Both the position numbers and the translations under genes were made by a program. Positions 1 through 62,544 of a DNA stretch of 62,544 nt are shown here, one piece after another. The notes under the pieces were generated by a model. It saw only the letters and a program-made list of their open reading frames with translations, was not told where the DNA came from and ran no database searches. Position 1 is the first letter of the stretch. Every line of letters begins with the position of its first letter. The stretch comes from a virus (lineage: Duplodnaviria; Caudoviricetes). The stretch lies in IMG/VR virus record IMGVR_UViG_3300037502_000756, positions 1 to 62,544 of that record; one strand, given 5' to 3'.

Positions 1-124
1 GCACAGGCGACCAAGCTGCACACCGAGCAGGCTCGGGTCAGCGTCGGCGTTGCGCCGGATGATCTTTGTGGTGTACATGGTGTTGGGTGGGGGCGGCCCC
101 GGCGCAACCCGGGGCTATTGCAGG
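1..124. repeat. Terminal direct repeat, copy 1 (assembly circularisation overlap)
   Basis: 1-124 is identical to 62421-62544. It cuts through the 5' end of the HTH gene, so it is most likely an assembler overlap of a circular or permuted genome. Confidence 0.95.
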
Positions 125-184
125 GGGAAGGAGACCTCTACGAGCGACCCCCGCGCACGGCGCTCACCGCCGCCCCCATGATCG

Positions 185-1120
185 TCAGTCGTCGGCGTCG
201 TCGCCCCAGGCGGACAGGATCGCGTTGACGTTGGGTCCGTCGTTGGTGATCGGTGCTGAGACCTTGGCTTCACGGACCACCGGGACGGCTTCCGCAGGGG
301 CTGGCACGTCCTTGGTGACCTTGAACGCGCTGGGTGCAGAGGCAGGCTTGGCGACGGGCTTCGGCGCAGCCACAGGGGCCGGAGCGGGCTCCGGTGCCGC
401 AGGCACGTTGTCCATGTCAGCGATGGTCATGGTGACGGCGCTCACCGCCTCCGGGTCGTCCTTGCGGCGCATGACGGTGTCGTACTCGGCTTCAGTCAGC
501 GGGCGCACCGCGCTGAACACCAGCTTCATGTTCGCCGTGGCGTCGAAGCGCATCTCGGTCACGACAGCGTTGACCTCGACCCCGTGCCCACCGAGGAACC
601 GAGCGTACTGCTGCAGGCCCATCTTGCGCCCTTCGCCTTGGCCGAAAAGGCTCGACGCATTGATGTTCAGGGCATAGATATCACCCTGCACATCGTTCTC
701 CAGAAGCAGCGCCACGGGGCGGCTGTAGCGGCACGCCTTGGACTCGTTGGCCCCGGAGCCCTTGATGTCCTGCGGGCACCCTGCACAGGTGCGGTTCTGA
801 GGAGTCTTCACGCTGTCGTGCGGCTTGACGCCGTCGTCGGACCAGCACTGCGGGCGACCCTTGACACCCTTCTCGTAGGTGGTGCCGTAGAACGTGCGGC
901 GATTGGCATCGGATGCACGAACGATGATGACGTTCATGGCCCGCTCTTCGTTGACGGCGACTTCCTTGCCGCCGACGAGCATGTGCCATACGTTGTTCTC
1001 GATGCTGATGCGCTTCGAGTTGCCGCCGCCCATGAGCGACTTGGTCAGTTCACTCAGTTCCCCACGACGCAGGTGCGCCGGGAGTTGGTTGCCGGTTTGG
1101 AAAAGAGTCAGTTCAGACAT
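185..1120 (-). CDS. Putative ssDNA-binding/annealing protein
   Basis: 311 aa in the replication module. Has a CWS...C..C...C cluster, a Pro/Ala linker and an acidic C-terminus (WGDDADD). Confidence 0.55.
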   Translation of the reverse strand: MSELTLFQTGNQLPAHLRRGELSELTKSLMGGGNSKRISIENNVWHMLVGGKEVAVNEERAMNVIIVRASDANRRTFYGTTYEKGVKGRPQCWSDDGVKPHDSVKTPQNRTCAGCPQDIKGSGANESKACRYSRPVALLLENDVQGDIYALNINASSLFGQGEGRKMGLQQYARFLGGHGVEVNAVVTEMRFDATANMKLVFSAVRPLTEAEYDTVMRRKDDPEAVSAVTMTIADMDNVPAAPEPAPAPVAAPKPVAKPASAPSAFKVTKDVPAPAEAVPVVREAKVSAPITNDGPNVNAILSAWGDDADD

Positions 1121-1121
1121 G

Positions 1122-1532
1122 TTACGACCTCCTAATGGTCACGGTGTACTTCGACTCAGTGTTGAGTCCCTTGGGCATCTGGTCAGGGTGCGCCTCCAGC
1201 CAGTCCTTCATGGCCCTCTGTGCGATGCGTCGTTCGAGTAGATCGAGTGCTTGGTTCTCCTTGATGAAGTTGTGCATAGACTCCCAGTCGGAAGTCCAAT
1301 ACGAGGTCTTGACACTGCGGATCACAGTACCTGCGCCCGTGCGGATGCTGTCCGCACCGGCTTTCTTACACACATCCATGAGCATGCGCTCGATGACTTC
1401 CATCTGATCCTTGATGGCTTTGTCGTCGTCTTCATACTTCTTGGTCAGCGCGGCACGAGCATCGCGCATCTTGATGTACGCCTTGACGAGCTTCTCGGTG
1501 GGCACCTGGGGTGCCTCGGTTTCCTGTTCCAT
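1122..1532 (-). CDS. Conserved phage replication-module protein (coiled-coil N-terminus)
   Basis: 136 aa with a GGAGG RBS, tightly coupled to the downstream gene. Confidence 0.6.
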   Translation of the reverse strand: MEQETEAPQVPTEKLVKAYIKMRDARAALTKKYEDDDKAIKDQMEVIERMLMDVCKKAGADSIRTGAGTVIRSVKTSYWTSDWESMHNFIKENQALDLLERRIAQRAMKDWLEAHPDQMPKGLNTESKYTVTIRRS

Positions 1533-1558
1533 GTGGCCTCCTGTGGGGAAGGGTTCAG

Positions 1559-1587
1559 AGTTTACGGGTGAACTTTGGCCGTGTCAA
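1559..1587 (-). promoter_or_regulatory. sigma70-like promoter TTGACA-N17-TAAACT
   Basis: Perfect -35 and 17-nt spacer. A degenerate operator-like palindrome GTTTACGGGTGAAC overlaps the -10. Confidence 0.6.
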
Positions 1588-3121
1588 GCACTTCCTCTCG
1601 GTACAAGTTGAGCAGGGACTCCATGTCCTCGGTCTTGCCGTCGAGCGAATCGTAGAGCTTGCGCTCCACGTCACTGCCACAGAGCCTGACCACGAGGCAG
1701 GGGTTCTTCTGACCCGCACGGTGCACGCGGGCGTTGGCTTGGTGATAGGTCTCGTTGCTCGTCACAGGGCCCCACCACACGACCGTGTTGGCAGCATGCA
1801 GGGTCACGCCGTGCGAAGCCGCCGCAGGCTGGATGAGCAGTACCCTCGGGTCGGGCTCGGTCTGGAAGGCTTGAAAGATCCTCGTGCGCTGGCCCACCGG
1901 GACGCTGCCGTCGATGACCTCAACGGCGATCTTGTCTTTCTTCAGCCGCTCTTCCAGCACCGTGATGGTATGCCGGTACGGGACGAAGACCAGCACCTTG
2001 TGGGTGCTCTCCTCGATGGCTTCCAACAACACGTTGTAGCGGTTGGTGATGTCGAACTCGACGGTGTTACCGTCGTCGGAATACACCGCGCCGCCTGAGA
2101 CTTGCAACAACTTATTGAGGTTCGTCGCAGCGTTGACCGAGGTCACCGTCTCCGTGCCTGCTGACATGATGAACTGGTCTTTCAGGAGCTTGTAGTACTT
2201 GATCTGCTGCGGGGTCAGCGCTATTTCTCGTGTGGTGTAGAGAAGCTCCGGCAGGTCAAGGCACTCCTCCTTGGTGAAGCGAATAGCCGGTTGAAGTACC
2301 CTGTTGACGATTTCCGCAGCGTTGGACTTCTGTTTCCATTTGAACTGCGTGACCTTCCACATCACCATGTCTCGGAATGCGTAGAAGTATCTCGGCACCG
2401 ACTCAGGGTTCAGCATCTTGGCAAGACCGTAGGCATCGGTGGGTGCTTGGGACGCGGGGGTGCCGGTCGCCATCCATAGCCATGTGTCAGGAGTAATGAG
2501 ATCGTTGATCGCCTTCCAGCGTTTTGTCGTCGCTGTTTTTACTGCGTTCGCCTCATCAATGATGATGAGATCGAAGCCTCCGGCTTTGAGATCTTCCAAC
2601 ACCGTTTCGACGCCGTCGAAGTTGATGATCACGAACTCAGCATCGGACTGAATCACTTTGGCCCGCTTGCGTCTGTCGCCGTAAGCGACATCGACACGTC
2701 GGTGCATCACTACCTTGAACAAGTCCGCCTGCCATGCCGAGGACATGATAGATAGCGGGCAGATCACCAGCACCCGCTTGATGTAGCCTTTGTTCATTAG
2801 ATAGTCAGCAGCCCACGCGAATGCTGCGGTCTTACCTGTACCTGGGTCATTGAAGCAGAAAGCACGTTTGTTCAACGTCAGGAATGACGCCGTAGTACGT
2901 TGGTGGTTGAAGGGCTTGTAAAGCCCGGGCCAGTTGTAGCGCCGCTCGATGGGGGATGGCACTCCCTTGACGCCGATGTTCTTCAGTACCCGCGCCTCGT
3001 CCAGGCCCCACGCCACCAGCACTCGTCCATCGTCCAGCTTGGCGGACTTCGGGATGCTAGCCAGCACCCGCTCGGGGTGCCGGAGCTTCAACAACAGCGC
3101 TTTGTTGTCAATGATTTGCAT
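1562..3121 (-). CDS. SNF2-family (SF2) helicase
   Basis: Motif I DPGTGKT, motif II IIIDEAN, motif III ATGTP, motif VI QANARVHRAGQ. Confidence 0.92.
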   Translation of the reverse strand: MQIIDNKALLLKLRHPERVLASIPKSAKLDDGRVLVAWGLDEARVLKNIGVKGVPSPIERRYNWPGLYKPFNHQRTTASFLTLNKRAFCFNDPGTGKTAAFAWAADYLMNKGYIKRVLVICPLSIMSSAWQADLFKVVMHRRVDVAYGDRRKRAKVIQSDAEFVIINFDGVETVLEDLKAGGFDLIIIDEANAVKTATTKRWKAINDLITPDTWLWMATGTPASQAPTDAYGLAKMLNPESVPRYFYAFRDMVMWKVTQFKWKQKSNAAEIVNRVLQPAIRFTKEECLDLPELLYTTREIALTPQQIKYYKLLKDQFIMSAGTETVTSVNAATNLNKLLQVSGGAVYSDDGNTVEFDITNRYNVLLEAIEESTHKVLVFVPYRHTITVLEERLKKDKIAVEVIDGSVPVGQRTRIFQAFQTEPDPRVLLIQPAAASHGVTLHAANTVVWWGPVTSNETYHQANARVHRAGQKNPCLVVRLCGSDVERKLYDSLDGKTEDMESLLNLYREEVLDTAKVHP

Positions 3122-3124
3122 GGC

Positions 3125-3667
3125 TCACTTCAGTGCGAACTTGTGATCTTCCGCCATCCTGATCAGCCGCAGTGCCTGCGTCTTGGCGTCGTCCAGTGCG
3201 TGGTGCCCGGTGCCTACCCGCTCGACCTTGGTCTTCATGAACATTGACGCCATCGTTCGATAGCAACGGTCATTCCAGTAATGCCACGGGGTGTCCATGT
3301 CCAGTGCACGGTAGGCAGCGGCCACCAGTGCGTTGTCGAAGTTGGCACCGTTCCCCCAGACAATGGCGTTGTCCAGCGGGGGCATCCACATGGTCAGTTT
3401 GGTCAAGGCCAAATTGATCGGTAGTTCCCCTTTGAACGCCGCCGCCCGTGCTTCAGCGGACTGCTCGCTCCACCACTTGAGGGTGCTTCTTTGCGCCTTC
3501 AGTCCCGCTGCCTTACAAGACTCTGCGTCAATGGTGGTATAGAACTCCCCGCTGATCCCATCCATGCCGAACTTCACAGCACCAATAGAAAGGATCGTAT
3601 CCCCCGGGCGCGTGCCCAAAGTCTCAATGTCGATCATGACATGTTGGCGTACATCTTTGATGTCCAT
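3125..3667 (-). CDS. DEDD 3'-5' exonuclease (exo VIII / Rv2179c-like)
   Basis: MIDIETLG, WGNGANFD, HHALDDA motifs. ATG at 3667 has an AGGAG RBS. Confidence 0.88.
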   Translation of the reverse strand: MDIKDVRQHVMIDIETLGTRPGDTILSIGAVKFGMDGISGEFYTTIDAESCKAAGLKAQRSTLKWWSEQSAEARAAAFKGELPINLALTKLTMWMPPLDNAIVWGNGANFDNALVAAAYRALDMDTPWHYWNDRCYRTMASMFMKTKVERVGTGHHALDDAKTQALRLIRMAEDHKFALK

Positions 3668-3692
3668 GTTCTCTCCTGTGCAAACGAAAGTC

Positions 3693-3764
3693 GCTTGAGG
3701 GACAAAGTCCGTCAAGCTCGAAGCCCCGAAGGGCGGACAAGCCTAGCACCTTGCGATGCTAGGC
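3693..3764 (-). other. Structured intergenic RNA element (three hairpins)
   Basis: Minus strand: GCCUAGCAUC-GCAA-GGUGCUAGGC, GCCC-UUCG-GGGC, GCUUGA..GGAC-UUU-GUCC..UCAAGC. Confidence 0.5.
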
Positions 3765-3784
3765 GAATGAGGACAAACCCGGGG

Positions 3785-4051
3785 TCAGCCCCCGGACTTC
3801 GGTCCCTTGAAATTCCGTGCGCTGTTCGCGCTGAAGCTCTTGAGCTTCACATTCCCAGGCTTGCTCTTGCCACCGTCTTTGATAGGGACAACGTGATCTA
3901 AAGCCTTGCCTTTCCGCGAAGCCTTGCCGTTCTCTTTGTCCCAGGCACGCCGCGCCCGTTGGCGTTCGGATTGCTTTGCCCTACCGCCACCCGCCAGGAA
4001 GTCGGCATACTCTTTTTTGTGATCTCGGTCTTTAGGGTCTTTGTACGGCAT
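3785..4051 (-). CDS. Small HNH endonuclease-like protein
   Basis: LDHVVPIKDGG...N......N pattern, 88 aa. Confidence 0.75.
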   Translation of the reverse strand: MPYKDPKDRDHKKEYADFLAGGGRAKQSERQRARRAWDKENGKASRKGKALDHVVPIKDGGKSKPGNVKLKSFSANSARNFKGPKSGG

Positions 4052-4729
4052 TTAGTTCGCTCCATTATGCGGGCATGACACCACCACGCAGTGTCGCTTA
4101 CAAAGTCCCGAAGGGCTCGGGTTCCACACGCCCGTGCGGTGTGCGTTCTCAAGGCGCTTGACATCACTCAGCCACTGCTGCCAGTAGATCTTCTCTTGCT
4201 CAGCGGTGTACTCCGCTGGCTTGAACGAGTTCGCCACGACGAACAGCAGCCCTGCCTTGACTTTCTTGATCCCAGGAAAGTGCTTGAACACCATCAACGC
4301 CATCAGTTCAAGCTGTGCAGTGTCCGCGTACTTGGCGGACTTCCCGGTCTTGTAGTCTACGATCCGTGCAACACCAGTCTCGTGGTTGACGATGAGCAGG
4401 TCAGCGATGCCCCGGCACCAGACGTTCGGGTCTTTGAACCCACAGGGCTCGAAGTCCTTCGTCAGCCCCATCTCGTATTCGCAGAACTTCTCCCCGGGCA
4501 GCGCCCGGAGCGTGTCAAGCTGCCCCTTGACGTAAGCGAACGCCTCGGGCAGCGAGGTGCCGTCGCGGATGTATCGTTCCGCCGCCTCGTGGAAGTTCGA
4601 CCCGTAGAGCGTGGCCTCGGTGTACTCAGGCTCTTTGAAGTTCTTCGCTACCTTGATCTCAAAAAACTTTTTTGCACAAGTCTTGAACGACTTGAGGGAC
4701 GAATACGACCAAGGACCGGGCAAGCTCAT
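4052..4729 (-). CDS. PD-(D/E)XK nuclease (RecB/Cas4-like exonuclease)
   Basis: WSYSSLKSF..C, G..FH, GIADL, IVDYKTG, QL..MAL and C-terminal Cys cluster. Start at ATG 4729. Confidence 0.88.
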   Translation of the reverse strand: MSLPGPWSYSSLKSFKTCAKKFFEIKVAKNFKEPEYTEATLYGSNFHEAAERYIRDGTSLPEAFAYVKGQLDTLRALPGEKFCEYEMGLTKDFEPCGFKDPNVWCRGIADLLIVNHETGVARIVDYKTGKSAKYADTAQLELMALMVFKHFPGIKKVKAGLLFVVANSFKPAEYTAEQEKIYWQQWLSDVKRLENAHRTGVWNPSPSGLCKRHCVVVSCPHNGAN

Positions 4730-4932
4730 GAGGACGCACCTGTGCGGGCCAAGGGCCCGTTCTCCATGATGGCGAGAGTGGCCGACAGGATACGCGCCTC
4801 CACGCCCAAATGCAAGGCCACCTCGCGGGCCTCGGCGTAGCGGTGCTCCAGGCACAGGTCGTGTACCTTCCGGAGCATGTGCTCCATGTTCATCATCGGC
4901 ATGGCATAGTCGGTGATCTCTTCAGTCGTCAT
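4726..4932 (-). CDS. Hypothetical protein (MTTEEITDY...)
   Basis: Overlapping start/stop coupling with both neighbours and a GGAG RBS. Confidence 0.55.
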   Translation of the reverse strand: MTTEEITDYAMPMMNMEHMLRKVHDLCLEHRYAEAREVALHLGVEARILSATLAIMENGPLARTGASS

Positions 4933-6787
4933 GCAGTTCTCCATAGTTGTAGCCCCACTTCGATTCACAGTTGATCGGGCACCCCTGTGCCCAGTCAGGT
5001 ACCCAGCGCATGCAGGATTCGACATAAGCCCGCGCCGCTTGGCGCTCTTCTTCCCGTGCCAATGCTATCACGCTGTCGTGCACGGTGAGCTTGACGGGTA
5101 ACTTGCGAGAAATACGTAGCGCCTGACTCATGACGATAATGCGTGCCAACGCCTGTACCAAATTCTCAATAAGTTTCCCACCATATATGTTTACCACACC
5201 AGTGTCATCCTTGTACCTCCACTCAATGAAGCGCTCACCCTGCGCACGGTGGAGTTGCGGATAGCTGATGTAGAGCCCGCTAGGCAGCTTGATGCCCTTC
5301 TTGCCCTCGATCAACGCCACACCCTCGCGCCCCAGCCACATGCTCTCATCGTAGTACATCGAGCGGATGGCGCCATCCCCCCGTGCCCACAGATCCACGA
5401 TGCGCGGCACGCTATCACGGTAGGTGTTGATGATTTTCTCGCACTCAATGAGTTCTAGATCGACCGACGGCGTCGCCGCCTTGAGCGTTGCTTTGAGTTT
5501 CCCTGCGCCCGTTTGGTAGCCGCAACCGAGCGTCACGGTCTTCCCGACGAAGCGCTCTAACTTATCTGCCTTAGTGACCGTCTTGCCGTAGATCTTAGAC
5601 GCGAGTTTACAGTACACATCAACGTTATTGGCGAAGTCTTGGACAAGGTCATCCTGTCCCGCCAGCCACGCAAGCACCCGCGCCTCGATGTTCGATGAGT
5701 CGCAGTCGACGATGACGTAGCCGGGGGGTGCTTCGATGCACGACTTAAGGTTGGTGTTACCACGCGAAGGGAGGTTTTGTAAGTTGATCCTATCGCCGCC
5801 CGATGAGCGCTTTGTCCGTGCATAGGCATATTTGAGTGGCACAGGGAAAGTGTCGCCCCGCTTCGAGATACCGATGAACCGCTCAGTTCTCGTCTCCTCC
5901 AGGATGCTCTTCACCCCTAACCTTGCAGCGGCCACAGCCTGCACGCGCTCGTCCTCATGGTCGAGGAGTTCCTTCATGCCCGGGTCAGTCTTGGCGAAGG
6001 CAAACGTGGTCTTGCCCGTCGTCGCGCTAATCTTCATGGGCGGCTCGACGCCGAACCCGCGTAGCACCTCTGCGAACTTCTGGTTGCTCATGAGCAGGCC
6101 AACCTCAACCCCCGCCGCCGACAACAACTCCGCCTTGCGGTCTCGCACCGCTGCGAGGTGCGCCTCCAGCTTGTCTCGGTTCAGCTTGAGCATCGGCTCA
6201 GTGAACATGCGGATGTGCAGGTCGATGAGCTTCAGCTCTTCGATGGGGTAGGGCCCCCGGAAGTCAGCCTCGGTCGGGTTGTACCAACCGTTAGACATGA
6301 GGGTCCACAGCTCATAGCACAGGTCAACGTCGAGAAGACAGTACTCGGAGTACTGTCGGAACTCCCCCGGTGACATGTCGGAGCGTTTACGCCCCATCAT
6401 GTTCATGACATAGGTGCCCTTGTCCTCCAGATGGTAACGCTTCGCCAGTGATGCCAAGGAGTTGTTCCGGGCGCTGAACATGGCACGGGCCATACTGAGG
6501 GTATCGAGCCACGCGCGGGGTTTGACCCCGAACTTCCACGCCAGGATGGCACCGTCGAACAGCGTGTTGTGGCACAGGATTGCGTACTGGTCCCAGGGCA
6601 CTGCATCGCACCACTGCTTGATTTCAAGGTGGGTGCCAGAGACGACTTCCTTCGACCCATCCGGCCAGCGGACGCCAAGCATGATGATCTCAAAGCGCGG
6701 GTCGCGGATGTACTCCTCGGTGGTCAGCTTGCTGAGGCTGTACTCACGGTCATAAAACGTCTCGAAGTCTAGCGTTATTATCTCCAT
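4922..6787 (-). CDS. polA: DNA polymerase family A with 3'-5' exonuclease
   Basis: Exo motifs LDFET, HN..FD, Y...D. Motif A DSSNIEAR, motif B RFVGKTVTLGCGY (Leu at the 762 position), motif C VHDS. Confidence 0.95.
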   Translation of the reverse strand: MEIITLDFETFYDREYSLSKLTTEEYIRDPRFEIIMLGVRWPDGSKEVVSGTHLEIKQWCDAVPWDQYAILCHNTLFDGAILAWKFGVKPRAWLDTLSMARAMFSARNNSLASLAKRYHLEDKGTYVMNMMGRKRSDMSPGEFRQYSEYCLLDVDLCYELWTLMSNGWYNPTEADFRGPYPIEELKLIDLHIRMFTEPMLKLNRDKLEAHLAAVRDRKAELLSAAGVEVGLLMSNQKFAEVLRGFGVEPPMKISATTGKTTFAFAKTDPGMKELLDHEDERVQAVAAARLGVKSILEETRTERFIGISKRGDTFPVPLKYAYARTKRSSGGDRINLQNLPSRGNTNLKSCIEAPPGYVIVDCDSSNIEARVLAWLAGQDDLVQDFANNVDVYCKLASKIYGKTVTKADKLERFVGKTVTLGCGYQTGAGKLKATLKAATPSVDLELIECEKIINTYRDSVPRIVDLWARGDGAIRSMYYDESMWLGREGVALIEGKKGIKLPSGLYISYPQLHRAQGERFIEWRYKDDTGVVNIYGGKLIENLVQALARIIVMSQALRISRKLPVKLTVHDSVIALAREEERQAARAYVESCMRWVPDWAQGCPINCESKWGYNYGELHDD

Positions 6788-7077
6788 TACGTGTTCTCCC
6801 AGAACCAGCGGTCGAGCAGATCGAGGGTGTCTTCGCGGACAACTATCGCGGCACCTCCCGCTTGATGGATCTTCATCATCTCCTGCTCTTGAAGGGCGGT
6901 GGGTTTGTTGAACCCGGCCTTGCACTCGATACCCAGGAATTTCCCTCGGAAACATACGATGATGTCGGGAATGCCCGAGCGACCATAGCCCCCCATGACG
7001 GGGAAGAAGTAGTACGCTTTGTGTTTCTTAATGATGTCAACGGCCTTGGCCTTGACTTTAGATTCAGGTGTTGCCAT
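6787..7077 (-). CDS. VRR-NUC domain nuclease
   Basis: PE..V, GIPDIIVC..G.F.GIECKA...PT.LQ motif. Confidence 0.88.
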   Translation of the reverse strand: MATPESKVKAKAVDIIKKHKAYYFFPVMGGYGRSGIPDIIVCFRGKFLGIECKAGFNKPTALQEQEMMKIHQAGGAAIVVREDTLDLLDRWFWENT

Positions 7078-7303
7078 TGTGTTCGGTGTCGGTGTCAGGT
7101 TGCAAATAACCAAGCTCGATGAGCTTAGCTTTACCGCGTAGATAGCGGTCACGTCTTGCCGCTTGCTCTGCGAGGTAGCTCGCAGCTTCGTTGTCAGGTA
7201 GTTCGATGGTGGTGAACCGGTGCCCGTTGGCACACTCACGCCTGCGGCGTGGCGAGCGCGTCTCCAGCACATCCGTCCAGGCCCCGCACTGCGGGCATTT
7301 CAC
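7064..7303 (-). CDS. Zn-ribbon protein (NrdR N-terminal-like)
   Basis: MKCPQCG...VLETR..RRRREC..GHRFTTIE. Confidence 0.75.
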   Translation of the reverse strand: MKCPQCGAWTDVLETRSPRRRRECANGHRFTTIELPDNEAASYLAEQAARRDRYLRGKAKLIELGYLQPDTDTEHNGNT

Positions 7304-7455
7304 AACAGCGCCTCCTCACCCTGGCCCCGCTCCGCGCGAGCCTGCCGTGCAAACCACCGGGCAACGATGGCACGCTCCTCGTCGGTCTTGAAGGGCCAGA
7401 GCCAGCGGTGCATGGTCAGGCCGCAGGGGTGTAGGGGTTCGTTCGCTTCGCTCAT
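7300..7455 (-). CDS. Small hypothetical protein
   Basis: ATGA/GTGA coupling to neighbours. Confidence 0.5.
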   Translation of the reverse strand: MSEANEPLHPCGLTMHRWLWPFKTDEERAIVARWFARQARAERGQGEEALL

Positions 7456-7592
7456 TTGACCGCCTTCAAAAAACCTATCCAACAAACCACGCCAAAGATA
7501 ACGGCGATAGTCTTGAGTAGATCTCCTTCAATTGCATATAAAAAGGCAATGCACAGCCATATGAACAGACCGGCTAGAGCAAAGAACTTCAT
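7452..7592 (-). CDS. Small two-TM membrane protein
   Basis: MKFFALAGLFIWLCIAFLYA...IAVIFGVVCWIGF, with a GGAGG RBS. Confidence 0.55.
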   Translation of the reverse strand: MKFFALAGLFIWLCIAFLYAIEGDLLKTIAVIFGVVCWIGFLKAVK

Positions 7593-7672
7593 CTCCACCT
7601 CCAGAACAAAAGCACCGCCACCCCCACAAGCCACGCCACAACGACGGCATCAAGGATGAGGTCTGGGTTCAT
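7589..7672 (-). CDS. 27-aa single-TM peptide (MNPDLILDAVVVAWLVGVAVLLFWRWR), not in the ORF track
   Basis: Translated by hand. Fills the gap and its stop overlaps the next start (ATGA). Confidence 0.5.
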   Translation of the reverse strand: MNPDLILDAVVVAWLVGVAVLLFWRWR

Positions 7673-7835
7673 AGATTTTGGACTCACATGGTGTATCAAG
7701 TACCCACGGGCCGATCCACACGGTGCGGGTGGCAGTGGGGTCCAGGGGACTGTTGTTGATGTTTCTCAGGCAGTTCTTGCACTCGGGCTTGTGCGCACTG
7801 GCGCACCGGGCGAAGTCATTGGGTAGGTAGGTCAT
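7650..7835 (-). CDS. Small Cys-rich protein
   Basis: D.ARC......C..CLR motif, GAGGAG RBS. Confidence 0.6.
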   Translation of the reverse strand: MTYLPNDFARCASAHKPECKNCLRNINNSPLDPTATRTVWIGPWVLDTPCESKIYEPRPHP

Positions 7836-8047
7836 GGTTGCTCCTCAATCAGACGGGCGATGCACCCACCGTAGTTGGTGTTCGGGTGGTCGTGGTCGAA
7901 CTCGCGGGCAATCTGGGCGCAGCGCTGGCGTTCGGCGGCTACCGCCGCCTGCGCCGCCGCAGTGGCGGCTTCCATGGTATCCGCCACGCCTCTGTCATAG
8001 CTCTCCATCAACAGTTGGAGGAGTTCTTTTCTGAGGTCCGTGGTCAT
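7832..8047 (-). CDS. Hypothetical protein (AER..CA motif family)
   Basis: AAERQRCAQIA, ATGA coupling. Confidence 0.6.
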   Translation of the reverse strand: MTTDLRKELLQLLMESYDRGVADTMEAATAAAQAAVAAERQRCAQIAREFDHDHPNTNYGGCIARLIEEQP

Positions 8048-8379
8048 GTCTTGCTCCTTGCCCTGATCTCCGCAGCGCACCGTTGCGCAATCCCTTCGAC
8101 GCTGGCGTGCTGGTCGCAGATGTCGGCGCAGGCGGCGCGTTCCATCAGCAGCCCCTCCGCAATCTGCGTGCCGAGGTGGTCCAGCAGGTCTTCGATGGTA
8201 TCGCCATGCCCGGTGGCGTAGCCCATGCTGCGCATCCATGCGGCAACCTTTTCGCGTTTGGCGGCGGCGATGAGGGCGGCGAAGTTGGCAAGCTCCCTCC
8301 ATCCGTCGTCATCGCGCTCAGAGTAGGCGATTGCCAACCCGGCCTCTCTCGCCATGCGCAGGATGTCTTCTGGGGTCAT
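8044..8379 (-). CDS. Hypothetical protein (MAREAG...ERAACA family)
   Basis: MTPEDILRMAREAG, FAALIAAA, ERAACADIC, CAAEIRAR. Confidence 0.7.
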   Translation of the reverse strand: MTPEDILRMAREAGLAIAYSERDDDGWRELANFAALIAAAKREKVAAWMRSMGYATGHGDTIEDLLDHLGTQIAEGLLMERAACADICDQHASVEGIAQRCAAEIRARSKT

Positions 8380-8711
8380 GTCCTACTCCTCCCAATCTCA
8401 GCCGCAGCCCTGACGATGGCGCGGCGGGTGGCGGCGTAGGGGTCGCCCCTATACGTTTCAAAAACCACATCTTCTGCTAAAGACGTTGCGGGGTTTGAAA
8501 CCCAAACTTCATCGCCTGAAGGATGGACATGCAGGTCCAACTGCACCGCCAGCCGCAGTGCATCGCCGTCGTCTCTCAACGGATTCCAGACTTTGTCGAA
8601 AAAGAACCCGCCATCAGGCCGAGGCTTTGCCATCATGTTCCATGCGTCGCACCATTGGTGCGGCAACCCAGCCGCCTTCGCAGCGAGTTCCAGTAGTTCT
8701 CTGTCGCTCAT
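8376..8711 (-). CDS. NinX/DUF2591-related phage protein
   Basis: LLELAAKAAG...WNPL.DDGDALRLAV...AATRRAIVRAAAEIG. Confidence 0.6.
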   Translation of the reverse strand: MSDRELLELAAKAAGLPHQWCDAWNMMAKPRPDGGFFFDKVWNPLRDDGDALRLAVQLDLHVHPSGDEVWVSNPATSLAEDVVFETYRGDPYAATRRAIVRAAAEIGRSRT

Positions 8712-8941
8712 GTCTTACTCCTTTCCGGCCACGATGCGGGCCGGTCTGTCCATTCGATTTCGTCTGGTCGGCGTACGACTTTGTGCGAGACTTCAAGCTC
8801 AATGCTCCAAAGGGGTTCGCCCTTGAAGCATGGCCCGCCCCAGTGCTTGCCGTCCCACCAGCGCAAGCATTCCTTGTCGCGGTATGCACTCGCAGGCCAC
8901 CAGCCGATGCTAGGCGGCGGTCCTTTGTGCCATGTGGTCAT
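8708..8941 (-). CDS. Trp-rich hypothetical protein
   Basis: WHKGPPPSIGWWPAS...RWWDG..W. Confidence 0.6.
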   Translation of the reverse strand: MTTWHKGPPPSIGWWPASAYRDKECLRWWDGKHWGGPCFKGEPLWSIELEVSHKVVRRPDEIEWTDRPASWPERSKT

Positions 8942-9162
8942 TTCGGTTCCTCCGCAAGTCCGCGCCAGGGCGTTATGAGTGGAGCGCGTGCGCGAAATTC
9001 TTTGAATTTGTGCATTGCGCCGCTTGGAGTGGTCTCGCCAGCGTACCAGTGCTTGCCGCACCAGTACCTATACCATTTTGTCAGCGCGACCAAGGCTCTG
9101 ACCTCATACACCCCCGCCCTGACAGGCTTGACTTTGGCGGGGAACCACGGGGTGAGTTTCAT
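8938..9162 (-). CDS. Hypothetical protein (TPWFP...PVR.GVYE family)
   Basis: ATGA coupling, ends WRGL. Confidence 0.6.
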   Translation of the reverse strand: MKLTPWFPAKVKPVRAGVYEVRALVALTKWYRYWCGKHWYAGETTPSGAMHKFKEFRARAPLITPWRGLAEEPK

Positions 9163-9386
9163 AGCGTCTCCCTATGCTCCGCCAATGCGGTGTTGATGAT
9201 GTAGAGCAGATCGTCCACTGTGCCGCCATTCAGCGTCTCGCGGATCATGTCGATGGCCCCGACAAGTTTGAGGTTGGCGGAGTGCATGCGGCGCAGTTCG
9301 GCTGCGGCTTCTTCTAGGTTGTGCGACGGGTCGTACTGATCGTCAAGAAAATCAGCCGGCCGCAGGGCTTCGGGTTGGTCAGCCAT
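9159..9386 (-). CDS. Hypothetical protein (QPEALR..D...AAAELRR)
   Basis: GGAG RBS and coupling. Confidence 0.55.
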   Translation of the reverse strand: MADQPEALRPADFLDDQYDPSHNLEEAAAELRRMHSANLKLVGAIDMIRETLNGGTVDDLLYIINTALAEHRETL

Positions 9387-9570
9387 TGTTCTTCTCCACC
9401 GGCACATCGCGCCATTCGCCGGGCGCACCGTTCACCCAATGCACGTCGTGCGCGCTGCTCTCCCACCACTGCTGGAGGATGCGAACGGTGCGGGTAGTGG
9501 AACAGCCGAATTCTTGGCTGAATGTCGGCACTTCGCGCTCCACAAAGCGCAGCTTGTTGGTCGGGATCAT
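9379..9570 (-). CDS. Hypothetical protein (PT.KLRFVER...LQQ.W...GEWRDVP)
   Basis: AAGGAG RBS and coupling. Confidence 0.6.
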   Translation of the reverse strand: MIPTNKLRFVEREVPTFSQEFGCSTTRTVRILQQWWESSAHDVHWVNGAPGEWRDVPVEKNNG

Positions 9571-9965
9571 TGGTTCTTCTCCTTCAGCGCGGCCTCGACG
9601 GCGCGAGCGAATCTGAAATAACGGTCATCTCGCAGGTCTTCAATCTCCTCCTCGCTCAACGACTGCCACTCGCGGCGGGGCGGGTGGGTGTAGAGGGGCA
9701 CCGTGCGATCCGGTTTACGGCCGATGTACTCGCGGGAGTAGAACTCTCGCTGTAAGCCGGATGGGGTGTCGTATTCATAGATATAGCAGTACGGCTCCTG
9801 CTCCTCCTGCGCCAGCGCGGCGCGGAGGGCTATTTCCGCCCGGTCCGCCGAGTCAGATGCTCGCGTGTAGATGGAGTCACCCGGGGCATGCAAAGCGTCA
9901 AGGGCTTTGACGCAGCCCTCCAACGCCTCCAGCGCCTGCTGGGCGGCTTGTCTCAGGTCAGCCAT
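9567..9965 (-). CDS. Modular hypothetical protein (AAQQALEALE / QEP / PLYTHPPRREWQSL)
   Basis: Shares modules with 9958-10560. Confidence 0.7.
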   Translation of the reverse strand: MADLRQAAQQALEALEGCVKALDALHAPGDSIYTRASDSADRAEIALRAALAQEEQEPYCYIYEYDTPSGLQREFYSREYIGRKPDRTVPLYTHPPRREWQSLSEEEIEDLRDDRYFRFARAVEAALKEKNQ

Positions 9966-10560
9966 TGTTCTTCTCCTTCAGCGTTTGCTCGATGGCGCGG
10001 GCAAATTCTTGCGGGCCCATGCGTTTGTGATAGGTGTCGTGGATTGACTGGATCTCCTCCTCGCTCAACGACTGCCACTCGCGACGGGGCGGGTGGGCGT
10101 AGAGGGGCTCGACGATGTAGCTCTTGTCGCGCTTGCATGAGACGTAGTAGCCGTCGTCTGACAACGACCACGGCGAGCCGATCATTGGCTTATAGCGCCA
10201 CGCCACCGGCTCCTGCTCCTGCTGCGTCGAATTACGACAGCAGTCAAGCACCTCACAAACGCCGTCCTCGGCGATGTCGCAGGGGGTTTGTGCGGGATCG
10301 GCCCGCTCCTGCTCTGGCGCATACCGTTGCCGACCGACGTAAACAGCAGCAGGTTGCCCGTTGGCACCAAAGGCTTGGCAGTCTGCCGGAGTGCGGCGTA
10401 ACGCTCCGTTGTTGTCCTCAAAAACAACGTGCATTTTCGCCACTGGCTCCTGCTGCGCCAGCGCAGCGCGGAGGGCGGTGATCGTGGCGCTGCGTCCCGC
10501 CGGATTGTCTTGCTCCAACGCCTCCAGCGCCTGCTGGGCGGCTTCGCGTAGCGTGGTCAT
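9958..10560 (-). CDS. Modular hypothetical protein, paralogue of 9567-9965
   Basis: Same N-terminal, QEPVA and C-terminal modules. Start ATG at 10560. Confidence 0.7.
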   Translation of the reverse strand: MTTLREAAQQALEALEQDNPAGRSATITALRAALAQQEPVAKMHVVFEDNNGALRRTPADCQAFGANGQPAAVYVGRQRYAPEQERADPAQTPCDIAEDGVCEVLDCCRNSTQQEQEPVAWRYKPMIGSPWSLSDDGYYVSCKRDKSYIVEPLYAHPPRREWQSLSEEEIQSIHDTYHKRMGPQEFARAIEQTLKEKNNG

Positions 10561-10799
10561 ACCCCACCTCCCAACAGCGTCAAAGCGCCGACGGCCACCG
10601 TGACAGCGACCGCAACGGCGAGCATCAAGAGTGCAACCCAGTCGAACGCGTTCAGGTCGTCGTCCTGGCCGATGTCGGTGGCGGCTTCCGCCGCCTCGGG
10701 ATAGCGCCCCTGTTGGTCCGTGCCCAGCGCACGGTAACCGGACCGTGCCCACACAGTGGGCTCGGTGCCATCAGGAAACTCGGTGTCGTGGTATCTCAT
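10557..10799 (-). CDS. Small protein with C-terminal TM helix
   Basis: AEAATDIGQDD followed by a hydrophobic tail. AAGGAAAG RBS. Confidence 0.6.
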   Translation of the reverse strand: MRYHDTEFPDGTEPTVWARSGYRALGTDQQGRYPEAAEAATDIGQDDDLNAFDWVALLMLAVAVAVTVAVGALTLLGGGV

Positions 10800-10948
10800 G
10801 GCGCTTTCCTTTCCACATGTTGTGCCAGTAGCCAGCGGCTCCCAAGCCGCCGAATGGCGCGTACCCAGGCAAGCTGGTTGCGCCTGTCCAGGCGTCGGTT
10901 ACCCGTGGCCCAGAGGGCTCGGGCCTTGCGGAGCATTTTGGTGTTCAC
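10796..10948 (-). CDS. Small basic protein (MNTKMLRKARALW...LGSRWLLA)
   Basis: GTG start with a GGAGG RBS, coupled to neighbours. Confidence 0.55.
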   Translation of the reverse strand: MNTKMLRKARALWATGNRRLDRRNQLAWVRAIRRLGSRWLLAQHVERKAP

Positions 10949-11145
10949 GCTGCCTCCGGCATCGTTACCCTGAGATCCGCCGCCATCTCCAACCAGCCTT
11001 GCTTTGTGCTCGGTGCTGAAAGACGTAGGACATGCGTGAACCATTCCGGGTACTTACCTGTGTATGGAAACACAGCCAAAACGATAGCGGGTTTGTTGTA
11101 CCAATTCGGATACAGTGATCCGACTTCGGGGATTTTGTATTTCAT
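10945..11145 (-). CDS. Hypothetical protein
   Basis: ATG at 11145 with a GGAGAG RBS. Confidence 0.55.
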   Translation of the reverse strand: MKYKIPEVGSLYPNWYNKPAIVLAVFPYTGKYPEWFTHVLRLSAPSTKQGWLEMAADLRVTMPEAA

Positions 11146-11173
11146 TTGTGCTCTCCAAAAGCGTTTAGCCAAC

Positions 11174-11241
11174 AAAAACGCCCTGCCCTGGCGGGTGTTG
11201 AGCGTTCGGCCATGAAAAACGCCCTGCGTTTGCAGAGCGTT
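11174..11241 (-). terminator. Two tandem related intrinsic terminators
   Basis: Minus-strand hairpins at 11215-11241 and 11174-11199, both ending GCAGGGCGTTTTT. Confidence 0.6.
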
Positions 11242-11263
11242 GAGTGATGAGGTCAGGGGTCTG

Positions 11264-11515
11264 TCAGGCGGTGCGCCACACGCGCAGGCCATCGGACATG
11301 ACGGCGGTGCGGGTCTCCAGGCCGACGAACTTCTTGCGTGCGTTCAGCACCTTGCGCCGCCACGAGTCCACCACCTTCTTGCCCTCATCACCCGACGGGT
11401 CGAAGGGGATCAGGAACGAGTCGCCGACTTCCATGTCAGCGAACGGGAACGAGGTCCCACGGCGACCCGGACGGGTACCCTTGGGGATGGAAACTCCAGC
11501 TTCGATTTGGAACAT
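11264..11515 (-). CDS. Small putative DNA-binding protein (FPF..MEVGDSF.IP...GLRVWR family)
   Basis: Recurrent phage family motif, GAGGA RBS. Confidence 0.65.
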   Translation of the reverse strand: MFQIEAGVSIPKGTRPGRRGTSFPFADMEVGDSFLIPFDPSGDEGKKVVDSWRRKVLNARKKFVGLETRTAVMSDGLRVWRTA

Positions 11516-11618
11516 GTTGTCCTCTGATGCACCCACTGAGTAGCAGCGGGCGAAGGGTTAGCGCACCGGGGTCGGTGCTTGGTTGACGGCTACTCCGTTG
11601 ATTGGTGGTCAGACTTTA

Positions 11619-11906
11619 TCAGCCCGACTCGTCGGTGTCAACAACGCCATCGGTGTTTATTGGCTCGATCCAGTACGAGTTTTCCCCTACTCGCACGCCG
11701 ATGTTGTACACCTGTTCAGGGTGCCCAGCGTCCAGCAGAGCCATCGCCTCGATCATCCATCGGGGTAGCGCCCCACGGCGATAGTAGCCCATCTGAAGTT
11801 TGTCGGGTGACTTAGGGTAGGTCGTGACAAGGATGAGCCCGGGGTTGTCAAGCGGAGTGGTGTTGATGTGGTAGGACGCTTTAAGGTTGCGCTCGGGGTC
11901 AAGCAT
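11619..11906 (-). CDS. Hypothetical protein
   Basis: Coupled to the upstream gene. Confidence 0.55.
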   Translation of the reverse strand: MLDPERNLKASYHINTTPLDNPGLILVTTYPKSPDKLQMGYYRRGALPRWMIEAMALLDAGHPEQVYNIGVRVGENSYWIEPINTDGVVDTDESG

Positions 11907-12198
11907 TGGACGCCTTCTTTGCGGCTTCCGCCCGGTCGTGCTCCTCCTTGGCATCGGCGTTGGCACGCATCGTTGCGAACTGCACCGGGCCCAGGGTGCG
12001 GATGGTGGGCATGTACTCGGGCTCCAGCTTTATCGCCATCGGTCGATGGTTCTGCCAGTTGTTTTGGTACCACGTCTGAACTTTGTACACGTCGTGGCCT
12101 GCGAAGAGATCAAACACCGCCATCGCGGCGTTTTTCGGGACAATGAACTCGTTGCCTCCGAGGGATAAGATCACCTTGTCGAACTGTGCTTTGCTCAT
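11899..12198 (-). CDS. Hypothetical protein
   Basis: AGGAG RBS. Confidence 0.6.
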   Translation of the reverse strand: MSKAQFDKVILSLGGNEFIVPKNAAMAVFDLFAGHDVYKVQTWYQNNWQNHRPMAIKLEPEYMPTIRTLGPVQFATMRANADAKEEHDRAEAAKKASNA

Positions 12199-12250
12199 GA
12201 TAGCTCCTGTGGTTGGGGTTGGGGGGGGTGACACCCGGTCCGCGCCGGGG

Positions 12251-12541
12251 TCATTTCGCCGCGTCATAGAACATCTCCGCGATACCGAACGGCGGGTCAT
12301 AGCTGTCGGGGAACTCCATTCTAAGGCTTTCGGTCCATAGCACCCATGCAGACCGAGATTCGACGTGACTCAGCCTGAACATAGGCCCCACTGTGTGGTA
12401 CCCTTCCGGGGTGATGCGGTTCTCGTACAGCGCGTACTGCGCTGGGAACCCTACGGTGATATGCCATTGCCGCCCGGGGCTCAGGGCTTTGGGCAGGTCC
12501 ATGCTCGGGATAGCTTGGCGGCGGTCACGAGGCTGCGTCAT
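12251..12541 (-). CDS. Hypothetical protein, tandem paralogue A
   Basis: PGRQWH..YALYE..PPF..AE..YDAA pattern shared with 12525-12806. Confidence 0.6.
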   Translation of the reverse strand: MTQPRDRRQAIPSMDLPKALSPGRQWHITVGFPAQYALYENRITPEGYHTVGPMFRLSHVESRSAWVLWTESLRMEFPDSYDPPFGIAEMFYDAAK

Positions 12542-12806
12542 ATAACACCTCTGCTTTCTCAAAGGGTGGTTCATCGGACTCAGAAAGTCTGACTTGCCAC
12601 AGCACACCGTCGTTCAAGAACGCTGACACAAACCAGCCGTCGAGAAAGCCAGAGTGTGTCAATGTCGCTTTCCATTGAAACGTAGGGGTGCCATCCGATG
12701 TAACACAAGGCTCATATAAAGCGTACTTCCGTGGACGGAAGTCGTTGACGAGATGCCACTCCCGCCCGGGGCGGAGCCCGGGGACGGGCCCATCAGGCTG
12801 GGACAT
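12525..12806 (-). CDS. Hypothetical protein, tandem paralogue B
   Basis: PGREWH..YALYE..PPF..AE..YDAA. Confidence 0.6.
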   Translation of the reverse strand: MSQPDGPVPGLRPGREWHLVNDFRPRKYALYEPCVTSDGTPTFQWKATLTHSGFLDGWFVSAFLNDGVLWQVRLSESDEPPFEKAEVLYDAAS

Positions 12807-14004
12807 ACAACGTCTCCCCCACCGGGGCGCGGAGCCCCTTGGTGCTGATGCACCACAGCGTCGGGTGCTTGAGGCCAGCAGGCCACGGCGTGAAGCCATC
12901 GGTGAAGACGATCACAGCGTCGGGGTTCAGCCCGCGCCGGTCGATGTAGTCGAACAGGCTGCGCACGTCCGTGCCCCCGCCACCCTTGGGCTTCGTCGCC
13001 TTGGCGATGTCCTGCACCCGCTCGCCCTCGTACACCTCGTGCGCTGCGACAGACGCATCCCAGTAGATCACGTCAACCATCTGCGGGCAGACAGTCTCGC
13101 AGGCACTGGCCACCTCACTGAGGGCTCGACGCAGGGCGTCGTCCCCGATGGACCCGCTGGTGTCGATGCCGATGACGATGCGGTTCACTGCTTCGGTGTA
13201 ACGAGACGGTAGGTAGAGATCCTGCCCGAGCCAGCGGCGTGCGGGCCGCGCCCACGTCGAGAGGTCACCGCCCTTGGCGGTGTTGGTCAGCCACTCACGC
13301 AGCACGTCCTGCCAAGGCACCACAGGCTCAAGGAGTGACGCAACGTCCCGGGACATGCCAGCACCCGTCTTGCCTGCGATCAGCGCCCCTTGGCGCAGCG
13401 CAGTATCAACAGCCTTGGCTACCTCCTCGGCCTCGGCCTCGGTCAGAGGTGCAGGCCCCTCACCCTCGTCACCGTCGCCGTCTCCGACACCCGCAGCGGG
13501 TTGATGCTGGTCGAACTGCTGACCCTTGGGCCCGTTGCCCTGACCCCCGCCGCCTTGCGGCTTGGACTGAGCCTGTTGTTTGAGTCGCTTGTACACCTCA
13601 CCCGTGTCGAGCCCAGCGTACTGCGGATCGCAGTAAGCGTTCTCCCAGATGGTGAGGAACTGCTCGCTTGGGTCCATCGCCTTGAGCATGTTGTTGATCA
13701 CCATGTCTTTGGCAATGTTGGACAGTTGCGAGTCCTCCTTGTCGAGCTTGGCCCAGGTCGTCATGTGCATCAACATGACGTGGAAGTATTCGTGCAAGAT
13801 GACGAAGCGCAACAGCCGGTCGTCGCACTCATCAATAAACTTCCGACCATAAAAGACATCACGGCCATTGGTTGCCGCAGTGGGCATGTCATCGACAACC
13901 TGCCATGAGCCGATCATCAAGATCGGTGAGATGGCGGTGAAGCGCTCGTCGCGCATGATCTTGGCACGGGCTTTGGTGATGCGCTCTTCTGCTGTTAGGT
14001 TCAT
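12793..14004 (-). CDS. DUF2201-type metallopeptidase plus VWA-domain protein
   Basis: TAATNG, HEYFH (HExxH), MIDAS DTSGS, GGGGT, FTDG. Confidence 0.88.
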   Translation of the reverse strand: MNLTAEERITKARAKIMRDERFTAISPILMIGSWQVVDDMPTAATNGRDVFYGRKFIDECDDRLLRFVILHEYFHVMLMHMTTWAKLDKEDSQLSNIAKDMVINNMLKAMDPSEQFLTIWENAYCDPQYAGLDTGEVYKRLKQQAQSKPQGGGGQGNGPKGQQFDQHQPAAGVGDGDGDEGEGPAPLTEAEAEEVAKAVDTALRQGALIAGKTGAGMSRDVASLLEPVVPWQDVLREWLTNTAKGGDLSTWARPARRWLGQDLYLPSRYTEAVNRIVIGIDTSGSIGDDALRRALSEVASACETVCPQMVDVIYWDASVAAHEVYEGERVQDIAKATKPKGGGGTDVRSLFDYIDRRGLNPDAVIVFTDGFTPWPAGLKHPTLWCISTKGLRAPVGETLYVPA

Positions 14005-14058
14005 GTGGTTCTCCTTCGGAGCCCCGGGACTGGCCCGGGGCGGGGTTGTGGTGGGTTG

Positions 14059-15105
14059 TCAGCCCATGATCCAGTTGTTGGCCGTGCACCACTTGGTGAA
14101 TGAGTCGTTCAGGGCTGCGAACTTCGAGCGCTGCGGGATGCGCAGGAACTGGTTGACGAACACGGCTTGAAGCTCCATCGGCAGGCGCTTCATGTAGACC
14201 ATCACCGGGTCGAGCGTGTCCTGCGTCGTGCGGGTGATCGCACGGTGCACCAGCATCATGCACATCGTCGGTGTGTCAGGCACTGGGGCCTGCAGCGGGC
14301 TCGTCACGATGGCGTTCCACGACGGCAGCTTGTTGCCCAGTTGTACGAACACATGCAGATCGGCAGCGGAGCGAGCGCCGATCAGGCCAGCGAGCAGGCC
14401 CCGCATGGTGTCGTCGTCGAGGTGCTCGGCGTCGTTGAGCACGCGACCGGCAGCGGTCATGCTGCGCGGAGAGCAGAAGGCTTTGCGGCTCGGGTCTTTG
14501 CGATGCCAGATGTAGGGGTTCTGATCGGGGTTCGCCACGTCGTCGTCCTCGGCCAGCACCTGGGGCGTCTCCGTCACCCAAGCCAGCACGGCAGGGTTGC
14601 CGTTGTTCGCCAGCGAGTAGTTGATGTACTCCTCGACGTTGGGCTTGCGCATCCTGACCACGGACATGCGGTTGCGGACATGCAAGGGCAGCGTGTCACC
14701 GACGCCCTCGGAACTCAGGTTGGTGGTTGCGAACACGACCGAGCCGGAGGGGAGCGGGCGGGTGCCGACCCGACGATCCAGCACGACGGGCAGGAGTGCG
14801 TTCTGTACTGACCTCGGAGCCTTGCCGAACTCATCCAGGCAGATGACGACAGGCACGTTGTCATGCACACCGAACACTTCGTTGGGATAGAAGGTGCTCG
14901 TCCCCGTGGTGTGGTTCACCGACGGGATCTGGATGTCGCCCACATCGATCTGAGTGCAGTCGATGTAGACCTTGCGGTGCGTCGGCATGTTGAGCATGCC
15001 GAGGATAGAGGACTTGCCCGAGCCCGAAGGCCCCTCGATGAGCACGGTGGTGTGTTGGCCGACAGCGTTGATAGCTGCTGCGCATTGGTTGATGCTGAGT
15101 TTCAT
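14059..15105 (-). CDS. MoxR-like AAA+ ATPase
   Basis: Walker A GPSGSGKS, Walker B CLDE, ATTN, NR arginine finger, SPRS. Confidence 0.88.
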   Translation of the reverse strand: MKLSINQCAAAINAVGQHTTVLIEGPSGSGKSSILGMLNMPTHRKVYIDCTQIDVGDIQIPSVNHTTGTSTFYPNEVFGVHDNVPVVICLDEFGKAPRSVQNALLPVVLDRRVGTRPLPSGSVVFATTNLSSEGVGDTLPLHVRNRMSVVRMRKPNVEEYINYSLANNGNPAVLAWVTETPQVLAEDDDVANPDQNPYIWHRKDPSRKAFCSPRSMTAAGRVLNDAEHLDDDTMRGLLAGLIGARSAADLHVFVQLGNKLPSWNAIVTSPLQAPVPDTPTMCMMLVHRAITRTTQDTLDPVMVYMKRLPMELQAVFVNQFLRIPQRSKFAALNDSFTKWCTANNWIMG

Positions 15106-15156
15106 GATCACTCCTGTTAAACACGTTTATCAATAAAGGGGCCGGAGCCCCGGGGG

Positions 15157-16092
15157 TCACAGCGCGAACTTGTCGAGGATGTCGTCCATCGCACGCTTGG
15201 TGGCGTGCTGTAGTTCGGGGGACTCACGCAGCGAGTCCATGTCCACGCGGGTCAGCGCCCGCTCCAGATCACGCCGCGCTTCCTCAAGGCGCGGGTCGTT
15301 GGTGACGTTGAGATCGCTCAACATCTTGCACAACTCAAGGCCCTGCTCCAACATCGAGTCGTACAGCTTGGGACGGCGGGGCTTCTTGATCTCGACCGAC
15401 ACGACCGTGCCGTTGTCGTCGGTCTTCTTGATCTCCTCCACCCTGTCCGGGTCATAGCTGAGCACGGCCTCCATCCGCTCTCGCACCCACTCGACCTGGG
15501 TCTTCACACGCTGCCACGTGTCCTGCACCGCAGCCTGCACCCGCTCGGTCGTGGCACGCTCGTACTGCTCAGCGAGGTGACGCTGTGCCTCGTGGCCGAT
15601 GTCCACCCGGAAGTCACCCGACGAAGGCAGTGGGCTGAGGGACAGCCCGAAGCGGAACTTCGCACGCACCTCGTCAGCCAGCGGGTACTCGCTGCGGTCG
15701 AACAGCGCACCCATCTCGAAGGCTTGCTTGCTGATGGCCGTGCCGTACACCGACAGGAAGGCTTGCACCAGGGCGTTGAACTTGGACTCGTACTCCGCCG
15801 CTTTGGTCGTCACGTCGAGGTACTGGCGGGTGGTGATGAGCCGTGCACCGTTGTCGTCCCACGGCAGGGTGCGGGAGTTGAACCAGATGCGGGCTTCGCC
15901 CCGCAAGGACTTGATCGCCTCCAGTTCGGGGCACTCCGAGAACAGGTTCTTGGATACCGATGCTGCCTTCTTGCTCTTGGCACCCTTGGAGCCCAGGACT
16001 TCGTCCCGGGTGGTCTTGTCTTGGATCCGCGCTTCCCACACAGATATGTTGAGGGAGCCAAGCATGGCGGCGGTGGTGATGTCGATCTTCAT
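15157..16092 (-). CDS. DUF3150-like helical phage protein
   Basis: TLPW...G.RL, LFDRSEYP...VR.KF, LNVTNDP.L. Adjacent to the AAA/VWA pair. Confidence 0.6.
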   Translation of the reverse strand: MKIDITTAAMLGSLNISVWEARIQDKTTRDEVLGSKGAKSKKAASVSKNLFSECPELEAIKSLRGEARIWFNSRTLPWDDNGARLITTRQYLDVTTKAAEYESKFNALVQAFLSVYGTAISKQAFEMGALFDRSEYPLADEVRAKFRFGLSLSPLPSSGDFRVDIGHEAQRHLAEQYERATTERVQAAVQDTWQRVKTQVEWVRERMEAVLSYDPDRVEEIKKTDDNGTVVSVEIKKPRRPKLYDSMLEQGLELCKMLSDLNVTNDPRLEEARRDLERALTRVDMDSLRESPELQHATKRAMDDILDKFAL

Positions 16093-16134
16093 AGTTTCCT
16101 CTTTCGGGTTGTGGGGGCGGTGCCCCCGGGGTTG

Positions 16135-16767
16135 TCAAACGCGCTTACCGTCTTCGTCAAACTCGTACTCGTTGATGGTGATGGCCTCGTCAACCTGCTC
16201 GTCGGCTAACTGGTACTCATACTCCTGCTCTAGTTGTTTGTAGATCCACCGGGCGAAGTCACGCAACGCCTCGATGATGCCCTCCTCCGCATCCGTCGGC
16301 ACGGGGCAGTATTCATCTTTGGGTTTGTAGACTTGTATCTCCATAGACATCTCGTGGCAGTAGCGACCGGACTGCCTGATATCTGCACCCAGTTGATAGA
16401 ACGCCTGTCGTTGGGCGGCGGCCAGGGCTTTGGCGATGCGGTGGAGTTCTTCGTCCTTCGGGGCGTAGGCTCTGACAGCAGCGACGCTGTCCTTGCGGTG
16501 CTTGTATATACCCTTGAACGATGCCCCGTCGCCCTGGCTCCAGAAGCCCGACCAGTACACGGACGGGCCCCACGATGACGAGCCGTCGGCACGGCGCTTG
16601 CGCTCGCACCGTATATTCAGTCCCATCAGCTCGGCCACGTCGCATGCGTCGTCGATGACGCACTCTGCGTCGAACTCGTAGCGGCTACGCCACCACTCGC
16701 GGGCCTTGGCCTTGGCCTTGTCGCTCAGTTCGTTGAACTGATAAACGGTTGTTGTCATGGTTCTCAT
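16135..16767 (-). CDS. Conserved phage protein (VY.F.ELSD.AK.KA.EW; SGFWSQGDGASF.G; NEYEF.EDG family)
   Basis: Recognisable recurrent family, often loosely annotated as an antitoxin. AAGGAG RBS. Confidence 0.7.
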   Translation of the reverse strand: MRTMTTTVYQFNELSDKAKAKAREWWRSRYEFDAECVIDDACDVAELMGLNIRCERKRRADGSSSWGPSVYWSGFWSQGDGASFKGIYKHRKDSVAAVRAYAPKDEELHRIAKALAAAQRQAFYQLGADIRQSGRYCHEMSMEIQVYKPKDEYCPVPTDAEEGIIEALRDFARWIYKQLEQEYEYQLADEQVDEAITINEYEFDEDGKRV

Positions 16768-16786
16768 TGCTTCTCTCCTTTCAGTT

Positions 16787-16861
16787 TCAGATGATGCCCA
16801 GCATGAGCAGGGCTGCGGCTATGGCGCAGACTGCGAGCAGCAGCTTGTCGTCGGTGGTCAT
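16787..16861 (-). CDS. 24-aa single-TM peptide (MTTDDKLLLAVCAIAAALLMLGII), not in the ORF track
   Basis: Translated by hand. ATGA overlap with the upstream gene and a GAGGA RBS. Confidence 0.5.
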   Translation of the reverse strand: MTTDDKLLLAVCAIAAALLMLGII

Positions 16862-17208
16862 GCAAGTTCCTCAGGGATGTCGATGGTGTCGCCCAGTTTG
16901 CTGGCTACGTAGCAGCGCATGGCTGCGATCAGGGGCGTGGGGCCGACACCCCAGCGCCCGCCTGCGCCCTTTGCGGACAGGCTCGGGCGGGCCTGCCAAA
17001 TAGAGTCCCGCATCGCGGGGATTTCGTGTCTGATGCTGACCTCTTCCCGCTCGATGATCGGGCCGCCGTGCTGCCACAGCACAGACGGTTGAAAGATCAA
17101 ACCGTCATCGAACAGCGGAATGCTCATGTCGTACTCGGGGCCGTACCATACCTTCGCCACCGCCCAGTCAAGGGCAGGGCCGGTGAGGTCTGCGGTTCTG
17201 ATCTTCAT
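16858..17208 (-). CDS. NinX/DUF2591-family protein
   Basis: L.GPALDWAVA...PS..W..GGPIIERE...GPTPLIAAMRCYVASKLGD. Confidence 0.8.
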   Translation of the reverse strand: MKIRTADLTGPALDWAVAKVWYGPEYDMSIPLFDDGLIFQPSVLWQHGGPIIEREEVSIRHEIPAMRDSIWQARPSLSAKGAGGRWGVGPTPLIAAMRCYVASKLGDTIDIPEELA

Positions 17209-17220
17209 TGCTTCTCTCCT

Positions 17221-17544
17221 TCAGCGGACGAACCGCGTGTTGACGTAGTTCTTGAGGACGATCTGCTTGGCCTCGTCTCGTGACCATGCGCGGACGTACA
17301 GGCGTGTGCCCATCGCCGCCGGGGCCGTCGCAGTGTCGGGGTTGAACGCACACCAGAGGTACGGTACGTCTGCGCCGCCGCCCCAGTACGTCCCGTCGGG
17401 TGCGTAGCCACCATCGACGAAGCGCACGCGCTGTAGGCGCAGCACGATGTGCCCGTCGTACTGGTCACTGGCACCGAGCGGTGCCCCGCCACGCTGTAAC
17501 GGGCGTGGGTTCTGCCTGAGTATGCGGTTGATGTCGAGCTTCAT
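17221..17544 (-). CDS. Hypothetical protein (GAP.G...RV....GGY...G.YWG family)
   Basis: Recurrent phage early-gene motif. Confidence 0.65.
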   Translation of the reverse strand: MKLDINRILRQNPRPLQRGGAPLGASDQYDGHIVLRLQRVRFVDGGYAPDGTYWGGGADVPYLWCAFNPDTATAPAAMGTRLYVRAWSRDEAKQIVLKNYVNTRFVR

Positions 17545-17606
17545 GGTCTGTCGCCTTTCTGGCACCGTGGTGCCGGGGTTGTGGGCCTGCGGCCCGGGGA
17601 GACCGC

Positions 17607-17840
17607 TCAGCGGTCGAAGGTGATGAAACACACGGTGCACTCACCGTGTGGGCGGAGTTCGATCATGTCACCATAATCGACGGTGACGGTGCGCTTGCCC
17701 GTCCAACCTACGGCGTGCTTGGCACGTCGCACGATGCTGTACCTCGACAGTGCGTCGGGGGCTTCGAGCGTGGCCCTGCGCACCCAGGAGTAGTTCGGCT
17801 CGTGTCCGAACGTGTCGGTGACTTCGATGTTGATCTTCAT
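17607..17840 (-). CDS. Hypothetical protein (E.TDTFG.E.NYSWVRR family)
   Basis: AAGGAG RBS. Confidence 0.65.
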   Translation of the reverse strand: MKINIEVTDTFGHEPNYSWVRRATLEAPDALSRYSIVRRAKHAVGWTGKRTVTVDYGDMIELRPHGECTVCFITFDR

Positions 17841-17874
17841 GTCAGCTCCTTCCGCCCCCTCTCGGGGGCATCGT

Positions 17875-18096
17875 TTATCGGTAAATCCCACCCTTGTTGT
17901 TGATCCCCCTCGCCGCTTCGCGTGCGAAGTCCGACGTGAAGAACATAGCGCCTTGTTTGTGGGGCGTGAGCACCGTCCAGCCCTTGCGCTCGGCCTTCGC
18001 CTCCTCTTCCCCGCACCACAGGCAGAGCCTGTAGCCGAGCGACACTCGGCGAGGGTCGATGTCGTCCCCGCACCGGGGGCATTCACTGATCTTCAT
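17875..18096 (-). CDS. Zn-finger protein (DksA/TraR C4-like)
   Basis: CPRCGDDI.PRR..LGY..CL.CG. Confidence 0.6.
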   Translation of the reverse strand: MKISECPRCGDDIDPRRVSLGYRLCLWCGEEEAKAERKGWTVLTPHKQGAMFFTSDFAREAARGINNKGGIYR

Positions 18097-18256
18097 CATC
18101 TTCATCATCTTCCTCCATGAAGAACTCATTGGCACGGGCCATGTCGGCCACGTCGTCCTCGCTCATGTACTTCAGGCAAGCCATGATGACCGTGTCGCGG
18201 TCGAGCAAGCCTTCCTCTACCATTTCGAGGACTTTGTCTGTTGTTTGGCGGGTCAT
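18083..18256 (-). CDS. Small highly acidic protein
   Basis: 57 aa, ACL.YMSEDDV.DM...N, tail EEDDEDDEDQ. Confidence 0.65.
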   Translation of the reverse strand: MTRQTTDKVLEMVEEGLLDRDTVIMACLKYMSEDDVADMARANEFFMEEDDEDDEDQ

Positions 18257-18257
18257 G

Positions 18258-18551
18258 TCAGTCCTTCGGACCCGTCGGGCGGGTCGGGTTGTAGACAAAA
18301 TGGGTCTGGCCTTCCTTGGCGGCGGTTGACCGGCTCACCCTGAACGGTGCGCCCAGGGCCTTGAGCACCTCGTTCATATGGCTTGCCGTCGTCACGGTGT
18401 AGTACCCGTGCCAATAAAAAACTACCGCACCATCGGTCTTCACCGCTATGGGGTGCCCGTGCAGCCAGTAGGTCTGCCCATCCGTCGTTGCGTTGTGGCA
18501 GGTGCCGTTGTTCCCGGCGACGAAGGCACGGGCGAGTTCGGGTTTGTTCAT
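18258..18551 (-). CDS. Hypothetical protein (Y.LHG..IA...T.TT..H.N family)
   Basis: ATGA coupling. Confidence 0.65.
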   Translation of the reverse strand: MNKPELARAFVAGNNGTCHNATTDGQTYWLHGHPIAVKTDGAVVFYWHGYYTVTTASHMNEVLKALGAPFRVSRSTAAKEGQTHFVYNPTRPTGPKD

Positions 18552-18787
18552 ACCTTCATTTCCAGTTCACCGTCGTTGTTACGCACGAAATGCGCAGCGG
18601 CCATCTCGTAGGCCAGCGGGTTGTGCGCCCAGTGGAGTTCGATCTCATCCGGGCAGTCTTCGTTACCCTTGATGATGGCCGAGCGGCACTCGGTCAGTGC
18701 CTTGCCAGGGCACGGGGGCATCGCACGCAGATGCGTTCTGAAAAGCCAAGCCATGTCACATGGCTTGTTGATAAATGTGTCAGCCAT
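18548..18787 (-). CDS. Hypothetical protein (WL..THL...GNEDCP)
   Basis: AGGAG RBS. Confidence 0.6.
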   Translation of the reverse strand: MADTFINKPCDMAWLFRTHLRAMPPCPGKALTECRSAIIKGNEDCPDEIELHWAHNPLAYEMAAAHFVRNNDGELEMKV

Positions 18788-18835
18788 TGTCGCTCCTATG
18801 TTTACCAGTAAACAAGCCCCCTCGGGGGCACGGGG

Positions 18836-19165
18836 TCAGGTGAAATACCGTCCGACGATGGCGGTGTCCTCGGCACCCCAGCGGAACACCACGCCGCTGA
18901 AGTACGTCTCGCTCACGATCATGTGCCAGCTCGCCAGGGGCGAAGTCTCGGCCACGACCATCGCCCACCCCATCGGGTGGCGGGCTTCGCGGGTGACGAA
19001 TTGTGCGTCGAGCACGTCGTACCACACACCCTTGTACTGCACGAACCGGGCGGTGTAGTCGCCGTCCTTGGCGACGTAGTCGAAGTCGGCCCGCACCTTC
19101 TCCGGGAGGTCGAGCAGGCACGCCAGCGGGCGTGGGTGGTTGTTGGTAATGATGTTCATGTTCAT
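18836..19165 (-). CDS. Hypothetical protein (ITNNHPR...F..YKG.WYD...SET.FSG family)
   Basis: Recurrent phage family. Confidence 0.65.
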   Translation of the reverse strand: MNMNIITNNHPRPLACLLDLPEKVRADFDYVAKDGDYTARFVQYKGVWYDVLDAQFVTREARHPMGWAMVVAETSPLASWHMIVSETYFSGVVFRWGAEDTAIVGRYFT

Positions 19166-19221
19166 CTCACTCTCTGGTGATACCCCCGTAGGGGCGGGTT
19201 GTGGGCACGTCAGTGCCCGGT

Positions 19222-19485
19222 TCACTCCCACCAGTCGCCGCCAGCGACGTCGGGCCTGCACTGCACCCCGATCATGCGAGCCAGTTCGCCCCGCGCTTGG
19301 GCGCGGATCTTCTCGGGTTCATCCCACACCGAGGGACTGAACCTCCATGCGCCAAGCCTGCCCGATTGGCCAAGCTCGACCGATACGTTCCCGTATCGGT
19401 CTTCGACCACCTTCATGGTGATCCCCGGGGGCACGGGGCTGAGAAGCCCCTGCACGTACCCGGCACGCTGTCCCTTCGCTACCAT
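19222..19485 (-). CDS. Hypothetical protein
   Basis: GGAGG RBS, directly follows the DUF1874 gene. Confidence 0.5.
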   Translation of the reverse strand: MVAKGQRAGYVQGLLSPVPPGITMKVVEDRYGNVSVELGQSGRLGAWRFSPSVWDEPEKIRAQARGELARMIGVQCRPDVAGGDWWE

Positions 19486-19486
19486 C

Positions 19487-19774
19487 TCACACCTCCACAC
19501 GAACCCAATCGAACCCGAACCCCTCGGGCAGGGTCACGCAACCCTCGGGCAGGCGCCCACCGCGCAACTGAGCGACGTACAGCACGTCTCCGGGCTGCAA
19601 GGTCACGCTGATGCGTGCCATGGGCACGCCGAGCACGGCTGCAGTGTCGGCATGGCCGACGCAGCTCACCAAGCCCTCGCGCGAGGGCTCACCGCACGCC
19701 GACAGGCGCACGAAGGCCAGCAGGTGCCTCGGCACCATGCCCAGGGAAAACGCGTTTCCAATATAGGTAGTCAC
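19487..19774 (-). CDS. acrIII-1: DUF1874 / AcrIII-1-like viral ring nuclease (anti-type III CRISPR)
   Basis: 95 aa from a GTG start with a GGAG RBS. Family motifs in order: YIGNAFSLGM, SCVGHADTA (catalytic GH), RISVTL.PGD.LYV.Q, RLPEG. Confidence 0.8.
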   Translation of the reverse strand: MTTYIGNAFSLGMVPRHLLAFVRLSACGEPSREGLVSCVGHADTAAVLGVPMARISVTLQPGDVLYVAQLRGGRLPEGCVTLPEGFGFDWVRVEV

Positions 19775-20374
19775 AAAACTCTCCGGTTTTCGCAGCACAT
19801 GCTGCCTAGAGCGCTCGTTGCACCGGCTCCGCAGGGCGTGCACCGTGCGGATGATTTGCGCGAAGCGCTCTAGGCAGGGGGCAGAACCCCCTGCGATGTT
19901 GCGACTACGGTCTCGCCCCACGCTTTCGCGTTGTGCTGATTAGGCACGCGGGATCCCCGCTCATGTCGTCGCTATTTGTTGTCGGTTGACGTTTAGGTAT
20001 CGTCAACAACCTGCACAGAGTCTTTCCTCTGCGGCCTACGCGCCAATCGGATTCTTACCGTCGGTCACGTCGAGGAACTGAACTTCACCCCGTTTGTTCT
20101 GCCGTAGGCAGGTGTGTCGGGCTAGATCAGTATCTTGCCAGCGCGTTTATTGGTAAACGCGCAAAACCCCGGCCAATAGTGCGTTACACGCAGCGCTACC
20201 TGCGTGTTCGGCACCGACGCCGGTACTGACAAAAGCTGTCGATCAGTGGACATCGCATGTGACCGTATATCACACACGAAGCCAGACAGGCGGCGTAAGC
20301 CGCTAAAGAGCATTGCGTTTACTGGTAAACGCACCGGGTTAGCCCGGTGTCAGCAGGTTGATCTCCCACCGACA
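19775..20374 (-). ncRNA. Candidate ~600-nt structured leader / ncRNA
   Basis: More than 15 stems. G-U pairs and a GAAA tetraloop work on the minus strand. Lies between a consensus promoter and the first gene, with no credible ORF. Confidence 0.65.
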
Positions 20375-20379
20375 AATAC

Positions 20380-20408
20380 ATTGTAACACAATGTGTCCTT
20401 TATGTCAA
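20380..20408 (-). promoter_or_regulatory. Strong sigma70 early promoter TTGACA-N17-TACAAT
   Basis: Perfect -35, 17-nt spacer, 5/6 match at -10. Confidence 0.85.
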
Positions 20409-20433
20409 GTCAATGGCGTTGTCAAGGGGTCTG

Positions 20434-21411
20434 TTAGGCACGGGTCTTCGGCCTCGACCTAGCACCCTTCGGTCTTCCACCCTTTGCACGCTGCCTCAAC
20501 GGCTCCACATTGTGAGTGTCACACCACGCCAACCAGCGCTTCCCGAAGTCGTCAGACAATGTCGCCTGATCTGCAAGTCCTTCGATCAAACGCGAAGCCA
20601 AAGTAGACATAAGCATGATGTTCCCCGCCTCGAAGGGCTTGGTCGTGTCCAACCTCCCGATCCTCGCTACGGCACCCTTGGCACCCTCTACACCACCCGC
20701 CACGTCGAACCTGTCGTAACTCAACGGCAGACCCAACACTATGCACGCTTCGGGGTACAAGCGTTGCCCTCGGTATGAGATCAGTGCATCGACGGGCTCG
20801 AACTTCCCATACGCCTTCACTGTACCTGGGCGGGAATACGTGTCGGTAAGATATGCACTGGCACGGGCTTGACTCACTGCCCACCGCAGGTGCTTCCAAC
20901 GTTCGTCCTCCTTGTACTCCTGCGAGACCTTCGCCTTGACCGGGGCTGGCGGCTCACACCCCCTGCGCACCATGCTGACACTCACGTCGAACAGCTTGGC
21001 CACCGCCTCCACGATGTTGCGCATGCTCTCGGCACCGTACTTTGCACGGAGCTTTTCCACCATCGCCTCCATGGCGCGAGCACGGACCTTGACCATGCTC
21101 TTCTTTGAGAACGACCGTTCTTCGACAGTCATCCTGTCGGTGTACATATCAGCCTCGCTGGTCCTCTGCGCCTCTTCAAACCTGACATCCCTTGGCGATG
21201 CTTCGGGCTCGATGTGCTGCGCAAGTGCGAGCGCTTTCATGTTCTCTTCATTTGCGGCGAAACGGTAGTTCAAAAAGTACCACCCGCTGTACTTTGGCAC
21301 GGGCTTGTGCCAGACCGCGGTACTGTTGTTTTCGTTGGGACGGAAGACGGGCCTGCCCGCGCTGTCGAGGTAGGTGGTCGTGAAGATCTTGTGAAGGAAG
21401 GCGTACTCCAT
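20434..21411 (-). CDS. Hypothetical protein with HTH-like segment and degenerate HNH-like C-terminus
   Basis: VAKLFDVSVSMVRR. C.VLG.PL...RIGRLDTTKPFEAGNIMLMS..AS resembles the SIDRID..KGY..GN...IS..AN pattern. Confidence 0.55.
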   Translation of the reverse strand: MEYAFLHKIFTTTYLDSAGRPVFRPNENNSTAVWHKPVPKYSGWYFLNYRFAANEENMKALALAQHIEPEASPRDVRFEEAQRTSEADMYTDRMTVEERSFSKKSMVKVRARAMEAMVEKLRAKYGAESMRNIVEAVAKLFDVSVSMVRRGCEPPAPVKAKVSQEYKEDERWKHLRWAVSQARASAYLTDTYSRPGTVKAYGKFEPVDALISYRGQRLYPEACIVLGLPLSYDRFDVAGGVEGAKGAVARIGRLDTTKPFEAGNIMLMSTLASRLIEGLADQATLSDDFGKRWLAWCDTHNVEPLRQRAKGGRPKGARSRPKTRA

Positions 21412-21570
21412 GAGGGGCTCCGGGGGTTGGCACCGCGCAGGCGGCAGACGCACCCCGACGAAGTCGGGGGCAGGTCGTATTATAGCGAAATTCTTGCGGC
21501 GTGTTGGTAATGTGGGCCTGCTTCCTATAAACGCGTTTAGCCAGTAAGGAAACGTTCTAGATAACAGGGG

Positions 21571-21921
21571 TGGATGTTCCTGGATGTTCCAGTTTTTTGG
21601 GATGCTGCAAGTCGTTGTCAGGGCTCAGGATCGGCGTTTTTGACGGTACGGGGTTGTAATTGGGGAAATTAATATGCGGTTTGGAGGGTCCGTGAATCAT
21701 CTGTAATTTGAAATCAAAAATAATTGGTGGGACTTTTGCGATGACGAAATAAAAACACAATAAAAATTCTAAAAACATAGGGTTACTACTACTCTAGGAA
21801 TAATGTTAGTTTTCTCTATTATAAGGAACATTGGAACACGGAGCCCCCGCCCCTGCCAAATCAACGACTTACGCGGTGCCAAAAAAACTAAATAATCGGA
21901 ACACGCCGGAACTTTGGAACA
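21571..21921. other. Candidate replication origin
   Basis: AT-rich core flanked by imperfect inverted arms, oppositely oriented GGAACA/TGTTCC hexamers, and an IHF-consensus site AATCAACGACTTA at 21859-21871. Confidence 0.6.
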
Positions 21922-22075
21922 CGGGCTCGCCCACTGCCGTTTACCAGTAAACGCCGCTCGCGTGCTGCCAGGGAACGGGTGTCAGCGCAGAGCGCTGCGT
22001 CCTCGATGGGTCGGCTGCGTTTACCAGTAAACGCGGTTCGCTACGTGCAATCCGTCCGCGCAGTGTGTGCGTGGG

Positions 22076-22125
22076 CTCGCGTGCCGCTTGTGTCCTCGCG
22101 TGCCGCTTGTGTCCTCGCGTGCCGC
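22076..22125. repeat. 19-bp tandem repeat CTCGCGTGCCGCTTGTGTC, about 2.6 copies
   Basis: Units at 22076, 22095 and a partial unit at 22114. Further CTCGCGT copies lie nearby. Confidence 0.85.
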
Positions 22126-22185
22126 CCTGGGTGCCGTGCGTGCTCGCGTACTCGCGTGCTTTTGACACCCGGTCCTTGCGGACAC

Positions 22186-22245
22186 AAAAAAACCCGCAGG
22201 GCGTGAACCCTGCGGGCACAAAAAAGCCCCGACTTTCGTCGGGGC
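22186..22245 (-). terminator. Two back-to-back intrinsic terminators
   Basis: Minus strand GCCCCGAC-GAAA-GTCGGGGC-T6, then CCCGCAGGG-loop-CCCTGCGGG-T7. Confidence 0.88.
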
Positions 22246-22250
22246 TGGTG

Positions 22251-22460
22251 TCAATCGCGGGTCAACTCTAGCACAAGGGATCCAATTTCATCTGCCAGTA
22301 GATACCAACGTTCAATTCTCCGCGCTACTTCCCGAGGGTCGACCGTATCTTGTGTCGTTTGTGTTTCCTTCAAAGCTTCGAAGGCTTTTAGTTCCGCAAA
22401 TTCCCTAGCCGCAAATATCGCAGTCTCAAGCTTGATTTGATTCGAGGTTTTCAACTTCAT
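22251..22460 (-). CDS. Hypothetical early protein
   Basis: GGAG RBS, lies between a palindrome and the terminators. Confidence 0.55.
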   Translation of the reverse strand: MKLKTSNQIKLETAIFAAREFAELKAFEALKETQTTQDTVDPREVARRIERWYLLADEIGSLVLELTRD

Positions 22461-22505
22461 GATGCGCTCCAAAGAATGCCCCGGCCTAGGCCGGGGCAAG
22501 TGTTA

Positions 22506-23069
22506 TTAGGCCTTGTTCCTTTCGATCAAGGCGAGTATTTTCTGCGCACTATCACGGCAAGCCGTGATGTCATCCAGGGTCCAGGACTTCAAGCCCTGGA
22601 CATTGGCGCACAGTGCGACAAGCGCCAGCTTCCATCCTTGCGGGGTGTTGAGCGACACCCCGTCATTTGTCGCTTTGTCAGTCTTTTCCTTAGCTTTGCG
22701 GCCCGTGTCGCTAAGGCTCGGGAATTCCTCGGGAAACTTTTTGAAAAGTCCGGCCGGGGCGGGAAACCCCGCCCCGCCTTCATCTTCGCAGGCTTCAAGA
22801 GCTTTCCGGGCATCGGCGGCCTTCGCGGCCAGGATGCGCTTCGCGTTAGATGCGTAGCTGGCGCCGTTTGTGAGCGCCGCCAATTCCTTGCCCAGAGCCT
22901 CACCCTCGGCCTTCGCCGTTTCCGTACCCATTGCGGCGAGCCGCAACACTGCAGCAGTGAACCTCTTGCTGAAACCATCCATCTTACCCTTCGCCGCAAT
23001 CGCGCCGGTAGCTGCAGCTACCGCTGCAGCCCGCAGTTCTGCGGGGGTCTTAGGGGTCTTGATAGCCAT
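22506..23069 (-). CDS. Ala/Lys-rich hypothetical early protein
   Basis: GAGG RBS, 187 aa, has its own promoter. Confidence 0.7.
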   Translation of the reverse strand: MAIKTPKTPAELRAAAVAAATGAIAAKGKMDGFSKRFTAAVLRLAAMGTETAKAEGEALGKELAALTNGASYASNAKRILAAKAADARKALEACEDEGGAGFPAPAGLFKKFPEEFPSLSDTGRKAKEKTDKATNDGVSLNTPQGWKLALVALCANVQGLKSWTLDDITACRDSAQKILALIERNKA

Positions 23070-23119
23070 GATATTACCTCTATCGGGTTACATCGCATCG
23101 GGATTGTTGCGATGGATGA

Positions 23120-23163
23120 ACTATAGCACTTCCACAATTCCCGTCAACATCTTTACCGGTAAA
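23120..23163 (-). promoter_or_regulatory. sigma70 promoter TTGACG-N16-(TGn)TATAGT with adjacent palindrome TTTACCGGTAAA
   Basis: Extended -10. The palindrome at 23152-23163 lies 4 nt upstream of the -35. Confidence 0.7.
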
Positions 23164-23238
23164 CCAGACCCACCGTCCCCCCACCCCCCGCTGTGGCTTT
23201 GGAGTCCCGCCCGCTCGCTACGCTGTATTCGACACCCA

Positions 23239-23337
23239 CGATGACCACGCTAAAAACGGCGACGCACTTTAAGAACGACATAACGGCGATGACCACGCTA
23301 AAAACGGCGACGCACTTTAAAAGTTACATAACGGCGA
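23239..23337. repeat. 48-bp tandem duplication
   Basis: 23239-23286 versus 23287-23334, differing only in a 5-nt patch. AACGGCGA occurs four times. Confidence 0.9.
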
Positions 23338-23435
23338 CACAATAAAAGTACCCCCGGGGGGCACTAAATCCCCAGTGCCCAGACGAAGTCCGCTATAGGA
23401 AACACCCCCCGTCGATGGTACCTAAAGTACCCGCC

Positions 23436-23503
23436 GTGCTATGGAACCAAAATGGACAGCGAAGCGGCCTGTGCTATGGAACCAAAATGGGTAGCGAAGC
23501 GGC
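23436..23503. repeat. 33-bp tandem duplication (period 35)
   Basis: GTGCTATGGAACCAAAATGG(AC/GT)AGCGAAGCGGC twice. Confidence 0.9.
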
Positions 23504-23506
23504 AGG

Positions 23507-23536
23507 TTGACACGAAGACCGCCCGTGCGGTACAGT
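23507..23536 (+). promoter_or_regulatory. Candidate promoter TTGACA-N18-TACAGT for the packaging/structural arm
   Basis: Perfect -35 immediately after the tandem repeat. Confidence 0.5.
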
Positions 23537-23559
23537 AGTTTTACGCCCAGGTGCGGCGC

Positions 23560-24171
23560 ATGGAAGCCACCATGATCGAAGCTGAAGTCGAAGACTTCGT
23601 CCCATTGCCTACGGGCGGAGGTTCCCGGAGCCTGTCGTACAACGAACTGAGGGCCCGTGCCCAGGCAGCGTGCAACACCGCTGGGATCTTGATTGCCGAA
23701 GGGTACGAAGACGAGCCGCCTGACCCGGACGAGGTGCGCAAAGCCGCTCGAAACACGCTGCGTGCGGCCAACAGGACTGATCCCGTGCCGAAGGAAGCCA
23801 GCGCCGCGCTGGAGACCCCGGAGGGTGCCTATCACGTCAATGCGATCCTGACCCAGTACGACATGGATGTGGTGCGCGATGCCAAGCGCCTGCGCCACTA
23901 CGTGACCAATAGGCTGGTCTTGGAGACTGAGAACCCAGACCCCCGCATCAGGATGAAGGCCCTTGAGTTGCTCGGGAAGGTCAGCGACGTGGGTCTGTTC
24001 ACCGAGCGCACCGAGATCACCGTCAACAACCGCTCGACAGTCGATCTTGAGAACTCCCTGCGCGACAAGTTGCGCAGGCTCATGGGTACTGGGGACGCCG
24101 AGGAGGCGGTCGTGCTGGCTCCGCCCATCGACCTTGTGACGCCCATTGATGTGAACGCCGTTTTGGGTTGA
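23560..24171 (+). CDS. terS: Putative terminase small subunit
   Basis: Directly precedes TerL. R.KALELLGK...VGLF.E motif. Confidence 0.7.
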   Translation: MEATMIEAEVEDFVPLPTGGGSRSLSYNELRARAQAACNTAGILIAEGYEDEPPDPDEVRKAARNTLRAANRTDPVPKEASAALETPEGAYHVNAILTQYDMDVVRDAKRLRHYVTNRLVLETENPDPRIRMKALELLGKVSDVGLFTERTEITVNNRSTVDLENSLRDKLRRLMGTGDAEEAVVLAPPIDLVTPIDVNAVLG

Positions 24172-24174
24172 CAT

Positions 24175-25701
24175 GTGTTGACCGACGCCGAACTCCAGTT
24201 CGCCTTGGCGAACATCAACAAGCTGACAACCACTGAGCAGGAACGGTTATTGGCGGTGCTAGAAGAGTTGGAGCGGCGAAAGTACGCAAAACGGTGCCAA
24301 GACGACCTGCTGACCTTCTGTCAGCACATGGACCCGACGTATATCGTCGCGGCTCATCATAAAAGACTAGCGGAGCTGTTGACAAACATAGCCTATGGCC
24401 TTAAAGACCGCATCGCGGTGTCAATTCCCCCTCGACACGGTAAGTCCCATCTCATCAGCACGTTGTTTCCAGCGTGGTTTTTGGGCAAATTCCCTAATAA
24501 GAAGGTGCTGATGGTCTCGCACACCGGCGATCTCGCCGTCGATTTTGGTCGAAAAGTGCGAAATATCATTGCAGACCCCCGCTATAAGTCCGTTTTCCCC
24601 GCCATTACCCTTGCACAAGACTCAAAAAGTGCTGGAAGGTGGTCAACTAACGCTGGTGGTGAGTATTTTGCCACTGGTGTCGGTGCCGCCCTCGCTGGTC
24701 GCGGTGCTGACCTGCTTTTAGTCGATGATCCGCACTCAGAACAAGACCTTTTGGCGGGAAATTTTGAGGAATTAGAGAAGACCTATCAATGGTTCGCTTT
24801 TGGCGCAAGAACTCGCCTCATGTCAGGGGGCAGAATCGCCGTTGTTCACACCCGCTGGCACCAGGATGACCTCATCGGACACTTAATCAAGGACGGTGCC
24901 AACAATCCCAAGGCAGATCAGTACGAAGTTTTTGAATTCCCCGCCATTCTTGACACCAATTCAGGGCCAAAAGCCCTCTGGCCGGAAAAGTTTGATCTTG
25001 ACGCCCTGGAGCGCACCAAAGCGTCTATGCCGCTGTTCCAGTGGAACGCGCAATATATGCAGAACCCGACAGGGGAGCAGGGTGCAATCATTCAACGGGA
25101 CTGGTGGAAGCCTTGGAAGCAAGAGAACCCACCGCAGTGCGACTTCATCATCATGACGCTGGACGCAGCGGCAGAGAAAAGCACCCGTGCTGACTTCACG
25201 TCGCTCTTGACTTGGGGCATTTTCAGCGATGACAATCTCACCAATGGTGAGCCGCACATCATCCTCATGAACGCTATCAACGTGCGCGTCGAGTTTCCCG
25301 AGTTGAAAGACCTCGCCATCCGCGAGTATCACGAGTGGGAGCCGGAAGCGTTCATCGTTGAGAAGAAGTCCAGTGGCACGCCCCTGTACCAAGAGTTGCG
25401 CCGCATGGGCATCCCCGTGCAAGAATTCACGCCTCACCGTGGCACCGGGGACAAGGTTGCTCGCCTGAGCGCCGTAGCTGACATCATCCGCAGCGGCATG
25501 GTATGGTACCCCGAGGGGCGACGGTGGGCTGAAGAGGTGATTGAGCAGTGCGTAGCGTTCCCGTTCGGCTCCCACGACGACATGGTTGACTGTACCTCGA
25601 TGGCTCTTGCACGCTTCCGTCAAGGGGGCTTTATCAGCCTGTCCTCCGACCTGCGAGACCCTGACATTTTCAACCGCCCACGCCGTGTGGCGTACTACTG
25701 A
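24175..25701 (+). CDS. terL: Terminase large subunit
   Basis: Walker A PPRHGKS, Walker B LLLVDD, TRWH.DDL.G, RNase H-fold LDAA / VEKKSSG / HDDMVD. Confidence 0.95.
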   Translation: MLTDAELQFALANINKLTTTEQERLLAVLEELERRKYAKRCQDDLLTFCQHMDPTYIVAAHHKRLAELLTNIAYGLKDRIAVSIPPRHGKSHLISTLFPAWFLGKFPNKKVLMVSHTGDLAVDFGRKVRNIIADPRYKSVFPAITLAQDSKSAGRWSTNAGGEYFATGVGAALAGRGADLLLVDDPHSEQDLLAGNFEELEKTYQWFAFGARTRLMSGGRIAVVHTRWHQDDLIGHLIKDGANNPKADQYEVFEFPAILDTNSGPKALWPEKFDLDALERTKASMPLFQWNAQYMQNPTGEQGAIIQRDWWKPWKQENPPQCDFIIMTLDAAAEKSTRADFTSLLTWGIFSDDNLTNGEPHIILMNAINVRVEFPELKDLAIREYHEWEPEAFIVEKKSSGTPLYQELRRMGIPVQEFTPHRGTGDKVARLSAVADIIRSGMVWYPEGRRWAEEVIEQCVAFPFGSHDDMVDCTSMALARFRQGGFISLSSDLRDPDIFNRPRRVAYY

Positions 25702-25710
25702 GCCAACACC

Positions 25711-25989
25711 ATGCCTATCACCACCAAATTCATGGGGAAGAACCAGCTAGTTGACCGGCTCGCCGCTCAGCTCAGCGCCAGTGGGATGCAGGGTGATGCC
25801 CGCGAAGCGGCGGTGAACATCCTTCAGAAGCGTGGGCACATGGACGAGAAGGGCAACCTGACCGCCGCAGGCCGTGCGCGTGACAACATGACCGCAGAAG
25901 AGCGTGCCATCGACCGTGCCAAGAAGGCCAGTCCTGGCGGCAAATTCGTGTACAACCCCAAGACCAACCGTGCGACGAAACGTCGCTGA
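25711..25989 (+). CDS. Small basic hypothetical protein
   Basis: G.LT..G..R..MTAEERA.DRA...YNPKTNRAT. Confidence 0.65.
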   Translation: MPITTKFMGKNQLVDRLAAQLSASGMQGDAREAAVNILQKRGHMDEKGNLTAAGRARDNMTAEERAIDRAKKASPGGKFVYNPKTNRATKRR

Positions 25990-26013
25990 CCCCTAACACC
26001 CCCGGAGCCCATC

Positions 26014-28470
26014 ATGGCGACAAATATCGACAAAGCGTTGTACTCGACGGGCCTGCCGCCTGTACCGGGGCTGGAGGCACCAGAGGTGCCCGACATTGAG
26101 ATCGAGATCGAGAATCCCGACAGTGTCACTGTCGGTGCCGATGGTCTTGAGATCACTCTCACCCCGGGCGATGATGATCTTGACGAAGGGTTCGAGGCTA
26201 ACCTTGCCGACACCCTTGACGAGGGTACGCTTGAGGAGATTTCAGGCAACTTGTTGGGCGACTACGACAACGACATTAGCAGTCGGAAGGACTGGGAAGA
26301 GACCTACGCTGATGGTCTGAAGCTCCTGGGGCTGAAGTATGAAGAGCGCACTGAGCCGTGGTCTGGTGCCTGTGGCGTCTTCTCGCCCATCCTCACTGAA
26401 GCGGTGGTGCGCTTCCAGAGCGAGGCCATCATGGAGTCGTTCCCGGCGCAAGGCCCGGTGAAGACCAACATCATTGGAAAGCATACTCGACAGAAAGAAG
26501 ACGCTGCAGCGCGGGTGCAGGCGGATATGAACTACCAGTTGACGGAAGTCATGGTGGAGTACCGCCCTGAGCATGAGAAGATGCTCTGGAACCTGCCAAT
26601 CTCCGGTTCTGCCTTCAAAAAGGTCTACTTCGACCCCAACCTTGACCGTCAGATCTCGACCTTTATCCCCGCCGAGGACGTTGTCCTGCCATACGGCACC
26701 TCGGAGCTAGCCTCGTGCCCGCGCATCACGCACCGGATGAGGAAGACCAAGAACGACATCCTGCGCCTCCAACACGCTGGGTTCTACCGCGACATCGACA
26801 TCGGTGAGCCCAACAAGAACGTTGATGAGATTCAAAAGCGCAAGGATGAGGAGACGGGGTTCGCCGCTACCCATGATGATCGGTTCCTACTGCTGGAAAT
26901 GCACGTCGAGCTGAGCATTCCGGGCGATGAGCACAAGGACAAGGACGGTAACCCCACCGCCATCGAGCGGCCCTACGTCGTCACCGTGATCAAGGACACG
27001 GGTGCGGTGCTTGCCATTCGGCGGAACTGGCTTGAGGATGATCTCACCTACCAGCCGCGTCAGCACTTCGTGCACTACCAGTACATCCCAGGCTTCGGGG
27101 CCTACGGGTTCGGGCTGATCCATCTCATCGGGGGCGCGGCCAAGAGCGCCACGAGCCTGACTCGCCAGCTTGTCGATGCGGGGACTCTGAGTAACCTCCC
27201 GGGAGGGCTGAAGGCCCGGGGGTTGAGAATCAAAGGCGACGACACTCCCATCGCGCCGGGGGAGTTCAGGGACGTGGACGTGACTTCAGGCACGGTGCGG
27301 GACAACATCATGCCCCTGCCCTACAAGGAGCCGTCTCAGACGCTCCTGGGGCTGCTGAATGGCATCGTGGAGGAGGCTCGACGGTTCGCCGCCACGGCGG
27401 ACATGAAGGTCAGCGACATGTCGGCCCAGGCCCCGGTGGGCACCACCCTGGCGCTGCTGGAGCGCCAACTCAAGATCATGTCGGCGGTGCAGGCGCGGCT
27501 GCACTTCTCGATGAAGCAGGAGCTGAAGCTCCTGAAGGCGATCATCGCGGACTTCGCCCCGGAGAGCTACGACTACGAGCCCGACACGGCGGTGCCGCGT
27601 GCGCGGCGCAGCGACTACTCCCTGGTAGAGGTGATCCCGGTCAGTGATCCGAACGCCGCCACGATGAGCCAGCGGGTGGTGCAGTACCAAGCTGCGCTGC
27701 AGCTTTCGACCCAGGCTCCGCAGATCTACAACCTGCCACGACTCCACCGCCAGATGTTGGAGGTGCTGGGGATCAAGAACGCGGACAAGATCGTGGAGCT
27801 ACCCGAGGACAAACGCCCGGAAGACCCCATCACCGAGAACATGGCCGTGCTGCGTGGCAAGCCCGTCAAGGCGTTCGCGTACCAAGACCACGAGGCGCAC
27901 CTCGCCGCGCATCAGGCGTTCATGCAAGATCCGAAGGTCATGATGGCTATCGGTCAGAACCCGATGGCGCAGCAGATGATGGCTGCGCTCATGGCCCACA
28001 TCGCGGAGCACGCTGGGTTCTCGTACCGGGCACAGGTGGAGATGTCGCTGGGGGTGCCGCTGCCCGCGCTGGACGAGGATGAGACCGCGCCAATCTCGCC
28101 CGAGGACGAGAAGGCCCTTGCCCCGCTGCTGGCCGCTGCCGCGCAACGCACGCTGGTGATGAACCAAGCCCAGGCGGCGCAGCAAGCCGCTCAACAGCAG
28201 GCTCAGAACCCTGAGCTTCAGATTGCCCAGGCAGAGCTACAACTCAAGGAGCGCGACAGTCAGCGGAAGGCTCAGAACGACCAGATGGACTACCAAGTGG
28301 CGATGGAGCGCCTGAGGCTCGACCGCGAACGCCTCATGTCGGAGAACCAGAAGGCCACCATCAAGACTGTCGTTGACAAACAAAACAAGGATGCGGATCG
28401 CGCCGTCAAAGTGTTCACTGCCTCACGCCCACGCCCTGTACCTAACCGCAACGGCAACCCTGGGAGCTAA
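26014..28470 (+). CDS. Portal protein
   Basis: 818 aa, follows TerL. EAVVRFQ, GSAFKKVY, FG.YGFGL motifs and a Gln-rich C-terminal coiled barrel. Confidence 0.88.
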   Translation: MATNIDKALYSTGLPPVPGLEAPEVPDIEIEIENPDSVTVGADGLEITLTPGDDDLDEGFEANLADTLDEGTLEEISGNLLGDYDNDISSRKDWEETYADGLKLLGLKYEERTEPWSGACGVFSPILTEAVVRFQSEAIMESFPAQGPVKTNIIGKHTRQKEDAAARVQADMNYQLTEVMVEYRPEHEKMLWNLPISGSAFKKVYFDPNLDRQISTFIPAEDVVLPYGTSELASCPRITHRMRKTKNDILRLQHAGFYRDIDIGEPNKNVDEIQKRKDEETGFAATHDDRFLLLEMHVELSIPGDEHKDKDGNPTAIERPYVVTVIKDTGAVLAIRRNWLEDDLTYQPRQHFVHYQYIPGFGAYGFGLIHLIGGAAKSATSLTRQLVDAGTLSNLPGGLKARGLRIKGDDTPIAPGEFRDVDVTSGTVRDNIMPLPYKEPSQTLLGLLNGIVEEARRFAATADMKVSDMSAQAPVGTTLALLERQLKIMSAVQARLHFSMKQELKLLKAIIADFAPESYDYEPDTAVPRARRSDYSLVEVIPVSDPNAATMSQRVVQYQAALQLSTQAPQIYNLPRLHRQMLEVLGIKNADKIVELPEDKRPEDPITENMAVLRGKPVKAFAYQDHEAHLAAHQAFMQDPKVMMAIGQNPMAQQMMAALMAHIAEHAGFSYRAQVEMSLGVPLPALDEDETAPISPEDEKALAPLLAAAAQRTLVMNQAQAAQQAAQQQAQNPELQIAQAELQLKERDSQRKAQNDQMDYQVAMERLRLDRERLMSENQKATIKTVVDKQNKDADRAVKVFTASRPRPVPNRNGNPGS

Positions 28471-28473
28471 AAC

Positions 28474-28668
28474 ATGGACGAGAAGATCCTGATGGTGCTG
28501 CGCACCAAGATCCGCGAGCAACTCAACAACATGGCCGACAACATCGCCGGAGGCTCCGCCAAAGACTTTGGTGAGTACCGCTACGCTTGTGGCGTCATCC
28601 ACGGCTTAACACTTGCCGAGCGCGAACTCCTCGACCTCATTGAGGTCGCCAAACGCAACGACGATTAA
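28474..28668 (+). CDS. Conserved hypothetical protein
   Basis: G.AKDF.EY...CG.I.GL motif, between portal and GroES. Confidence 0.7.
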   Translation: MDEKILMVLRTKIREQLNNMADNIAGGSAKDFGEYRYACGVIHGLTLAERELLDLIEVAKRNDD

Positions 28669-28752
28669 CCCCCAACCCCGGGTCTTCGACCCGGACCACA
28701 CGCCGTGGTGCTCGGGCAAGCCACGGTGCCAACTTGCCCGCAAGAGAGAACC

Positions 28753-29124
28753 ATGATTGATGAAGTCAATGACACCTTCGACGCCGAAAAGGCTCACCAA
28801 CTGCCTGAACCCTCGGGCTACAAGCTCCTGTGTGCCCTCCCGGAGGTGGAGGACAAATACGAGAGCGGCATCCTGAAGGCGGACACGACCGTTCGTGTCG
28901 AGGAGCACAGCACCGTGGTGCTGTTCGTGCTCAAGGCGGGCCCCCAAGCCTATGGCGACGTGGACAAGTTCCCCAGTGGCCCCTGGTGCAAAGAAGGCGA
29001 TTTCGTCATCACCCGCGCCTACGCGGGCACGCGCTTCAAGATTCACGGTCGTGAGTTCCGTCTGATCAACGACGATCAGGTGGAGGCTGTGGTGCAAGAC
29101 CCTCGTGGGATCACGCGAGCATGA
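28753..29124 (+). CDS. groES: Co-chaperonin GroES-like protein
   Basis: P.GYKLL, SGIL, GP.AY, K.GDFV..RAYAG, RLINDDQV.AVV. Confidence 0.85.
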   Translation: MIDEVNDTFDAEKAHQLPEPSGYKLLCALPEVEDKYESGILKADTTVRVEEHSTVVLFVLKAGPQAYGDVDKFPSGPWCKEGDFVITRAYAGTRFKIHGREFRLINDDQVEAVVQDPRGITRA

Positions 29125-29357
29125 AGCCCCCAATTGAAGAAAATGAGTTCCTGGGCGTAACAGATGATTTCTTCTGGTACGAATTAACGCAGATGTCGGA
29201 GCAGCTTCGCAAGTTGGCAAACCGCTTCGAGAACATGGAGCGCGTACTGAAGGCTCGTTCTTACGAACAGAACACGTATCTCCATTATTTGGAAACCCAA
29301 AAACGTGAACTGAAGGCAGAAGTTGAACTGCTGAGGAGCAAAGATGAGCGAATTTAA
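29121..29357 (+). CDS. Hypothetical coiled-coil protein
   Basis: ATGA overlap upstream and overlaps the scaffold start. Confidence 0.55.
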   Translation: MKPPIEENEFLGVTDDFFWYELTQMSEQLRKLANRFENMERVLKARSYEQNTYLHYLETQKRELKAEVELLRSKDERI

Positions 29358-30294
29358 GTTCCCTGACGAGGTCGAGCCCAAGGACGACAAAACCACCGAC
29401 AAGGTGGATTTCGAGGTTGAAGACGAGACTCAGATCGAGATCGTTGACGACACCCCCGAGCAAGACAAGGGCCGCAAGCCCTTGGAGAAGCCTGTAGAGG
29501 AGCCCACGGACGACGAACTGGCGCAGTACGGTGAGAAGGTCCGTACTCGGATCAAGGAGCTGACGCACGCCCGCCACGACGAGCGCCGTGCCAAGGAGGC
29601 ACTGGAGCGGCAGCATCAGGAAGCCGTCCGCGCTGCGCAAACGCTGTTTGAAGAAAACAAGAAGCTGAAGACTCAGGTCAGCACTGGTACGACGGCTTTT
29701 GTCTCGCAGGCTCAACGTCTGGCGGATGTCGAGGTGGAGAAGGCCAAGGCGGCGCTGAAGGCTGCACACGAGGCCGGAGACACTGAGGCGTTTGTCGAAG
29801 CACAGACCAAGCTCAACGAAGCGGTGTTCATGCAGCAGCGGGTAAAGGCATTGAAGCCCACCCCCTTGCAATCCGAAGAACAACGTGCTAACGTTGCGCC
29901 CCAACAGCCATCGCAACAAGCGCCGGTTCCGCAGATCGACTCAGCCACTGAGGCTTGGAAGCAACGGAACCCGTGGTTCGGGCAAGACGATGAGATGACG
30001 AGTCTTGCGATGGGCGTGCATAACCGACTCGTCAGGTCCGGGCACACCCCGGGGTCGAAAGAGTACTTCGATACCATCGACTCCAGGCTCCGGCAGATCT
30101 TCCCGGACAAGTTTGAGGCTCCCAAGCCTGAAGCGGCCAAACGGCCCGCAACCGTCGTAGCACCGACGCAAAGAGCTACGTCAGCCAAGAAGATTCGGTT
30201 GACGCAATCGCAAGTAGCAATCGCCCGACGCCTCGGCGTCCCCTTGGAAGAGTATGCCCGCAACGTGGCAAAACTGGAGCAACAGAATGGCTGA
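29344..30294 (+). CDS. Capsid scaffolding protein
   Basis: Acidic N-terminus, coiled coil, W...NPWFG, C-terminal LT.SQVAIARRLGVPLEEYA. Confidence 0.75.
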   Translation: MSEFKFPDEVEPKDDKTTDKVDFEVEDETQIEIVDDTPEQDKGRKPLEKPVEEPTDDELAQYGEKVRTRIKELTHARHDERRAKEALERQHQEAVRAAQTLFEENKKLKTQVSTGTTAFVSQAQRLADVEVEKAKAALKAAHEAGDTEAFVEAQTKLNEAVFMQQRVKALKPTPLQSEEQRANVAPQQPSQQAPVPQIDSATEAWKQRNPWFGQDDEMTSLAMGVHNRLVRSGHTPGSKEYFDTIDSRLRQIFPDKFEAPKPEAAKRPATVVAPTQRATSAKKIRLTQSQVAIARRLGVPLEEYARNVAKLEQQNG

Positions 30295-30730
30295 GACCCG
30301 CACGCCCCGAGAACTCGCTACCCGCGAGAAGACGCAGCGTCGTTGGCGTCCAGCTTCTGTCTTGCCCGAGCCGACCCCGGAGCCCGGTATGGGCCATCGG
30401 TGGGTGATGACACATCTGGTTGGGGAGTCTCAGCCAACGAATGTGTCGCAACGACTGCGTGAGGGTTACGAGCCCGTCAAGGCAGAAGATCACCCTGAGT
30501 TGGCTTATGAAGCCAACGCCAAAACGGGGAACATCGAAGTCGGTGGTTTGATGCTATGCAAGATGCCGCAGGAAATGTTGGATGAGCGCACCGCGTTCTA
30601 CGCCAATATGACCAACAGCCAAGCAAGTTCGGTGAACAGCAAGTTCACCAGTCAAAGTGATCCTCGCATGCCGTTGTTCTCCGAACAGAAGAGCAGCACG
30701 TCGCGTGGGTCTTTCGGTAACGGTTCCTGA
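30287..30730 (+). CDS. Conserved head-module protein
   Basis: L.EP.P.PG..HRW...N.S.RLREGYEPV...GGLMLCK.P. Confidence 0.7.
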   Translation: MAETRTPRELATREKTQRRWRPASVLPEPTPEPGMGHRWVMTHLVGESQPTNVSQRLREGYEPVKAEDHPELAYEANAKTGNIEVGGLMLCKMPQEMLDERTAFYANMTNSQASSVNSKFTSQSDPRMPLFSEQKSSTSRGSFGNGS

Positions 30731-30741
30731 TAGGAGCAAAC

Positions 30742-31668
30742 ATGGCTTATCCCATCATCGACGGGCCCTACGGCCTACAGCCGATCAACCTGCGTGGCGG
30801 TATTCCGTTCGCCGGGTCTACTCGGATGATCCCCATCGGTCAAGGCTACAACACGGGTCTCTTCACGGGCGATGTGGTCGGTCTGTCCGCTGGCAACACC
30901 ATCATCACCCCGTACAACGCCAACACGCGCACCGCTGCTACGGCGGGTGACATCATCGGTGTGTTCCTTGGTTGCGAGTACACCCCGGCTGGTGGCCCGA
31001 TCTTCGGCAAGCTGCGCAACGAGCAGTGGCCTGCCGGGACCAACGCCCCGGATGCGGTGGCCTACGTCGTGGACGACCCCAATGCCCTGTTCAAGGCTGT
31101 GGTGGTCACCCAGGCTCAAGGCTCGGCCAACACCCAGGCCAACACCGGGACGACCGTCGGCTACATGTCGCCGTCGTTCTTGGGCTCCAACGCCTTCCTC
31201 GTTGCAGGAAACGCGGGCAGCACCACGACGGGCAACTCGACAATGGCTGTGTCGGGCGCAAACCCCACGGTGTCCTCGTCGGTGGCTGGCAACATCCGCC
31301 AGACGGTTGGCACGGGCTCGGCCACCTCGCCCTGCCTGCGCGTGATTCAGCTTGTCCCTGACACGGCTGTCACGGTGCAGACGGCGCTGTCCTCGTCCCC
31401 TGCGGGCGCTACGACCTTCACGGTTTCCTCGACCGTAGGCATCCAGCCGGGTATGCAGTGCGTCATCGCTGGCATCAGCGGCACCACGGCGGGTTCCCCG
31501 GGCAGCAACTTGACGGTCACGGGCGTGGTCACTTCGACCTCGACTATCACTGTCAGCGCCAACGTCACGGCCACCAGCGGTGTTTCGGTCAGCTTCGTCG
31601 GCTACCCCGAAGTCATCGTCGGCTGGAACTTCGGCTATCACTCGTACCTGCTCGCCGCTGGCGTCTAA
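30742..31668 (+). CDS. Capsid-associated (decoration/cement) protein
   Basis: GPYGL.P, F.GD.V, GVF.GC.Y, YV.DDP..LF, beta-rich, immediately upstream of the MCP. Confidence 0.65.
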   Translation: MAYPIIDGPYGLQPINLRGGIPFAGSTRMIPIGQGYNTGLFTGDVVGLSAGNTIITPYNANTRTAATAGDIIGVFLGCEYTPAGGPIFGKLRNEQWPAGTNAPDAVAYVVDDPNALFKAVVVTQAQGSANTQANTGTTVGYMSPSFLGSNAFLVAGNAGSTTTGNSTMAVSGANPTVSSSVAGNIRQTVGTGSATSPCLRVIQLVPDTAVTVQTALSSSPAGATTFTVSSTVGIQPGMQCVIAGISGTTAGSPGSNLTVTGVVTSTSTITVSANVTATSGVSVSFVGYPEVIVGWNFGYHSYLLAAGV

Positions 31669-31680
31669 GGAGCATCCATC

Positions 31681-32592
31681 ATGGCAATTTCTCGTGCACA
31701 ACTACTGAAGGAACTGCTCCCTGGTCTGAACGCCCTGTTCGGTCTGGAGTACAAGCGCTACGGCGAAGAGCACAAGGAGATCTACGAAACGGAGACCTCC
31801 GACCGTTCCTTCGAGGAGGAGACCAAGCTCGCTGGTTTCTCCGCTGCCCCGGTGAAGAACGAAGGTCAGGCGATCCGCTACGACAATGCCCAAGAGGCGT
31901 GGACGGCGCGGTACAACCACGAGACCATCGCTATGGGTTTCTCCATCACCGAGGAGGCGATGGAAGACAATCTGTACGACAGTCTGAGCACCCGCTACAC
32001 CAAGGCTCTGGCCCGGGCAATGTCCTACTCCAAGCAGGTCAAGGCCGCGAACATCCTGAACAATGGCTTCAACGCTGCCTTCCCGGGTGGTGATGGGGTC
32101 AGCCTGTTCTCGACGGCGCACCCGCTGACCTCTGGTGGCACCAACAGCAACCGCCCCACGGTGGCCTCGGATCTGAACGAGACCTCTTTGGAGGCCGCGG
32201 TGATCCAGATTGCTGCGTGGACGGACGAAAAGGGCCTGCTGATCGCTGCCAAGCCCCGGAAGCTGATCGTTCCTCCGGCCCTGATGTTCGTTGCAACGCG
32301 CCTGCTGGAGACCAATCTCCGGGTGGGTACGACTGACAACGACATCAACGCGCTGAAGAACAACGGCAGCATCCCAGAAGGGTATGCCGTGAACCACTTC
32401 CTGACCGACACGAACGCTTGGTTCCTCAAGACCGACGTTCCGAACGGCCTGAAGCACTTCGTGCGTGTGCCCCTGGCGACTTCGATGGACGCCGACTTCG
32501 ACACGGGGAACAACCGCTACAAGGCGCGAGAGCGTTACTCGTTCGGATGGTCTGATCCCTTGGGGATGTTTGCTTCCCCCGGCGCAAGCTGA
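31681..32592 (+). CDS. Major capsid protein (Mu gpT-like HK97 fold)
   Basis: MAISRAQLLKELLPGLNALFGLEY; DGVSLFSTAHPL; LIVPPAL; YKARERYSFGWSDP. Strong RBS. Confidence 0.92.
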   Translation: MAISRAQLLKELLPGLNALFGLEYKRYGEEHKEIYETETSDRSFEEETKLAGFSAAPVKNEGQAIRYDNAQEAWTARYNHETIAMGFSITEEAMEDNLYDSLSTRYTKALARAMSYSKQVKAANILNNGFNAAFPGGDGVSLFSTAHPLTSGGTNSNRPTVASDLNETSLEAAVIQIAAWTDEKGLLIAAKPRKLIVPPALMFVATRLLETNLRVGTTDNDINALKNNGSIPEGYAVNHFLTDTNAWFLKTDVPNGLKHFVRVPLATSMDADFDTGNNRYKARERYSFGWSDPLGMFASPGAS

Positions 32593-32644
32593 ACCAGAAC
32601 AAACCCCGCACGCCTCTCAACGATGCGCACCAGCGGGGTTCCTC

Positions 32645-32672
32645 AAGGCCCCTTTGGGGGCCTTTTCTTTTT
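32645..32672 (+). terminator. Intrinsic terminator after the MCP
   Basis: AAGGCCCC-TTTG-GGGGCCTT followed by TTCTTTTT. Confidence 0.85.
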
Positions 32673-32687
32673 GGCCCGAGTATGCTA

Positions 32688-32758
32688 GGCTCGGGCTTGC
32701 CCGAGACCAACTTCCCTACCGACCGACTCGGCGGACTCGTCCTCAAGACGGCGCAGGC
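32688..32758 (+). ncRNA. Candidate capsid-downstream structured RNA (possibly the Mu-gpT-DE motif)
   Basis: Alternative pairings CCGAG/CUCGG and a CGUC-CUCAA-GACG stem. Lies downstream of a gpT-like gene and is preceded by a TATGCT -10-like hexamer. Confidence 0.45.
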
Positions 32759-32760
32759 TG

Positions 32761-32798
32761 ACAAAACCCTTGACGGGGTTTTGTTTTTAGGCTAGTAT
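32761..32798 (+). promoter_or_regulatory. Promoter TTGACG-N17-TAGTAT embedded in a terminator-like hairpin
   Basis: ACAAAACCC-TTGACG-GGGTTTTGT followed by Ts. The -35 forms the loop. Confidence 0.55.
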
Positions 32799-32822
32799 GG
32801 CGTTCAGGAGATTTTGGCCCTT

Positions 32823-33560
32823 ATGCCCTACGCAACACAGCATACTGGTGTATACCGCATAGTCAACCATGCGGAGCGACTGTGTTATGTTGGTTCGTCC
32901 CGCAATTTGTTTAAGCGCCGAGCGGAGCATTTCCGTCTTCTTCGCAGGGGGGAACATCCAAACGAACGTCTTCAAACCGCCTTTAACGTCTACGGAGAAG
33001 ATGTATTTGAGTGGATTGAAGAGGCATCTTGCACGGAAGAGCAGGACGCTAGAGAGATAGAACTGCTGGTACTTAAAGGTGAGCTTACGTTTGAAGAAGC
33101 CCCCGGTTACAACATTGCCTTAGATGCATTCCCCATGATGGGGCGATTGCATAGTGACTACACAAAGCAAAAAATTTCAGAGACCAAGCGGGCACAAGCC
33201 AAAGCACTAACGCCAAACGAAGCGAAGCATCTAGCGCAAGCGCAAACTGACAGACGCCTCAAAGACCCCGCACACCGGGCCAAAATCGAATATGTGGTCA
33301 ACAATGACCACCTGTCTTACGCCGAACGGGCAAGAGTTGTCGGGCTCCAGCCTTCTTCTGTTCGCAAACTGTACTTGCAGCACGCCGCTGCTTATGGTAA
33401 AACGCCACCGCCCCGGCGTTTAAGCTACGACCGGGGCGTCTCGGACAAGGTTGAGTTCATCCGGTCCAACCCGGACAAGACTTTTAAGACGCTCGCCAGA
33501 GAGCTAGGATGTTCCGCAAACAGCGTCAGTGTTCTGGCTAGACGCTACAAACTGAGGTGA
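32823..33560 (+). mobile_element. Free-standing GIY-YIG homing endonuclease with NUMOD3 and HTH-like repeats
   Basis: GVYRIVN...YVGSS.NL.KR..EH; YNI; GRLHSDYTKQKISE. Confidence 0.88.
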
Positions 33561-33564
33561 CCAT

Positions 33565-34038
33565 ATGTTCTCGACCTTCTCCGGCCCGATCCGCTCGGGC
33601 ACCCAGCGTTACGGCGCTGGCCGCAACACGGGCCTTGTTGTCCTGACTCAATCGCTCGACACGGGCGTCGTGACGGCGGGCACGGGCAACGTGGATCTGC
33701 CGCTGGGCATCCTGCCCCAGGGTTCGCAGATTGTGGACATCGCGGTCGATCAGATCGTGGTCCCGGGCGGAACTTCGACCTCGACGGTGTCGGTGGGCAA
33801 CACTTCGGGCGGTGCCGAGTTGATGGCGGCGGTTGTCACCACGGGCGGTGGGCGGTTCCGGGGCACTTCGACCACGGCGACACAGCTTGCTTGGCAGACC
33901 TCGACCACGGCGGACACGCCGGTCTTTGTGCGCTACGCGGTGGGAGTCGCAGCGGGTGTAGGGCGGGCTGTCATCACGGTGAGCTACGTCCAGCGTGCTC
34001 CGAACGGCGCTCAGAATCCCACCACGTTCGAGAACTAA
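33565..34038 (+). CDS. Virion structural protein
   Basis: STFSGPIRSG N-terminus, LP.GSQIVDI, beta-rich. Confidence 0.7.
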   Translation: MFSTFSGPIRSGTQRYGAGRNTGLVVLTQSLDTGVVTAGTGNVDLPLGILPQGSQIVDIAVDQIVVPGGTSTSTVSVGNTSGGAELMAAVVTTGGGRFRGTSTTATQLAWQTSTTADTPVFVRYAVGVAAGVGRAVITVSYVQRAPNGAQNPTTFEN

Positions 34039-34082
34039 GTCCATAAGCCCCGCCTCTTGACGGGGCGGGGCAGGAGCCCCGC

Positions 34083-34156
34083 ATGGCAAAGACCAACTTT
34101 AGCCCCGCGCTTCGCGCGTCCCGGGAGTGCTAGATGGCAAAGACCAACTTTAGCCC
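34083..34156 (+). repeat. 23-bp duplication of a gene start creating an in-frame 16-codon uORF
   Basis: ATGGCAAAGACCAACTTTAGCCC at 34083 and 34134. The first copy ends at a TAG immediately before the second ATG. Confidence 0.9.
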
Positions 34157-34388
34157 GACGTTCCCGATGTTCCCCGGGGACGCGGCTGCTGTCACGCCCA
34201 GTGATACCAGAAATTTTGTCGAGCCCAGCGTGCTGTTCATTGGCACAACGGGTGCTGTAAGGGTGTTGACCGCACAAGGCAGCGATGTGACATTCTCTGC
34301 CGTCCCAGGGGGCACCATACTCCCCCTACAAGTGCTGCGTGTTTACGCATCTGGTACTTCCGCGCTTAACATCGTCAGGATTTTCTGA
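34134..34388 (+). CDS. Head-spike base protein (RcGTA Rcc01079-like)
   Basis: AVTPSD...LFIG..G.V.V....G.DVTF..V..G.ILP.QV.RV..SGT.A..IV. Confidence 0.7.
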   Translation: MAKTNFSPTFPMFPGDAAAVTPSDTRNFVEPSVLFIGTTGAVRVLTAQGSDVTFSAVPGGTILPLQVLRVYASGTSALNIVRIF

Positions 34389-35806
34389 TGTCGTTTGGTT
34401 TCGGATTCTCACTGCCTGCAGTAAGATTCCTTGTTGCAGGTTACAACCCGTTTAATCAAAACGGGCCGACGTTGGATCTGTCTTTTATCGGGACAGCGCC
34501 TAGCGTCACAAATCTTAGTGACCCAAATGGGTTTACTCTAGATGCAGATTTCATTGTTCCGCAATATCAAATCGCCGCAGAGTACGTGATTTGGGAGGAT
34601 GGTATGGGTCTCGTCAGCAAAACCTTCTCGCAGATCATCACCTTCACCCGCGCCAGCACGGCGACGTACTTCGACGCCACGGGTACGCTCCAGAGCGCAG
34701 CGATTGATGTGCCACGCTTCGACTACAACCCCTCGACGCTGGCTGCTCAGGGGTTTTTGATTGAGGAGGCGAGGACGAATAGCATCCGCAACAACACGAT
34801 GCAGGGGGCGGTGGCGGGGACGCCGGGGACGTTGCCGACGAATTGGGGCGCGTTTACAGCACTTACCGGCTTGACTCGGCAAATTGTTGGGACTGGAACC
34901 GAAAACGGTATCACGTACATTGAAATTCGGTTGAGCGGCACACCAAGTGCTGCTGGCGATTATCAAATATTTACGGAGTCGTTGACACAAATAGCGGCGT
35001 CTTCCGGTCAATCGTGGAGCAGCAGTTTCTATTACAAATTGCAAGCCGGTTCGTTGACTGGCGTATCGGCAGTTCAGGTAAGCGTTGTTGAACGTGACGC
35101 TGCAGGGGCGTTTCTCACGGGAACTTTTACAAACGTCGCAACGCCTTCATCTACTTTGGTTCGCGGTGATACTTCAAGAACGCTTTCAAATGCGTCAACA
35201 CAGCGCGTGTCCGGTGATATTCGAATTATCTTGACCGGCGTTGCCATCGACATCACCCTCCGCATCGGCCTGCCCCAGCTAGAACTCGGCGCATTCGCCA
35301 CCTCCGTCATCCCCACCACCACCACAGCCCTGACGCGCAGCGCCGATGTGGCGAGTGTGAATACGTTGTCGCCTTGGTTCAATAGCGCGTCGGGTACTTT
35401 GTATGTTGAGGCCACAACACCACCTGGAATAGCTGGGTTCCCCAATAGTATTGGCATCAGTGATGGAACCAGTAACAACCGAACGCTTACATATGTGTTT
35501 ACAAACGGGTTTTATTCTGGAATCACAACTGGCGGTGTAAGCCAAGGAAACGCGCCTGTTTTTGTTACGCCTACTATTGGCGCGGCGTTTAAATTTGCTG
35601 CAGCGTACAACACAAATCTGCTTCAATCGGCATTAAACGGTACGGCTGGCACGCCGGATACAACAATTAACTTGCCGTCTGGCTTAAATATTATGCGTAT
35701 TGGAGCAGCAAGTTTAAGCTCTAACTTCTATAATTCTCACATACAAAGAATTACTTATTACCCGCGTGCTTTTTCACAAACAGAACTTCAGACCCTTACA
35801 ACATGA
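34388..35806 (+). CDS. Head-spike fibre with lectin-like (ConA/LamG) domains
   Basis: FTRASTATYFD..G.....D.PRFDY.P.....G.LIEE.RTN; QLELG.FATS.IPT.....TR.AD; YYPR. Confidence 0.75.
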   Translation: MSFGFGFSLPAVRFLVAGYNPFNQNGPTLDLSFIGTAPSVTNLSDPNGFTLDADFIVPQYQIAAEYVIWEDGMGLVSKTFSQIITFTRASTATYFDATGTLQSAAIDVPRFDYNPSTLAAQGFLIEEARTNSIRNNTMQGAVAGTPGTLPTNWGAFTALTGLTRQIVGTGTENGITYIEIRLSGTPSAAGDYQIFTESLTQIAASSGQSWSSSFYYKLQAGSLTGVSAVQVSVVERDAAGAFLTGTFTNVATPSSTLVRGDTSRTLSNASTQRVSGDIRIILTGVAIDITLRIGLPQLELGAFATSVIPTTTTALTRSADVASVNTLSPWFNSASGTLYVEATTPPGIAGFPNSIGISDGTSNNRTLTYVFTNGFYSGITTGGVSQGNAPVFVTPTIGAAFKFAAAYNTNLLQSALNGTAGTPDTTINLPSGLNIMRIGAASLSSNFYNSHIQRITYYPRAFSQTELQTLTT

Positions 35807-36261
35807 ACCCGCGCTTTTGGAGCAAAACCACCGCAGCCGGGAACGGCTGCATTGAGTGGCTTGGCGCACACTTGCCGGCAGGCTATGGCTTGTTCAAGAT
35901 CGCTGGCACGCGGCAGAACATCCTTGCGCATCGGTATGCGTATGAGGAGAAGTTTGGGCCTGTGCCATACGGCATGTATGTTTGCCATCGTTGCGACAAC
36001 CCGCGCTGTGTCAATCAGGATCATCTGTTTGCTGGCACGGCGAAGGACAACGTGCAGGACATGATCCAAAAGGATCGCCGCGTCATCAAACCCACGCCAA
36101 ATCAAAGCAATCCGAACGCAGTGCTGACTGATGCGCAGGTGCTTGAAATGCGTGCTCTACGCGGCGTTATGACTCAGCGGGCGTTGGCAAAACGCTTTGG
36201 CATTGGCACATCGCAAGTGTCTAGAATCATGCGTGGTCAATCACGCAGCATCACGGCATGA
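35803..36261 (+). mobile_element. Free-standing HNH homing endonuclease with C-terminal HTH
   Basis: CIEW.G...GYG, AHR..Y, VCHRCDNP.CVN.DHL..GT..DN. Confidence 0.9.
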
Positions 36262-36788
36262 CCCACGACCCCTTCGACCCCTTCAACGCCCTGATCGAGG
36301 AAACCGACCGCGCAGTGCTGAACGAAGAGCATCGTTGGGTTCAGCAACAGTTTTACGGAGAAACCATGTACCGCGACTACTACATCCGCGCACTGCCCAA
36401 GGACTGGCCCACGCTGATTGCGCTGGGGGTGAAGCTCGGGGCGCTGTCGGTGCACAAAACCGAGGACGGCGAGTCTGTCGTCTCGGCCACGACGCCTGGG
36501 GCCTGGGACTTCATCGGGGTGCTGTACAAGCCCACGGGGATGCTGCTGCCTGCAAGCGATGAGAGCGGCGATGCGGTGCCCGAGATGACCGAAGTCACTG
36601 ACGAGAAGGGCACGGCCTACTGGCATGCCAACCTGCGCACCACGGTGCATCTGGGTGAGGTGGCGCGGGAGATGGCCAAGACCGACAAGGCGGTGGCCAA
36701 GGCGATGAAAGCCCTCAGCAAGTACTTCCTGCTGGACGACGAGGGCAATCCTCGGGCTCCGGCGCAGCCATCGAGGGGTTACGCATGA
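36258..36788 (+). CDS. Hypothetical protein (possible fibre chaperone)
   Basis: D.IG.LYKPTG...WHANLR...P.QP.R pattern. Alternative start at 36366. Confidence 0.55.
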   Translation: MTHDPFDPFNALIEETDRAVLNEEHRWVQQQFYGETMYRDYYIRALPKDWPTLIALGVKLGALSVHKTEDGESVVSATTPGAWDFIGVLYKPTGMLLPASDESGDAVPEMTEVTDEKGTAYWHANLRTTVHLGEVAREMAKTDKAVAKAMKALSKYFLLDDEGNPRAPAQPSRGYA

Positions 36789-36973
36789 TCGCCGCCGCTC
36801 TGAAATCCCGCACCGTCTGGTTCGCCATCGCGCTGGCGGTGCTGTCCGTCCTGCAAGGCTTCGTGCTGCAACTGCCGATCCCGACCTGGGGCCACGCGGT
36901 CGTGGGCAGCGTGATCGCTGCGGCCATCGTCGTGCTGCGCATCATCACCACCCAGCCGCTGTCGGAGAAGTGA
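36785..36973 (+). CDS. Small two-TM protein (holin-like)
   Basis: KSRT.WF, two hydrophobic helices, LRIITTQPL..K. Confidence 0.6.
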   Translation: MIAAALKSRTVWFAIALAVLSVLQGFVLQLPIPTWGHAVVGSVIAAAIVVLRIITTQPLSEK

Positions 36974-37227
36974 TGGCTAAGACCCCCGCCTGGACCCGCA
37001 AGGAAGGCAAATCCGAGTCCGGTGGCCTGAACGCCAAGGGCCGTGCCAGCTACAACAAAGCCAACCCGGGCAAGCCGGGGCTAAAGGCTCCGCAGCCGGA
37101 AGGTGGCCCGAGGCGCGATTCGTTCTGTGCCAGGATGAAAGGGATGAAGGCGAAGCTAACAAGCGAAAAGACGGCAAAAGATCCGAACTCCCGTATCAAC
37201 AAAAGCCTGCGGGCATGGAAGTGCTAG
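36973..37227 (+). CDS. Small basic protein (GGLNAKGRASY...RR.SFCARM family)
   Basis: Lys/Arg-rich, ends LRAWKC. Confidence 0.7.
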   Translation: MAKTPAWTRKEGKSESGGLNAKGRASYNKANPGKPGLKAPQPEGGPRRDSFCARMKGMKAKLTSEKTAKDPNSRINKSLRAWKC

Positions 37228-37238
37228 GCGGAGCCGAC

Positions 37239-37484
37239 ATGGACGCAACTCTCCTTTGGAACACCCTTCTGACTGTCCTTCTGGGCGTGGTGGCATTCTT
37301 CATGGCCTCTAAGTTCCGGGAGCTTGACCGGCTCAGTATCCTGTTGAACCGTACCCGGGAAGAAGTTGCCCGTGATCACATCACTCGTTCCGAGTTCCGA
37401 CAGGATATGAAGGAACTGTTGGACCGCTTTGACAGGCTAGAAGCCAAGATTGACAACCTGAAAGGACGCCCCCATGCCAGCTAA
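37239..37484 (+). CDS. TM plus coiled-coil protein
   Basis: N-terminal hydrophobic helix, LLNRTREE.A...RLE.KID. Confidence 0.65.
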   Translation: MDATLLWNTLLTVLLGVVAFFMASKFRELDRLSILLNRTREEVARDHITRSEFRQDMKELLDRFDRLEAKIDNLKGRPHAS

Positions 37485-37641
37485 GTCCCCCAAGCAAGAG
37501 CGCTTCATGCAAGCGGTCAAGAACAACCCCGCCTTTGCCAAGAAGGCCGGTGTCAGCAAAGGCACTGCCGAGAAGTTCGTCGGTGCCAAGGCCCACAAGG
37601 GCAAGCCCAAGAAGATGGCTATGGGCGGCAAAGCCTGCTGA
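37474..37641 (+). CDS. 55-aa basic protein (MPAKSPKQERFMQAV...KKMAMGGKAC), not in the ORF track
   Basis: Translated by hand. AAGGA RBS. Confidence 0.7.
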   Translation: MPAKSPKQERFMQAVKNNPAFAKKAGVSKGTAEKFVGAKAHKGKPKKMAMGGKAC

Positions 37642-37650
37642 GGAGCAATC

Positions 37651-37968
37651 ATGCCCGGAACCTACCGCACTCCCACGGCAGAAGAATCTGCCAAGCTGGA
37701 GAAGTCCCGCAAGATGATGCGCAAAGGCATCGAAGGCGAGAAGGACTTCCTGTCCAAGATTCTGCCCACGATGGCGAAATCTGCCCGAGATGATCAGCGC
37801 ATGGCAAAGCGGATGCGGGAGTCGGTAGATCCCCGTGCCCGGGAAGGCGAGGCTTACAACCAAGCCGGATACCGCAAGGGCGGCATGACCAAAGGCTACG
37901 CCAAAGGCGGAGTCACCCGCGCAGATGGCTGCGCAGTCAAAGGCCACACACGTGGCAAGGTGGTGTGA
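37651..37968 (+). CDS. Basic protein with YRKGG/YAKGG and RADGCAVKG.TRG motifs
   Basis: GAGGAG RBS. Confidence 0.75.
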   Translation: MPGTYRTPTAEESAKLEKSRKMMRKGIEGEKDFLSKILPTMAKSARDDQRMAKRMRESVDPRAREGEAYNQAGYRKGGMTKGYAKGGVTRADGCAVKGHTRGKVV

Positions 37969-37969
37969 G

Positions 37970-38680
37970 ATGAAGACGACCTACACGGGCCCCGTGAAGA
38001 ACCGTGGCGTCAACGCCGAAGGCAAGGCGAACGTCAGCCGTGAAGAGCTTGAGGACTTCAAGCGCCAGTACGGCCAGGACAAGACGCTGCGCGATTTGCT
38101 GAACGCGGACAAGACGGGCAAGACTCCGGCTTCGGAAAAGTCGCCAATGGCGCGGGGCCCGCAGGGAGCCAATGTAGCGCCGCGTCGTGCTGAGATCCCC
38201 TCGGGCGGCGGTGCCAAGGCACCGGCTGACACGGGCATGGGTGGCATGTCGGACACCACGCGGAACGTCTTGACCACGCTAGGAGCGCTTGGTGTGGGTG
38301 GTGGGGCCGCTGGCCTAGGTGCCCGGGCGCTGATGCGCCGTGAGGCCGCAAAGCGGGCTGCTGAAGCAGAAAAGCTGGCGTCGAGGGTTACGCCCACCAT
38401 GCGCCGCTCGGGCGAGGGTGTTGACGAAGCAATGAAGCAGGCCCGGATCGAGATGGCCCGTGAGCCTCAGATGGAGCGTGCCCGGGCACTGAGTGCGGCG
38501 GAGCGGAAGGCCCCTGCGATGCAGGGCGACAAGGCCAAGACCAGCCCCCGTGCTCGCACCCGGGATGTGGATGAGGATGTCGAGTTCCGTCGCGGCGGCA
38601 AGGTGAAGACCTACGCCAAAGGCGGCAGTGTCCGTGGTTCCGGATGTGAGACGCGGCACAAGAAGACGAAGTACGTCTGA
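37970..38680 (+). CDS. Basic low-complexity protein with FRRGG/YAKGG and RGSGC motifs
   Basis: ATG at 37970 directly after the upstream stop. Confidence 0.7.
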   Translation: MKTTYTGPVKNRGVNAEGKANVSREELEDFKRQYGQDKTLRDLLNADKTGKTPASEKSPMARGPQGANVAPRRAEIPSGGGAKAPADTGMGGMSDTTRNVLTTLGALGVGGGAAGLGARALMRREAAKRAAEAEKLASRVTPTMRRSGEGVDEAMKQARIEMAREPQMERARALSAAERKAPAMQGDKAKTSPRARTRDVDEDVEFRRGGKVKTYAKGGSVRGSGCETRHKKTKYV

Positions 38681-38690
38681 GGAGAGCGCA

Positions 38691-38933
38691 ATGCTTTCGA
38701 GCAGGGGTATGGGCTGCATCCGCCCGGAACTCAAGAAGCCCAAGGCATTTGCCAAGGGCGGCGAGAGCCGCGTGAACGAGGCGGGCAACTACACCAAGCC
38801 TGGGATGCGCAAGAGCCTCTTCGAGAAGATCAAGGGGCAGGCTACGCAAGGTACTGCCGCAGGACAGTGGAGCGCGAGGAAGGCACAACTGCTTGCTAAG
38901 CAGTACAAACAACGCGGCGGTGGGTACAAGTGA
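38691..38933 (+). CDS. Basic protein (FAKGG; NYTKP.MRK; GQWSARKAQ)
   Basis: GAGGAG RBS. Confidence 0.75.
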   Translation: MLSSRGMGCIRPELKKPKAFAKGGESRVNEAGNYTKPGMRKSLFEKIKGQATQGTAAGQWSARKAQLLAKQYKQRGGGYK

Positions 38934-39163
38934 AAGCCCCACAGAAGTCCTTGAAGGATTGGACCCAACAAAAATGGGGCACCAAGAGCGGTAAGCCATC
39001 CTCCAAGACCGGCGAGCGCTACCTCCCGGAGGCGGCGATCAAGTCCCTGAGCCCTGCAGAGTACGCGGCGACAACGAAGGCGAAGCGGGCAGGCAAGGCC
39101 AAGGGACAGCAGTTTGTGAAGCAGCCACCGAAGGTGGCGGCAAAAACGGCGAGGTATCGGTGA
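38930..39163 (+). CDS. Basic protein (Q.SL..WT.QKW; GERYLP)
   Basis: GTGA overlap. Confidence 0.72.
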   Translation: MKAPQKSLKDWTQQKWGTKSGKPSSKTGERYLPEAAIKSLSPAEYAATTKAKRAGKAKGQQFVKQPPKVAAKTARYR

Positions 39164-39339
39164 TGGCTGAGAAGTGGATTCAAAAGGCGATCAAGCGCCC
39201 GGGCGCACTGCGCGAGAAGCTCGGTGCCAAGGAAGGCAAGCCCATCCCGGCGAAGAAACTCGCCGCTGCGGCGAAGCAGCCTGGGACGACGGGGCGTCAG
39301 GCGCGTCTGGCACAAACCCTTAAGGGGCTCAAGAAGTGA
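39163..39339 (+). CDS. 58-aa basic protein (MAEKWIQKAIKRPGALR...RARLA-like), not in the ORF track
   Basis: Translated by hand. TGATG coupling and a GAGG RBS. Confidence 0.7.
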   Translation: MAEKWIQKAIKRPGALREKLGAKEGKPIPAKKLAAAAKQPGTTGRQARLAQTLKGLKK

Positions 39340-40031
39340 CTACCTCCGGCACCGCGTCGTTCAATATGGATTTGAATGACATTGTGGAAGAATCAATGGC
39401 CCGGTGCGGCGCAGAGTTGCGCACGGGCTGGGATTTGCGTACAGCAAGAAACTCGTTGAACCTAATGCTGATGGATTGGGCGTCGCGGGGGATAAATCTT
39501 TGGACGGTAGCTCAAGACACCATCAACCTGACCCAGGGCACCAACACCTACAACCTGCCGCAGAACACCGTTGACCTCTTGGAGCATGTCATCCGCACGG
39601 GGGCAGGCAACGTTTCAACGCAGGTCGATCTGACCATCACGCGCATCTCAGTCTCTACCTACTCGTCCATCCCCAACAAGCTGCAGCAGGCACGCCCGAT
39701 TCAGGTGTGGGTGAACCGCCAAGCCCCGACGCCTCAGATCGTCGTGTGGCCTACGCCCGATCAAACAGGTGTTTATCAGTTCGTCTACTGGTATCTCCGG
39801 CGCATTCAGGACGCTGGTGCAGGCGGCACCTACACCCAGGACATCCCTTTCCGCTTCCTCCCGTGCCTTGTCAGCGGCCTTGCGTACTATCTGGCGCTGA
39901 AGATCCCAGGTGCGATGGACCGCCTTCAGGTGCTTAAAGCACAATATGACGAGGATTGGCGAATCGCCTCGGAGGAAGATAGAGAGAAAGCCGCAGTACG
40001 GTTCGTACCTCGGCAGCAATTCATTAGCTGA
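39336..40031 (+). CDS. Head-tail adaptor / tail tubular-type protein
   Basis: ARNSLNLM..DW..RG.NLWT; WPTPD; P.RFLPCLV.GLAYY. Confidence 0.7.
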   Translation: MTTSGTASFNMDLNDIVEESMARCGAELRTGWDLRTARNSLNLMLMDWASRGINLWTVAQDTINLTQGTNTYNLPQNTVDLLEHVIRTGAGNVSTQVDLTITRISVSTYSSIPNKLQQARPIQVWVNRQAPTPQIVVWPTPDQTGVYQFVYWYLRRIQDAGAGGTYTQDIPFRFLPCLVSGLAYYLALKIPGAMDRLQVLKAQYDEDWRIASEEDREKAAVRFVPRQQFIS

Positions 40032-40033
40032 TC

Positions 40034-40759
40034 ATGGCTAACCGCTTCGCTAACGGAAGGAAGTCATTCGGCTTCTGTGACGTTTGTGGCTTTCGTTTTG
40101 ACCTGAAGAAGCTCAAGAACCTAGTCGTCAAGACCAAACAAACACAAATCAAAGCCTGCCCGCAGTGCTGGACTCCAGATCAGCCACAACTGCAGTTGGG
40201 CATGTATGAAATTTCGGATCCCCAGGCCATCCGCGACCCACGCCCAGACACGAACACTTGGTTCCAATCAGGCGCCACTGGGCTGCAACTCACCAATACC
40301 TCCGGCACTGGGCCGGATCAAGACGGCTTCCCGGGCGAGGGTATGCTGATCACCCAATGGGGCTGGAACCCCATCGGCGGTGCGAGAGATTTCACTGATC
40401 CGTTGACCCCCAACGCGCTTGTGGGCGTGGGGCAGGTTGGACAAGTGACAACGTCGCCTACGGCTCCTCCAGGCGGTATTTATGTCAATTACTTGGCGAC
40501 TTCGACAGGGATGCTGCAAGCGGCAGTTGGTATTAACCCGGGTAATGCACTGTTTAATCTGACGTTTATTGGCCCGCGTCGGCTTGGTGACATAACTAAT
40601 AGCGGTACGGTAGTTTTAGCAGACTTTCAAGCATACGCGAGGTTCTACACAACAACTTCCGTCAATCCTCCGGCGTATAACCAATACATCCAGTCGGTGC
40701 TCAACCCCTACATGATTGCGAATCCCGTGACTTACGCCGCCTACTTGATCTTTACCTGA
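40034..40759 (+). CDS. Virion protein with CxxC...CxxC N-terminus
   Basis: CDVCGFRF, CPQCW.PDQPQL, DPQA.RDPRPD. Confidence 0.65.
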   Translation: MANRFANGRKSFGFCDVCGFRFDLKKLKNLVVKTKQTQIKACPQCWTPDQPQLQLGMYEISDPQAIRDPRPDTNTWFQSGATGLQLTNTSGTGPDQDGFPGEGMLITQWGWNPIGGARDFTDPLTPNALVGVGQVGQVTTSPTAPPGGIYVNYLATSTGMLQAAVGINPGNALFNLTFIGPRRLGDITNSGTVVLADFQAYARFYTTTSVNPPAYNQYIQSVLNPYMIANPVTYAAYLIFT

Positions 40760-40815
40760 GCGGGCGCTTCCGCTATCATTCACCCGGGCGCAGCCCGAAA
40801 CTTCAAGGAGTTCCC

Positions 40816-40989
40816 ATGAAAGACGCCATGAAAGCCCTCCGGGCGCATGCCAAGAAGCCTGCGGGCGTAGCCCACGGCCCCGGTGCCAAGCTCGCCCAGG
40901 GTGGGATCACCTCGCCGATGGCCCAGAAGATGGGTCGCAACATGGCTCGCGCACGCAACCAAGGCGCTGTCGGGCGCAAAAAGGGGTGA
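40816..40989 (+). CDS. 57-aa basic protein (KLAQGG; MGRNMARA.NQ), not in the ORF track
   Basis: Translated by hand. AAGGAG RBS. Confidence 0.7.
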   Translation: MKDAMKALRAHAKKPAGVAHGPGAKLAQGGITSPMAQKMGRNMARARNQGAVGRKKG

Positions 40990-40993
40990 GACC

Positions 40994-41176
40994 ATGATGA
41001 AGGCCAAGCCTGTTCCGACCCCTGCGGTCAACACCCCCAAGGGTGTCGAGCATCTGAACCCGTCCATCGGTGATGTGCGGGCCAAGGAATACCCACCTGT
41101 GAAGACCTCCGGGATCAAGGTGCGCGGCGGTAAGGCGCAGACCAAGGGCTTCATGGCCCGGGGGCCGATGGCGTGA
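40994..41176 (+). CDS. 60-aa basic protein (KT.GIK.RG.KA.TKG.MARGPMA)
   Basis: Start at ATG 40994. Confidence 0.65.
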   Translation: MMKAKPVPTPAVNTPKGVEHLNPSIGDVRAKEYPPVKTSGIKVRGGKAQTKGFMARGPMA

Positions 41177-41826
41177 ATTACTCGGCGCTTCTCACCGCCG
41201 TGCAGGACACCACTGAGAACACGTTCTCCGCGACGGACTTCGCCACTCTGACTCGGCTTGCCGAGCAGAAGATTTACCAGTCTGTCCAGCTTCCGATCCT
41301 GCGGAAGGACGCGACGTTGCCTTTGACGGGCGGCGTGCAGACGCTGAGCCTACCGGCAGACTTCCTGGCGGCGTACAGCCTCGCGGTGTACTCGACGCTC
41401 CTGGGCGGCGGCAACCGGGAGTTCCTCCTGAACAAGGATGTGAACTTCATGCGCGAGAGCTATCCGAACCCGGCCACTACAGGCACCCCAAGGTACTACG
41501 CCCTCGACGGCACAAGCACCCCTCTGATTCAAAAGATCATCCTGGGCCCCACGCCCGGGGCCAATTTCAGTGCGGAGTTGAACTACTTCTACCAGCCTGA
41601 GAGCATCGTCACTGCAACGAACACATGGCTAGGCGACAACTTTGAGTCTGTGCTGCTCAACGCGGTACTGGTCGAAGCTGCGCGGTTCATGAAGGCTGAG
41701 CAGGATGTCATGGCGATGTACCAGAACCAGTTCAACGAGTCGTTCCTGCTGCTGAAGAACCTTGGTGACGGGAAAAATCAGACCGACGCTTACCGCAGTG
41801 GTCAGGTAAGAAATCCTGTGAAGTGA
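41173..41826 (+). CDS. Second adaptor / tail tubular A-like protein
   Basis: AEQ.IY, LP.DFL, KDVNF.RE.YP, G.P.YYA, LGPTP. Confidence 0.7.
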   Translation: MNYSALLTAVQDTTENTFSATDFATLTRLAEQKIYQSVQLPILRKDATLPLTGGVQTLSLPADFLAAYSLAVYSTLLGGGNREFLLNKDVNFMRESYPNPATTGTPRYYALDGTSTPLIQKIILGPTPGANFSAELNYFYQPESIVTATNTWLGDNFESVLLNAVLVEAARFMKAEQDVMAMYQNQFNESFLLLKNLGDGKNQTDAYRSGQVRNPVK

Positions 41827-41833
41827 GATAACG

Positions 41834-42253
41834 ATGCCAATCCTGCAAGGTATGTGTTCCTCGTTCAAACAGGAGTCCTGGCTGGGTATCCATGATCTGG
41901 ACACCGACACGCTGAAGATGGCCTTGTACACGGCCAACGCGAACCTGAGCCAAGCCACGACGGTTTACACGCCGACCGACGAAGTGCCTACAGGGGGCGG
42001 CTACCTTGCGGGTGGACTTCCCATCACTGGGGCTCAGGTGCTTCTCTCCGGCACCACGGCGTATCTGACGTTCAACAACCCGGTGTGGTTCAACGCCTCC
42101 TTTGTCTGCCGGGGCGCATTGATCTACAACGCCAGCAAGGCCAACCGCACCATCGCGGTGATTGACTTCGGCGCGGACAAGACAGCGTCGGGCGCGTTCA
42201 CCATCCAACTCCCTGCGGCAACCGCCGCGTCCGCGCTGTTGCGCTTCGCTTGA
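41834..42253 (+). CDS. Virion/tail structural protein
   Basis: C.SFK.E...G.HD...DT.K.ALY; RGALIYN; DFG.DKT. Confidence 0.7.
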   Translation: MPILQGMCSSFKQESWLGIHDLDTDTLKMALYTANANLSQATTVYTPTDEVPTGGGYLAGGLPITGAQVLLSGTTAYLTFNNPVWFNASFVCRGALIYNASKANRTIAVIDFGADKTASGAFTIQLPAATAASALLRFA

Positions 42254-42260
42254 GGTCACT

Positions 42261-44201
42261 ATGCCATCTACCTTCACTCCCCGTCTTCGCCTGACCAAGC
42301 CTGGGATCAATGATACGGGCTGGGGCACCACGGTCAACGACGGCACCTTCGAGTTGGTTGACACTTCTATTGCCGGGACCGCTACGATCACCATGACGAC
42401 AGCGGACTACACGCTGTCCACAAACAACGGTGCAGCCGACGAAGCTCGGGCAATGGTGCTGAACTTGACGGGCACCCCTGGAGCGGCGCGGAACGTCATT
42501 TGCCCTGCGGTAAGCAAGGTTTACATCGTTACAAACAACACCGCAGGCGGCTTCGCGCAAACGCTCAAGACATCGTCTGGCACAGGTATTTCGGTTCCAA
42601 ACGGATATACGATTGTGCTGCGTTGCGATGGGACCAACGTAGTTACTACGGGTGTGGCTGATACGGCTATTCCGTTCCTCCAAGCCGGCTCCGGCGCCGT
42701 CGTCCGCACTGCGCAGAGCAAGATGCGTGATGTGGTGAGTGTGAAGGACTTCGGGGCGGTGGGGGATGGGGTTGCGGATGATACGGTGGCGATTACCAAT
42801 GCGCTTGCCGCAGCAAAACGTGTTTATATTCCGACAGGTACTTACTCGGTTTCGCAGGCGGTACAAGTGCGCGATGGGCAGGTGTTGTTTGGAGATGGTC
42901 CATATAATTCTGTAATTACTCGCACAAACACAGGCTCACAAACGATTGACGGAAAGACTGTTGTCGCTGCCTTGTATGTCAAAGGCTCTCACAATGACGT
43001 AAACAATATCCAAATCAACGCAGAAATTACAACGTTGTCAGGCATCTACCTAAACTGCAACAATTCTTCGTTTACTAACGTCCGAATTGTAAACAATTTG
43101 CGTGGGCTTGATAGTTCCACATCGGAAACGTGGATGACCACGTTTAGAAACGTCCACGCCGTTAACAGTGCAGGAACAGCTTTTGATTTTAGTGGCACCG
43201 AGTTCAAGACATCATTGACTTTTGATTCGTGCTGGGCCGAAAACGTCGCAAACGCTTGGGTGTTCAACCGAGCACAATATTGCACGTTGAATAGTTGCGG
43301 TGCGGATTGGGCCAACTACACTTCTTCAGGAAACCCATACGGCACTGGATATGGCAATCGGGCTTCTAGTCTAGGCGTCTATTCTTTTAATGAATCCTGC
43401 CGTGTTGTGATGAACGGCTGCGGAACGGAAAACTCATACGGCAATGGCATTGTGAGTTTTGGTGGCGGTTCAAACCAAGTAACAATCAACAATATTCACA
43501 CGTTTGCAATTAAATCCGAGTTTGTTCCTGACTATGCAAGCTATCCAAACTACGCGGTTGGCCCAATAAATACGGGACTTGGCCGCAACAGTTTAGTCAT
43601 CAACGGTGGGTTGCTAGACTTTTCAAACACCGTGGTCCCCGTTAGCTACCCAGCTAAACCAATCGCTACGCTGGTGGCGTTTAATTATTTGCAGGGAACT
43701 TACGGCGTTCAGAGCGAAAAAATGGTATTCGTTTCTTCTATGTTCGCCCCCGCCGGGACGCAGTTTGCAGGCCAAGGCGACACACTGCGTTACTGCACTT
43801 TCTTATGGGATCAGTACAACAACCCTGTCATCACAGGTTTGCAGACGCATGACTTTCAAGTCACACGCTCGCAGTCGATCACTGGCTCTGGCACAGTCAT
43901 CTCAATCCCTTTTGTTTCGCAGGGAAATCAAAACCGCAAGCACACACTACGAGTTTGGGGCATCAACAACTCATCAAACGGCAATCTTTCCCTGGCTTTC
44001 TCGGTGAACATTGGATGCGCATCGCTGACTTCTGTGGTAAACGTCACATCCGGCAATTTGTTTGGCGTTACGTCTGTTGCCGCGTCTGGATTGAATGTCC
44101 AAATTACTTTGCCATCATCTCTTACAAATCCAATTATTTGTATTGAGGCGGTGAGTGAAAGATCGACGCTAATTGATATTAGCAACATTTCCATCGCTTA
44201 A
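42261..44201 (+). CDS. Tailspike / receptor-binding protein with pectate-lyase-like beta-helix
   Basis: N-terminal virion anchor (WG.T.N), VSVKDFGAVGDGVADDT, Asn/Ser-rich beta-helix. Confidence 0.85.
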   Translation: MPSTFTPRLRLTKPGINDTGWGTTVNDGTFELVDTSIAGTATITMTTADYTLSTNNGAADEARAMVLNLTGTPGAARNVICPAVSKVYIVTNNTAGGFAQTLKTSSGTGISVPNGYTIVLRCDGTNVVTTGVADTAIPFLQAGSGAVVRTAQSKMRDVVSVKDFGAVGDGVADDTVAITNALAAAKRVYIPTGTYSVSQAVQVRDGQVLFGDGPYNSVITRTNTGSQTIDGKTVVAALYVKGSHNDVNNIQINAEITTLSGIYLNCNNSSFTNVRIVNNLRGLDSSTSETWMTTFRNVHAVNSAGTAFDFSGTEFKTSLTFDSCWAENVANAWVFNRAQYCTLNSCGADWANYTSSGNPYGTGYGNRASSLGVYSFNESCRVVMNGCGTENSYGNGIVSFGGGSNQVTINNIHTFAIKSEFVPDYASYPNYAVGPINTGLGRNSLVINGGLLDFSNTVVPVSYPAKPIATLVAFNYLQGTYGVQSEKMVFVSSMFAPAGTQFAGQGDTLRYCTFLWDQYNNPVITGLQTHDFQVTRSQSITGSGTVISIPFVSQGNQNRKHTLRVWGINNSSNGNLSLAFSVNIGCASLTSVVNVTSGNLFGVTSVAASGLNVQITLPSSLTNPIICIEAVSERSTLIDISNISIA

Positions 44202-44219
44202 GGAAATGGCACGATCCAG

Positions 44220-44489
44220 ATGACCCCCCGCCCCGCGCCCCACCTAATCCGCTGGTTCCTCCGCACCACCGGCTACGCTGGCATCTGCCTAGCCCCGTGG
44301 GGGATCTTCATCCTGGCAGAGCACATGTACAGCCAGCGCCTGATCCGGCATGAGCAGGCGCACTGGCGGCAGTGGCAGAGAATGGGCACGGTGCGGTACT
44401 ATGCGACTTATATCTGGCAGGTGCTGCGGTACGGCTACCGCAACGCCCCGATGGAGGTCGAGGCCCGAGCGGCGGAGAACGCGACATGA
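44220..44489 (+). CDS. Small HExxH protein (DUF4157-like)
   Basis: LIRHEQAH..Q..R.G...Y...Y...GY...P.E.EA. Confidence 0.7.
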   Translation: MTPRPAPHLIRWFLRTTGYAGICLAPWGIFILAEHMYSQRLIRHEQAHWRQWQRMGTVRYYATYIWQVLRYGYRNAPMEVEARAAENAT

Positions 44490-44962
44490 ACTTCGACAAC
44501 GCCTTCAAAGAACTCCTCAAGCATGAGGGGGGTTTTGTTGCTCACCCCTCCGATCCGGGCGGTGCCACCAACATGGGCATCACCGAGGCTGTCGCACGCA
44601 GGGTGGGCTACCGGGGCAGCATGAAAGACCTGCCGGTCGATCTCGCCAAGCGGATCTACCTCGAAGACTACTGGAGCGCCGTCCGTGCCGAGGAACTGCC
44701 CCCAGCGGTGCGCTACGCCGTCTTTGACGCTGCGGTGAACTCCGGGGTGCGTCAGTCGGTTTTGTGGCTCCAGCGGGCCCTTGGCGTGGCTGACGACGGG
44801 GTTCTTGGCCCCCGGACCCTGGCTGCTGCTCATCAAGCCAACCCAGAGGTGCTGCGGGCGCGTATGATCGCGCAACGTCTGCGCTTCCTTTCTGATCTCA
44901 GCACCTTCCCCACCTTCGGACGCGGCTGGATTCGCCGCTGTGCAGATGTCCTAGCCATGTGA
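44486..44962 (+). CDS. Endolysin, glycoside hydrolase family 108
   Basis: HEGGF..HP.DPGG.TN.GIT; FD.AVNSG; DG.LGP.TL; FGRGW..R. Confidence 0.92.
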   Translation: MNFDNAFKELLKHEGGFVAHPSDPGGATNMGITEAVARRVGYRGSMKDLPVDLAKRIYLEDYWSAVRAEELPPAVRYAVFDAAVNSGVRQSVLWLQRALGVADDGVLGPRTLAAAHQANPEVLRARMIAQRLRFLSDLSTFPTFGRGWIRRCADVLAM

Positions 44963-44969
44963 GGTCAAC

Positions 44970-45248
44970 ATGCTCCGCTTCGCTCTCGCCGTCTTCTTGG
45001 CCCTCGGGCTGGTGGGCAGCGCGACATCGAAGCTGATAGCGGAGGTGGTGGAAGGCAATGCCCGGGTCGAGCTTCACGACGTTCCAGGCCCGTGCCAAGG
45101 TAATGCCCTGTGGGCGCAGTACCAAGAAGGCAAGATTCGCATCTCAGGGTGCTGGATTCTGGCCGGTGAGATCGTCCAGATCGCGTGGCTGGACGGTGAT
45201 GTCTCACAAATTGCGGCGCGTGCGTTCCGCGAACCAAGGAGTCTTTGA
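44970..45248 (+). CDS. Signal-peptide protein in the lysis cassette
   Basis: Hydrophobic N-terminus, C...GCW, GAGG RBS. Confidence 0.6.
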   Translation: MLRFALAVFLALGLVGSATSKLIAEVVEGNARVELHDVPGPCQGNALWAQYQEGKIRISGCWILAGEIVQIAWLDGDVSQIAARAFREPRSL

Positions 45249-45649
45249 TGAACCCGCTCTTCCTCGGCCCCATCCTCGAAGTCGGCAAGACGCTTCTTGA
45301 TCGGTTTGTCCCGGACCCCGAAAAACGCCGTGAAGCAGAGGCCGAGTTCCTCAAGCAGGCGATGGATGGAGAGTTGAAACAGGTCATTGCTCAACTGGAA
45401 ATCAATGCCAAGGAGGCTATGCACCCTAGCACCTGGGTTGCTGGATGGCGTCCGTATTTTGGTTGGGTTGGCGGTACTGCTTTCGCTTACGTGGGTATCA
45501 TCAAACCGTTGCTGACTTGGTGGGCAAGCATCAAGGGATGGCCCGTGCCGCCCGACATTGATACTGAATTCTTGTGGGTAGTTGTGTCCGGGATGCTGGG
45601 CATCGGCGGGCTCCGCACTTACGAGAAGGCTAAAGGCGTGACGAAGTAA
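45248..45649 (+). CDS. Holin, 3TM (GTA-holin type)
   Basis: LD.F.PDP; IN..EA....WVAGWRP..GW; MLG.GGLRT.EK.KGV. Confidence 0.85.
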   Translation: MNPLFLGPILEVGKTLLDRFVPDPEKRREAEAEFLKQAMDGELKQVIAQLEINAKEAMHPSTWVAGWRPYFGWVGGTAFAYVGIIKPLLTWWASIKGWPVPPDIDTEFLWVVVSGMLGIGGLRTYEKAKGVTK

Positions 45650-45653
45650 CATC

Positions 45654-47645
45654 ATGCCGCTGAAAGCGCTTCGAATCCGCCCGGGGGTGTTCCGAGAGAA
45701 CACCCGTTATGCATCAGAAGACCGTGGTTGGTACTTCTGCGACAAGGTGCGCTTTCGCTCAGGGCAACCAGAGAAGATCGGCGGCTGGCAACAGATCAGC
45801 AATGCTCAATTCCTCGGCGTCTGCCGTTCTCTCTGGCCCTGGACGAACTACATCGGCGTAGGAACGAACCTCAAGTACTACATCTACTTCGGAACTTACG
45901 ACGACATCACACCGATTGATGTCTACACGCTGACCAACCCGTTTACAGCGACACTCAGTTCAGACTCCATCACCGTGGCGCATACATCCCACGGTCGCGC
46001 TATAGGTGACTACGTCCAGTTCGACAACGTCACCGGGCTTGGAGGTAACATGACCCAGGCCGTGCTGGAGCTTGAGTATCAAGTCGCCACGGTCATCAAC
46101 GCCAACAGCTACACGATCAACGCCCGTGACCCGAGCACCGGGGCCCCGGTGCTTGCCAATGCGACCGATGTTTCTGGCTCTCCAGGCGGCGGAACAGTCA
46201 CCGCAGAGTATCAGCCGAACATCGGTAACGACATCCAAATCTCCACAATAGGCTGGGGGTCCGGTGGCTGGGGGTCCGGTGGTTGGGGCGGCTCAGGCTC
46301 CGGTGCTCCGCAGATTGGCATTTGGACGGCATACAACTTCGGTGAAGACCTGATCATCAACCCCAAAGGCCAGGGCATCTACTACTGGGACGCCTCAGCG
46401 GGGACATCTGTGCGCGGGGTCAACATCTCGACACTCCCGGGAGCCAGTGACACGCCCAGCAAGGCGAACTTCGTCGTCGTCTCCGACGCTTCCCGCTTCG
46501 TCCTGGCCTTCGGCACGACGGACTACGGATCGCCGTCCCTGGACCCCATGCTGATCCGCTGGTCGGATCAGGAGACCGCAGCAAACTGGACGCCCGCAGC
46601 CACTACTCAGGCGGGTAGCCTGCGCCTGTCTCACGGCTCAGCCATCGAGGCTGTAGCCCAGGTGCGTCAAGAGATTCTGGTCTGGACGGACACCTCGCTG
46701 TACTCGCTCCAATACCTTGGCCCGCCCATCGTCTGGGGCTCACAAATCCTTGCGGACAACGTCTCCATCGTCAGCGACAGAGCCTGGGCGACCGCCGCAG
46801 GGGTTACCTACTGGATGGGCTACGAGAAGTTCTACATGTTCGACGGGCGTGTTCAAACGCTCAACTGTGACATCCGCCAGTTCATCTTCAACGACTTCAA
46901 CTACAGCCAGAACCTGCAAGTCTTTGCTTCCACCGTTGAGCAGTTCAGTGAAATCTGGTGGTTCTATTGTTCTGCCAATTCCACCGTAGTCCCAACGGTA
47001 GGCTGGGGATCTGGCGGATGGGGATTGGGAGGCTGGGGAGGCGCGGGCAGCGGCCCGCAGATAGACCGCTATGCGGTCTACAACTACGCCGAGAAGATCT
47101 GGTACTACGGCACGATGGCTCGCACCGCTTGGGTGGATGCGAGCGTGGTCTCTGATGTGCCTATCGCTGCGGACTACAACAACCGGCTGAACTTCCAAGA
47201 GACGGGCTGTGACGATGCGTCCACAGTATCTCCCCAGCCTATTGAGTCCTACATCACATCGGCTGAGTTCGACATCGACGACGGGCACAATTTCGGGTTC
47301 GTCTGGCGGGTGATCCCAGACGTTACGTTCAACGGGTCTACAACGGTCCTGCCTGCTCAGCCCAGCGTTGAGTTGTCGCTCTTGACCCTTCAAAACTCCG
47401 GTTCAGGCTATACGCGGGGTGTGGACCCGGTGGCTACGGATGCGTCCAACATGTCTGTGGCGGGGAGCAACGCCTTCCCTGTGGCGCGAGTGGCGACAAC
47501 GACGGTGGAGCGGTTCACCCCGCAGGTCAACATCCGCATCAGGGCACGCCAGATGGCGATCAAGGTGGGGTCTACCGGGTTGGGGGTTCAGTGGCAACTT
47601 GGGGTGCCTAGACTCGATCTCAGACCTGATGGGCGCAAATCGTGA
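45654..47645 (+). CDS. Tail nozzle / stabilisation protein (tail tubular B / P22 gp10-like beta-propeller)
   Basis: RFR.G.PEKIGGW; IRWSDQE; E.WWFY; RPDGR C-terminus. Confidence 0.7.
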   Translation: MPLKALRIRPGVFRENTRYASEDRGWYFCDKVRFRSGQPEKIGGWQQISNAQFLGVCRSLWPWTNYIGVGTNLKYYIYFGTYDDITPIDVYTLTNPFTATLSSDSITVAHTSHGRAIGDYVQFDNVTGLGGNMTQAVLELEYQVATVINANSYTINARDPSTGAPVLANATDVSGSPGGGTVTAEYQPNIGNDIQISTIGWGSGGWGSGGWGGSGSGAPQIGIWTAYNFGEDLIINPKGQGIYYWDASAGTSVRGVNISTLPGASDTPSKANFVVVSDASRFVLAFGTTDYGSPSLDPMLIRWSDQETAANWTPAATTQAGSLRLSHGSAIEAVAQVRQEILVWTDTSLYSLQYLGPPIVWGSQILADNVSIVSDRAWATAAGVTYWMGYEKFYMFDGRVQTLNCDIRQFIFNDFNYSQNLQVFASTVEQFSEIWWFYCSANSTVVPTVGWGSGGWGLGGWGGAGSGPQIDRYAVYNYAEKIWYYGTMARTAWVDASVVSDVPIAADYNNRLNFQETGCDDASTVSPQPIESYITSAEFDIDDGHNFGFVWRVIPDVTFNGSTTVLPAQPSVELSLLTLQNSGSGYTRGVDPVATDASNMSVAGSNAFPVARVATTTVERFTPQVNIRIRARQMAIKVGSTGLGVQWQLGVPRLDLRPDGRKS

Positions 47646-48994
47646 GTATCTGGGCCAACATCATCAAGCGGTTCAAGGCACCGGCACTGCCATTGCCCAC
47701 GCGAGAGTACGACCCAAACTACGTCAACCAGCTTCTCAGCGTCCTTCGACTCTACTTCAACCAACTCGACAACCTTCTGGGGCAGATCGTGGATGCAGCG
47801 CCTGTAAACGTCCAGTTCTATGGCTCCGCCCTGGATGCCTTCGGTCGGGCGCGGTTCAGCCAGCCCTACACCCTGTTTGACAGTCAGAACAGGTATGCCA
47901 AGAACGACGACTTCGATGAAGCTCTGACCGGCTCGGGTACGGTGACCTACGTCGCCAATGAGTCCACGGTAGAGCTAAACACCACTACCGCGTTGGGTGA
48001 CAAGGTCATTCGGCAAACCAAGCGCTCGTTCTCCTACCAACCCGGCAAAAGCCTTCTGGCGTTCAACACCTTCGTGATGAGTGCGGCCCAGCCTGATCTT
48101 CGGATGCGGGTTGGCTATTTCAACGACCAGAACGGCGTGTTCTTTGATCGCAGCGGGTCAACGCTGTACTTCGTGCGCAGGACGTATGTCTCTGGCTCTG
48201 CGGTAGACACCCCCGTAGCTCAGATCGACTGGAACGGCGACAAGCTGGACGGCACTGGGGATTCTGGCTTCACTGTTGACGTCACCAAGGCACAGATCTT
48301 CTGGCAGGACTTCGAATGGCTTGGGGTCGGGTCTGTCCGGTGTGGCTTCGTCATCAACGGGCAGGTCATCATCTGCCATACCTTCCAGAACGCCAACAGC
48401 CTGACCAACGTTTACATGACCACCGCCATCCTGCCGGTGCGGTACGAGGTTGAGAACGTCGGGTCTATCACATCAAACGCCAAGCTCAAGCAGATCTGCT
48501 CGACGGTGATCTCGGAAGGTGGATACGAGAAGAAGGTCGCTCCGCTGGTTGCTCGGATGACAACGGTAAACGCAAGCATCACAACGAGCTTCATCCCGCT
48601 GGTGTCCATTCGGTTGGCTTCAGGACGCACGGGTGCGGTTGTCATCCCGGATATTTACAACGTGCTGCCTACCGCAACGTCGTCTACAACCTTCGAGATA
48701 GCCTTGATCAAGAACCCGACGCTGACTGGTGCATCTTGGGGGGCCACGGACTCTGCCAATGTCGAGAGAGATATCTCTGCCACCGCTTTGAGCGGCGGGA
48801 CGATCATTGAGTCTACATACGTTCTATCCTCCAACCAAGCCCGAGGCACGGTGCTGGGTGGCGGTGATTACAACTGGGATCTCCAGCTTGGAGCCACTAT
48901 CGGCGGCACGAGCGACATTTACACAGTCGCCGCCAGAACGTTGAGCGGCACGCACAGTGCCATCGGCTCTTTGTCCTTCTGGGATCTGACTTGA
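47642..48994 (+). CDS. Virion structural protein (beta-sandwich)
   Basis: P.LPL...EYD..Y.NQL...LRLYFNQ anchor; DAFGR.R; YQPGKS; EWLGVG.VR.GF. Confidence 0.65.
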   Translation: MSIWANIIKRFKAPALPLPTREYDPNYVNQLLSVLRLYFNQLDNLLGQIVDAAPVNVQFYGSALDAFGRARFSQPYTLFDSQNRYAKNDDFDEALTGSGTVTYVANESTVELNTTTALGDKVIRQTKRSFSYQPGKSLLAFNTFVMSAAQPDLRMRVGYFNDQNGVFFDRSGSTLYFVRRTYVSGSAVDTPVAQIDWNGDKLDGTGDSGFTVDVTKAQIFWQDFEWLGVGSVRCGFVINGQVIICHTFQNANSLTNVYMTTAILPVRYEVENVGSITSNAKLKQICSTVISEGGYEKKVAPLVARMTTVNASITTSFIPLVSIRLASGRTGAVVIPDIYNVLPTATSSTTFEIALIKNPTLTGASWGATDSANVERDISATALSGGTIIESTYVLSSNQARGTVLGGGDYNWDLQLGATIGGTSDIYTVAARTLSGTHSAIGSLSFWDLT

Positions 48995-49002
48995 GGTAAG
49001 AC

Positions 49003-50094
49003 ATGAGTCCTGGTGAAGTAAGCGATGCGATGGACGCTGCGGCGGCAGATGCTGCTGCTGGCGCTACTGATGCAAGTCTTGGTGATGCAGGTGCGGCAAA
49101 CGCTGCTGCAGCAATTTCAAACGCGCTAGCCGCAAGCAATAATTTTGATGTAGCGGGCCTTGCAAATTTATCTGATGTTTCTGGGCAGACTATCGAAGGT
49201 GCGCTGGGGCAAATGCTGTTTGATCTCGGTCTTCAGCACGACGTCAGTACACAGCAAGGATTCCAAAACGCAGCTCCAACGCTTCAATCGCTGCAAAACC
49301 TTGGTTTTGGTAACGTAGAGGGGATGAACCCCAATAACCCCACGCAAAGCATCGACGAGATGTTTGCGGCGCAGAACTTTGCGAACAACCTGCCGACATT
49401 CTTCAACTTCATGGTGCCCGGGCTTGGCACCGCGATGAACGTCGCCAAGAACGCAGTGCAGTCTTTTGGCGGGCTGCAGTCGGGCACCATGACGCCTGGG
49501 CAGGCGCTGGGTAACCTGGGGCTTTCTGCTTTCGGTTTCGGCAACAGCAGTTTCAATCAGGGCCCCGCCATTGGCAGCATGTCCACGGGGCAAGCGGCCA
49601 CTACCATCGGCCTCAGTGCCTTGGCAAACCAGCTTGGCATCCCGGGCGGCGCGGCGATGCTGGGCAACATCCTTGAGGGGCAGTTTGGCCCTGTTGCGGG
49701 CGGTCTTGCAGCGGGCCTTGCCAACCAAGCGGTGGGGCAGGCTACGGGCCTTGGGCCCCTTGCAGGGCTCGCCATGCAGGCTACGGGTATCTCGCCCGCC
49801 ATCGGCAAGGCTGTGGCCGAGGCGGTGCCTTCTGCGCCGCAAGGTACGGGGCTCCTCAGCGCCATCACGAGCATGTTCGACCAAGGCACAGCCGGTGCAC
49901 CAACGGGCTCGACCTCCCTCACAATACCCACGGGGGATGCGGCCCCGTACTTTGAGGACTTCGCCCCGGCCCTGACCCCCGCGCCCGTCACCTCGCCAAA
50001 AGCGCAGGAAGCGTCGCCGCTTATGCAGAAACTGATCTACGGCACCGAGCGAGGGGCTTACGGCCCGCTGTTCAAGTACGACATTGGAGATTGA
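49003..50094 (+). CDS. Ala/Gly-rich putative internal/ejected protein
   Basis: Low complexity, hydrophobic glycine-zipper-like segments. Confidence 0.6.
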   Translation: MSPGEVSDAMDAAAADAAAGATDASLGDAGAANAAAAISNALAASNNFDVAGLANLSDVSGQTIEGALGQMLFDLGLQHDVSTQQGFQNAAPTLQSLQNLGFGNVEGMNPNNPTQSIDEMFAAQNFANNLPTFFNFMVPGLGTAMNVAKNAVQSFGGLQSGTMTPGQALGNLGLSAFGFGNSSFNQGPAIGSMSTGQAATTIGLSALANQLGIPGGAAMLGNILEGQFGPVAGGLAAGLANQAVGQATGLGPLAGLAMQATGISPAIGKAVAEAVPSAPQGTGLLSAITSMFDQGTAGAPTGSTSLTIPTGDAAPYFEDFAPALTPAPVTSPKAQEASPLMQKLIYGTERGAYGPLFKYDIGD

Positions 50095-50095
50095 C

Positions 50096-50797
50096 ATGAA
50101 TGACCCCTTCTTCCCTCCCGGGTACTATGAAAGCGGCGAAAACTACGACTATGACTACAATCCTTTCCCCGTAGACTACTACGACCCCGGTGCACATTCA
50201 ACTTACAAAACGTCGTATGACGACCCAGGGGCGTTTGACTTTGGCGATGTAGTCGGCGGATTTGGACGGGCCTTGGGGGGCATGGGCCGCTCCGCACTCA
50301 ACTTCGCGCAGACCCCCCAGGGGCTGCTATCCATCCTGGCCGCGCTTGCTGCCGCTGCTGACCGGCGTCGAGGGACCAAGCCTTCAGGTGGCGGGGTGTC
50401 CTACGGGATGACTCCCCCGCGTCAGTTGACTGCCACCAAGGAGAAGGGTGCCTACGGCCCCATCATGCGCTACGCCGCCGAAGGTGGGCTCATGCACGCC
50501 TATGCTCACGGGGGCCATGTCAACATGGAGGACGGTGGCTTCGTGATGACCAAACGCGCCGTCGATGGCGCGGGCGGACCACGGGGCCTTGCGGCGCTGG
50601 TGCCCGGTGCACAACCGATTCGGGGGCCAGGGACTGGCACAAGCGACGACATCCCTGCGACAATCCACGGACCTAAGGGTCAGACTCCGGCCCGGGTGTC
50701 AAACGGTGAAGCCTACGTCCCCCGAGACACTGTCCAACGCATGGGTGGTGCTCAGCAGATGTACAACCTGATGAACAACCTCCAAAGGAGAGGATGA
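50096..50797 (+). CDS. Putative internal protein with GPGTGTSDDIPA...SNGE domain
   Basis: YAAEGG, YAHGG and GPGTGTSD.IPA...SNGE..V, like the motif at tape-measure C-termini. Confidence 0.7.
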   Translation: MNDPFFPPGYYESGENYDYDYNPFPVDYYDPGAHSTYKTSYDDPGAFDFGDVVGGFGRALGGMGRSALNFAQTPQGLLSILAALAAAADRRRGTKPSGGGVSYGMTPPRQLTATKEKGAYGPIMRYAAEGGLMHAYAHGGHVNMEDGGFVMTKRAVDGAGGPRGLAALVPGAQPIRGPGTGTSDDIPATIHGPKGQTPARVSNGEAYVPRDTVQRMGGAQQMYNLMNNLQRRG

Positions 50798-51783
50798 TGG
50801 CTGGATACACCGATCCTTCGGGGAATTGGATTACCGTTGACCCGGTCACGGGCGCAGGAGCGGGTGCCGCTGGCGGTGGAACCGGGACTGATGTCACTAC
50901 CACCACGGGCAACGAGATCCCCATCGATCAATCGACCCTCTCTCCCAACTTCGCGCCGTATGTCTACGGCATGCTCGGCAAGGGGTGGGAAGCGGCAAAC
51001 ATCCCGTTTCAAGACTATCGGTACGAAAGCGGAGCCCCCGCGCAACGCTTCGCGTTCAGCAACATCAACCCTGCCACGGGACAGTACGAGGGCGGGTATT
51101 CGCCGCTGGAACAGCAGGCGTTCGCAGGACTCGGCGCACTCGGTCAGTACAACCCGACGCAGTTCAGCACCGGGCTAGGGCCGGTAGGTTCTGTCCAGAG
51201 CTACATGTCGCCGTACATGTCGGCGGTGACTGACATCGAGTCGCGTGAAGCGCGGCGACAGGCTGACATCTCTCGGCAGTCGGAGCAAGCGCGTCTTGCG
51301 CAGGCTGGTGCTTACGGCGGCAGCAGGCAGGCCATCATGGAGGCGGAGCGCCAACGCAACCTCGGGCAGCAGATCGGAGACATCACCTCCAAGGGCTTGC
51401 AGTCCGCTTACGACCGGGCGATGGAACAGCGCCTCAAAGAGTCGGCGCTGGGCCTGGAGGCTCAACGTTTCGGTGAGCAGGCGCAACAGTTCGGGGCCAA
51501 TTACGGACTCCGCTCCCTTGCAGACCAGCTTGCCGCAGGCAAGGAGCAGCGTGCAATTGCACAACAGCCGCTGGACTTCGGCTATCAACAGTTCAAGGAG
51601 TCGGTGGCTGCACCGCGCGAGGCCGCGACATTCATGTCGTCGCTGCTGCAAGGTCTGCCGACAAGGGCCAATCCGTATTACGGGGGTACGCAAGGAGAGT
51701 CGGCAGCGGCTAGCGCAATTGGCGGGGGCCTTGGGGCTTACAACCTAATGAACTATTTCGGCAACATCGGGAAGAAGCCATGA
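50794..51783 (+). CDS. Putative DNA ejection/pilot protein
   Basis: YMSPY...V, AGAYGGSRQAI..AE..RN, Gln-rich coil, Gly-rich C-terminus. Confidence 0.7.
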   Translation: MMAGYTDPSGNWITVDPVTGAGAGAAGGGTGTDVTTTTGNEIPIDQSTLSPNFAPYVYGMLGKGWEAANIPFQDYRYESGAPAQRFAFSNINPATGQYEGGYSPLEQQAFAGLGALGQYNPTQFSTGLGPVGSVQSYMSPYMSAVTDIESREARRQADISRQSEQARLAQAGAYGGSRQAIMEAERQRNLGQQIGDITSKGLQSAYDRAMEQRLKESALGLEAQRFGEQAQQFGANYGLRSLADQLAAGKEQRAIAQQPLDFGYQQFKESVAAPREAATFMSSLLQGLPTRANPYYGGTQGESAAASAIGGGLGAYNLMNYFGNIGKKP

Positions 51784-52109
51784 TGCAGCAACCACAAATG
51801 CCTGGACAAGCGCCCACCATGAGCGGGCTTTTTTCTGCCATGCAGGCGAAGCGGGGCGTGCAGCAGCCGGTGCCGAGCACGGTTGACTCGCTAGTCAAAC
51901 TGCCGCCTGAAGTGCTGAAGCAGTTGTACCTGAACCCGCCGGAAGGCGTGCCGACGTACGCCATCATTGCTGCGCGTGATCGCCAGATCAAGATGCAGCA
52001 GATGCGCGAGGCGCAGCAGCTTCAGTCCGCGCAGCAGCAACTGGCACAGCAGCCCCGCACTGTGGCCGAAGGCGTCATGGGTGCGCTCAACTTGTTGAAG
52101 ACGGACTAA
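51780..52109 (+). CDS. Gln-rich putative internal protein
   Basis: ATGA coupling, QQP.TV.E. Confidence 0.6.
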   Translation: MMQQPQMPGQAPTMSGLFSAMQAKRGVQQPVPSTVDSLVKLPPEVLKQLYLNPPEGVPTYAIIAARDRQIKMQQMREAQQLQSAQQQLAQQPRTVAEGVMGALNLLKTD

Positions 52110-52112
52110 ATC

Positions 52113-53681
52113 ATGATGAACGCAGGTCTCGGCGCTATTGCCCCCAATGCCAACCCGATGGCTGCGCAGCCGCAGCCGTTTGAAAAGCTATTGGAGGTTG
52201 ACAGAGCAGTCAAGGCGGTGAATCTCGCCCGTGCCGCTCAAGGAGAGCGGGCGATGGCGCAGGCACAACAGCGGCAGCCCACGGTGTACGAGCAACGGTT
52301 GATGGCGCTGAACCAAGCTCTCGGTGCGTCAGACTACGGCTTCGCTGGTGGTGGGATCGTCGCTTTCGCGGGTGGTGGCGACACCAGCCCGGCAGACCTC
52401 GAAGCTCTCGATGCTGACATCATGGCAGACACGATGTTCGGTTTCGGTACAACTCCTGAAGCAGCGGCGGCGGACGAACTGCGCGTGCAAGCTGCACCGA
52501 CGCTTAAGAGAATCCAGGAACTTGAATCACAGATAAGGGTACTTGAGAGGAGAAGCCCATATAACGCACAGCTACCTCCACTGCGTCAAGAACTGGCTAA
52601 GCTTAAAGGGTCTCTTGCCTCGGTACCCGCTGCCCCTGCGGGTGCTGGTGTTGCTCCTCGCCCTGCCCCTGCGGATACTGGTCCCCTTCCGCCCCTGCCC
52701 GCTTCCGTTCCGCTTAAGAGAATCTCATCCCCGACACCCTCTGCTGGTGGCCCTCCGGGTGCTGGTGCTGGTGCTGGTGGCCCTTCGGGTGTTGGCCCCA
52801 GTGCCAGTGCAGGCCCTGCCCCTGCCGCAGGCCAAATTGACCTATCGAACCTCAGCGCTGCACAAAGAGCCTTGGCGGACCTTGTCGGTCAACGCGGTGC
52901 GGTGTCTCCTGAAGTAGCTGCGGCCCGGGCGGAGTACGACCGCGTATCGCGCACCGCTCTGGACCCTGCTGAACAACAACTCCGCGAGTTGGAGGCACAG
53001 CAAAAGCGTGGGATCTTTGAAGACCCTGAAGCGTTGGCAGCGATGCTGTCGGGTATGAGCGGTGATATGCGCCTTGGTGAGGCGCTGATGGCGATGGGTG
53101 CGGGCGCTGCCAAGACCCGTGCGGGCCGTGAAGCGCGTGTCCGCGATGCCCGGGATAAGCTCGCTCAACTGCGTTCTGATCTGGCGCTGACGCAAGCCCG
53201 GGAGCGTATGGCCCGCGCTGAAGGCGATGACCGCGCAGTGCGTGAAGCCCAGATCAAGCAGGCTGAGATCAAAGCTCAGATCCAAGCTACCTTGGTTGAT
53301 CTGCAGTTTAAGCAGGAGGACCTTGAGGTCAAGCGACGCCAAGTCGGTGCGCAAGAGCGCACTGCCCGAGCTGCGGAGGCTTCCGCTGGCACCCGCGCCG
53401 CAGGCGCTGATGAATCCGCTGAACTCAGGCGCATGCAGACTATGCGTGCAGATCCTAGGTATGCAGGATTGGCGAAAGCCTACGAAGAAGCAGTCGGTCT
53501 TCTGAACACCGCGCCGAACAACCCCAAACTGCAACAACGTGTCCGGGATGCTGAAGCAGCCATCAATAAGCTTGCTCAAGAATACGATGTGGCTAGAATG
53601 AGTCCAACCCCCGGCCCTGCGCCGGGCGCTACCACCCAAACTCAAGGGTGGGGTCAACACCAAGTTGTGCCAAAACCATGA
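52113..53681 (+). CDS. Putative ejection protein (coiled coil, FAGGGIVAFAGGG)
   Basis: Ala-rich coiled coils with a Pro/Gly linker. Confidence 0.65.
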   Translation: MMNAGLGAIAPNANPMAAQPQPFEKLLEVDRAVKAVNLARAAQGERAMAQAQQRQPTVYEQRLMALNQALGASDYGFAGGGIVAFAGGGDTSPADLEALDADIMADTMFGFGTTPEAAAADELRVQAAPTLKRIQELESQIRVLERRSPYNAQLPPLRQELAKLKGSLASVPAAPAGAGVAPRPAPADTGPLPPLPASVPLKRISSPTPSAGGPPGAGAGAGGPSGVGPSASAGPAPAAGQIDLSNLSAAQRALADLVGQRGAVSPEVAAARAEYDRVSRTALDPAEQQLRELEAQQKRGIFEDPEALAAMLSGMSGDMRLGEALMAMGAGAAKTRAGREARVRDARDKLAQLRSDLALTQARERMARAEGDDRAVREAQIKQAEIKAQIQATLVDLQFKQEDLEVKRRQVGAQERTARAAEASAGTRAAGADESAELRRMQTMRADPRYAGLAKAYEEAVGLLNTAPNNPKLQQRVRDAEAAINKLAQEYDVARMSPTPGPAPGATTQTQGWGQHQVVPKP

Positions 53682-56600
53682 CGACCTATCGCATCTCGGC
53701 CCCCAACGGCAAGACCTATCAGATCGAGGGGCCACCGGGTGCGACACGAGAGCAGGTCATCCAAGCGGTGCTGGCGCAGGCACCGGAAGCGGGGCAAGCC
53801 CCCGAGACGACCTTTCTCGGCCAAGTAGGCGAAGCCTTCAAAGGTGTCATCCCCGGTGCGATTGGGCTCGTAGAGCAAGCCGCGATTGGGGCCTCAGCCC
53901 TCCTGCCGCAGGAGCAAGAACGCGCAGCGCGTGAAGCCATCGCTGGGGTAGCTGGCGCTGCCAAGGCACCCTTCGCCCCGGCTCCGGGGTACGAAGGCAC
54001 CGTCGGGCGTAAGTTCGGTGAGGCTGCGGGTTCGTTCATCCCCTTCTTGGGGTTAGGCCCGTTGGGTCTGGCGGGGCGTGCGGGTGCCGTGGGCCTTGGC
54101 GTTGGAGCCGGCGCAGGCGAGGCGCGGACGCGAGCCGAGACCGAGGGTGCCACTGAAGAGCAGCGTGCCGCAGCGACCGCGCTGGGCACCATCCCAGGGG
54201 CCTTGGAAGTCTTCGCCCCGTTCAGGATTCTCAAGCGCATCCCCGAGGGGGAAGTGCTGACGGCGGTGGACCGCGTCAAGCGTGTCGCGCTGGCGGGTGG
54301 TGAAGAAGCCGCTCAGGAAGCTGCGTCGGGCCTTGCCCAGAACATGATTGCCAGAGGGGTCTACAAGCCGGATCAAGCGCTCATCGAGGGTCTTGGCGAG
54401 CAAGCAGCCTACGGCGGTGCCGTGGGTGGTCTGGCGCAGGGTCTTCTTGACTTGGCTCTCGGGCGTCGAGCCCGGGGTGCGGGTGCTGGTGAGCCTGCCC
54501 CGCCCGAAGGCCAGACGGCGATTGACGTTGCCAAGGCACAGCGGGAGCAGGCCAAGGCCGAGCAGGAAGCCGCCCGTGCCGCACCGACCAACACCGCGCA
54601 GGCCACGATTGACGAGACGCTGACGCAGTCAATCTCTGAGGCTTACCCGAAGCTGACGCAGGCAATCGAGGCGCTGAAGCAGCAGCCTGCTACCAAGGAG
54701 CGCAACGAGGCGATCAAAGCTCTGGAGGCTGAGCGTGGGCGCAGGCAACGCGAGGATGCTGAGCAACGTATTGGTGGCAAGCGAGCCGCTGAAGGGTTCC
54801 TCAGCGCCGAGGAGGCAGCGGCAGCGGGTGTATCACCTCGGGAAGAGTTCGATCCCACTCAGGCACGTCGTGAAGAGATCGCTCGACTGCGCCAGCAGCG
54901 TGAAGACACGCTGGTCAACGGCAAGCCCCCGGCACTGAAGAGCCCTGCGCGTCGCAGATTCGATGAGCTTGATGCCCGTCTGCTTGAGATTGGTGGTGGG
55001 CGATGGACGCCGCCCACGGCACCGACGACGCCTACGGCGGAAGCCGAAGAGCCCAAGGTCCGTAAGGCGGGTGCCCCTGCAACCGGCCTGCAGCCCGCCG
55101 ACATTGACACGCTGGGCATCACCAAGAAGCAGCCGATCTACCGACGCATGCTTGGGAAGGACATGCACGACCCCGCGCAGCGGGACGTTGTCCTCGCGGA
55201 CATCGAAAGCTATCTGACCAAGGGTCTGGGTAGCGAGGAGTCGCGTGCCAAGCTGACGGAGTTCAAAGAGCGTTTCGCTGAGCCCACGGTGCCTACGGCA
55301 ACCGTCGCGCCGTCCGTGGTGGCTGCGCCCGAACCGGCACCTGAGGTGCCCACCGCTGCGCCGCCCGTGGCGGCTGCGCCCGAACCGGAGACCCCAAGTG
55401 CTGTCAGAACTGAGCCCGAAACAAGTGGAGCAGGCGCTCCAGTGGCTGGCGAGCCCAGTGCAGGAGCCGCCCCCGCAGGGGCTGGAGAAGCTGAACCAAG
55501 CAGAGTGGTTCCTCTTGAGCCGGATGCTGGACCATCTGCTGCTGGAGAAGGACAGCAACCCGCTGCAGTAACTCCTGCGCCAGAGGCGCAGGCCCCTGCC
55601 AAACTCACCGCCGCCGAACGCGCCGACCTCGTTGAGCAAATCGAGCGGGTATCGGGCAGGATCTCTCAAGACGAGTATGACGCGTTTTATGCACAGCATA
55701 CTGACGCAGAGGGTGAGCGGGTTAAGAACAAGCCTGAGAGTATCAAGGCTGCGCAGGATCTGATTGCTAGATACGCCCCTGCGGAGTTACCAGCGCGTCC
55801 AACTCCAGGCGTTGTGTCGCCCAAACTTACCGATGCAGTAGAAAACGGGGATGCTGAAGGTGCCCTTCGCGCAGTTCGTGAAACGCCTGAGGCTACGCCG
55901 TTAGACCAAGAGATTGCTGGCAGGTTTGCAGGGCTTGGTAGATACCTTGGCCTTCCAAAGATCGAGGTAGCCCCGCAAGAACGCGTCAAAGGCAGCGGAC
56001 AGTATGACCCAGCTACGGATACTATCACTATTGCGGATGGGCAGGTAGATACACATACGGTCTTGCATGAGACTACACACTCCTTTGTCCATAAACTAAT
56101 AGTTGCTAATGAGCAAGGTCTGCGTAATGATGCGGGATACCGTGATCTTAAGAAGCTCTTTGACTTTCTAAACAACAAATACCCTACTCTTTCGCAAGAG
56201 TACGGGATGTCTAGTGTGGCTGAATTCGCATCGGAAGCGATGTCGAATCCGCAGTTTCAGAAAAAGCTAGGCATGATTAGGTACCAGACTCGAAGCGCAT
56301 GGACTGCCTTTGTGCAATCCGTCCGCAAGCTACTCAAGCTCGGTGCCGGAGACAGTTCTGCATTGGTAGAAGCGGTTGCGTCGGTTGATAGCCTACTTCG
56401 CGTTGGACGCGAGTATCAAACTAAGGGTCCAGAAACCGGAGCACCTACGGCAGCGGTGCAGCGCGGTCTTGTCGGAGAAAAAGAAGAGTCCACTCTAAAG
56501 GACAAGCTCGACGCCAAGTTCGGCGGGAACAAAGCTATTGGCTTCCGTGCCAAGGCGATGGACAACCTCGCGGGCGTGGACTATATCTTCACCAAGGCTT

Positions 56601-59113
56601 ACGGCAACCGTATCCGCGACAACCGGGGGGACTACAACCCGGTGTTCCTCATGTCCCGGGCACTGGACGCGCCGCGTTTCGCCAAGGAGGTGCAAGAGTT
56701 CGGCACCATGCGCCGCGACCCCACCGGACTGCTCAGCGTTGACACGCTGAAGTACAAGGATGAGGACATCAGCTACAAGCAGGTGCTGGAGAGCATCGCT
56801 GCTGAGGCCAAGGCCCGGGGCGTCAACCCTGAGACCTTCCTCAAAGACATCGGTGAGTCGCTGGCTGCGCACCGCGAATACGAGCTGATGAACGACCCGC
56901 AGGTCGAGAAAGACATCGAGTTCTTCCTGACGCCCGAGGAAGCCAAGGCAGCGGAAGACGCCTTCCAGGCAGACGCGTTCATCAAGGGAGTGAGCGAGAA
57001 GCTCGACGCCATCCGTTTCGCTCTGATCGACACGATGGTGGACTCCGGGCGCATCACGGCTGAGAAGGCCAAAGAGTGGAAGGAAGCTACGGGCTACATC
57101 CCCTTCTCTCGTATTGATGAGTTCGACAACCTGATGCAGCGCCCCGACGCGCCGTCGAATGTCAAACTCGCAGCGTTCAAGCAGATCAAGGAATTTAAGG
57201 GCTCCAAGGAACGACAGACCGAAAACCCCGTCACGAGGTTCTCCAACCTCATGAATTGGATGGTCAATGAGTCCATGAAGGCAGATGCGGTTGGCACCGC
57301 GCTGTCTGAAATGGAGCTGCTAGGCTACGCTGAGTTCGTCGCTAAACCTGACGCCGTTGACAATAATAAGCGCGGTGCGCTCGTACCGACGTACATCAAG
57401 GGGCAGCGTAAGACCTTCTACGTCCCTGACCCTGCCAACCTCGCGGCGTTTGTGGGTGCACCGACGAACAACATCCCAGGCTTCATCAAGGCTGCTCAGA
57501 AGTTCTCACAGTTCCTGCGCGTCGGTGTGACTGCCACGCCGCCGTTCGCCATCAAGCAGGTGCTGGACGACATTACCCGGGCGTATGTGCACTCCGGGGT
57601 CAAGAACCCTGGGGCGATGCTGCCGCGCATCCTGCTTAACTTCCCTCGAAACTGGTGGAATGAGATCAAGGGTACTCAGTCCGCCGCTGTGAAGGAGCTT
57701 GCCAAGTCAGGCGTGGTGCCTGCCTACGACACCATCGTCGGTGACAACGTCCGAGACATCTTGCAAGAGACCGGGCTCGCACCCCGTTCGGTCGGCAAGG
57801 CGATCATGCGCATCATGGAGGCCGGTGCCAAGGCATCGGACGTGTCTGTGCGTGAGGCGATCTTCAACCAGACGATGAAGGAGACGGGCGACAAAGCGCT
57901 GGCTGAGCTACGCGCCCGGGAGATCATCAACTTCAGCCGCAGGGGCACAGCGCGAACTACCGACTATCTCATCCGCACCATCCCCTTCTTCAACGCCTAT
58001 GCCCGGTCGATGGACAAGCTCCTCCTGGCGGCGGCAGGCAGTCCGAGCGCACAGCGCACCATCGGCGCAACGACGGGCTACGCCCGGAACCTGTTCTACA
58101 AGCGCATGGGCGTGCTGACTGCGATGGGCTTCGCCTACGCACTGCTGATGTCCGACGACGAGGAGTACCAGAACCTGCCTGACCACGTTCGGGATCGCAA
58201 CTGGATTCTCCCGGGCGGCAAGGAACTCGGCTTCGTGCCGGCCATGCCAATACCCGCTGAACTGTCGTTCTTCTTCAAGGCTATTCCTGAACGTGTGGTG
58301 CAGTACTACAAGCTCCAGGGTACCCCCGAGGAGCGCGACGGCATGCGGGTGCTAAAGGAACTGATGCTTTCCGGCGTGGACATCTTCTCGTCCCCCAACA
58401 TCACACCGCAGGTTCTGAAGCCTATTCTTGAGAACCTCGTCAACTACTCGTTCTTCCTTGGTCGGCCACTGGAGTCTCAAGCACAGTTGGCGCTTGATCC
58501 GTCTGAGCGGTACGGCACCGGCACATCGGAGGCGCTGAGAGAGGTCTCGAAGACCATGACGGATATCGCAACGTCAACGGGGATTGAAGCTCTCAAGGTC
58601 TCCCCGATCATGCTGGAGAATTTGGTGCGCGGCATGTTCGGCATGTCTGCTGGCATCGCTCTCAGCGTCGCTGATGTCATGGTCAACCCCACGCGGACTG
58701 ACCGCCCGCTGCATCAAACGCTGACCGCTCAACTCACGGGTGCATCCGCTGTGATGAAAGACCCTGTGGGGATGCGCTTCCTTGACGAGATCTACAACCT
58801 CGACAGGTCTACGGAGCAGGTCTATAACACCTACAACCGCAAGCTCAAGAGCGACCCCGACGACGCGGAGAAGTACCTGAAGTCCAACTTTGGTCTCTAC
58901 GTCGCACGCAGTGAGGTGCGTAGCACGATGGAAGCCATCCGCGAGCTGAACGCCCAGGCACGGGCCATTGACAAGATGACCGACCTGACCCCTGAAGAGC
59001 GCCGCCTGCTCATCAACGATCTGCGCACTCAGCAGAATGACCTCGCCCGGGCTGTGTATCGACTGCGCCGTCAGGTTGCTGAGGAACAGCGCATCATGGA
59101 CGCGAGCCAATAA
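53678..59113 (+). CDS. Large polyvalent internal virion protein (HExxH metallopeptidase plus LPD38-like C-terminus)
   Basis: About 1811 aa. G.YDP..DTI, VLHETTH, EFASEAMSNP.FQ; INFSRRG, IPFFNA, Y..LP...RDRNW, IP.E...FFK. Confidence 0.8.
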   Translation: MTTYRISAPNGKTYQIEGPPGATREQVIQAVLAQAPEAGQAPETTFLGQVGEAFKGVIPGAIGLVEQAAIGASALLPQEQERAAREAIAGVAGAAKAPFAPAPGYEGTVGRKFGEAAGSFIPFLGLGPLGLAGRAGAVGLGVGAGAGEARTRAETEGATEEQRAAATALGTIPGALEVFAPFRILKRIPEGEVLTAVDRVKRVALAGGEEAAQEAASGLAQNMIARGVYKPDQALIEGLGEQAAYGGAVGGLAQGLLDLALGRRARGAGAGEPAPPEGQTAIDVAKAQREQAKAEQEAARAAPTNTAQATIDETLTQSISEAYPKLTQAIEALKQQPATKERNEAIKALEAERGRRQREDAEQRIGGKRAAEGFLSAEEAAAAGVSPREEFDPTQARREEIARLRQQREDTLVNGKPPALKSPARRRFDELDARLLEIGGGRWTPPTAPTTPTAEAEEPKVRKAGAPATGLQPADIDTLGITKKQPIYRRMLGKDMHDPAQRDVVLADIESYLTKGLGSEESRAKLTEFKERFAEPTVPTATVAPSVVAAPEPAPEVPTAAPPVAAAPEPETPSAVRTEPETSGAGAPVAGEPSAGAAPAGAGEAEPSRVVPLEPDAGPSAAGEGQQPAAVTPAPEAQAPAKLTAAERADLVEQIERVSGRISQDEYDAFYAQHTDAEGERVKNKPESIKAAQDLIARYAPAELPARPTPGVVSPKLTDAVENGDAEGALRAVRETPEATPLDQEIAGRFAGLGRYLGLPKIEVAPQERVKGSGQYDPATDTITIADGQVDTHTVLHETTHSFVHKLIVANEQGLRNDAGYRDLKKLFDFLNNKYPTLSQEYGMSSVAEFASEAMSNPQFQKKLGMIRYQTRSAWTAFVQSVRKLLKLGAGDSSALVEAVASVDSLLRVGREYQTKGPETGAPTAAVQRGLVGEKEESTLKDKLDAKFGGNKAIGFRAKAMDNLAGVDYIFTKAYGNRIRDNRGDYNPVFLMSRALDAPRFAKEVQEFGTMRRDPTGLLSVDTLKYKDEDISYKQVLESIAAEAKARGVNPETFLKDIGESLAAHREYELMNDPQVEKDIEFFLTPEEAKAAEDAFQADAFIKGVSEKLDAIRFALIDTMVDSGRITAEKAKEWKEATGYIPFSRIDEFDNLMQRPDAPSNVKLAAFKQIKEFKGSKERQTENPVTRFSNLMNWMVNESMKADAVGTALSEMELLGYAEFVAKPDAVDNNKRGALVPTYIKGQRKTFYVPDPANLAAFVGAPTNNIPGFIKAAQKFSQFLRVGVTATPPFAIKQVLDDITRAYVHSGVKNPGAMLPRILLNFPRNWWNEIKGTQSAAVKELAKSGVVPAYDTIVGDNVRDILQETGLAPRSVGKAIMRIMEAGAKASDVSVREAIFNQTMKETGDKALAELRAREIINFSRRGTARTTDYLIRTIPFFNAYARSMDKLLLAAAGSPSAQRTIGATTGYARNLFYKRMGVLTAMGFAYALLMSDDEEYQNLPDHVRDRNWILPGGKELGFVPAMPIPAELSFFFKAIPERVVQYYKLQGTPEERDGMRVLKELMLSGVDIFSSPNITPQVLKPILENLVNYSFFLGRPLESQAQLALDPSERYGTGTSEALREVSKTMTDIATSTGIEALKVSPIMLENLVRGMFGMSAGIALSVADVMVNPTRTDRPLHQTLTAQLTGASAVMKDPVGMRFLDEIYNLDRSTEQVYNTYNRKLKSDPDDAEKYLKSNFGLYVARSEVRSTMEAIRELNAQARAIDKMTDLTPEERRLLINDLRTQQNDLARAVYRLRRQVAEEQRIMDASQ

Positions 59114-59148
59114 AAAGAGCCCCCGGGGAGCAAGCTCAACCCGGGGGC
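59112..59148. terminator. Hairpin terminator between the convergent arms
   Basis: GCCCCCGGG..CCCGGGGGC stem preceded by AAAAAGA, which is a T-tract on the minus strand. Confidence 0.65.
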
Positions 59149-59192
59149 CAACACAGGAGGGAGATGCTGGCCGTCATGCACCAGCGGCGCGA

Positions 59193-59435
59193 CTATAGCA
59201 CCCTCCAGACCCTGATGCCAAGCAGGTCAGCCTCGATCCGCTCTTGGTACACCATCTGCATGCCGCGCTGCGCATAGTGGGCCTTGACCTCCTCGGCAAG
59301 GTACTTGGGCTTCAGCGTCGGCAAGAAGAAACTCTGGCCCGGTGCCAACCACTCCGGGAGTCGGTACTCAGCCCCGTTGTGCACCAGTCGGCTGTCAACC
59401 AGCCGAGGTGGCTTCGAGGGGGAAGTCTTGGGCAT
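59193..59435 (-). CDS. Small protein related to 11264-11515 (G.SF..P...G.RVWR)
   Basis: PGQSFFLP...LGIRVWRVL. Confidence 0.55.
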   Translation of the reverse strand: MPKTSPSKPPRLVDSRLVHNGAEYRLPEWLAPGQSFFLPTLKPKYLAEEVKAHYAQRGMQMVYQERIEADLLGIRVWRVL

Positions 59436-62208
59436 CGAGGTTCAGGTGCTTCTTGGCCTCGGTGAATTGGATGACATCGACAACGCCGAAGTCCGCACGC
59501 CAGCCAGCACCCATCCGCTTCTTGGTGATTGTCATCTCACCACCAGTCTCCTGCTTGTACGAGCCGTACAACTCCTTTACGTTGATGAAACTCTGAGCGC
59601 ACCACTTGGTGAACTCTTTCTTGGAGATAAACAGTGCATCGCTGTCAGGCTCGTAGCGGATCAGCAACTCACCCAGCGGCTCAAGGATCGGCCTGTCGTT
59701 GATACCCACAGCAGTGGGCTTCTTGTTGATAATTAGCACGTTGCGGATGTTCTTGTTGATGTAGGTCGCCACGGTGCCAACTGTCGAGGTCGCGGACATC
59801 TCTTGTTCAAACGTCGCCTGCTTTACGCACTTCAGGAGTTTCTCCATAATGCGACTGACGTTGAACTTGACAAGCCCAAGGCTATTGACTATCAACCCAG
59901 CGGTAACGATACACACCACGTTGTTCAGCTTGAAACGCTCAGTCTGAGTCCATTGGCCCTTAGAGTAAATTGCGTCCCGTGTGTTTTCCCAAACGGTCCT
60001 AACTTGATCTAAGTTCGGGATGATATAGCGGAGGAAGACGTCAGCGGCATGACCGTAGTTATCGAGCAGTGCATTGAAGAGCTTCTGCTTCTCTAGCACG
60101 TCAGAGGGAACGGGTGTACGGAGGTGGATTTCGAGGATACGCGCCAGTTCTCCCGCTGGGTCGCTCTTGATCATCAACAGTCGGTCCTCAACGGAGGAGT
60201 TGCTAGACCAGATAGACATCTGCTTCCAGCGTATATTGTTGACACGCTCTGCGTTGCGTCCCGCCTCCATGCGATCACGACCACGCCCCTGCGTGTTGTT
60301 GTAGACCAGATCCGACAGTTCATGCGGGTCGGCGTTGGTCATCTCATCCAGGGTGCCGACAATGCCGTTCATCAGCCCGAGCCGGTGCACCTTGGTCAGG
60401 GTCTTGTCTTGTGCATCCTTCATCAGAGACATGGGGTCTCCGAAGATCGAAAGCGCCATCCGCAGGATGGTCGTCTTGCCGGTGCCCGAGCGCTTGGAAT
60501 AGAAGTTGATGATGCCGCCGTTTTCAGGCGACAAGTTCATCAGCACACTGCCGAACCCTGCGAGCAAACCCGCCGCATGGTAGTCCATGTCAGGGTGGTC
60601 GTATTGCTGCGCAATCTCAGTCCACTTCTCCAGGGTGCCCTTGGGGGTGAACCACGGCACGTAGTGCTCGACAGGCTTGGCTACGGGGGTGTAGACCACA
60701 CCCCGCTTGGTGTACTCACGGTTGCCGACGACGAAAGTGTTGTCCTGTGTCCAGCCGAATCTTGTACGCATATTGTCAGCTTTCTCTTTGAACTGAAGGT
60801 CTCGGATCATCAGCCCGAACATCTGCTGCAGCGCTATGAGTTGCTTAGGCTCAAACGCGATGACTCCCTCCCGGTTCACTGCCTCCCTGAATTTGTCTGA
60901 CGCTGCGATCTCGCTTTGGAGGAGACTGAACTCACGAATGTCGCCGTGGGGAAGATGGTGCCTAACCCACAGCGTATCTCCCCCGCCCGTTGTGTCACGC
61001 ATGCGTTTGTAGATATAGACATCGTGGTCGTAGATCTTGACGCGCCTAGCGTCGTTTTCAAACTTGACCTCTTGATACACACCGCCGTGGGTACCACGGA
61101 AGAAGGGCCAAGGGTAAGCAGGGATCTCGATGGTGCCGTCAGCACTCTCCACTTGCACGGGCTCAGGCGGTGCTACTTTGATCTCAGAGCCCAGTTGGAT
61201 CGGGGACTTGATCTTGCCGAGGTGCGGGCACCCGGCGCAGAGCTTTGCGTTGTCGAGTCCTTGAAAGGTCTCACAGGTATAGGGGCCCTTGGTCAGTGCA
61301 GCTTTGCGCTCAGTCTCCTCAGGGCTGTAGTTGGGGTGGTTCTTCGATATGTCATGTATGGCCCAGTCCCGGTCTTCACAGTGCTGAGCAATCGACAGCA
61401 CAGCACGCCACACGGGCTCAGGGGTGGACTCTTGGTTCTTCGCCGCCTCAGCAATCTGCGCACAGCCTTCACCGTTGTTGGACTTGATCCAGATAGTCTC
61501 GAACTTGCTGACCCGGTTGGGGTCGATGTAGAGCTTCTTGGTCTCGTCGGACACGCCACCCGACAGCGCACGGGCTTGAGCAAACATGTCCACCTCGGGG
61601 GCACCGAGGGCATCACGGATGGACTCGAAGGCGTGGTACTTGACCGGCGTGAGCAGGGCGACAGGGCTGTCATTCTTCCGGTTTAGGGTACCGGGGATGC
61701 GCAGTACCCGAACGATGTCGGCGGTGCACGCGCCGTCAACTTCAAAACCTTCTTTGACACAACGGGCCTTCAGGGCTTCGGCTGTCGCCTTCCACTCATG
61801 GATCGGTGCCGGGTCTTGGAGATACCAGTGTGCGTGAATGCCATTACCTGAGTCGATCAGCGTGGGCTTCGGTAGACCTACTGTCTTACAAAACTCACGT
61901 AGAGCTGTAAGGCCAGCGGCCTTATTAGCATGGGGCTTCTTAGGCCCGCAATCTACATCGACATAGAACTCCCTCTTGGCGACTGCGTTGTCAGCGTCGG
62001 CTTCCTTGGCTGCACCGAAGCCTGCAGTAGCGTAATAGACATCCCACCCGTTATTGTTAAATTCTTCTACCGCATCCGCCATATCAGCAGCGGACGTGTA
62101 CATGCGGTTGTATACCAGAGCTTCTTTAAGCGGGATCTTCTTGACTAGCCTGAGGGAGTATCGCGTGCCATGTGGTAGTACGTTCTCAAGGAACTCTTGT
62201 GGAGACAT
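59395..62208 (-). CDS. Primase-helicase (RepB/AEP-type primase, Cys cluster, DUF927, P-loop helicase)
   Basis: VDVDCG, SGNGIHAHW, RVLRIPGTLN; PYTC...C..CPH; FGW...F..G; SGTGKTT; LDE. Confidence 0.9.
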   Translation of the reverse strand: MSPQEFLENVLPHGTRYSLRLVKKIPLKEALVYNRMYTSAADMADAVEEFNNNGWDVYYATAGFGAAKEADADNAVAKREFYVDVDCGPKKPHANKAAGLTALREFCKTVGLPKPTLIDSGNGIHAHWYLQDPAPIHEWKATAEALKARCVKEGFEVDGACTADIVRVLRIPGTLNRKNDSPVALLTPVKYHAFESIRDALGAPEVDMFAQARALSGGVSDETKKLYIDPNRVSKFETIWIKSNNGEGCAQIAEAAKNQESTPEPVWRAVLSIAQHCEDRDWAIHDISKNHPNYSPEETERKAALTKGPYTCETFQGLDNAKLCAGCPHLGKIKSPIQLGSEIKVAPPEPVQVESADGTIEIPAYPWPFFRGTHGGVYQEVKFENDARRVKIYDHDVYIYKRMRDTTGGGDTLWVRHHLPHGDIREFSLLQSEIAASDKFREAVNREGVIAFEPKQLIALQQMFGLMIRDLQFKEKADNMRTRFGWTQDNTFVVGNREYTKRGVVYTPVAKPVEHYVPWFTPKGTLEKWTEIAQQYDHPDMDYHAAGLLAGFGSVLMNLSPENGGIINFYSKRSGTGKTTILRMALSIFGDPMSLMKDAQDKTLTKVHRLGLMNGIVGTLDEMTNADPHELSDLVYNNTQGRGRDRMEAGRNAERVNNIRWKQMSIWSSNSSVEDRLLMIKSDPAGELARILEIHLRTPVPSDVLEKQKLFNALLDNYGHAADVFLRYIIPNLDQVRTVWENTRDAIYSKGQWTQTERFKLNNVVCIVTAGLIVNSLGLVKFNVSRIMEKLLKCVKQATFEQEMSATSTVGTVATYINKNIRNVLIINKKPTAVGINDRPILEPLGELLIRYEPDSDALFISKKEFTKWCAQSFINVKELYGSYKQETGGEMTITKKRMGAGWRADFGVVDVIQFTEAKKHLNLDAQDFPLEATSAG

Positions 62209-62267
62209 GGGGACACGGGGTTAGCCACGGACGCGGCGAGCGTCATGGACGGTGCATAGATGCCCGG

Positions 62268-62498
62268 TCAGGGCAAGGCGAGGGTCGAACGGTAATACGC
62301 TTCGACCTTGGGGCGCAAGTGCTTCGAGACATCGCGCCGGCCTGAGAACCACGAGTAGACCGCTGCCTTGGTCACGCCCAAATCTGCAGCTATCCGGTTG
62401 ACAGGGACGAGCTTGTAAATGCACAGGCGACCAAGCTGCACACCGAGCAGGCTCGGGTCAGCGTCGGCGTTGCGCCGGATGATCTTTGTGGTGTACAT
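62268..62498 (-). CDS. Cro/XRE-like HTH regulator
   Basis: VNRIAADLGVTKAAVYSWFSG. Confidence 0.8.
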   Translation of the reverse strand: MYTTKIIRRNADADPSLLGVQLGRLCIYKLVPVNRIAADLGVTKAAVYSWFSGRRDVSKHLRPKVEAYYRSTLALP

Positions 62499-62544
62499 GG
62501 TGTTGGGTGGGGGCGGCCCCGGCGCAACCCGGGGCTATTGCAGG
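62421..62544. repeat. Terminal direct repeat, copy 2
   Basis: Identical to 1-124. Confidence 0.95.

Follow-up and report, generated by a model that had tools for sequence, protein, structure and literature searches.

What purpose might about 600 nt of gene-free DNA serve at the head of a phage early operon? The question is raised by the minus strand of a 62,544-nucleotide stretch of viral DNA (Duplodnaviria; Caudoviricetes; positions 1 to 62,544 of IMG/VR record IMGVR_UViG_3300037502_000756; hereafter 'the window'), in which a promoter and the first gene downstream of it are separated by a region that an earlier note, made from the letters alone, had described as densely folded and non-coding. 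The two features that bound the region are:

20380..20408, minus strand: sigma-70 promoter (−35 element TTGACA at 20408-20403; 17-nt spacer; −10 element TACAAT at 20385-20380)
19487-19774, minus strand: DUF1874-like gene (GTG start at 19774-19772; Shine-Dalgarno sequence GGAGAG at 19784-19779)

Promoter, gene-free stretch and first gene

The promoter proposed in the earlier note (TTGACA-N17-TACAAT) proves to be the best-scoring of seven promoter-like sites in 9000-24500, with matches at 11 of 12 positions and, in its spacer, a TG element just before the −10 element. The pattern CTTGACATAA...TA(C/T)A(A/C)T is kept in all relatives for which upstream DNA is covered, and in all of these the promoter sits 171-415 nt upstream of the conserved core formed by helices Pa and Pb (listed below). 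From the promoter position, transcription is predicted to start at about 20373 on the minus strand. A Pfam search of 37 large ORFs revealed no phage RNA polymerase; host sigma-70 RNA polymerase would transcribe the leader from this near-consensus promoter.

The absence of a credible ORF from the ~600 nt was likewise confirmed: no ORF is conserved, the largest ORF in 19775-20379 has 70 aa (20122-20334, GTG start) and no Pfam hit, and the 5'-domain lengths in relatives (125, 127, 130, 145, 153, 160, 175, 182 and 247 nt) differ by amounts that are not multiples of three. The genome is less tightly packed elsewhere than had been thought, with a second gene-free stretch, of ~800 nt, at 21454-22250.

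The DUF1874-like gene matches Pfam PF08960 at E 4.8e-4 (20.6 bits, under the cut-off of 26) and PDB 2x4i at E 0.0023. Only the window and the relatives L018 and L029 have DUF1874 as the first gene behind the leader; L012 has it ~490 nt farther downstream, with two other ORFs in between, and in the remaining relatives at least seven unrelated genes take the first place. Since relatives vary in this way, the tie to a DUF1874/anti-CRISPR gene that had been drawn for this locus is incidental. For the 339-aa protein encoded upstream, a protein-based locus search in viral contigs gave no confirmed locus, and comparison of its structure model (mean pLDDT 76.7) with PDB gave no match at E <= 0.001 and weak HNH-domain matches at E > 1.

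Relatives, helices and covariation

Pattern scans found the leader element in 10 viral and 12 metagenome contigs (22 related loci), which together with the window make 23 entries and 20 distinct sequences; three further candidates (L016, L020 and L022) matched one 17-base pattern only, do not align, and were dropped as chance matches. The carriers are a group of uncultured, mostly freshwater phages, and the leader is known from this one phage group only. Its length is ~600 nt in the window and ranges from about 440 to 650 nt among relatives, which differ by large insertions and deletions in a modular architecture. No match to the leader region was found by blastn in 50,697 phage records, and the core pattern had no match among 185,579 prokaryote species, each represented by one genome. 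When 77 other viral loci with a boxA were searched with a covariance model of the core, none gave a hit at E <= 1; applied to the window and 10 related loci, the model gave a single hit in each of the 10 core-bearing sources and none in L037, and the core occurs in one copy per genome.

The window and seven relatives were searched against Rfam 15 (4227 families), with both gathering and E-value thresholds applied. No riboswitch, ribozyme or other family matched at the leader: in 19400-20600, searched at E <= 10, nothing reached the gathering threshold, the best match being mir-1251 (16.5 bits, E 1.9) and the next AdoCbl-II (14.1 bits, E 9.2, threshold 36.5), and in the seven relatives nothing matched at the leader at E <= 1. 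The sole hit in the window at a gathering threshold was abiF, at 32604-32639. A DUF1874 RNA motif lies upstream of DUF1874 genes, and the window leader resembles it in preceding a DUF1874-like gene; the Rfam 15 null applies to this motif only if it is among the 4227 families, and the leader described here is no less conserved in front of genes that have no relation to DUF1874.

The elements of the leader, in the order of transcription, are:

20348..20374, minus strand: P1, a 5' hairpin UGUCGGUGGG/CCUGCUGACA, with conserved 5' strand and loop GGUGGGAGAUC
20334..20347, minus strand: P1b, hairpin CCGGG-CUAA-CCCGG, in long-form relatives only (7 sequences)
20314..20333, minus strand: hairpin in the boxB position, in the window one copy of a palindrome, GCGUUUAC-CA-GUAAACGC, ending 2 nt before boxA
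20304..20312, minus strand: boxA UGCUCUUUA, the same 9 nt as in the rrn boxA of E. coli
20224..20303, minus strand: window-specific insertion with extra hairpins (GCGGC-UUAC-GCCGC, UGUGAU/GUCACA and others)
20169..20223, minus strand: P2 domain, CCGGC/GCCGG around an inner hairpin, which in the window is ACACGCAG/CUGCGUGU
20130..20162, minus strand: P3, hairpin GCGCGUUUA-CCAA-UAAACGCGC, with conserved top UUACCNRUAA
20035..20075, minus strand: core helix Pa, CCUCGACGUGACCGACGG-UAAGAAU-CCGAUUGGCGCGUAGG
20014..20033, minus strand: core helix Pb, CGCAGAG-GAAAGA-CUCUGUG, with a purine-rich loop, 1 nt after Pa
19985..20007, minus strand: Pc, hairpin GUUGACG-AUACCUAAA-CGUCAAC, with conserved loop ACCURAA
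19901..19972, minus strand: multiloop GCGAC...GUCGC with three small hairpins, including ACGC-GAAA-GCGU, common to the L014/L018 group only
19874..19894, minus strand: G5/C5 hairpin GCAGGGGG-UUCUG-CCCCCUGC, 96.7% paired and mostly invariant
19806..19873, minus strand: long stem CUAGAGCGCUU/GAGCGCUCUAG, pairing 19873-19863 with 19816-19806 and enclosing a variable insert
19792..19805, minus strand: terminal hairpin GCAGC-AUGU-GCUGC, whose stem never varies

In at least ten helices, pairing survives sequence change by way of compensatory and G-U substitutions. In the 5' domain, the 3' strand of P1 varies by G-U/G-C/U-A changes (helices 1-2, 72-79% paired), with a shorter version in short-form relatives; P1b (helix 3) has 4/5 pairs altered on both sides and 94.3% of cells paired; helix 4 of P2 is 98.6% paired, and helices 5-6 are altered on both sides; and P3 (helix 7), which is followed by a conserved linker UG(A/G)CAAGAUAC, has 7/9 pairs altered on both sides and is 95.6% paired. 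The insertion at 20224..20303 is missing from the other 17 5'-domain sequences.

The Pa-Pb core, 62 nt in two hairpins, is nearly invariant, with conserved loops and linker (UAAGARW, GGAAAGA, AGGCC). Pa (14 pairs, with C-G/U-A/U-G, G-U/G-C and A-U/G-U variation) and Pb (7 pairs, with G-U/A-U/G-C and G-C/A-U variation) are each 100% paired, Pa in 15 distinct sequences, and 50 of the 109 window positions in the core alignment are invariant. Pc (core alignment helix 3) has 3/7 pairs altered on both sides, and is only 74.3% paired overall because the group of L023, L031, L032 and L035 has a different hairpin at this position; downstream of Pc, at 19984-19972, runs a C/A-rich single strand.

In the 3' domain, the L023 group has a nested hairpin within the loop of the G5/C5 hairpin; the long stem (helix 2) has 7/11 pairs altered on both sides, is 95.2% paired, and reaches 14 bp through CUGC/GCAG of the flanking hairpins; and the loop of the terminal hairpin contains an inserted helix in three relatives. 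The invariant hairpin GCAGCAUGUGCUGC lies 177-341 nt downstream of the core, the exceptions being L036, with two loop changes, and L032, with a variant 5' arm and loop.

All hairpins that had been picked out in the window by inspection are present, including an exact 14-bp complement (19877-19864/19815-19802), and in the ACGC-GAAA-GCGU hairpin the loop reads GAGA in the L014 group, so that a GNRA loop is retained. One proposed pairing has to be replaced: in the junction read as GCCUACG/CGUAGGC, the 5' partner is GCCUGUG or GCCAGCG in relatives, with CGUAGGC unchanged, and the partner of GCGUAGG that covariation supports is CCUCGACGU, in helix Pa. Two pseudoknots between a loop and a single strand, checked by eye, Pc loop/GUUCAG and P1 loop AGAUCA/UGAUCU, are not kept across relatives, and ARAGORN detected no tRNA or tmRNA mimicry in the window.

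The checks on folding and covariation that the earlier note had called for both came out in favour of structure. The minus-strand RNA 19775-20375 has a minimum free energy (MFE) of −274.6 kcal/mol (z −9.05; 0/20 shuffles as good), compared with z −5.26 for the plus strand of the same region and z −2.97 for a coding control, the 601 nt just downstream (1/20 shuffles as good); the 420-nt leader of one relative has z −5.95 (0/100 shuffles as good). With shuffles that ignore phylogeny, structures derived from the same sequences that are tested, and low effective diversity (Infernal effective number 1.27 for the core), the covariation score is 0.195 for the core (20 sequences, 15 distinct; the 21 pairs of Pa and Pb 100% paired) vs. 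0.136 +/- 0.012 for shuffles, 0.395 vs. 0.215 for the 3' domain (15 sequences; 95.8% paired) and 0.300 vs. 0.157 for the 5' domain (18 sequences; 14/35 pairs altered on both sides), and in each case 0 of 500 shuffles reach it; core helices in slid registers score at most 0.095. Paired cells in the alignments comprise 117 G-U vs. 12 A-C, and minority cells in the 73 pair columns in which a Watson-Crick pair is commonest comprise 41 G-U vs. 10 A-C: that is, the changes fit the transcribed strand only, as expected from the proposal that selection acts on RNA. We conclude that the gene-free ~600 nt is a real, conserved, heavily folded, strand-specific leader RNA that opens a phage early operon.

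The boxA signal and a proposed Nus-factor antitermination leader

An rrn-type boxA is a binding site for NusB/NusE, through which bacteria keep their ribosomal RNA transcripts from terminating too early. In the leader family, an rrn-type boxA, GCUCUUUAACAA, starts 33-88 nt after the −10 region, about 35-90 nt into the predicted transcript, and a hairpin ends 0-3 nt upstream of it in 18/18 distinct leaders. The sequence GYTCTTTAANA, given as the gamma-proteobacterial boxA consensus in bioRxiv 10.1101/091223, is matched exactly in 15/18 distinct 5' domains, with the proviso that a gamma-proteobacterial consensus may not be that of the host; L014 and L030 have one mismatch each to the 11-nt consensus, and the window, with GCTCTTTAGCG, has mismatches at consensus positions 9 and 11. 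The window's 19-mer begins UGCUCUUUAGCGG... and the bases after its boxA are GCGG, vs. GCUCUUUAACAAU as boxA and AACAA after it in relatives. The rrn boxA quoted in PMC2724277 equals the window's UGCUCUUUA, which is also read in the E. coli rrnA leader, and the GCTCTTTAACAATTCATCA of L013 matches E. coli rrnA at 18/19 positions.

The boxA call rests on the family rather than on the window, because a 12-mer search of the window alone, allowing up to 3 mismatches, gave 30 matches vs. 28.5 expected by chance, and because the window has two mismatches to the 11-mer. Since boxA is invariant, covariation gives no test of it. Part of its conservation could reflect another cause, e.g., pairing with purine-rich Shine-Dalgarno sequences; the window MFE structure does pair GCUCUUU with GGAGAGU, a pairing that we regard as uninformative, given that any purine-rich ribosome-binding site complements CUCUUU. 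A search of the same 185,579 prokaryote genomes (one per species) with the 19-mer boxA and spacer of L013 gave six scattered matches in unrelated taxa, which are thus of no use for inferring the host. Beyond the leader family, at least 115 viral contigs contain TTGACA-N17-TANNNT followed within 25-55 nt by GCTCTTTAACAA, and none of the 78 promoter-boxA matches examined (77 viral loci) has a 16S start within 1.5 kb downstream.

The arrangement resembles that of the rrn leader antiterminator in its boxA (UGCUCUUUA in the window, GCUCUUUAACAAU in relatives), preceding hairpin, nearby strong sigma-70 promoter, long untranslated structured RNA after boxA, and long stem like the RNase III sites of pre-rRNA. 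It differs in being phage-borne, in that protein-coding early genes follow, not rRNA, in a promoter discriminator unlike that of rrn P1, and in a window boxA that diverges after position 9. Inspection of the aligned 5' domains by eye brought out no conserved GU-rich element resembling boxC; boxB and boxC of rrn leaders are reported to be dispensable for function. The order of elements in rrn leaders, as described in PMC2724277, is boxB then boxA. The lambda nutL/N leader has the same layout, from early promoter to boxA to large structured untranslated leader to first early gene, and the purine-rich loop GAAAGA of Pb, on a G-C stem, recalls the boxB sequence agcccugaaaaagggc (PMC2724277, Table 1). 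However, lambda boxA is CGCUCUUA and the phage leader has the rrn form (CUUUA); in lambda nut the boxB hairpin follows boxA, whereas here a hairpin precedes it and the nearest purine-loop hairpin, Pb, lies 150-350 nt downstream, which is not a lambda-type nut arrangement; and the window phage is not lambdoid, having a family A DNA polymerase, a SNF2 helicase and direct terminal repeats.

Judged from these sequence features, the reading that we favour, with a probability of roughly 0.55, is that the leader is a Nus-factor antitermination leader that would protect the early operon, as well as the long untranslated structured RNA ahead of it, against Rho. According to this hypothesis, soon after initiation the nascent RNA would fold a hairpin with the rrn-type boxA UGCUCUUUA... 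directly after it; boxA would bind host NusB-NusE(S10), as in rRNA operons and lambda nut sites; with NusA and NusG, the polymerase would turn processive and Rho-resistant; and the modified polymerase would cross the next 400-550 nt of untranslated RNA, which is the type of RNA that needs such protection from Rho, and then enter the early genes. The rest of the leader would comprise P2, P3, the Pa-Pb core, Pc, the G5/C5 hairpin, the long covarying stem, and the invariant terminal hairpin before the ribosome-binding site. The Pa-Pb core would most likely bind a further protein; the long stem, a candidate RNase III site, would be a processing site of RNase III type, and the terminal hairpin would protect the 5' end of the mRNA.

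The earlier note's general idea, a large non-coding RNA or cis-acting leader with a role in antitermination, thus stands as the best reading, but its more specific suggestion of a put-like element gives way to a signal that is an rrn-type boxA. Antitermination of rrn type acts on Rho-dependent, not intrinsic, terminators, as stated in PMC2724277; it would not explain read-through at the hairpin-plus-U sites found at about 11241-11170, downstream in the same transcription direction. The need for ~400 nt of conserved folded RNA after boxA is also not accounted for by antitermination.

Other readings of the leader, and significance

That ~400 nt is the starting point of the strongest alternative, which we consider unlikely: that the RNA after boxA is itself the product, released from the transcript as a stable non-coding species by cutting at the long stem. 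It would then act in trans, for example by sequestering a host defence or RNA-binding protein as a decoy or sponge does, and boxA would serve only its synthesis, as for rRNA. This alternative is compatible with a Nus-factor antitermination leader, and boxA elements are known, from PMC2724277 and PMC10250234, to serve untranslated RNAs such as rRNA. It would fit the conserved loops and linker of the 62-nt, single-copy core with its 50/109 invariant positions, the position of the long covarying stem and then the invariant hairpin just before the ribosome-binding site, and the loop motif GGAAAGAC, which recurs in a second hairpin in the group of L023, L031, L032 and L035 and, as a repeated sequence, suggests a repeated protein-binding site. 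However, the RNA has no terminator or other defined 3' end and is contiguous with the mRNA in every relative, and its modular architecture looks like a string of hairpins rather than one compact fold. It shares with GOLLD, ROOL and other large bacterial non-coding RNAs a length of hundreds of nt, many covarying helices and a phage context, and differs from them in giving no Rfam match and in being a modular 5' leader, contiguous with mRNA, with large insertions and deletions. A fuller and equally tentative version, in our view improbable as it stands, would make the ~400 nt after boxA a class of large functional phage RNA that is produced in the manner of rRNA, with a strong promoter and the Nus complex shielding it from Rho and chaperoning its folding, is released by RNase III at the long stem, and disables a host defence or RNA-handling protein through the Pa-Pb core and repeated GGAAAGAC loops during takeover of the host.

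Considerably less probable is that the Pa-Pb core is a put-like element that binds RNA polymerase directly and confers factor-free terminator resistance, like putL and putR of HK022, whose target is the beta-prime zinc-binding domain. Put RNAs, as described in PMC9378689, are ~70 nt long, consist of two stem-loops, lie just after or ~270 nt after early promoters, and act on terminators more than 10 kb away. Pa and Pb together measure 62 nt, are two stem-loops 1 nt apart and lie 171-415 nt after a promoter, with hairpin-plus-U sites downstream in the same direction, and in both cases a phage with no recognised antiterminator protein has a cis-acting RNA behind an early promoter. This likeness, of two adjacent stem-loops of ~60-70 nt, is generic and one of architecture alone; put acts without Nus factors, whereas the phage leader is many times larger and has a boxA, which points to the Nus route.

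A riboswitch, or a ligand or protein sensor controlling translation or stability of the first (anti-defence) gene, is very unlikely. A conserved structure does lie upstream of the ribosome-binding site, and GCAG/CUGC repeats would permit either two flanking hairpins or the 14-bp extended stem. However, no Rfam aptamer matches (AdoCbl-II, at the score given above, is the best), no U-tract terminator-type expression platform precedes the first gene, no pairing with the ribosome-binding site, which differs between relatives, is conserved, and the leader stays constant while the first gene changes.

Least probable of all is a signal in DNA, i.e., palindromic operators for a phage regulator or a transcription-activated replication origin: GTTTAC-NN-GTAAAC occurs at five sites where one strand or both match exactly and at three more with one mismatch (0.24 matches expected), seven of the eight lying between early-region genes in either orientation, two of them inside the leader, and one adjoining the −35 element of a promoter at 23147 (the eighth site, at 1560, overlaps the end of a helicase ORF), but A-C pairs are far rarer than G-U pairs in the helices, P3 shows covariation in its outer stems as their sequence changes, most helices are not palindromes of this type, and operators could coexist with RNA structure and would explain only two hairpins.

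The leader adds a well-supported structured RNA family that Rfam lacks, represented by 20 distinct sequences and showing compensatory changes in at least ten helices, in a size class, ~440-650 nt, to which few known bacterial or phage RNAs belong, and its invariant Pa-Pb core offers pull-down and structural studies a definite object. The sequences suggest a non-lambdoid lytic phage that drives its early operon by means of a host rRNA-type boxA. The survey indicates that many viral contigs, at least 115, have a promoter followed by an rrn-type boxA, which would make hijacking of Nus factors a general phage strategy.

Genome setting of the leader

The leader lies on the minus strand of a complete 62,544-bp virus record whose ends are direct terminal repeats; minus-strand genes from ~23,400 to 1 form the early/replication side, and structural genes are on the plus strand. 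Pfam families in the window include family A DNA polymerase, SNF2 helicase, PD-(D/E)XK nuclease, DUF927 primase-like protein, terminase and capsid protein, and no RNA polymerase was found by Pfam among 37 large ORFs. By DNA polymerase, the closest isolates are Rhizobium phage RHph_TM3_14A and Pseudomonas phage KPP25, with only 31-36% identity. The elements and neighbours of the leader are:

20434-21453, minus: gene for a 339-aa protein
20408-20380, minus: predicted sigma-70 promoter
20304-20312, minus: predicted boxA
20014-20075, minus: 62-nt two-hairpin core, helices Pa and Pb
19985-20007, minus: helix Pc
19873-19863 with 19816-19806, minus: long stem
19792-19805, minus: terminal hairpin
19487-19774, minus: DUF1874-like gene, 95 codons, a weak DUF1874 relative

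The promoter is exactly where the earlier note had placed it (TTGACA at 20408-20403, a 17-nt spacer with TG, TACAAT at 20385-20380, minus strand), and it ranks first of the seven promoter-like sites within 9000-24500. The claim that the region lacks a credible ORF holds up: between the promoter and the GTG at 19774, the longest ORF is 70 aa, without a Pfam match. So does the claim of dense folding, with a predicted energy for the minus-strand RNA of -274.6 kcal/mol (z -9.05 vs. shuffles); z is -5.26 for the plus strand of the region and -2.97 for a coding control, the 601 nt just downstream.

Several other non-coding features were observed in the window. A second gene-free stretch, of ~800 nt (21454-22250), contains two strong minus-strand terminators (22246-22225 and 22217-22192), a 19-nt direct repeat in 2.6 copies (22076-22125), an A+T-rich portion (~21560-21900) and two copies of the palindrome CGTTTAC-YR-GTAAACG, and may be an origin or control region. 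The palindrome occurs at five sites with an exact match on at least one strand and at three with one mismatch (0.24 matches expected). Seven 14-bp sites, in either orientation, lie in early-gene spacers (17873, 18800, 20145, 20317, 21939, 22019 and 23151), and the eighth, at 1560 with one mismatch, overlaps the end of the helicase ORF. Two copies are hairpins of the leader, one abuts the -35 element of a promoter at 23147, and copies in three related loci (L025, L033 and L036) immediately precede a gene start. This palindrome may act as an operator bound by a phage regulator, or it may be an RNA hairpin that recurs. The spacer separating the leftward and rightward gene blocks carries a 48-nt tandem repeat (2.1 copies, 92% matches, 23239-23337). 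The major capsid gene (31681-32592) precedes an abiF RNA motif (RF03085; 32604-32639, plus strand; 44.6 bits vs. a gathering score of 37), and a GIY-YIG endonuclease gene (32814-33560) follows it.

Relatives of the leader and their gene context

The leader region had no blastn match in phage records. Used as an exact pattern, an 18-base palindrome taken from the leader matched one 61-kb viral contig, and alignment with this contig showed strong but patchy conservation. Two patterns from the best-conserved block yielded 10 related viral contigs (three further contigs, matching one pattern only, were rejected as chance matches), and a looser pattern yielded 12 metagenome contigs. The resulting set, including the window, comprises 23 entries and 20 distinct leaders, all carried by one phage group; the core pattern was absent from 185,579 prokaryote species, represented by one genome each.

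In relatives, a homologue of the 339-aa protein (24-91% identity) is invariably encoded immediately ahead of the leader promoter. The protein has a conserved C-terminal motif, RCPVLG..L.YDR...GR.D...GN..LMS, and no Pfam or PHROG family; a PDB search with its AlphaFold model (mean pLDDT 76.7) gave nothing at E <= 0.001 and, above that, weak HNH-domain rows only. In the tandem-terminator region upstream of its gene, L012 (1286-1367) and L025 (813-896) have sub-threshold Rfam matches to Burkholderia sRNAs (anti-hemB; 26.6-27.7 bits vs. 49.5), which probably reflect terminator likeness and are at most a faint hint of host.

Downstream of the leader, relatives keep conserved early genes in the window's order and differ in the first one to four genes. 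The first gene is DUF1874-like in the window and in L018 and L029 and is another small ORF elsewhere; in L012 a DUF1874 gene is ~490 nt further downstream. The window's gene matches PF08960 with E 4.8e-4 and 20.6 bits, under the cut-off of 26, and phrog_5063 (function unknown) with E 7.8e-9; among PDB chains it matches 2x4i (E 0.0023), 2j6b (0.029) and 6scf (0.093; an AcrIII-1 ring nuclease), with a shared GH motif. The tie that the earlier note drew between the leader and a DUF1874 anti-CRISPR gene is thus incidental: the first genes differ among relatives, and therefore the leader belongs to the promoter and operon, not to DUF1874.

Covariation and strand specificity

The 5' domain, core and 3' domain were aligned separately with MAFFT, without use of structure. 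In the core alignment (20 of 23 entries, three exact duplicates having been dropped; 15 distinct rows), RNAalifold gives two neighbouring helices, Pa and Pb, with zero broken pairs in any sequence, pairs being preserved through C-G to U-A or U-G, G-U to G-C and A-U to G-U changes; a purine-rich loop of the core is repeated in one subgroup of relatives. Where Pc is present, its pairing survives changes on both sides. In the 3'-domain alignment (15 of the 18 sequences reaching both ends; near-duplicates L015, L027 and L028 left out), 7 of the 11 long-stem pairs are changed on both sides, with 95.2% paired. In the 5'-domain alignment (18 sequences; L033 and L035 lack this domain as their contigs end), the same holds for 7 of the 9 pairs of helix P3, and helices P1b, P2 and P2a likewise covary. 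The covariation score was reached by 0 of 500 shuffles in each of the three parts, the shuffles ignoring relatedness and the tested structures deriving from the same sequences, and slid registers scored far lower. The sequences are only modestly diverse (effective sequence number 1.27, core model).

The hairpins listed in the earlier note are all present in the sequence, but its GCCUACG/CGUAGGC junction is contradicted by relatives, in which GCCUACG becomes GCCUGUG or GCCAGCG against an unchanged CGUAGGC partner; what relatives preserve is a local hairpin, UGCC-NNN-GGCA. Its proposal of strand specificity is borne out: paired cells comprise 117 G-U vs. 12 A-C, and, for the 73 columns whose most frequent pair is Watson-Crick, minority cells comprise 41 G-U vs. 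10 A-C. The G-U excess shows that the structure belongs to RNA of the promoter's strand. We conclude that the leader is a real, conserved, strand-specific structured RNA and a new family. No description of it was found in literature, partly abstracts, on put RNA, phage structured RNAs and boxA elements; PMC9378689 has a supplementary alignment of put RNAs that may be relevant to the comparison with put.

A predicted boxA and proposed Nus-factor antitermination

The most conserved single-stranded stretch in the 5' domain, GCUCUUUAACAAU, fits several published boxA forms, including the gamma-proteobacterial consensus GYTCTTTAANA (bioRxiv 10.1101/091223), and matches the E. coli rrnA leader, which reads TGCTCTTTAACAATTTATCAG two bases past the boxB hairpin. 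The 11-mer is exact in 15 of 18 distinct leaders. A single mismatch is seen in L014 and in L030, and the window has UGCUCUUUAGCGG, with the first nine bases kept; NusB-NusE is reported to recognise 8 nt of boxA (PMC3177189). All 18 leaders have a predicted hairpin whose end lies 0-3 nt upstream of boxA, the same order, hairpin then boxA, as in rrn leaders. The window has no second GCTCTTTA copy in a comparable setting, and, taken without the family, its degenerate match could not be told apart from chance. As read from sequence, the sole recognisable functional element of the leader is this predicted rrn-type boxA.

In at least 115 viral contigs, an exact rrn-type boxA, GCTCTTTAACAA, comes 25-55 nt after TTGACA-N17-TANNNT, and these loci (L045-L121 and further) show several recurring flank types. 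The 78 matches examined, in 77 of the loci, included no case with a 16S start in the following 1.5 kb and no case with the leader core by pattern or covariance model. This distribution indicates that predicted boxA use is widespread among phages and that the large structured RNA is confined to this phage group.

Of the functions that the earlier note suggested for the leader, antitermination stands as the best-supported reading, but the signal recognised is an rrn-type boxA, not put. According to this well-motivated reading, nascent boxA would recruit NusB-NusE(S10), and host polymerase, once modified, would resist Rho, as Nus factors are reported able to bring about without N (bioRxiv 10.1101/091223), and would go on through 400-550 nt of untranslated RNA and then the early genes. 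Pre-rRNA and the lambda N leader suggest, as analogues, that the long stem and invariant terminal hairpin may be a processing and stabilising module, and the invariant Pa-Pb core is taken to be a putative protein-binding element.

The tandem terminators noted near 11174-11241 are recognisable by eye as two successive hairpins with U-runs at ~11170-11241 (minus strand), between two early-side genes, and are absent from the list of a simple terminator scan; further hairpin-plus-U sites are at 18829-18816 and 15151-15138. The reported targets of rrn-type antitermination are Rho-dependent sites (PMC2724277), so read-through of intrinsic terminators is left unexplained. Nus-factor antitermination would supply a reason for a long untranslated stretch behind a strong promoter, and would suit a phage dependent on host polymerase.
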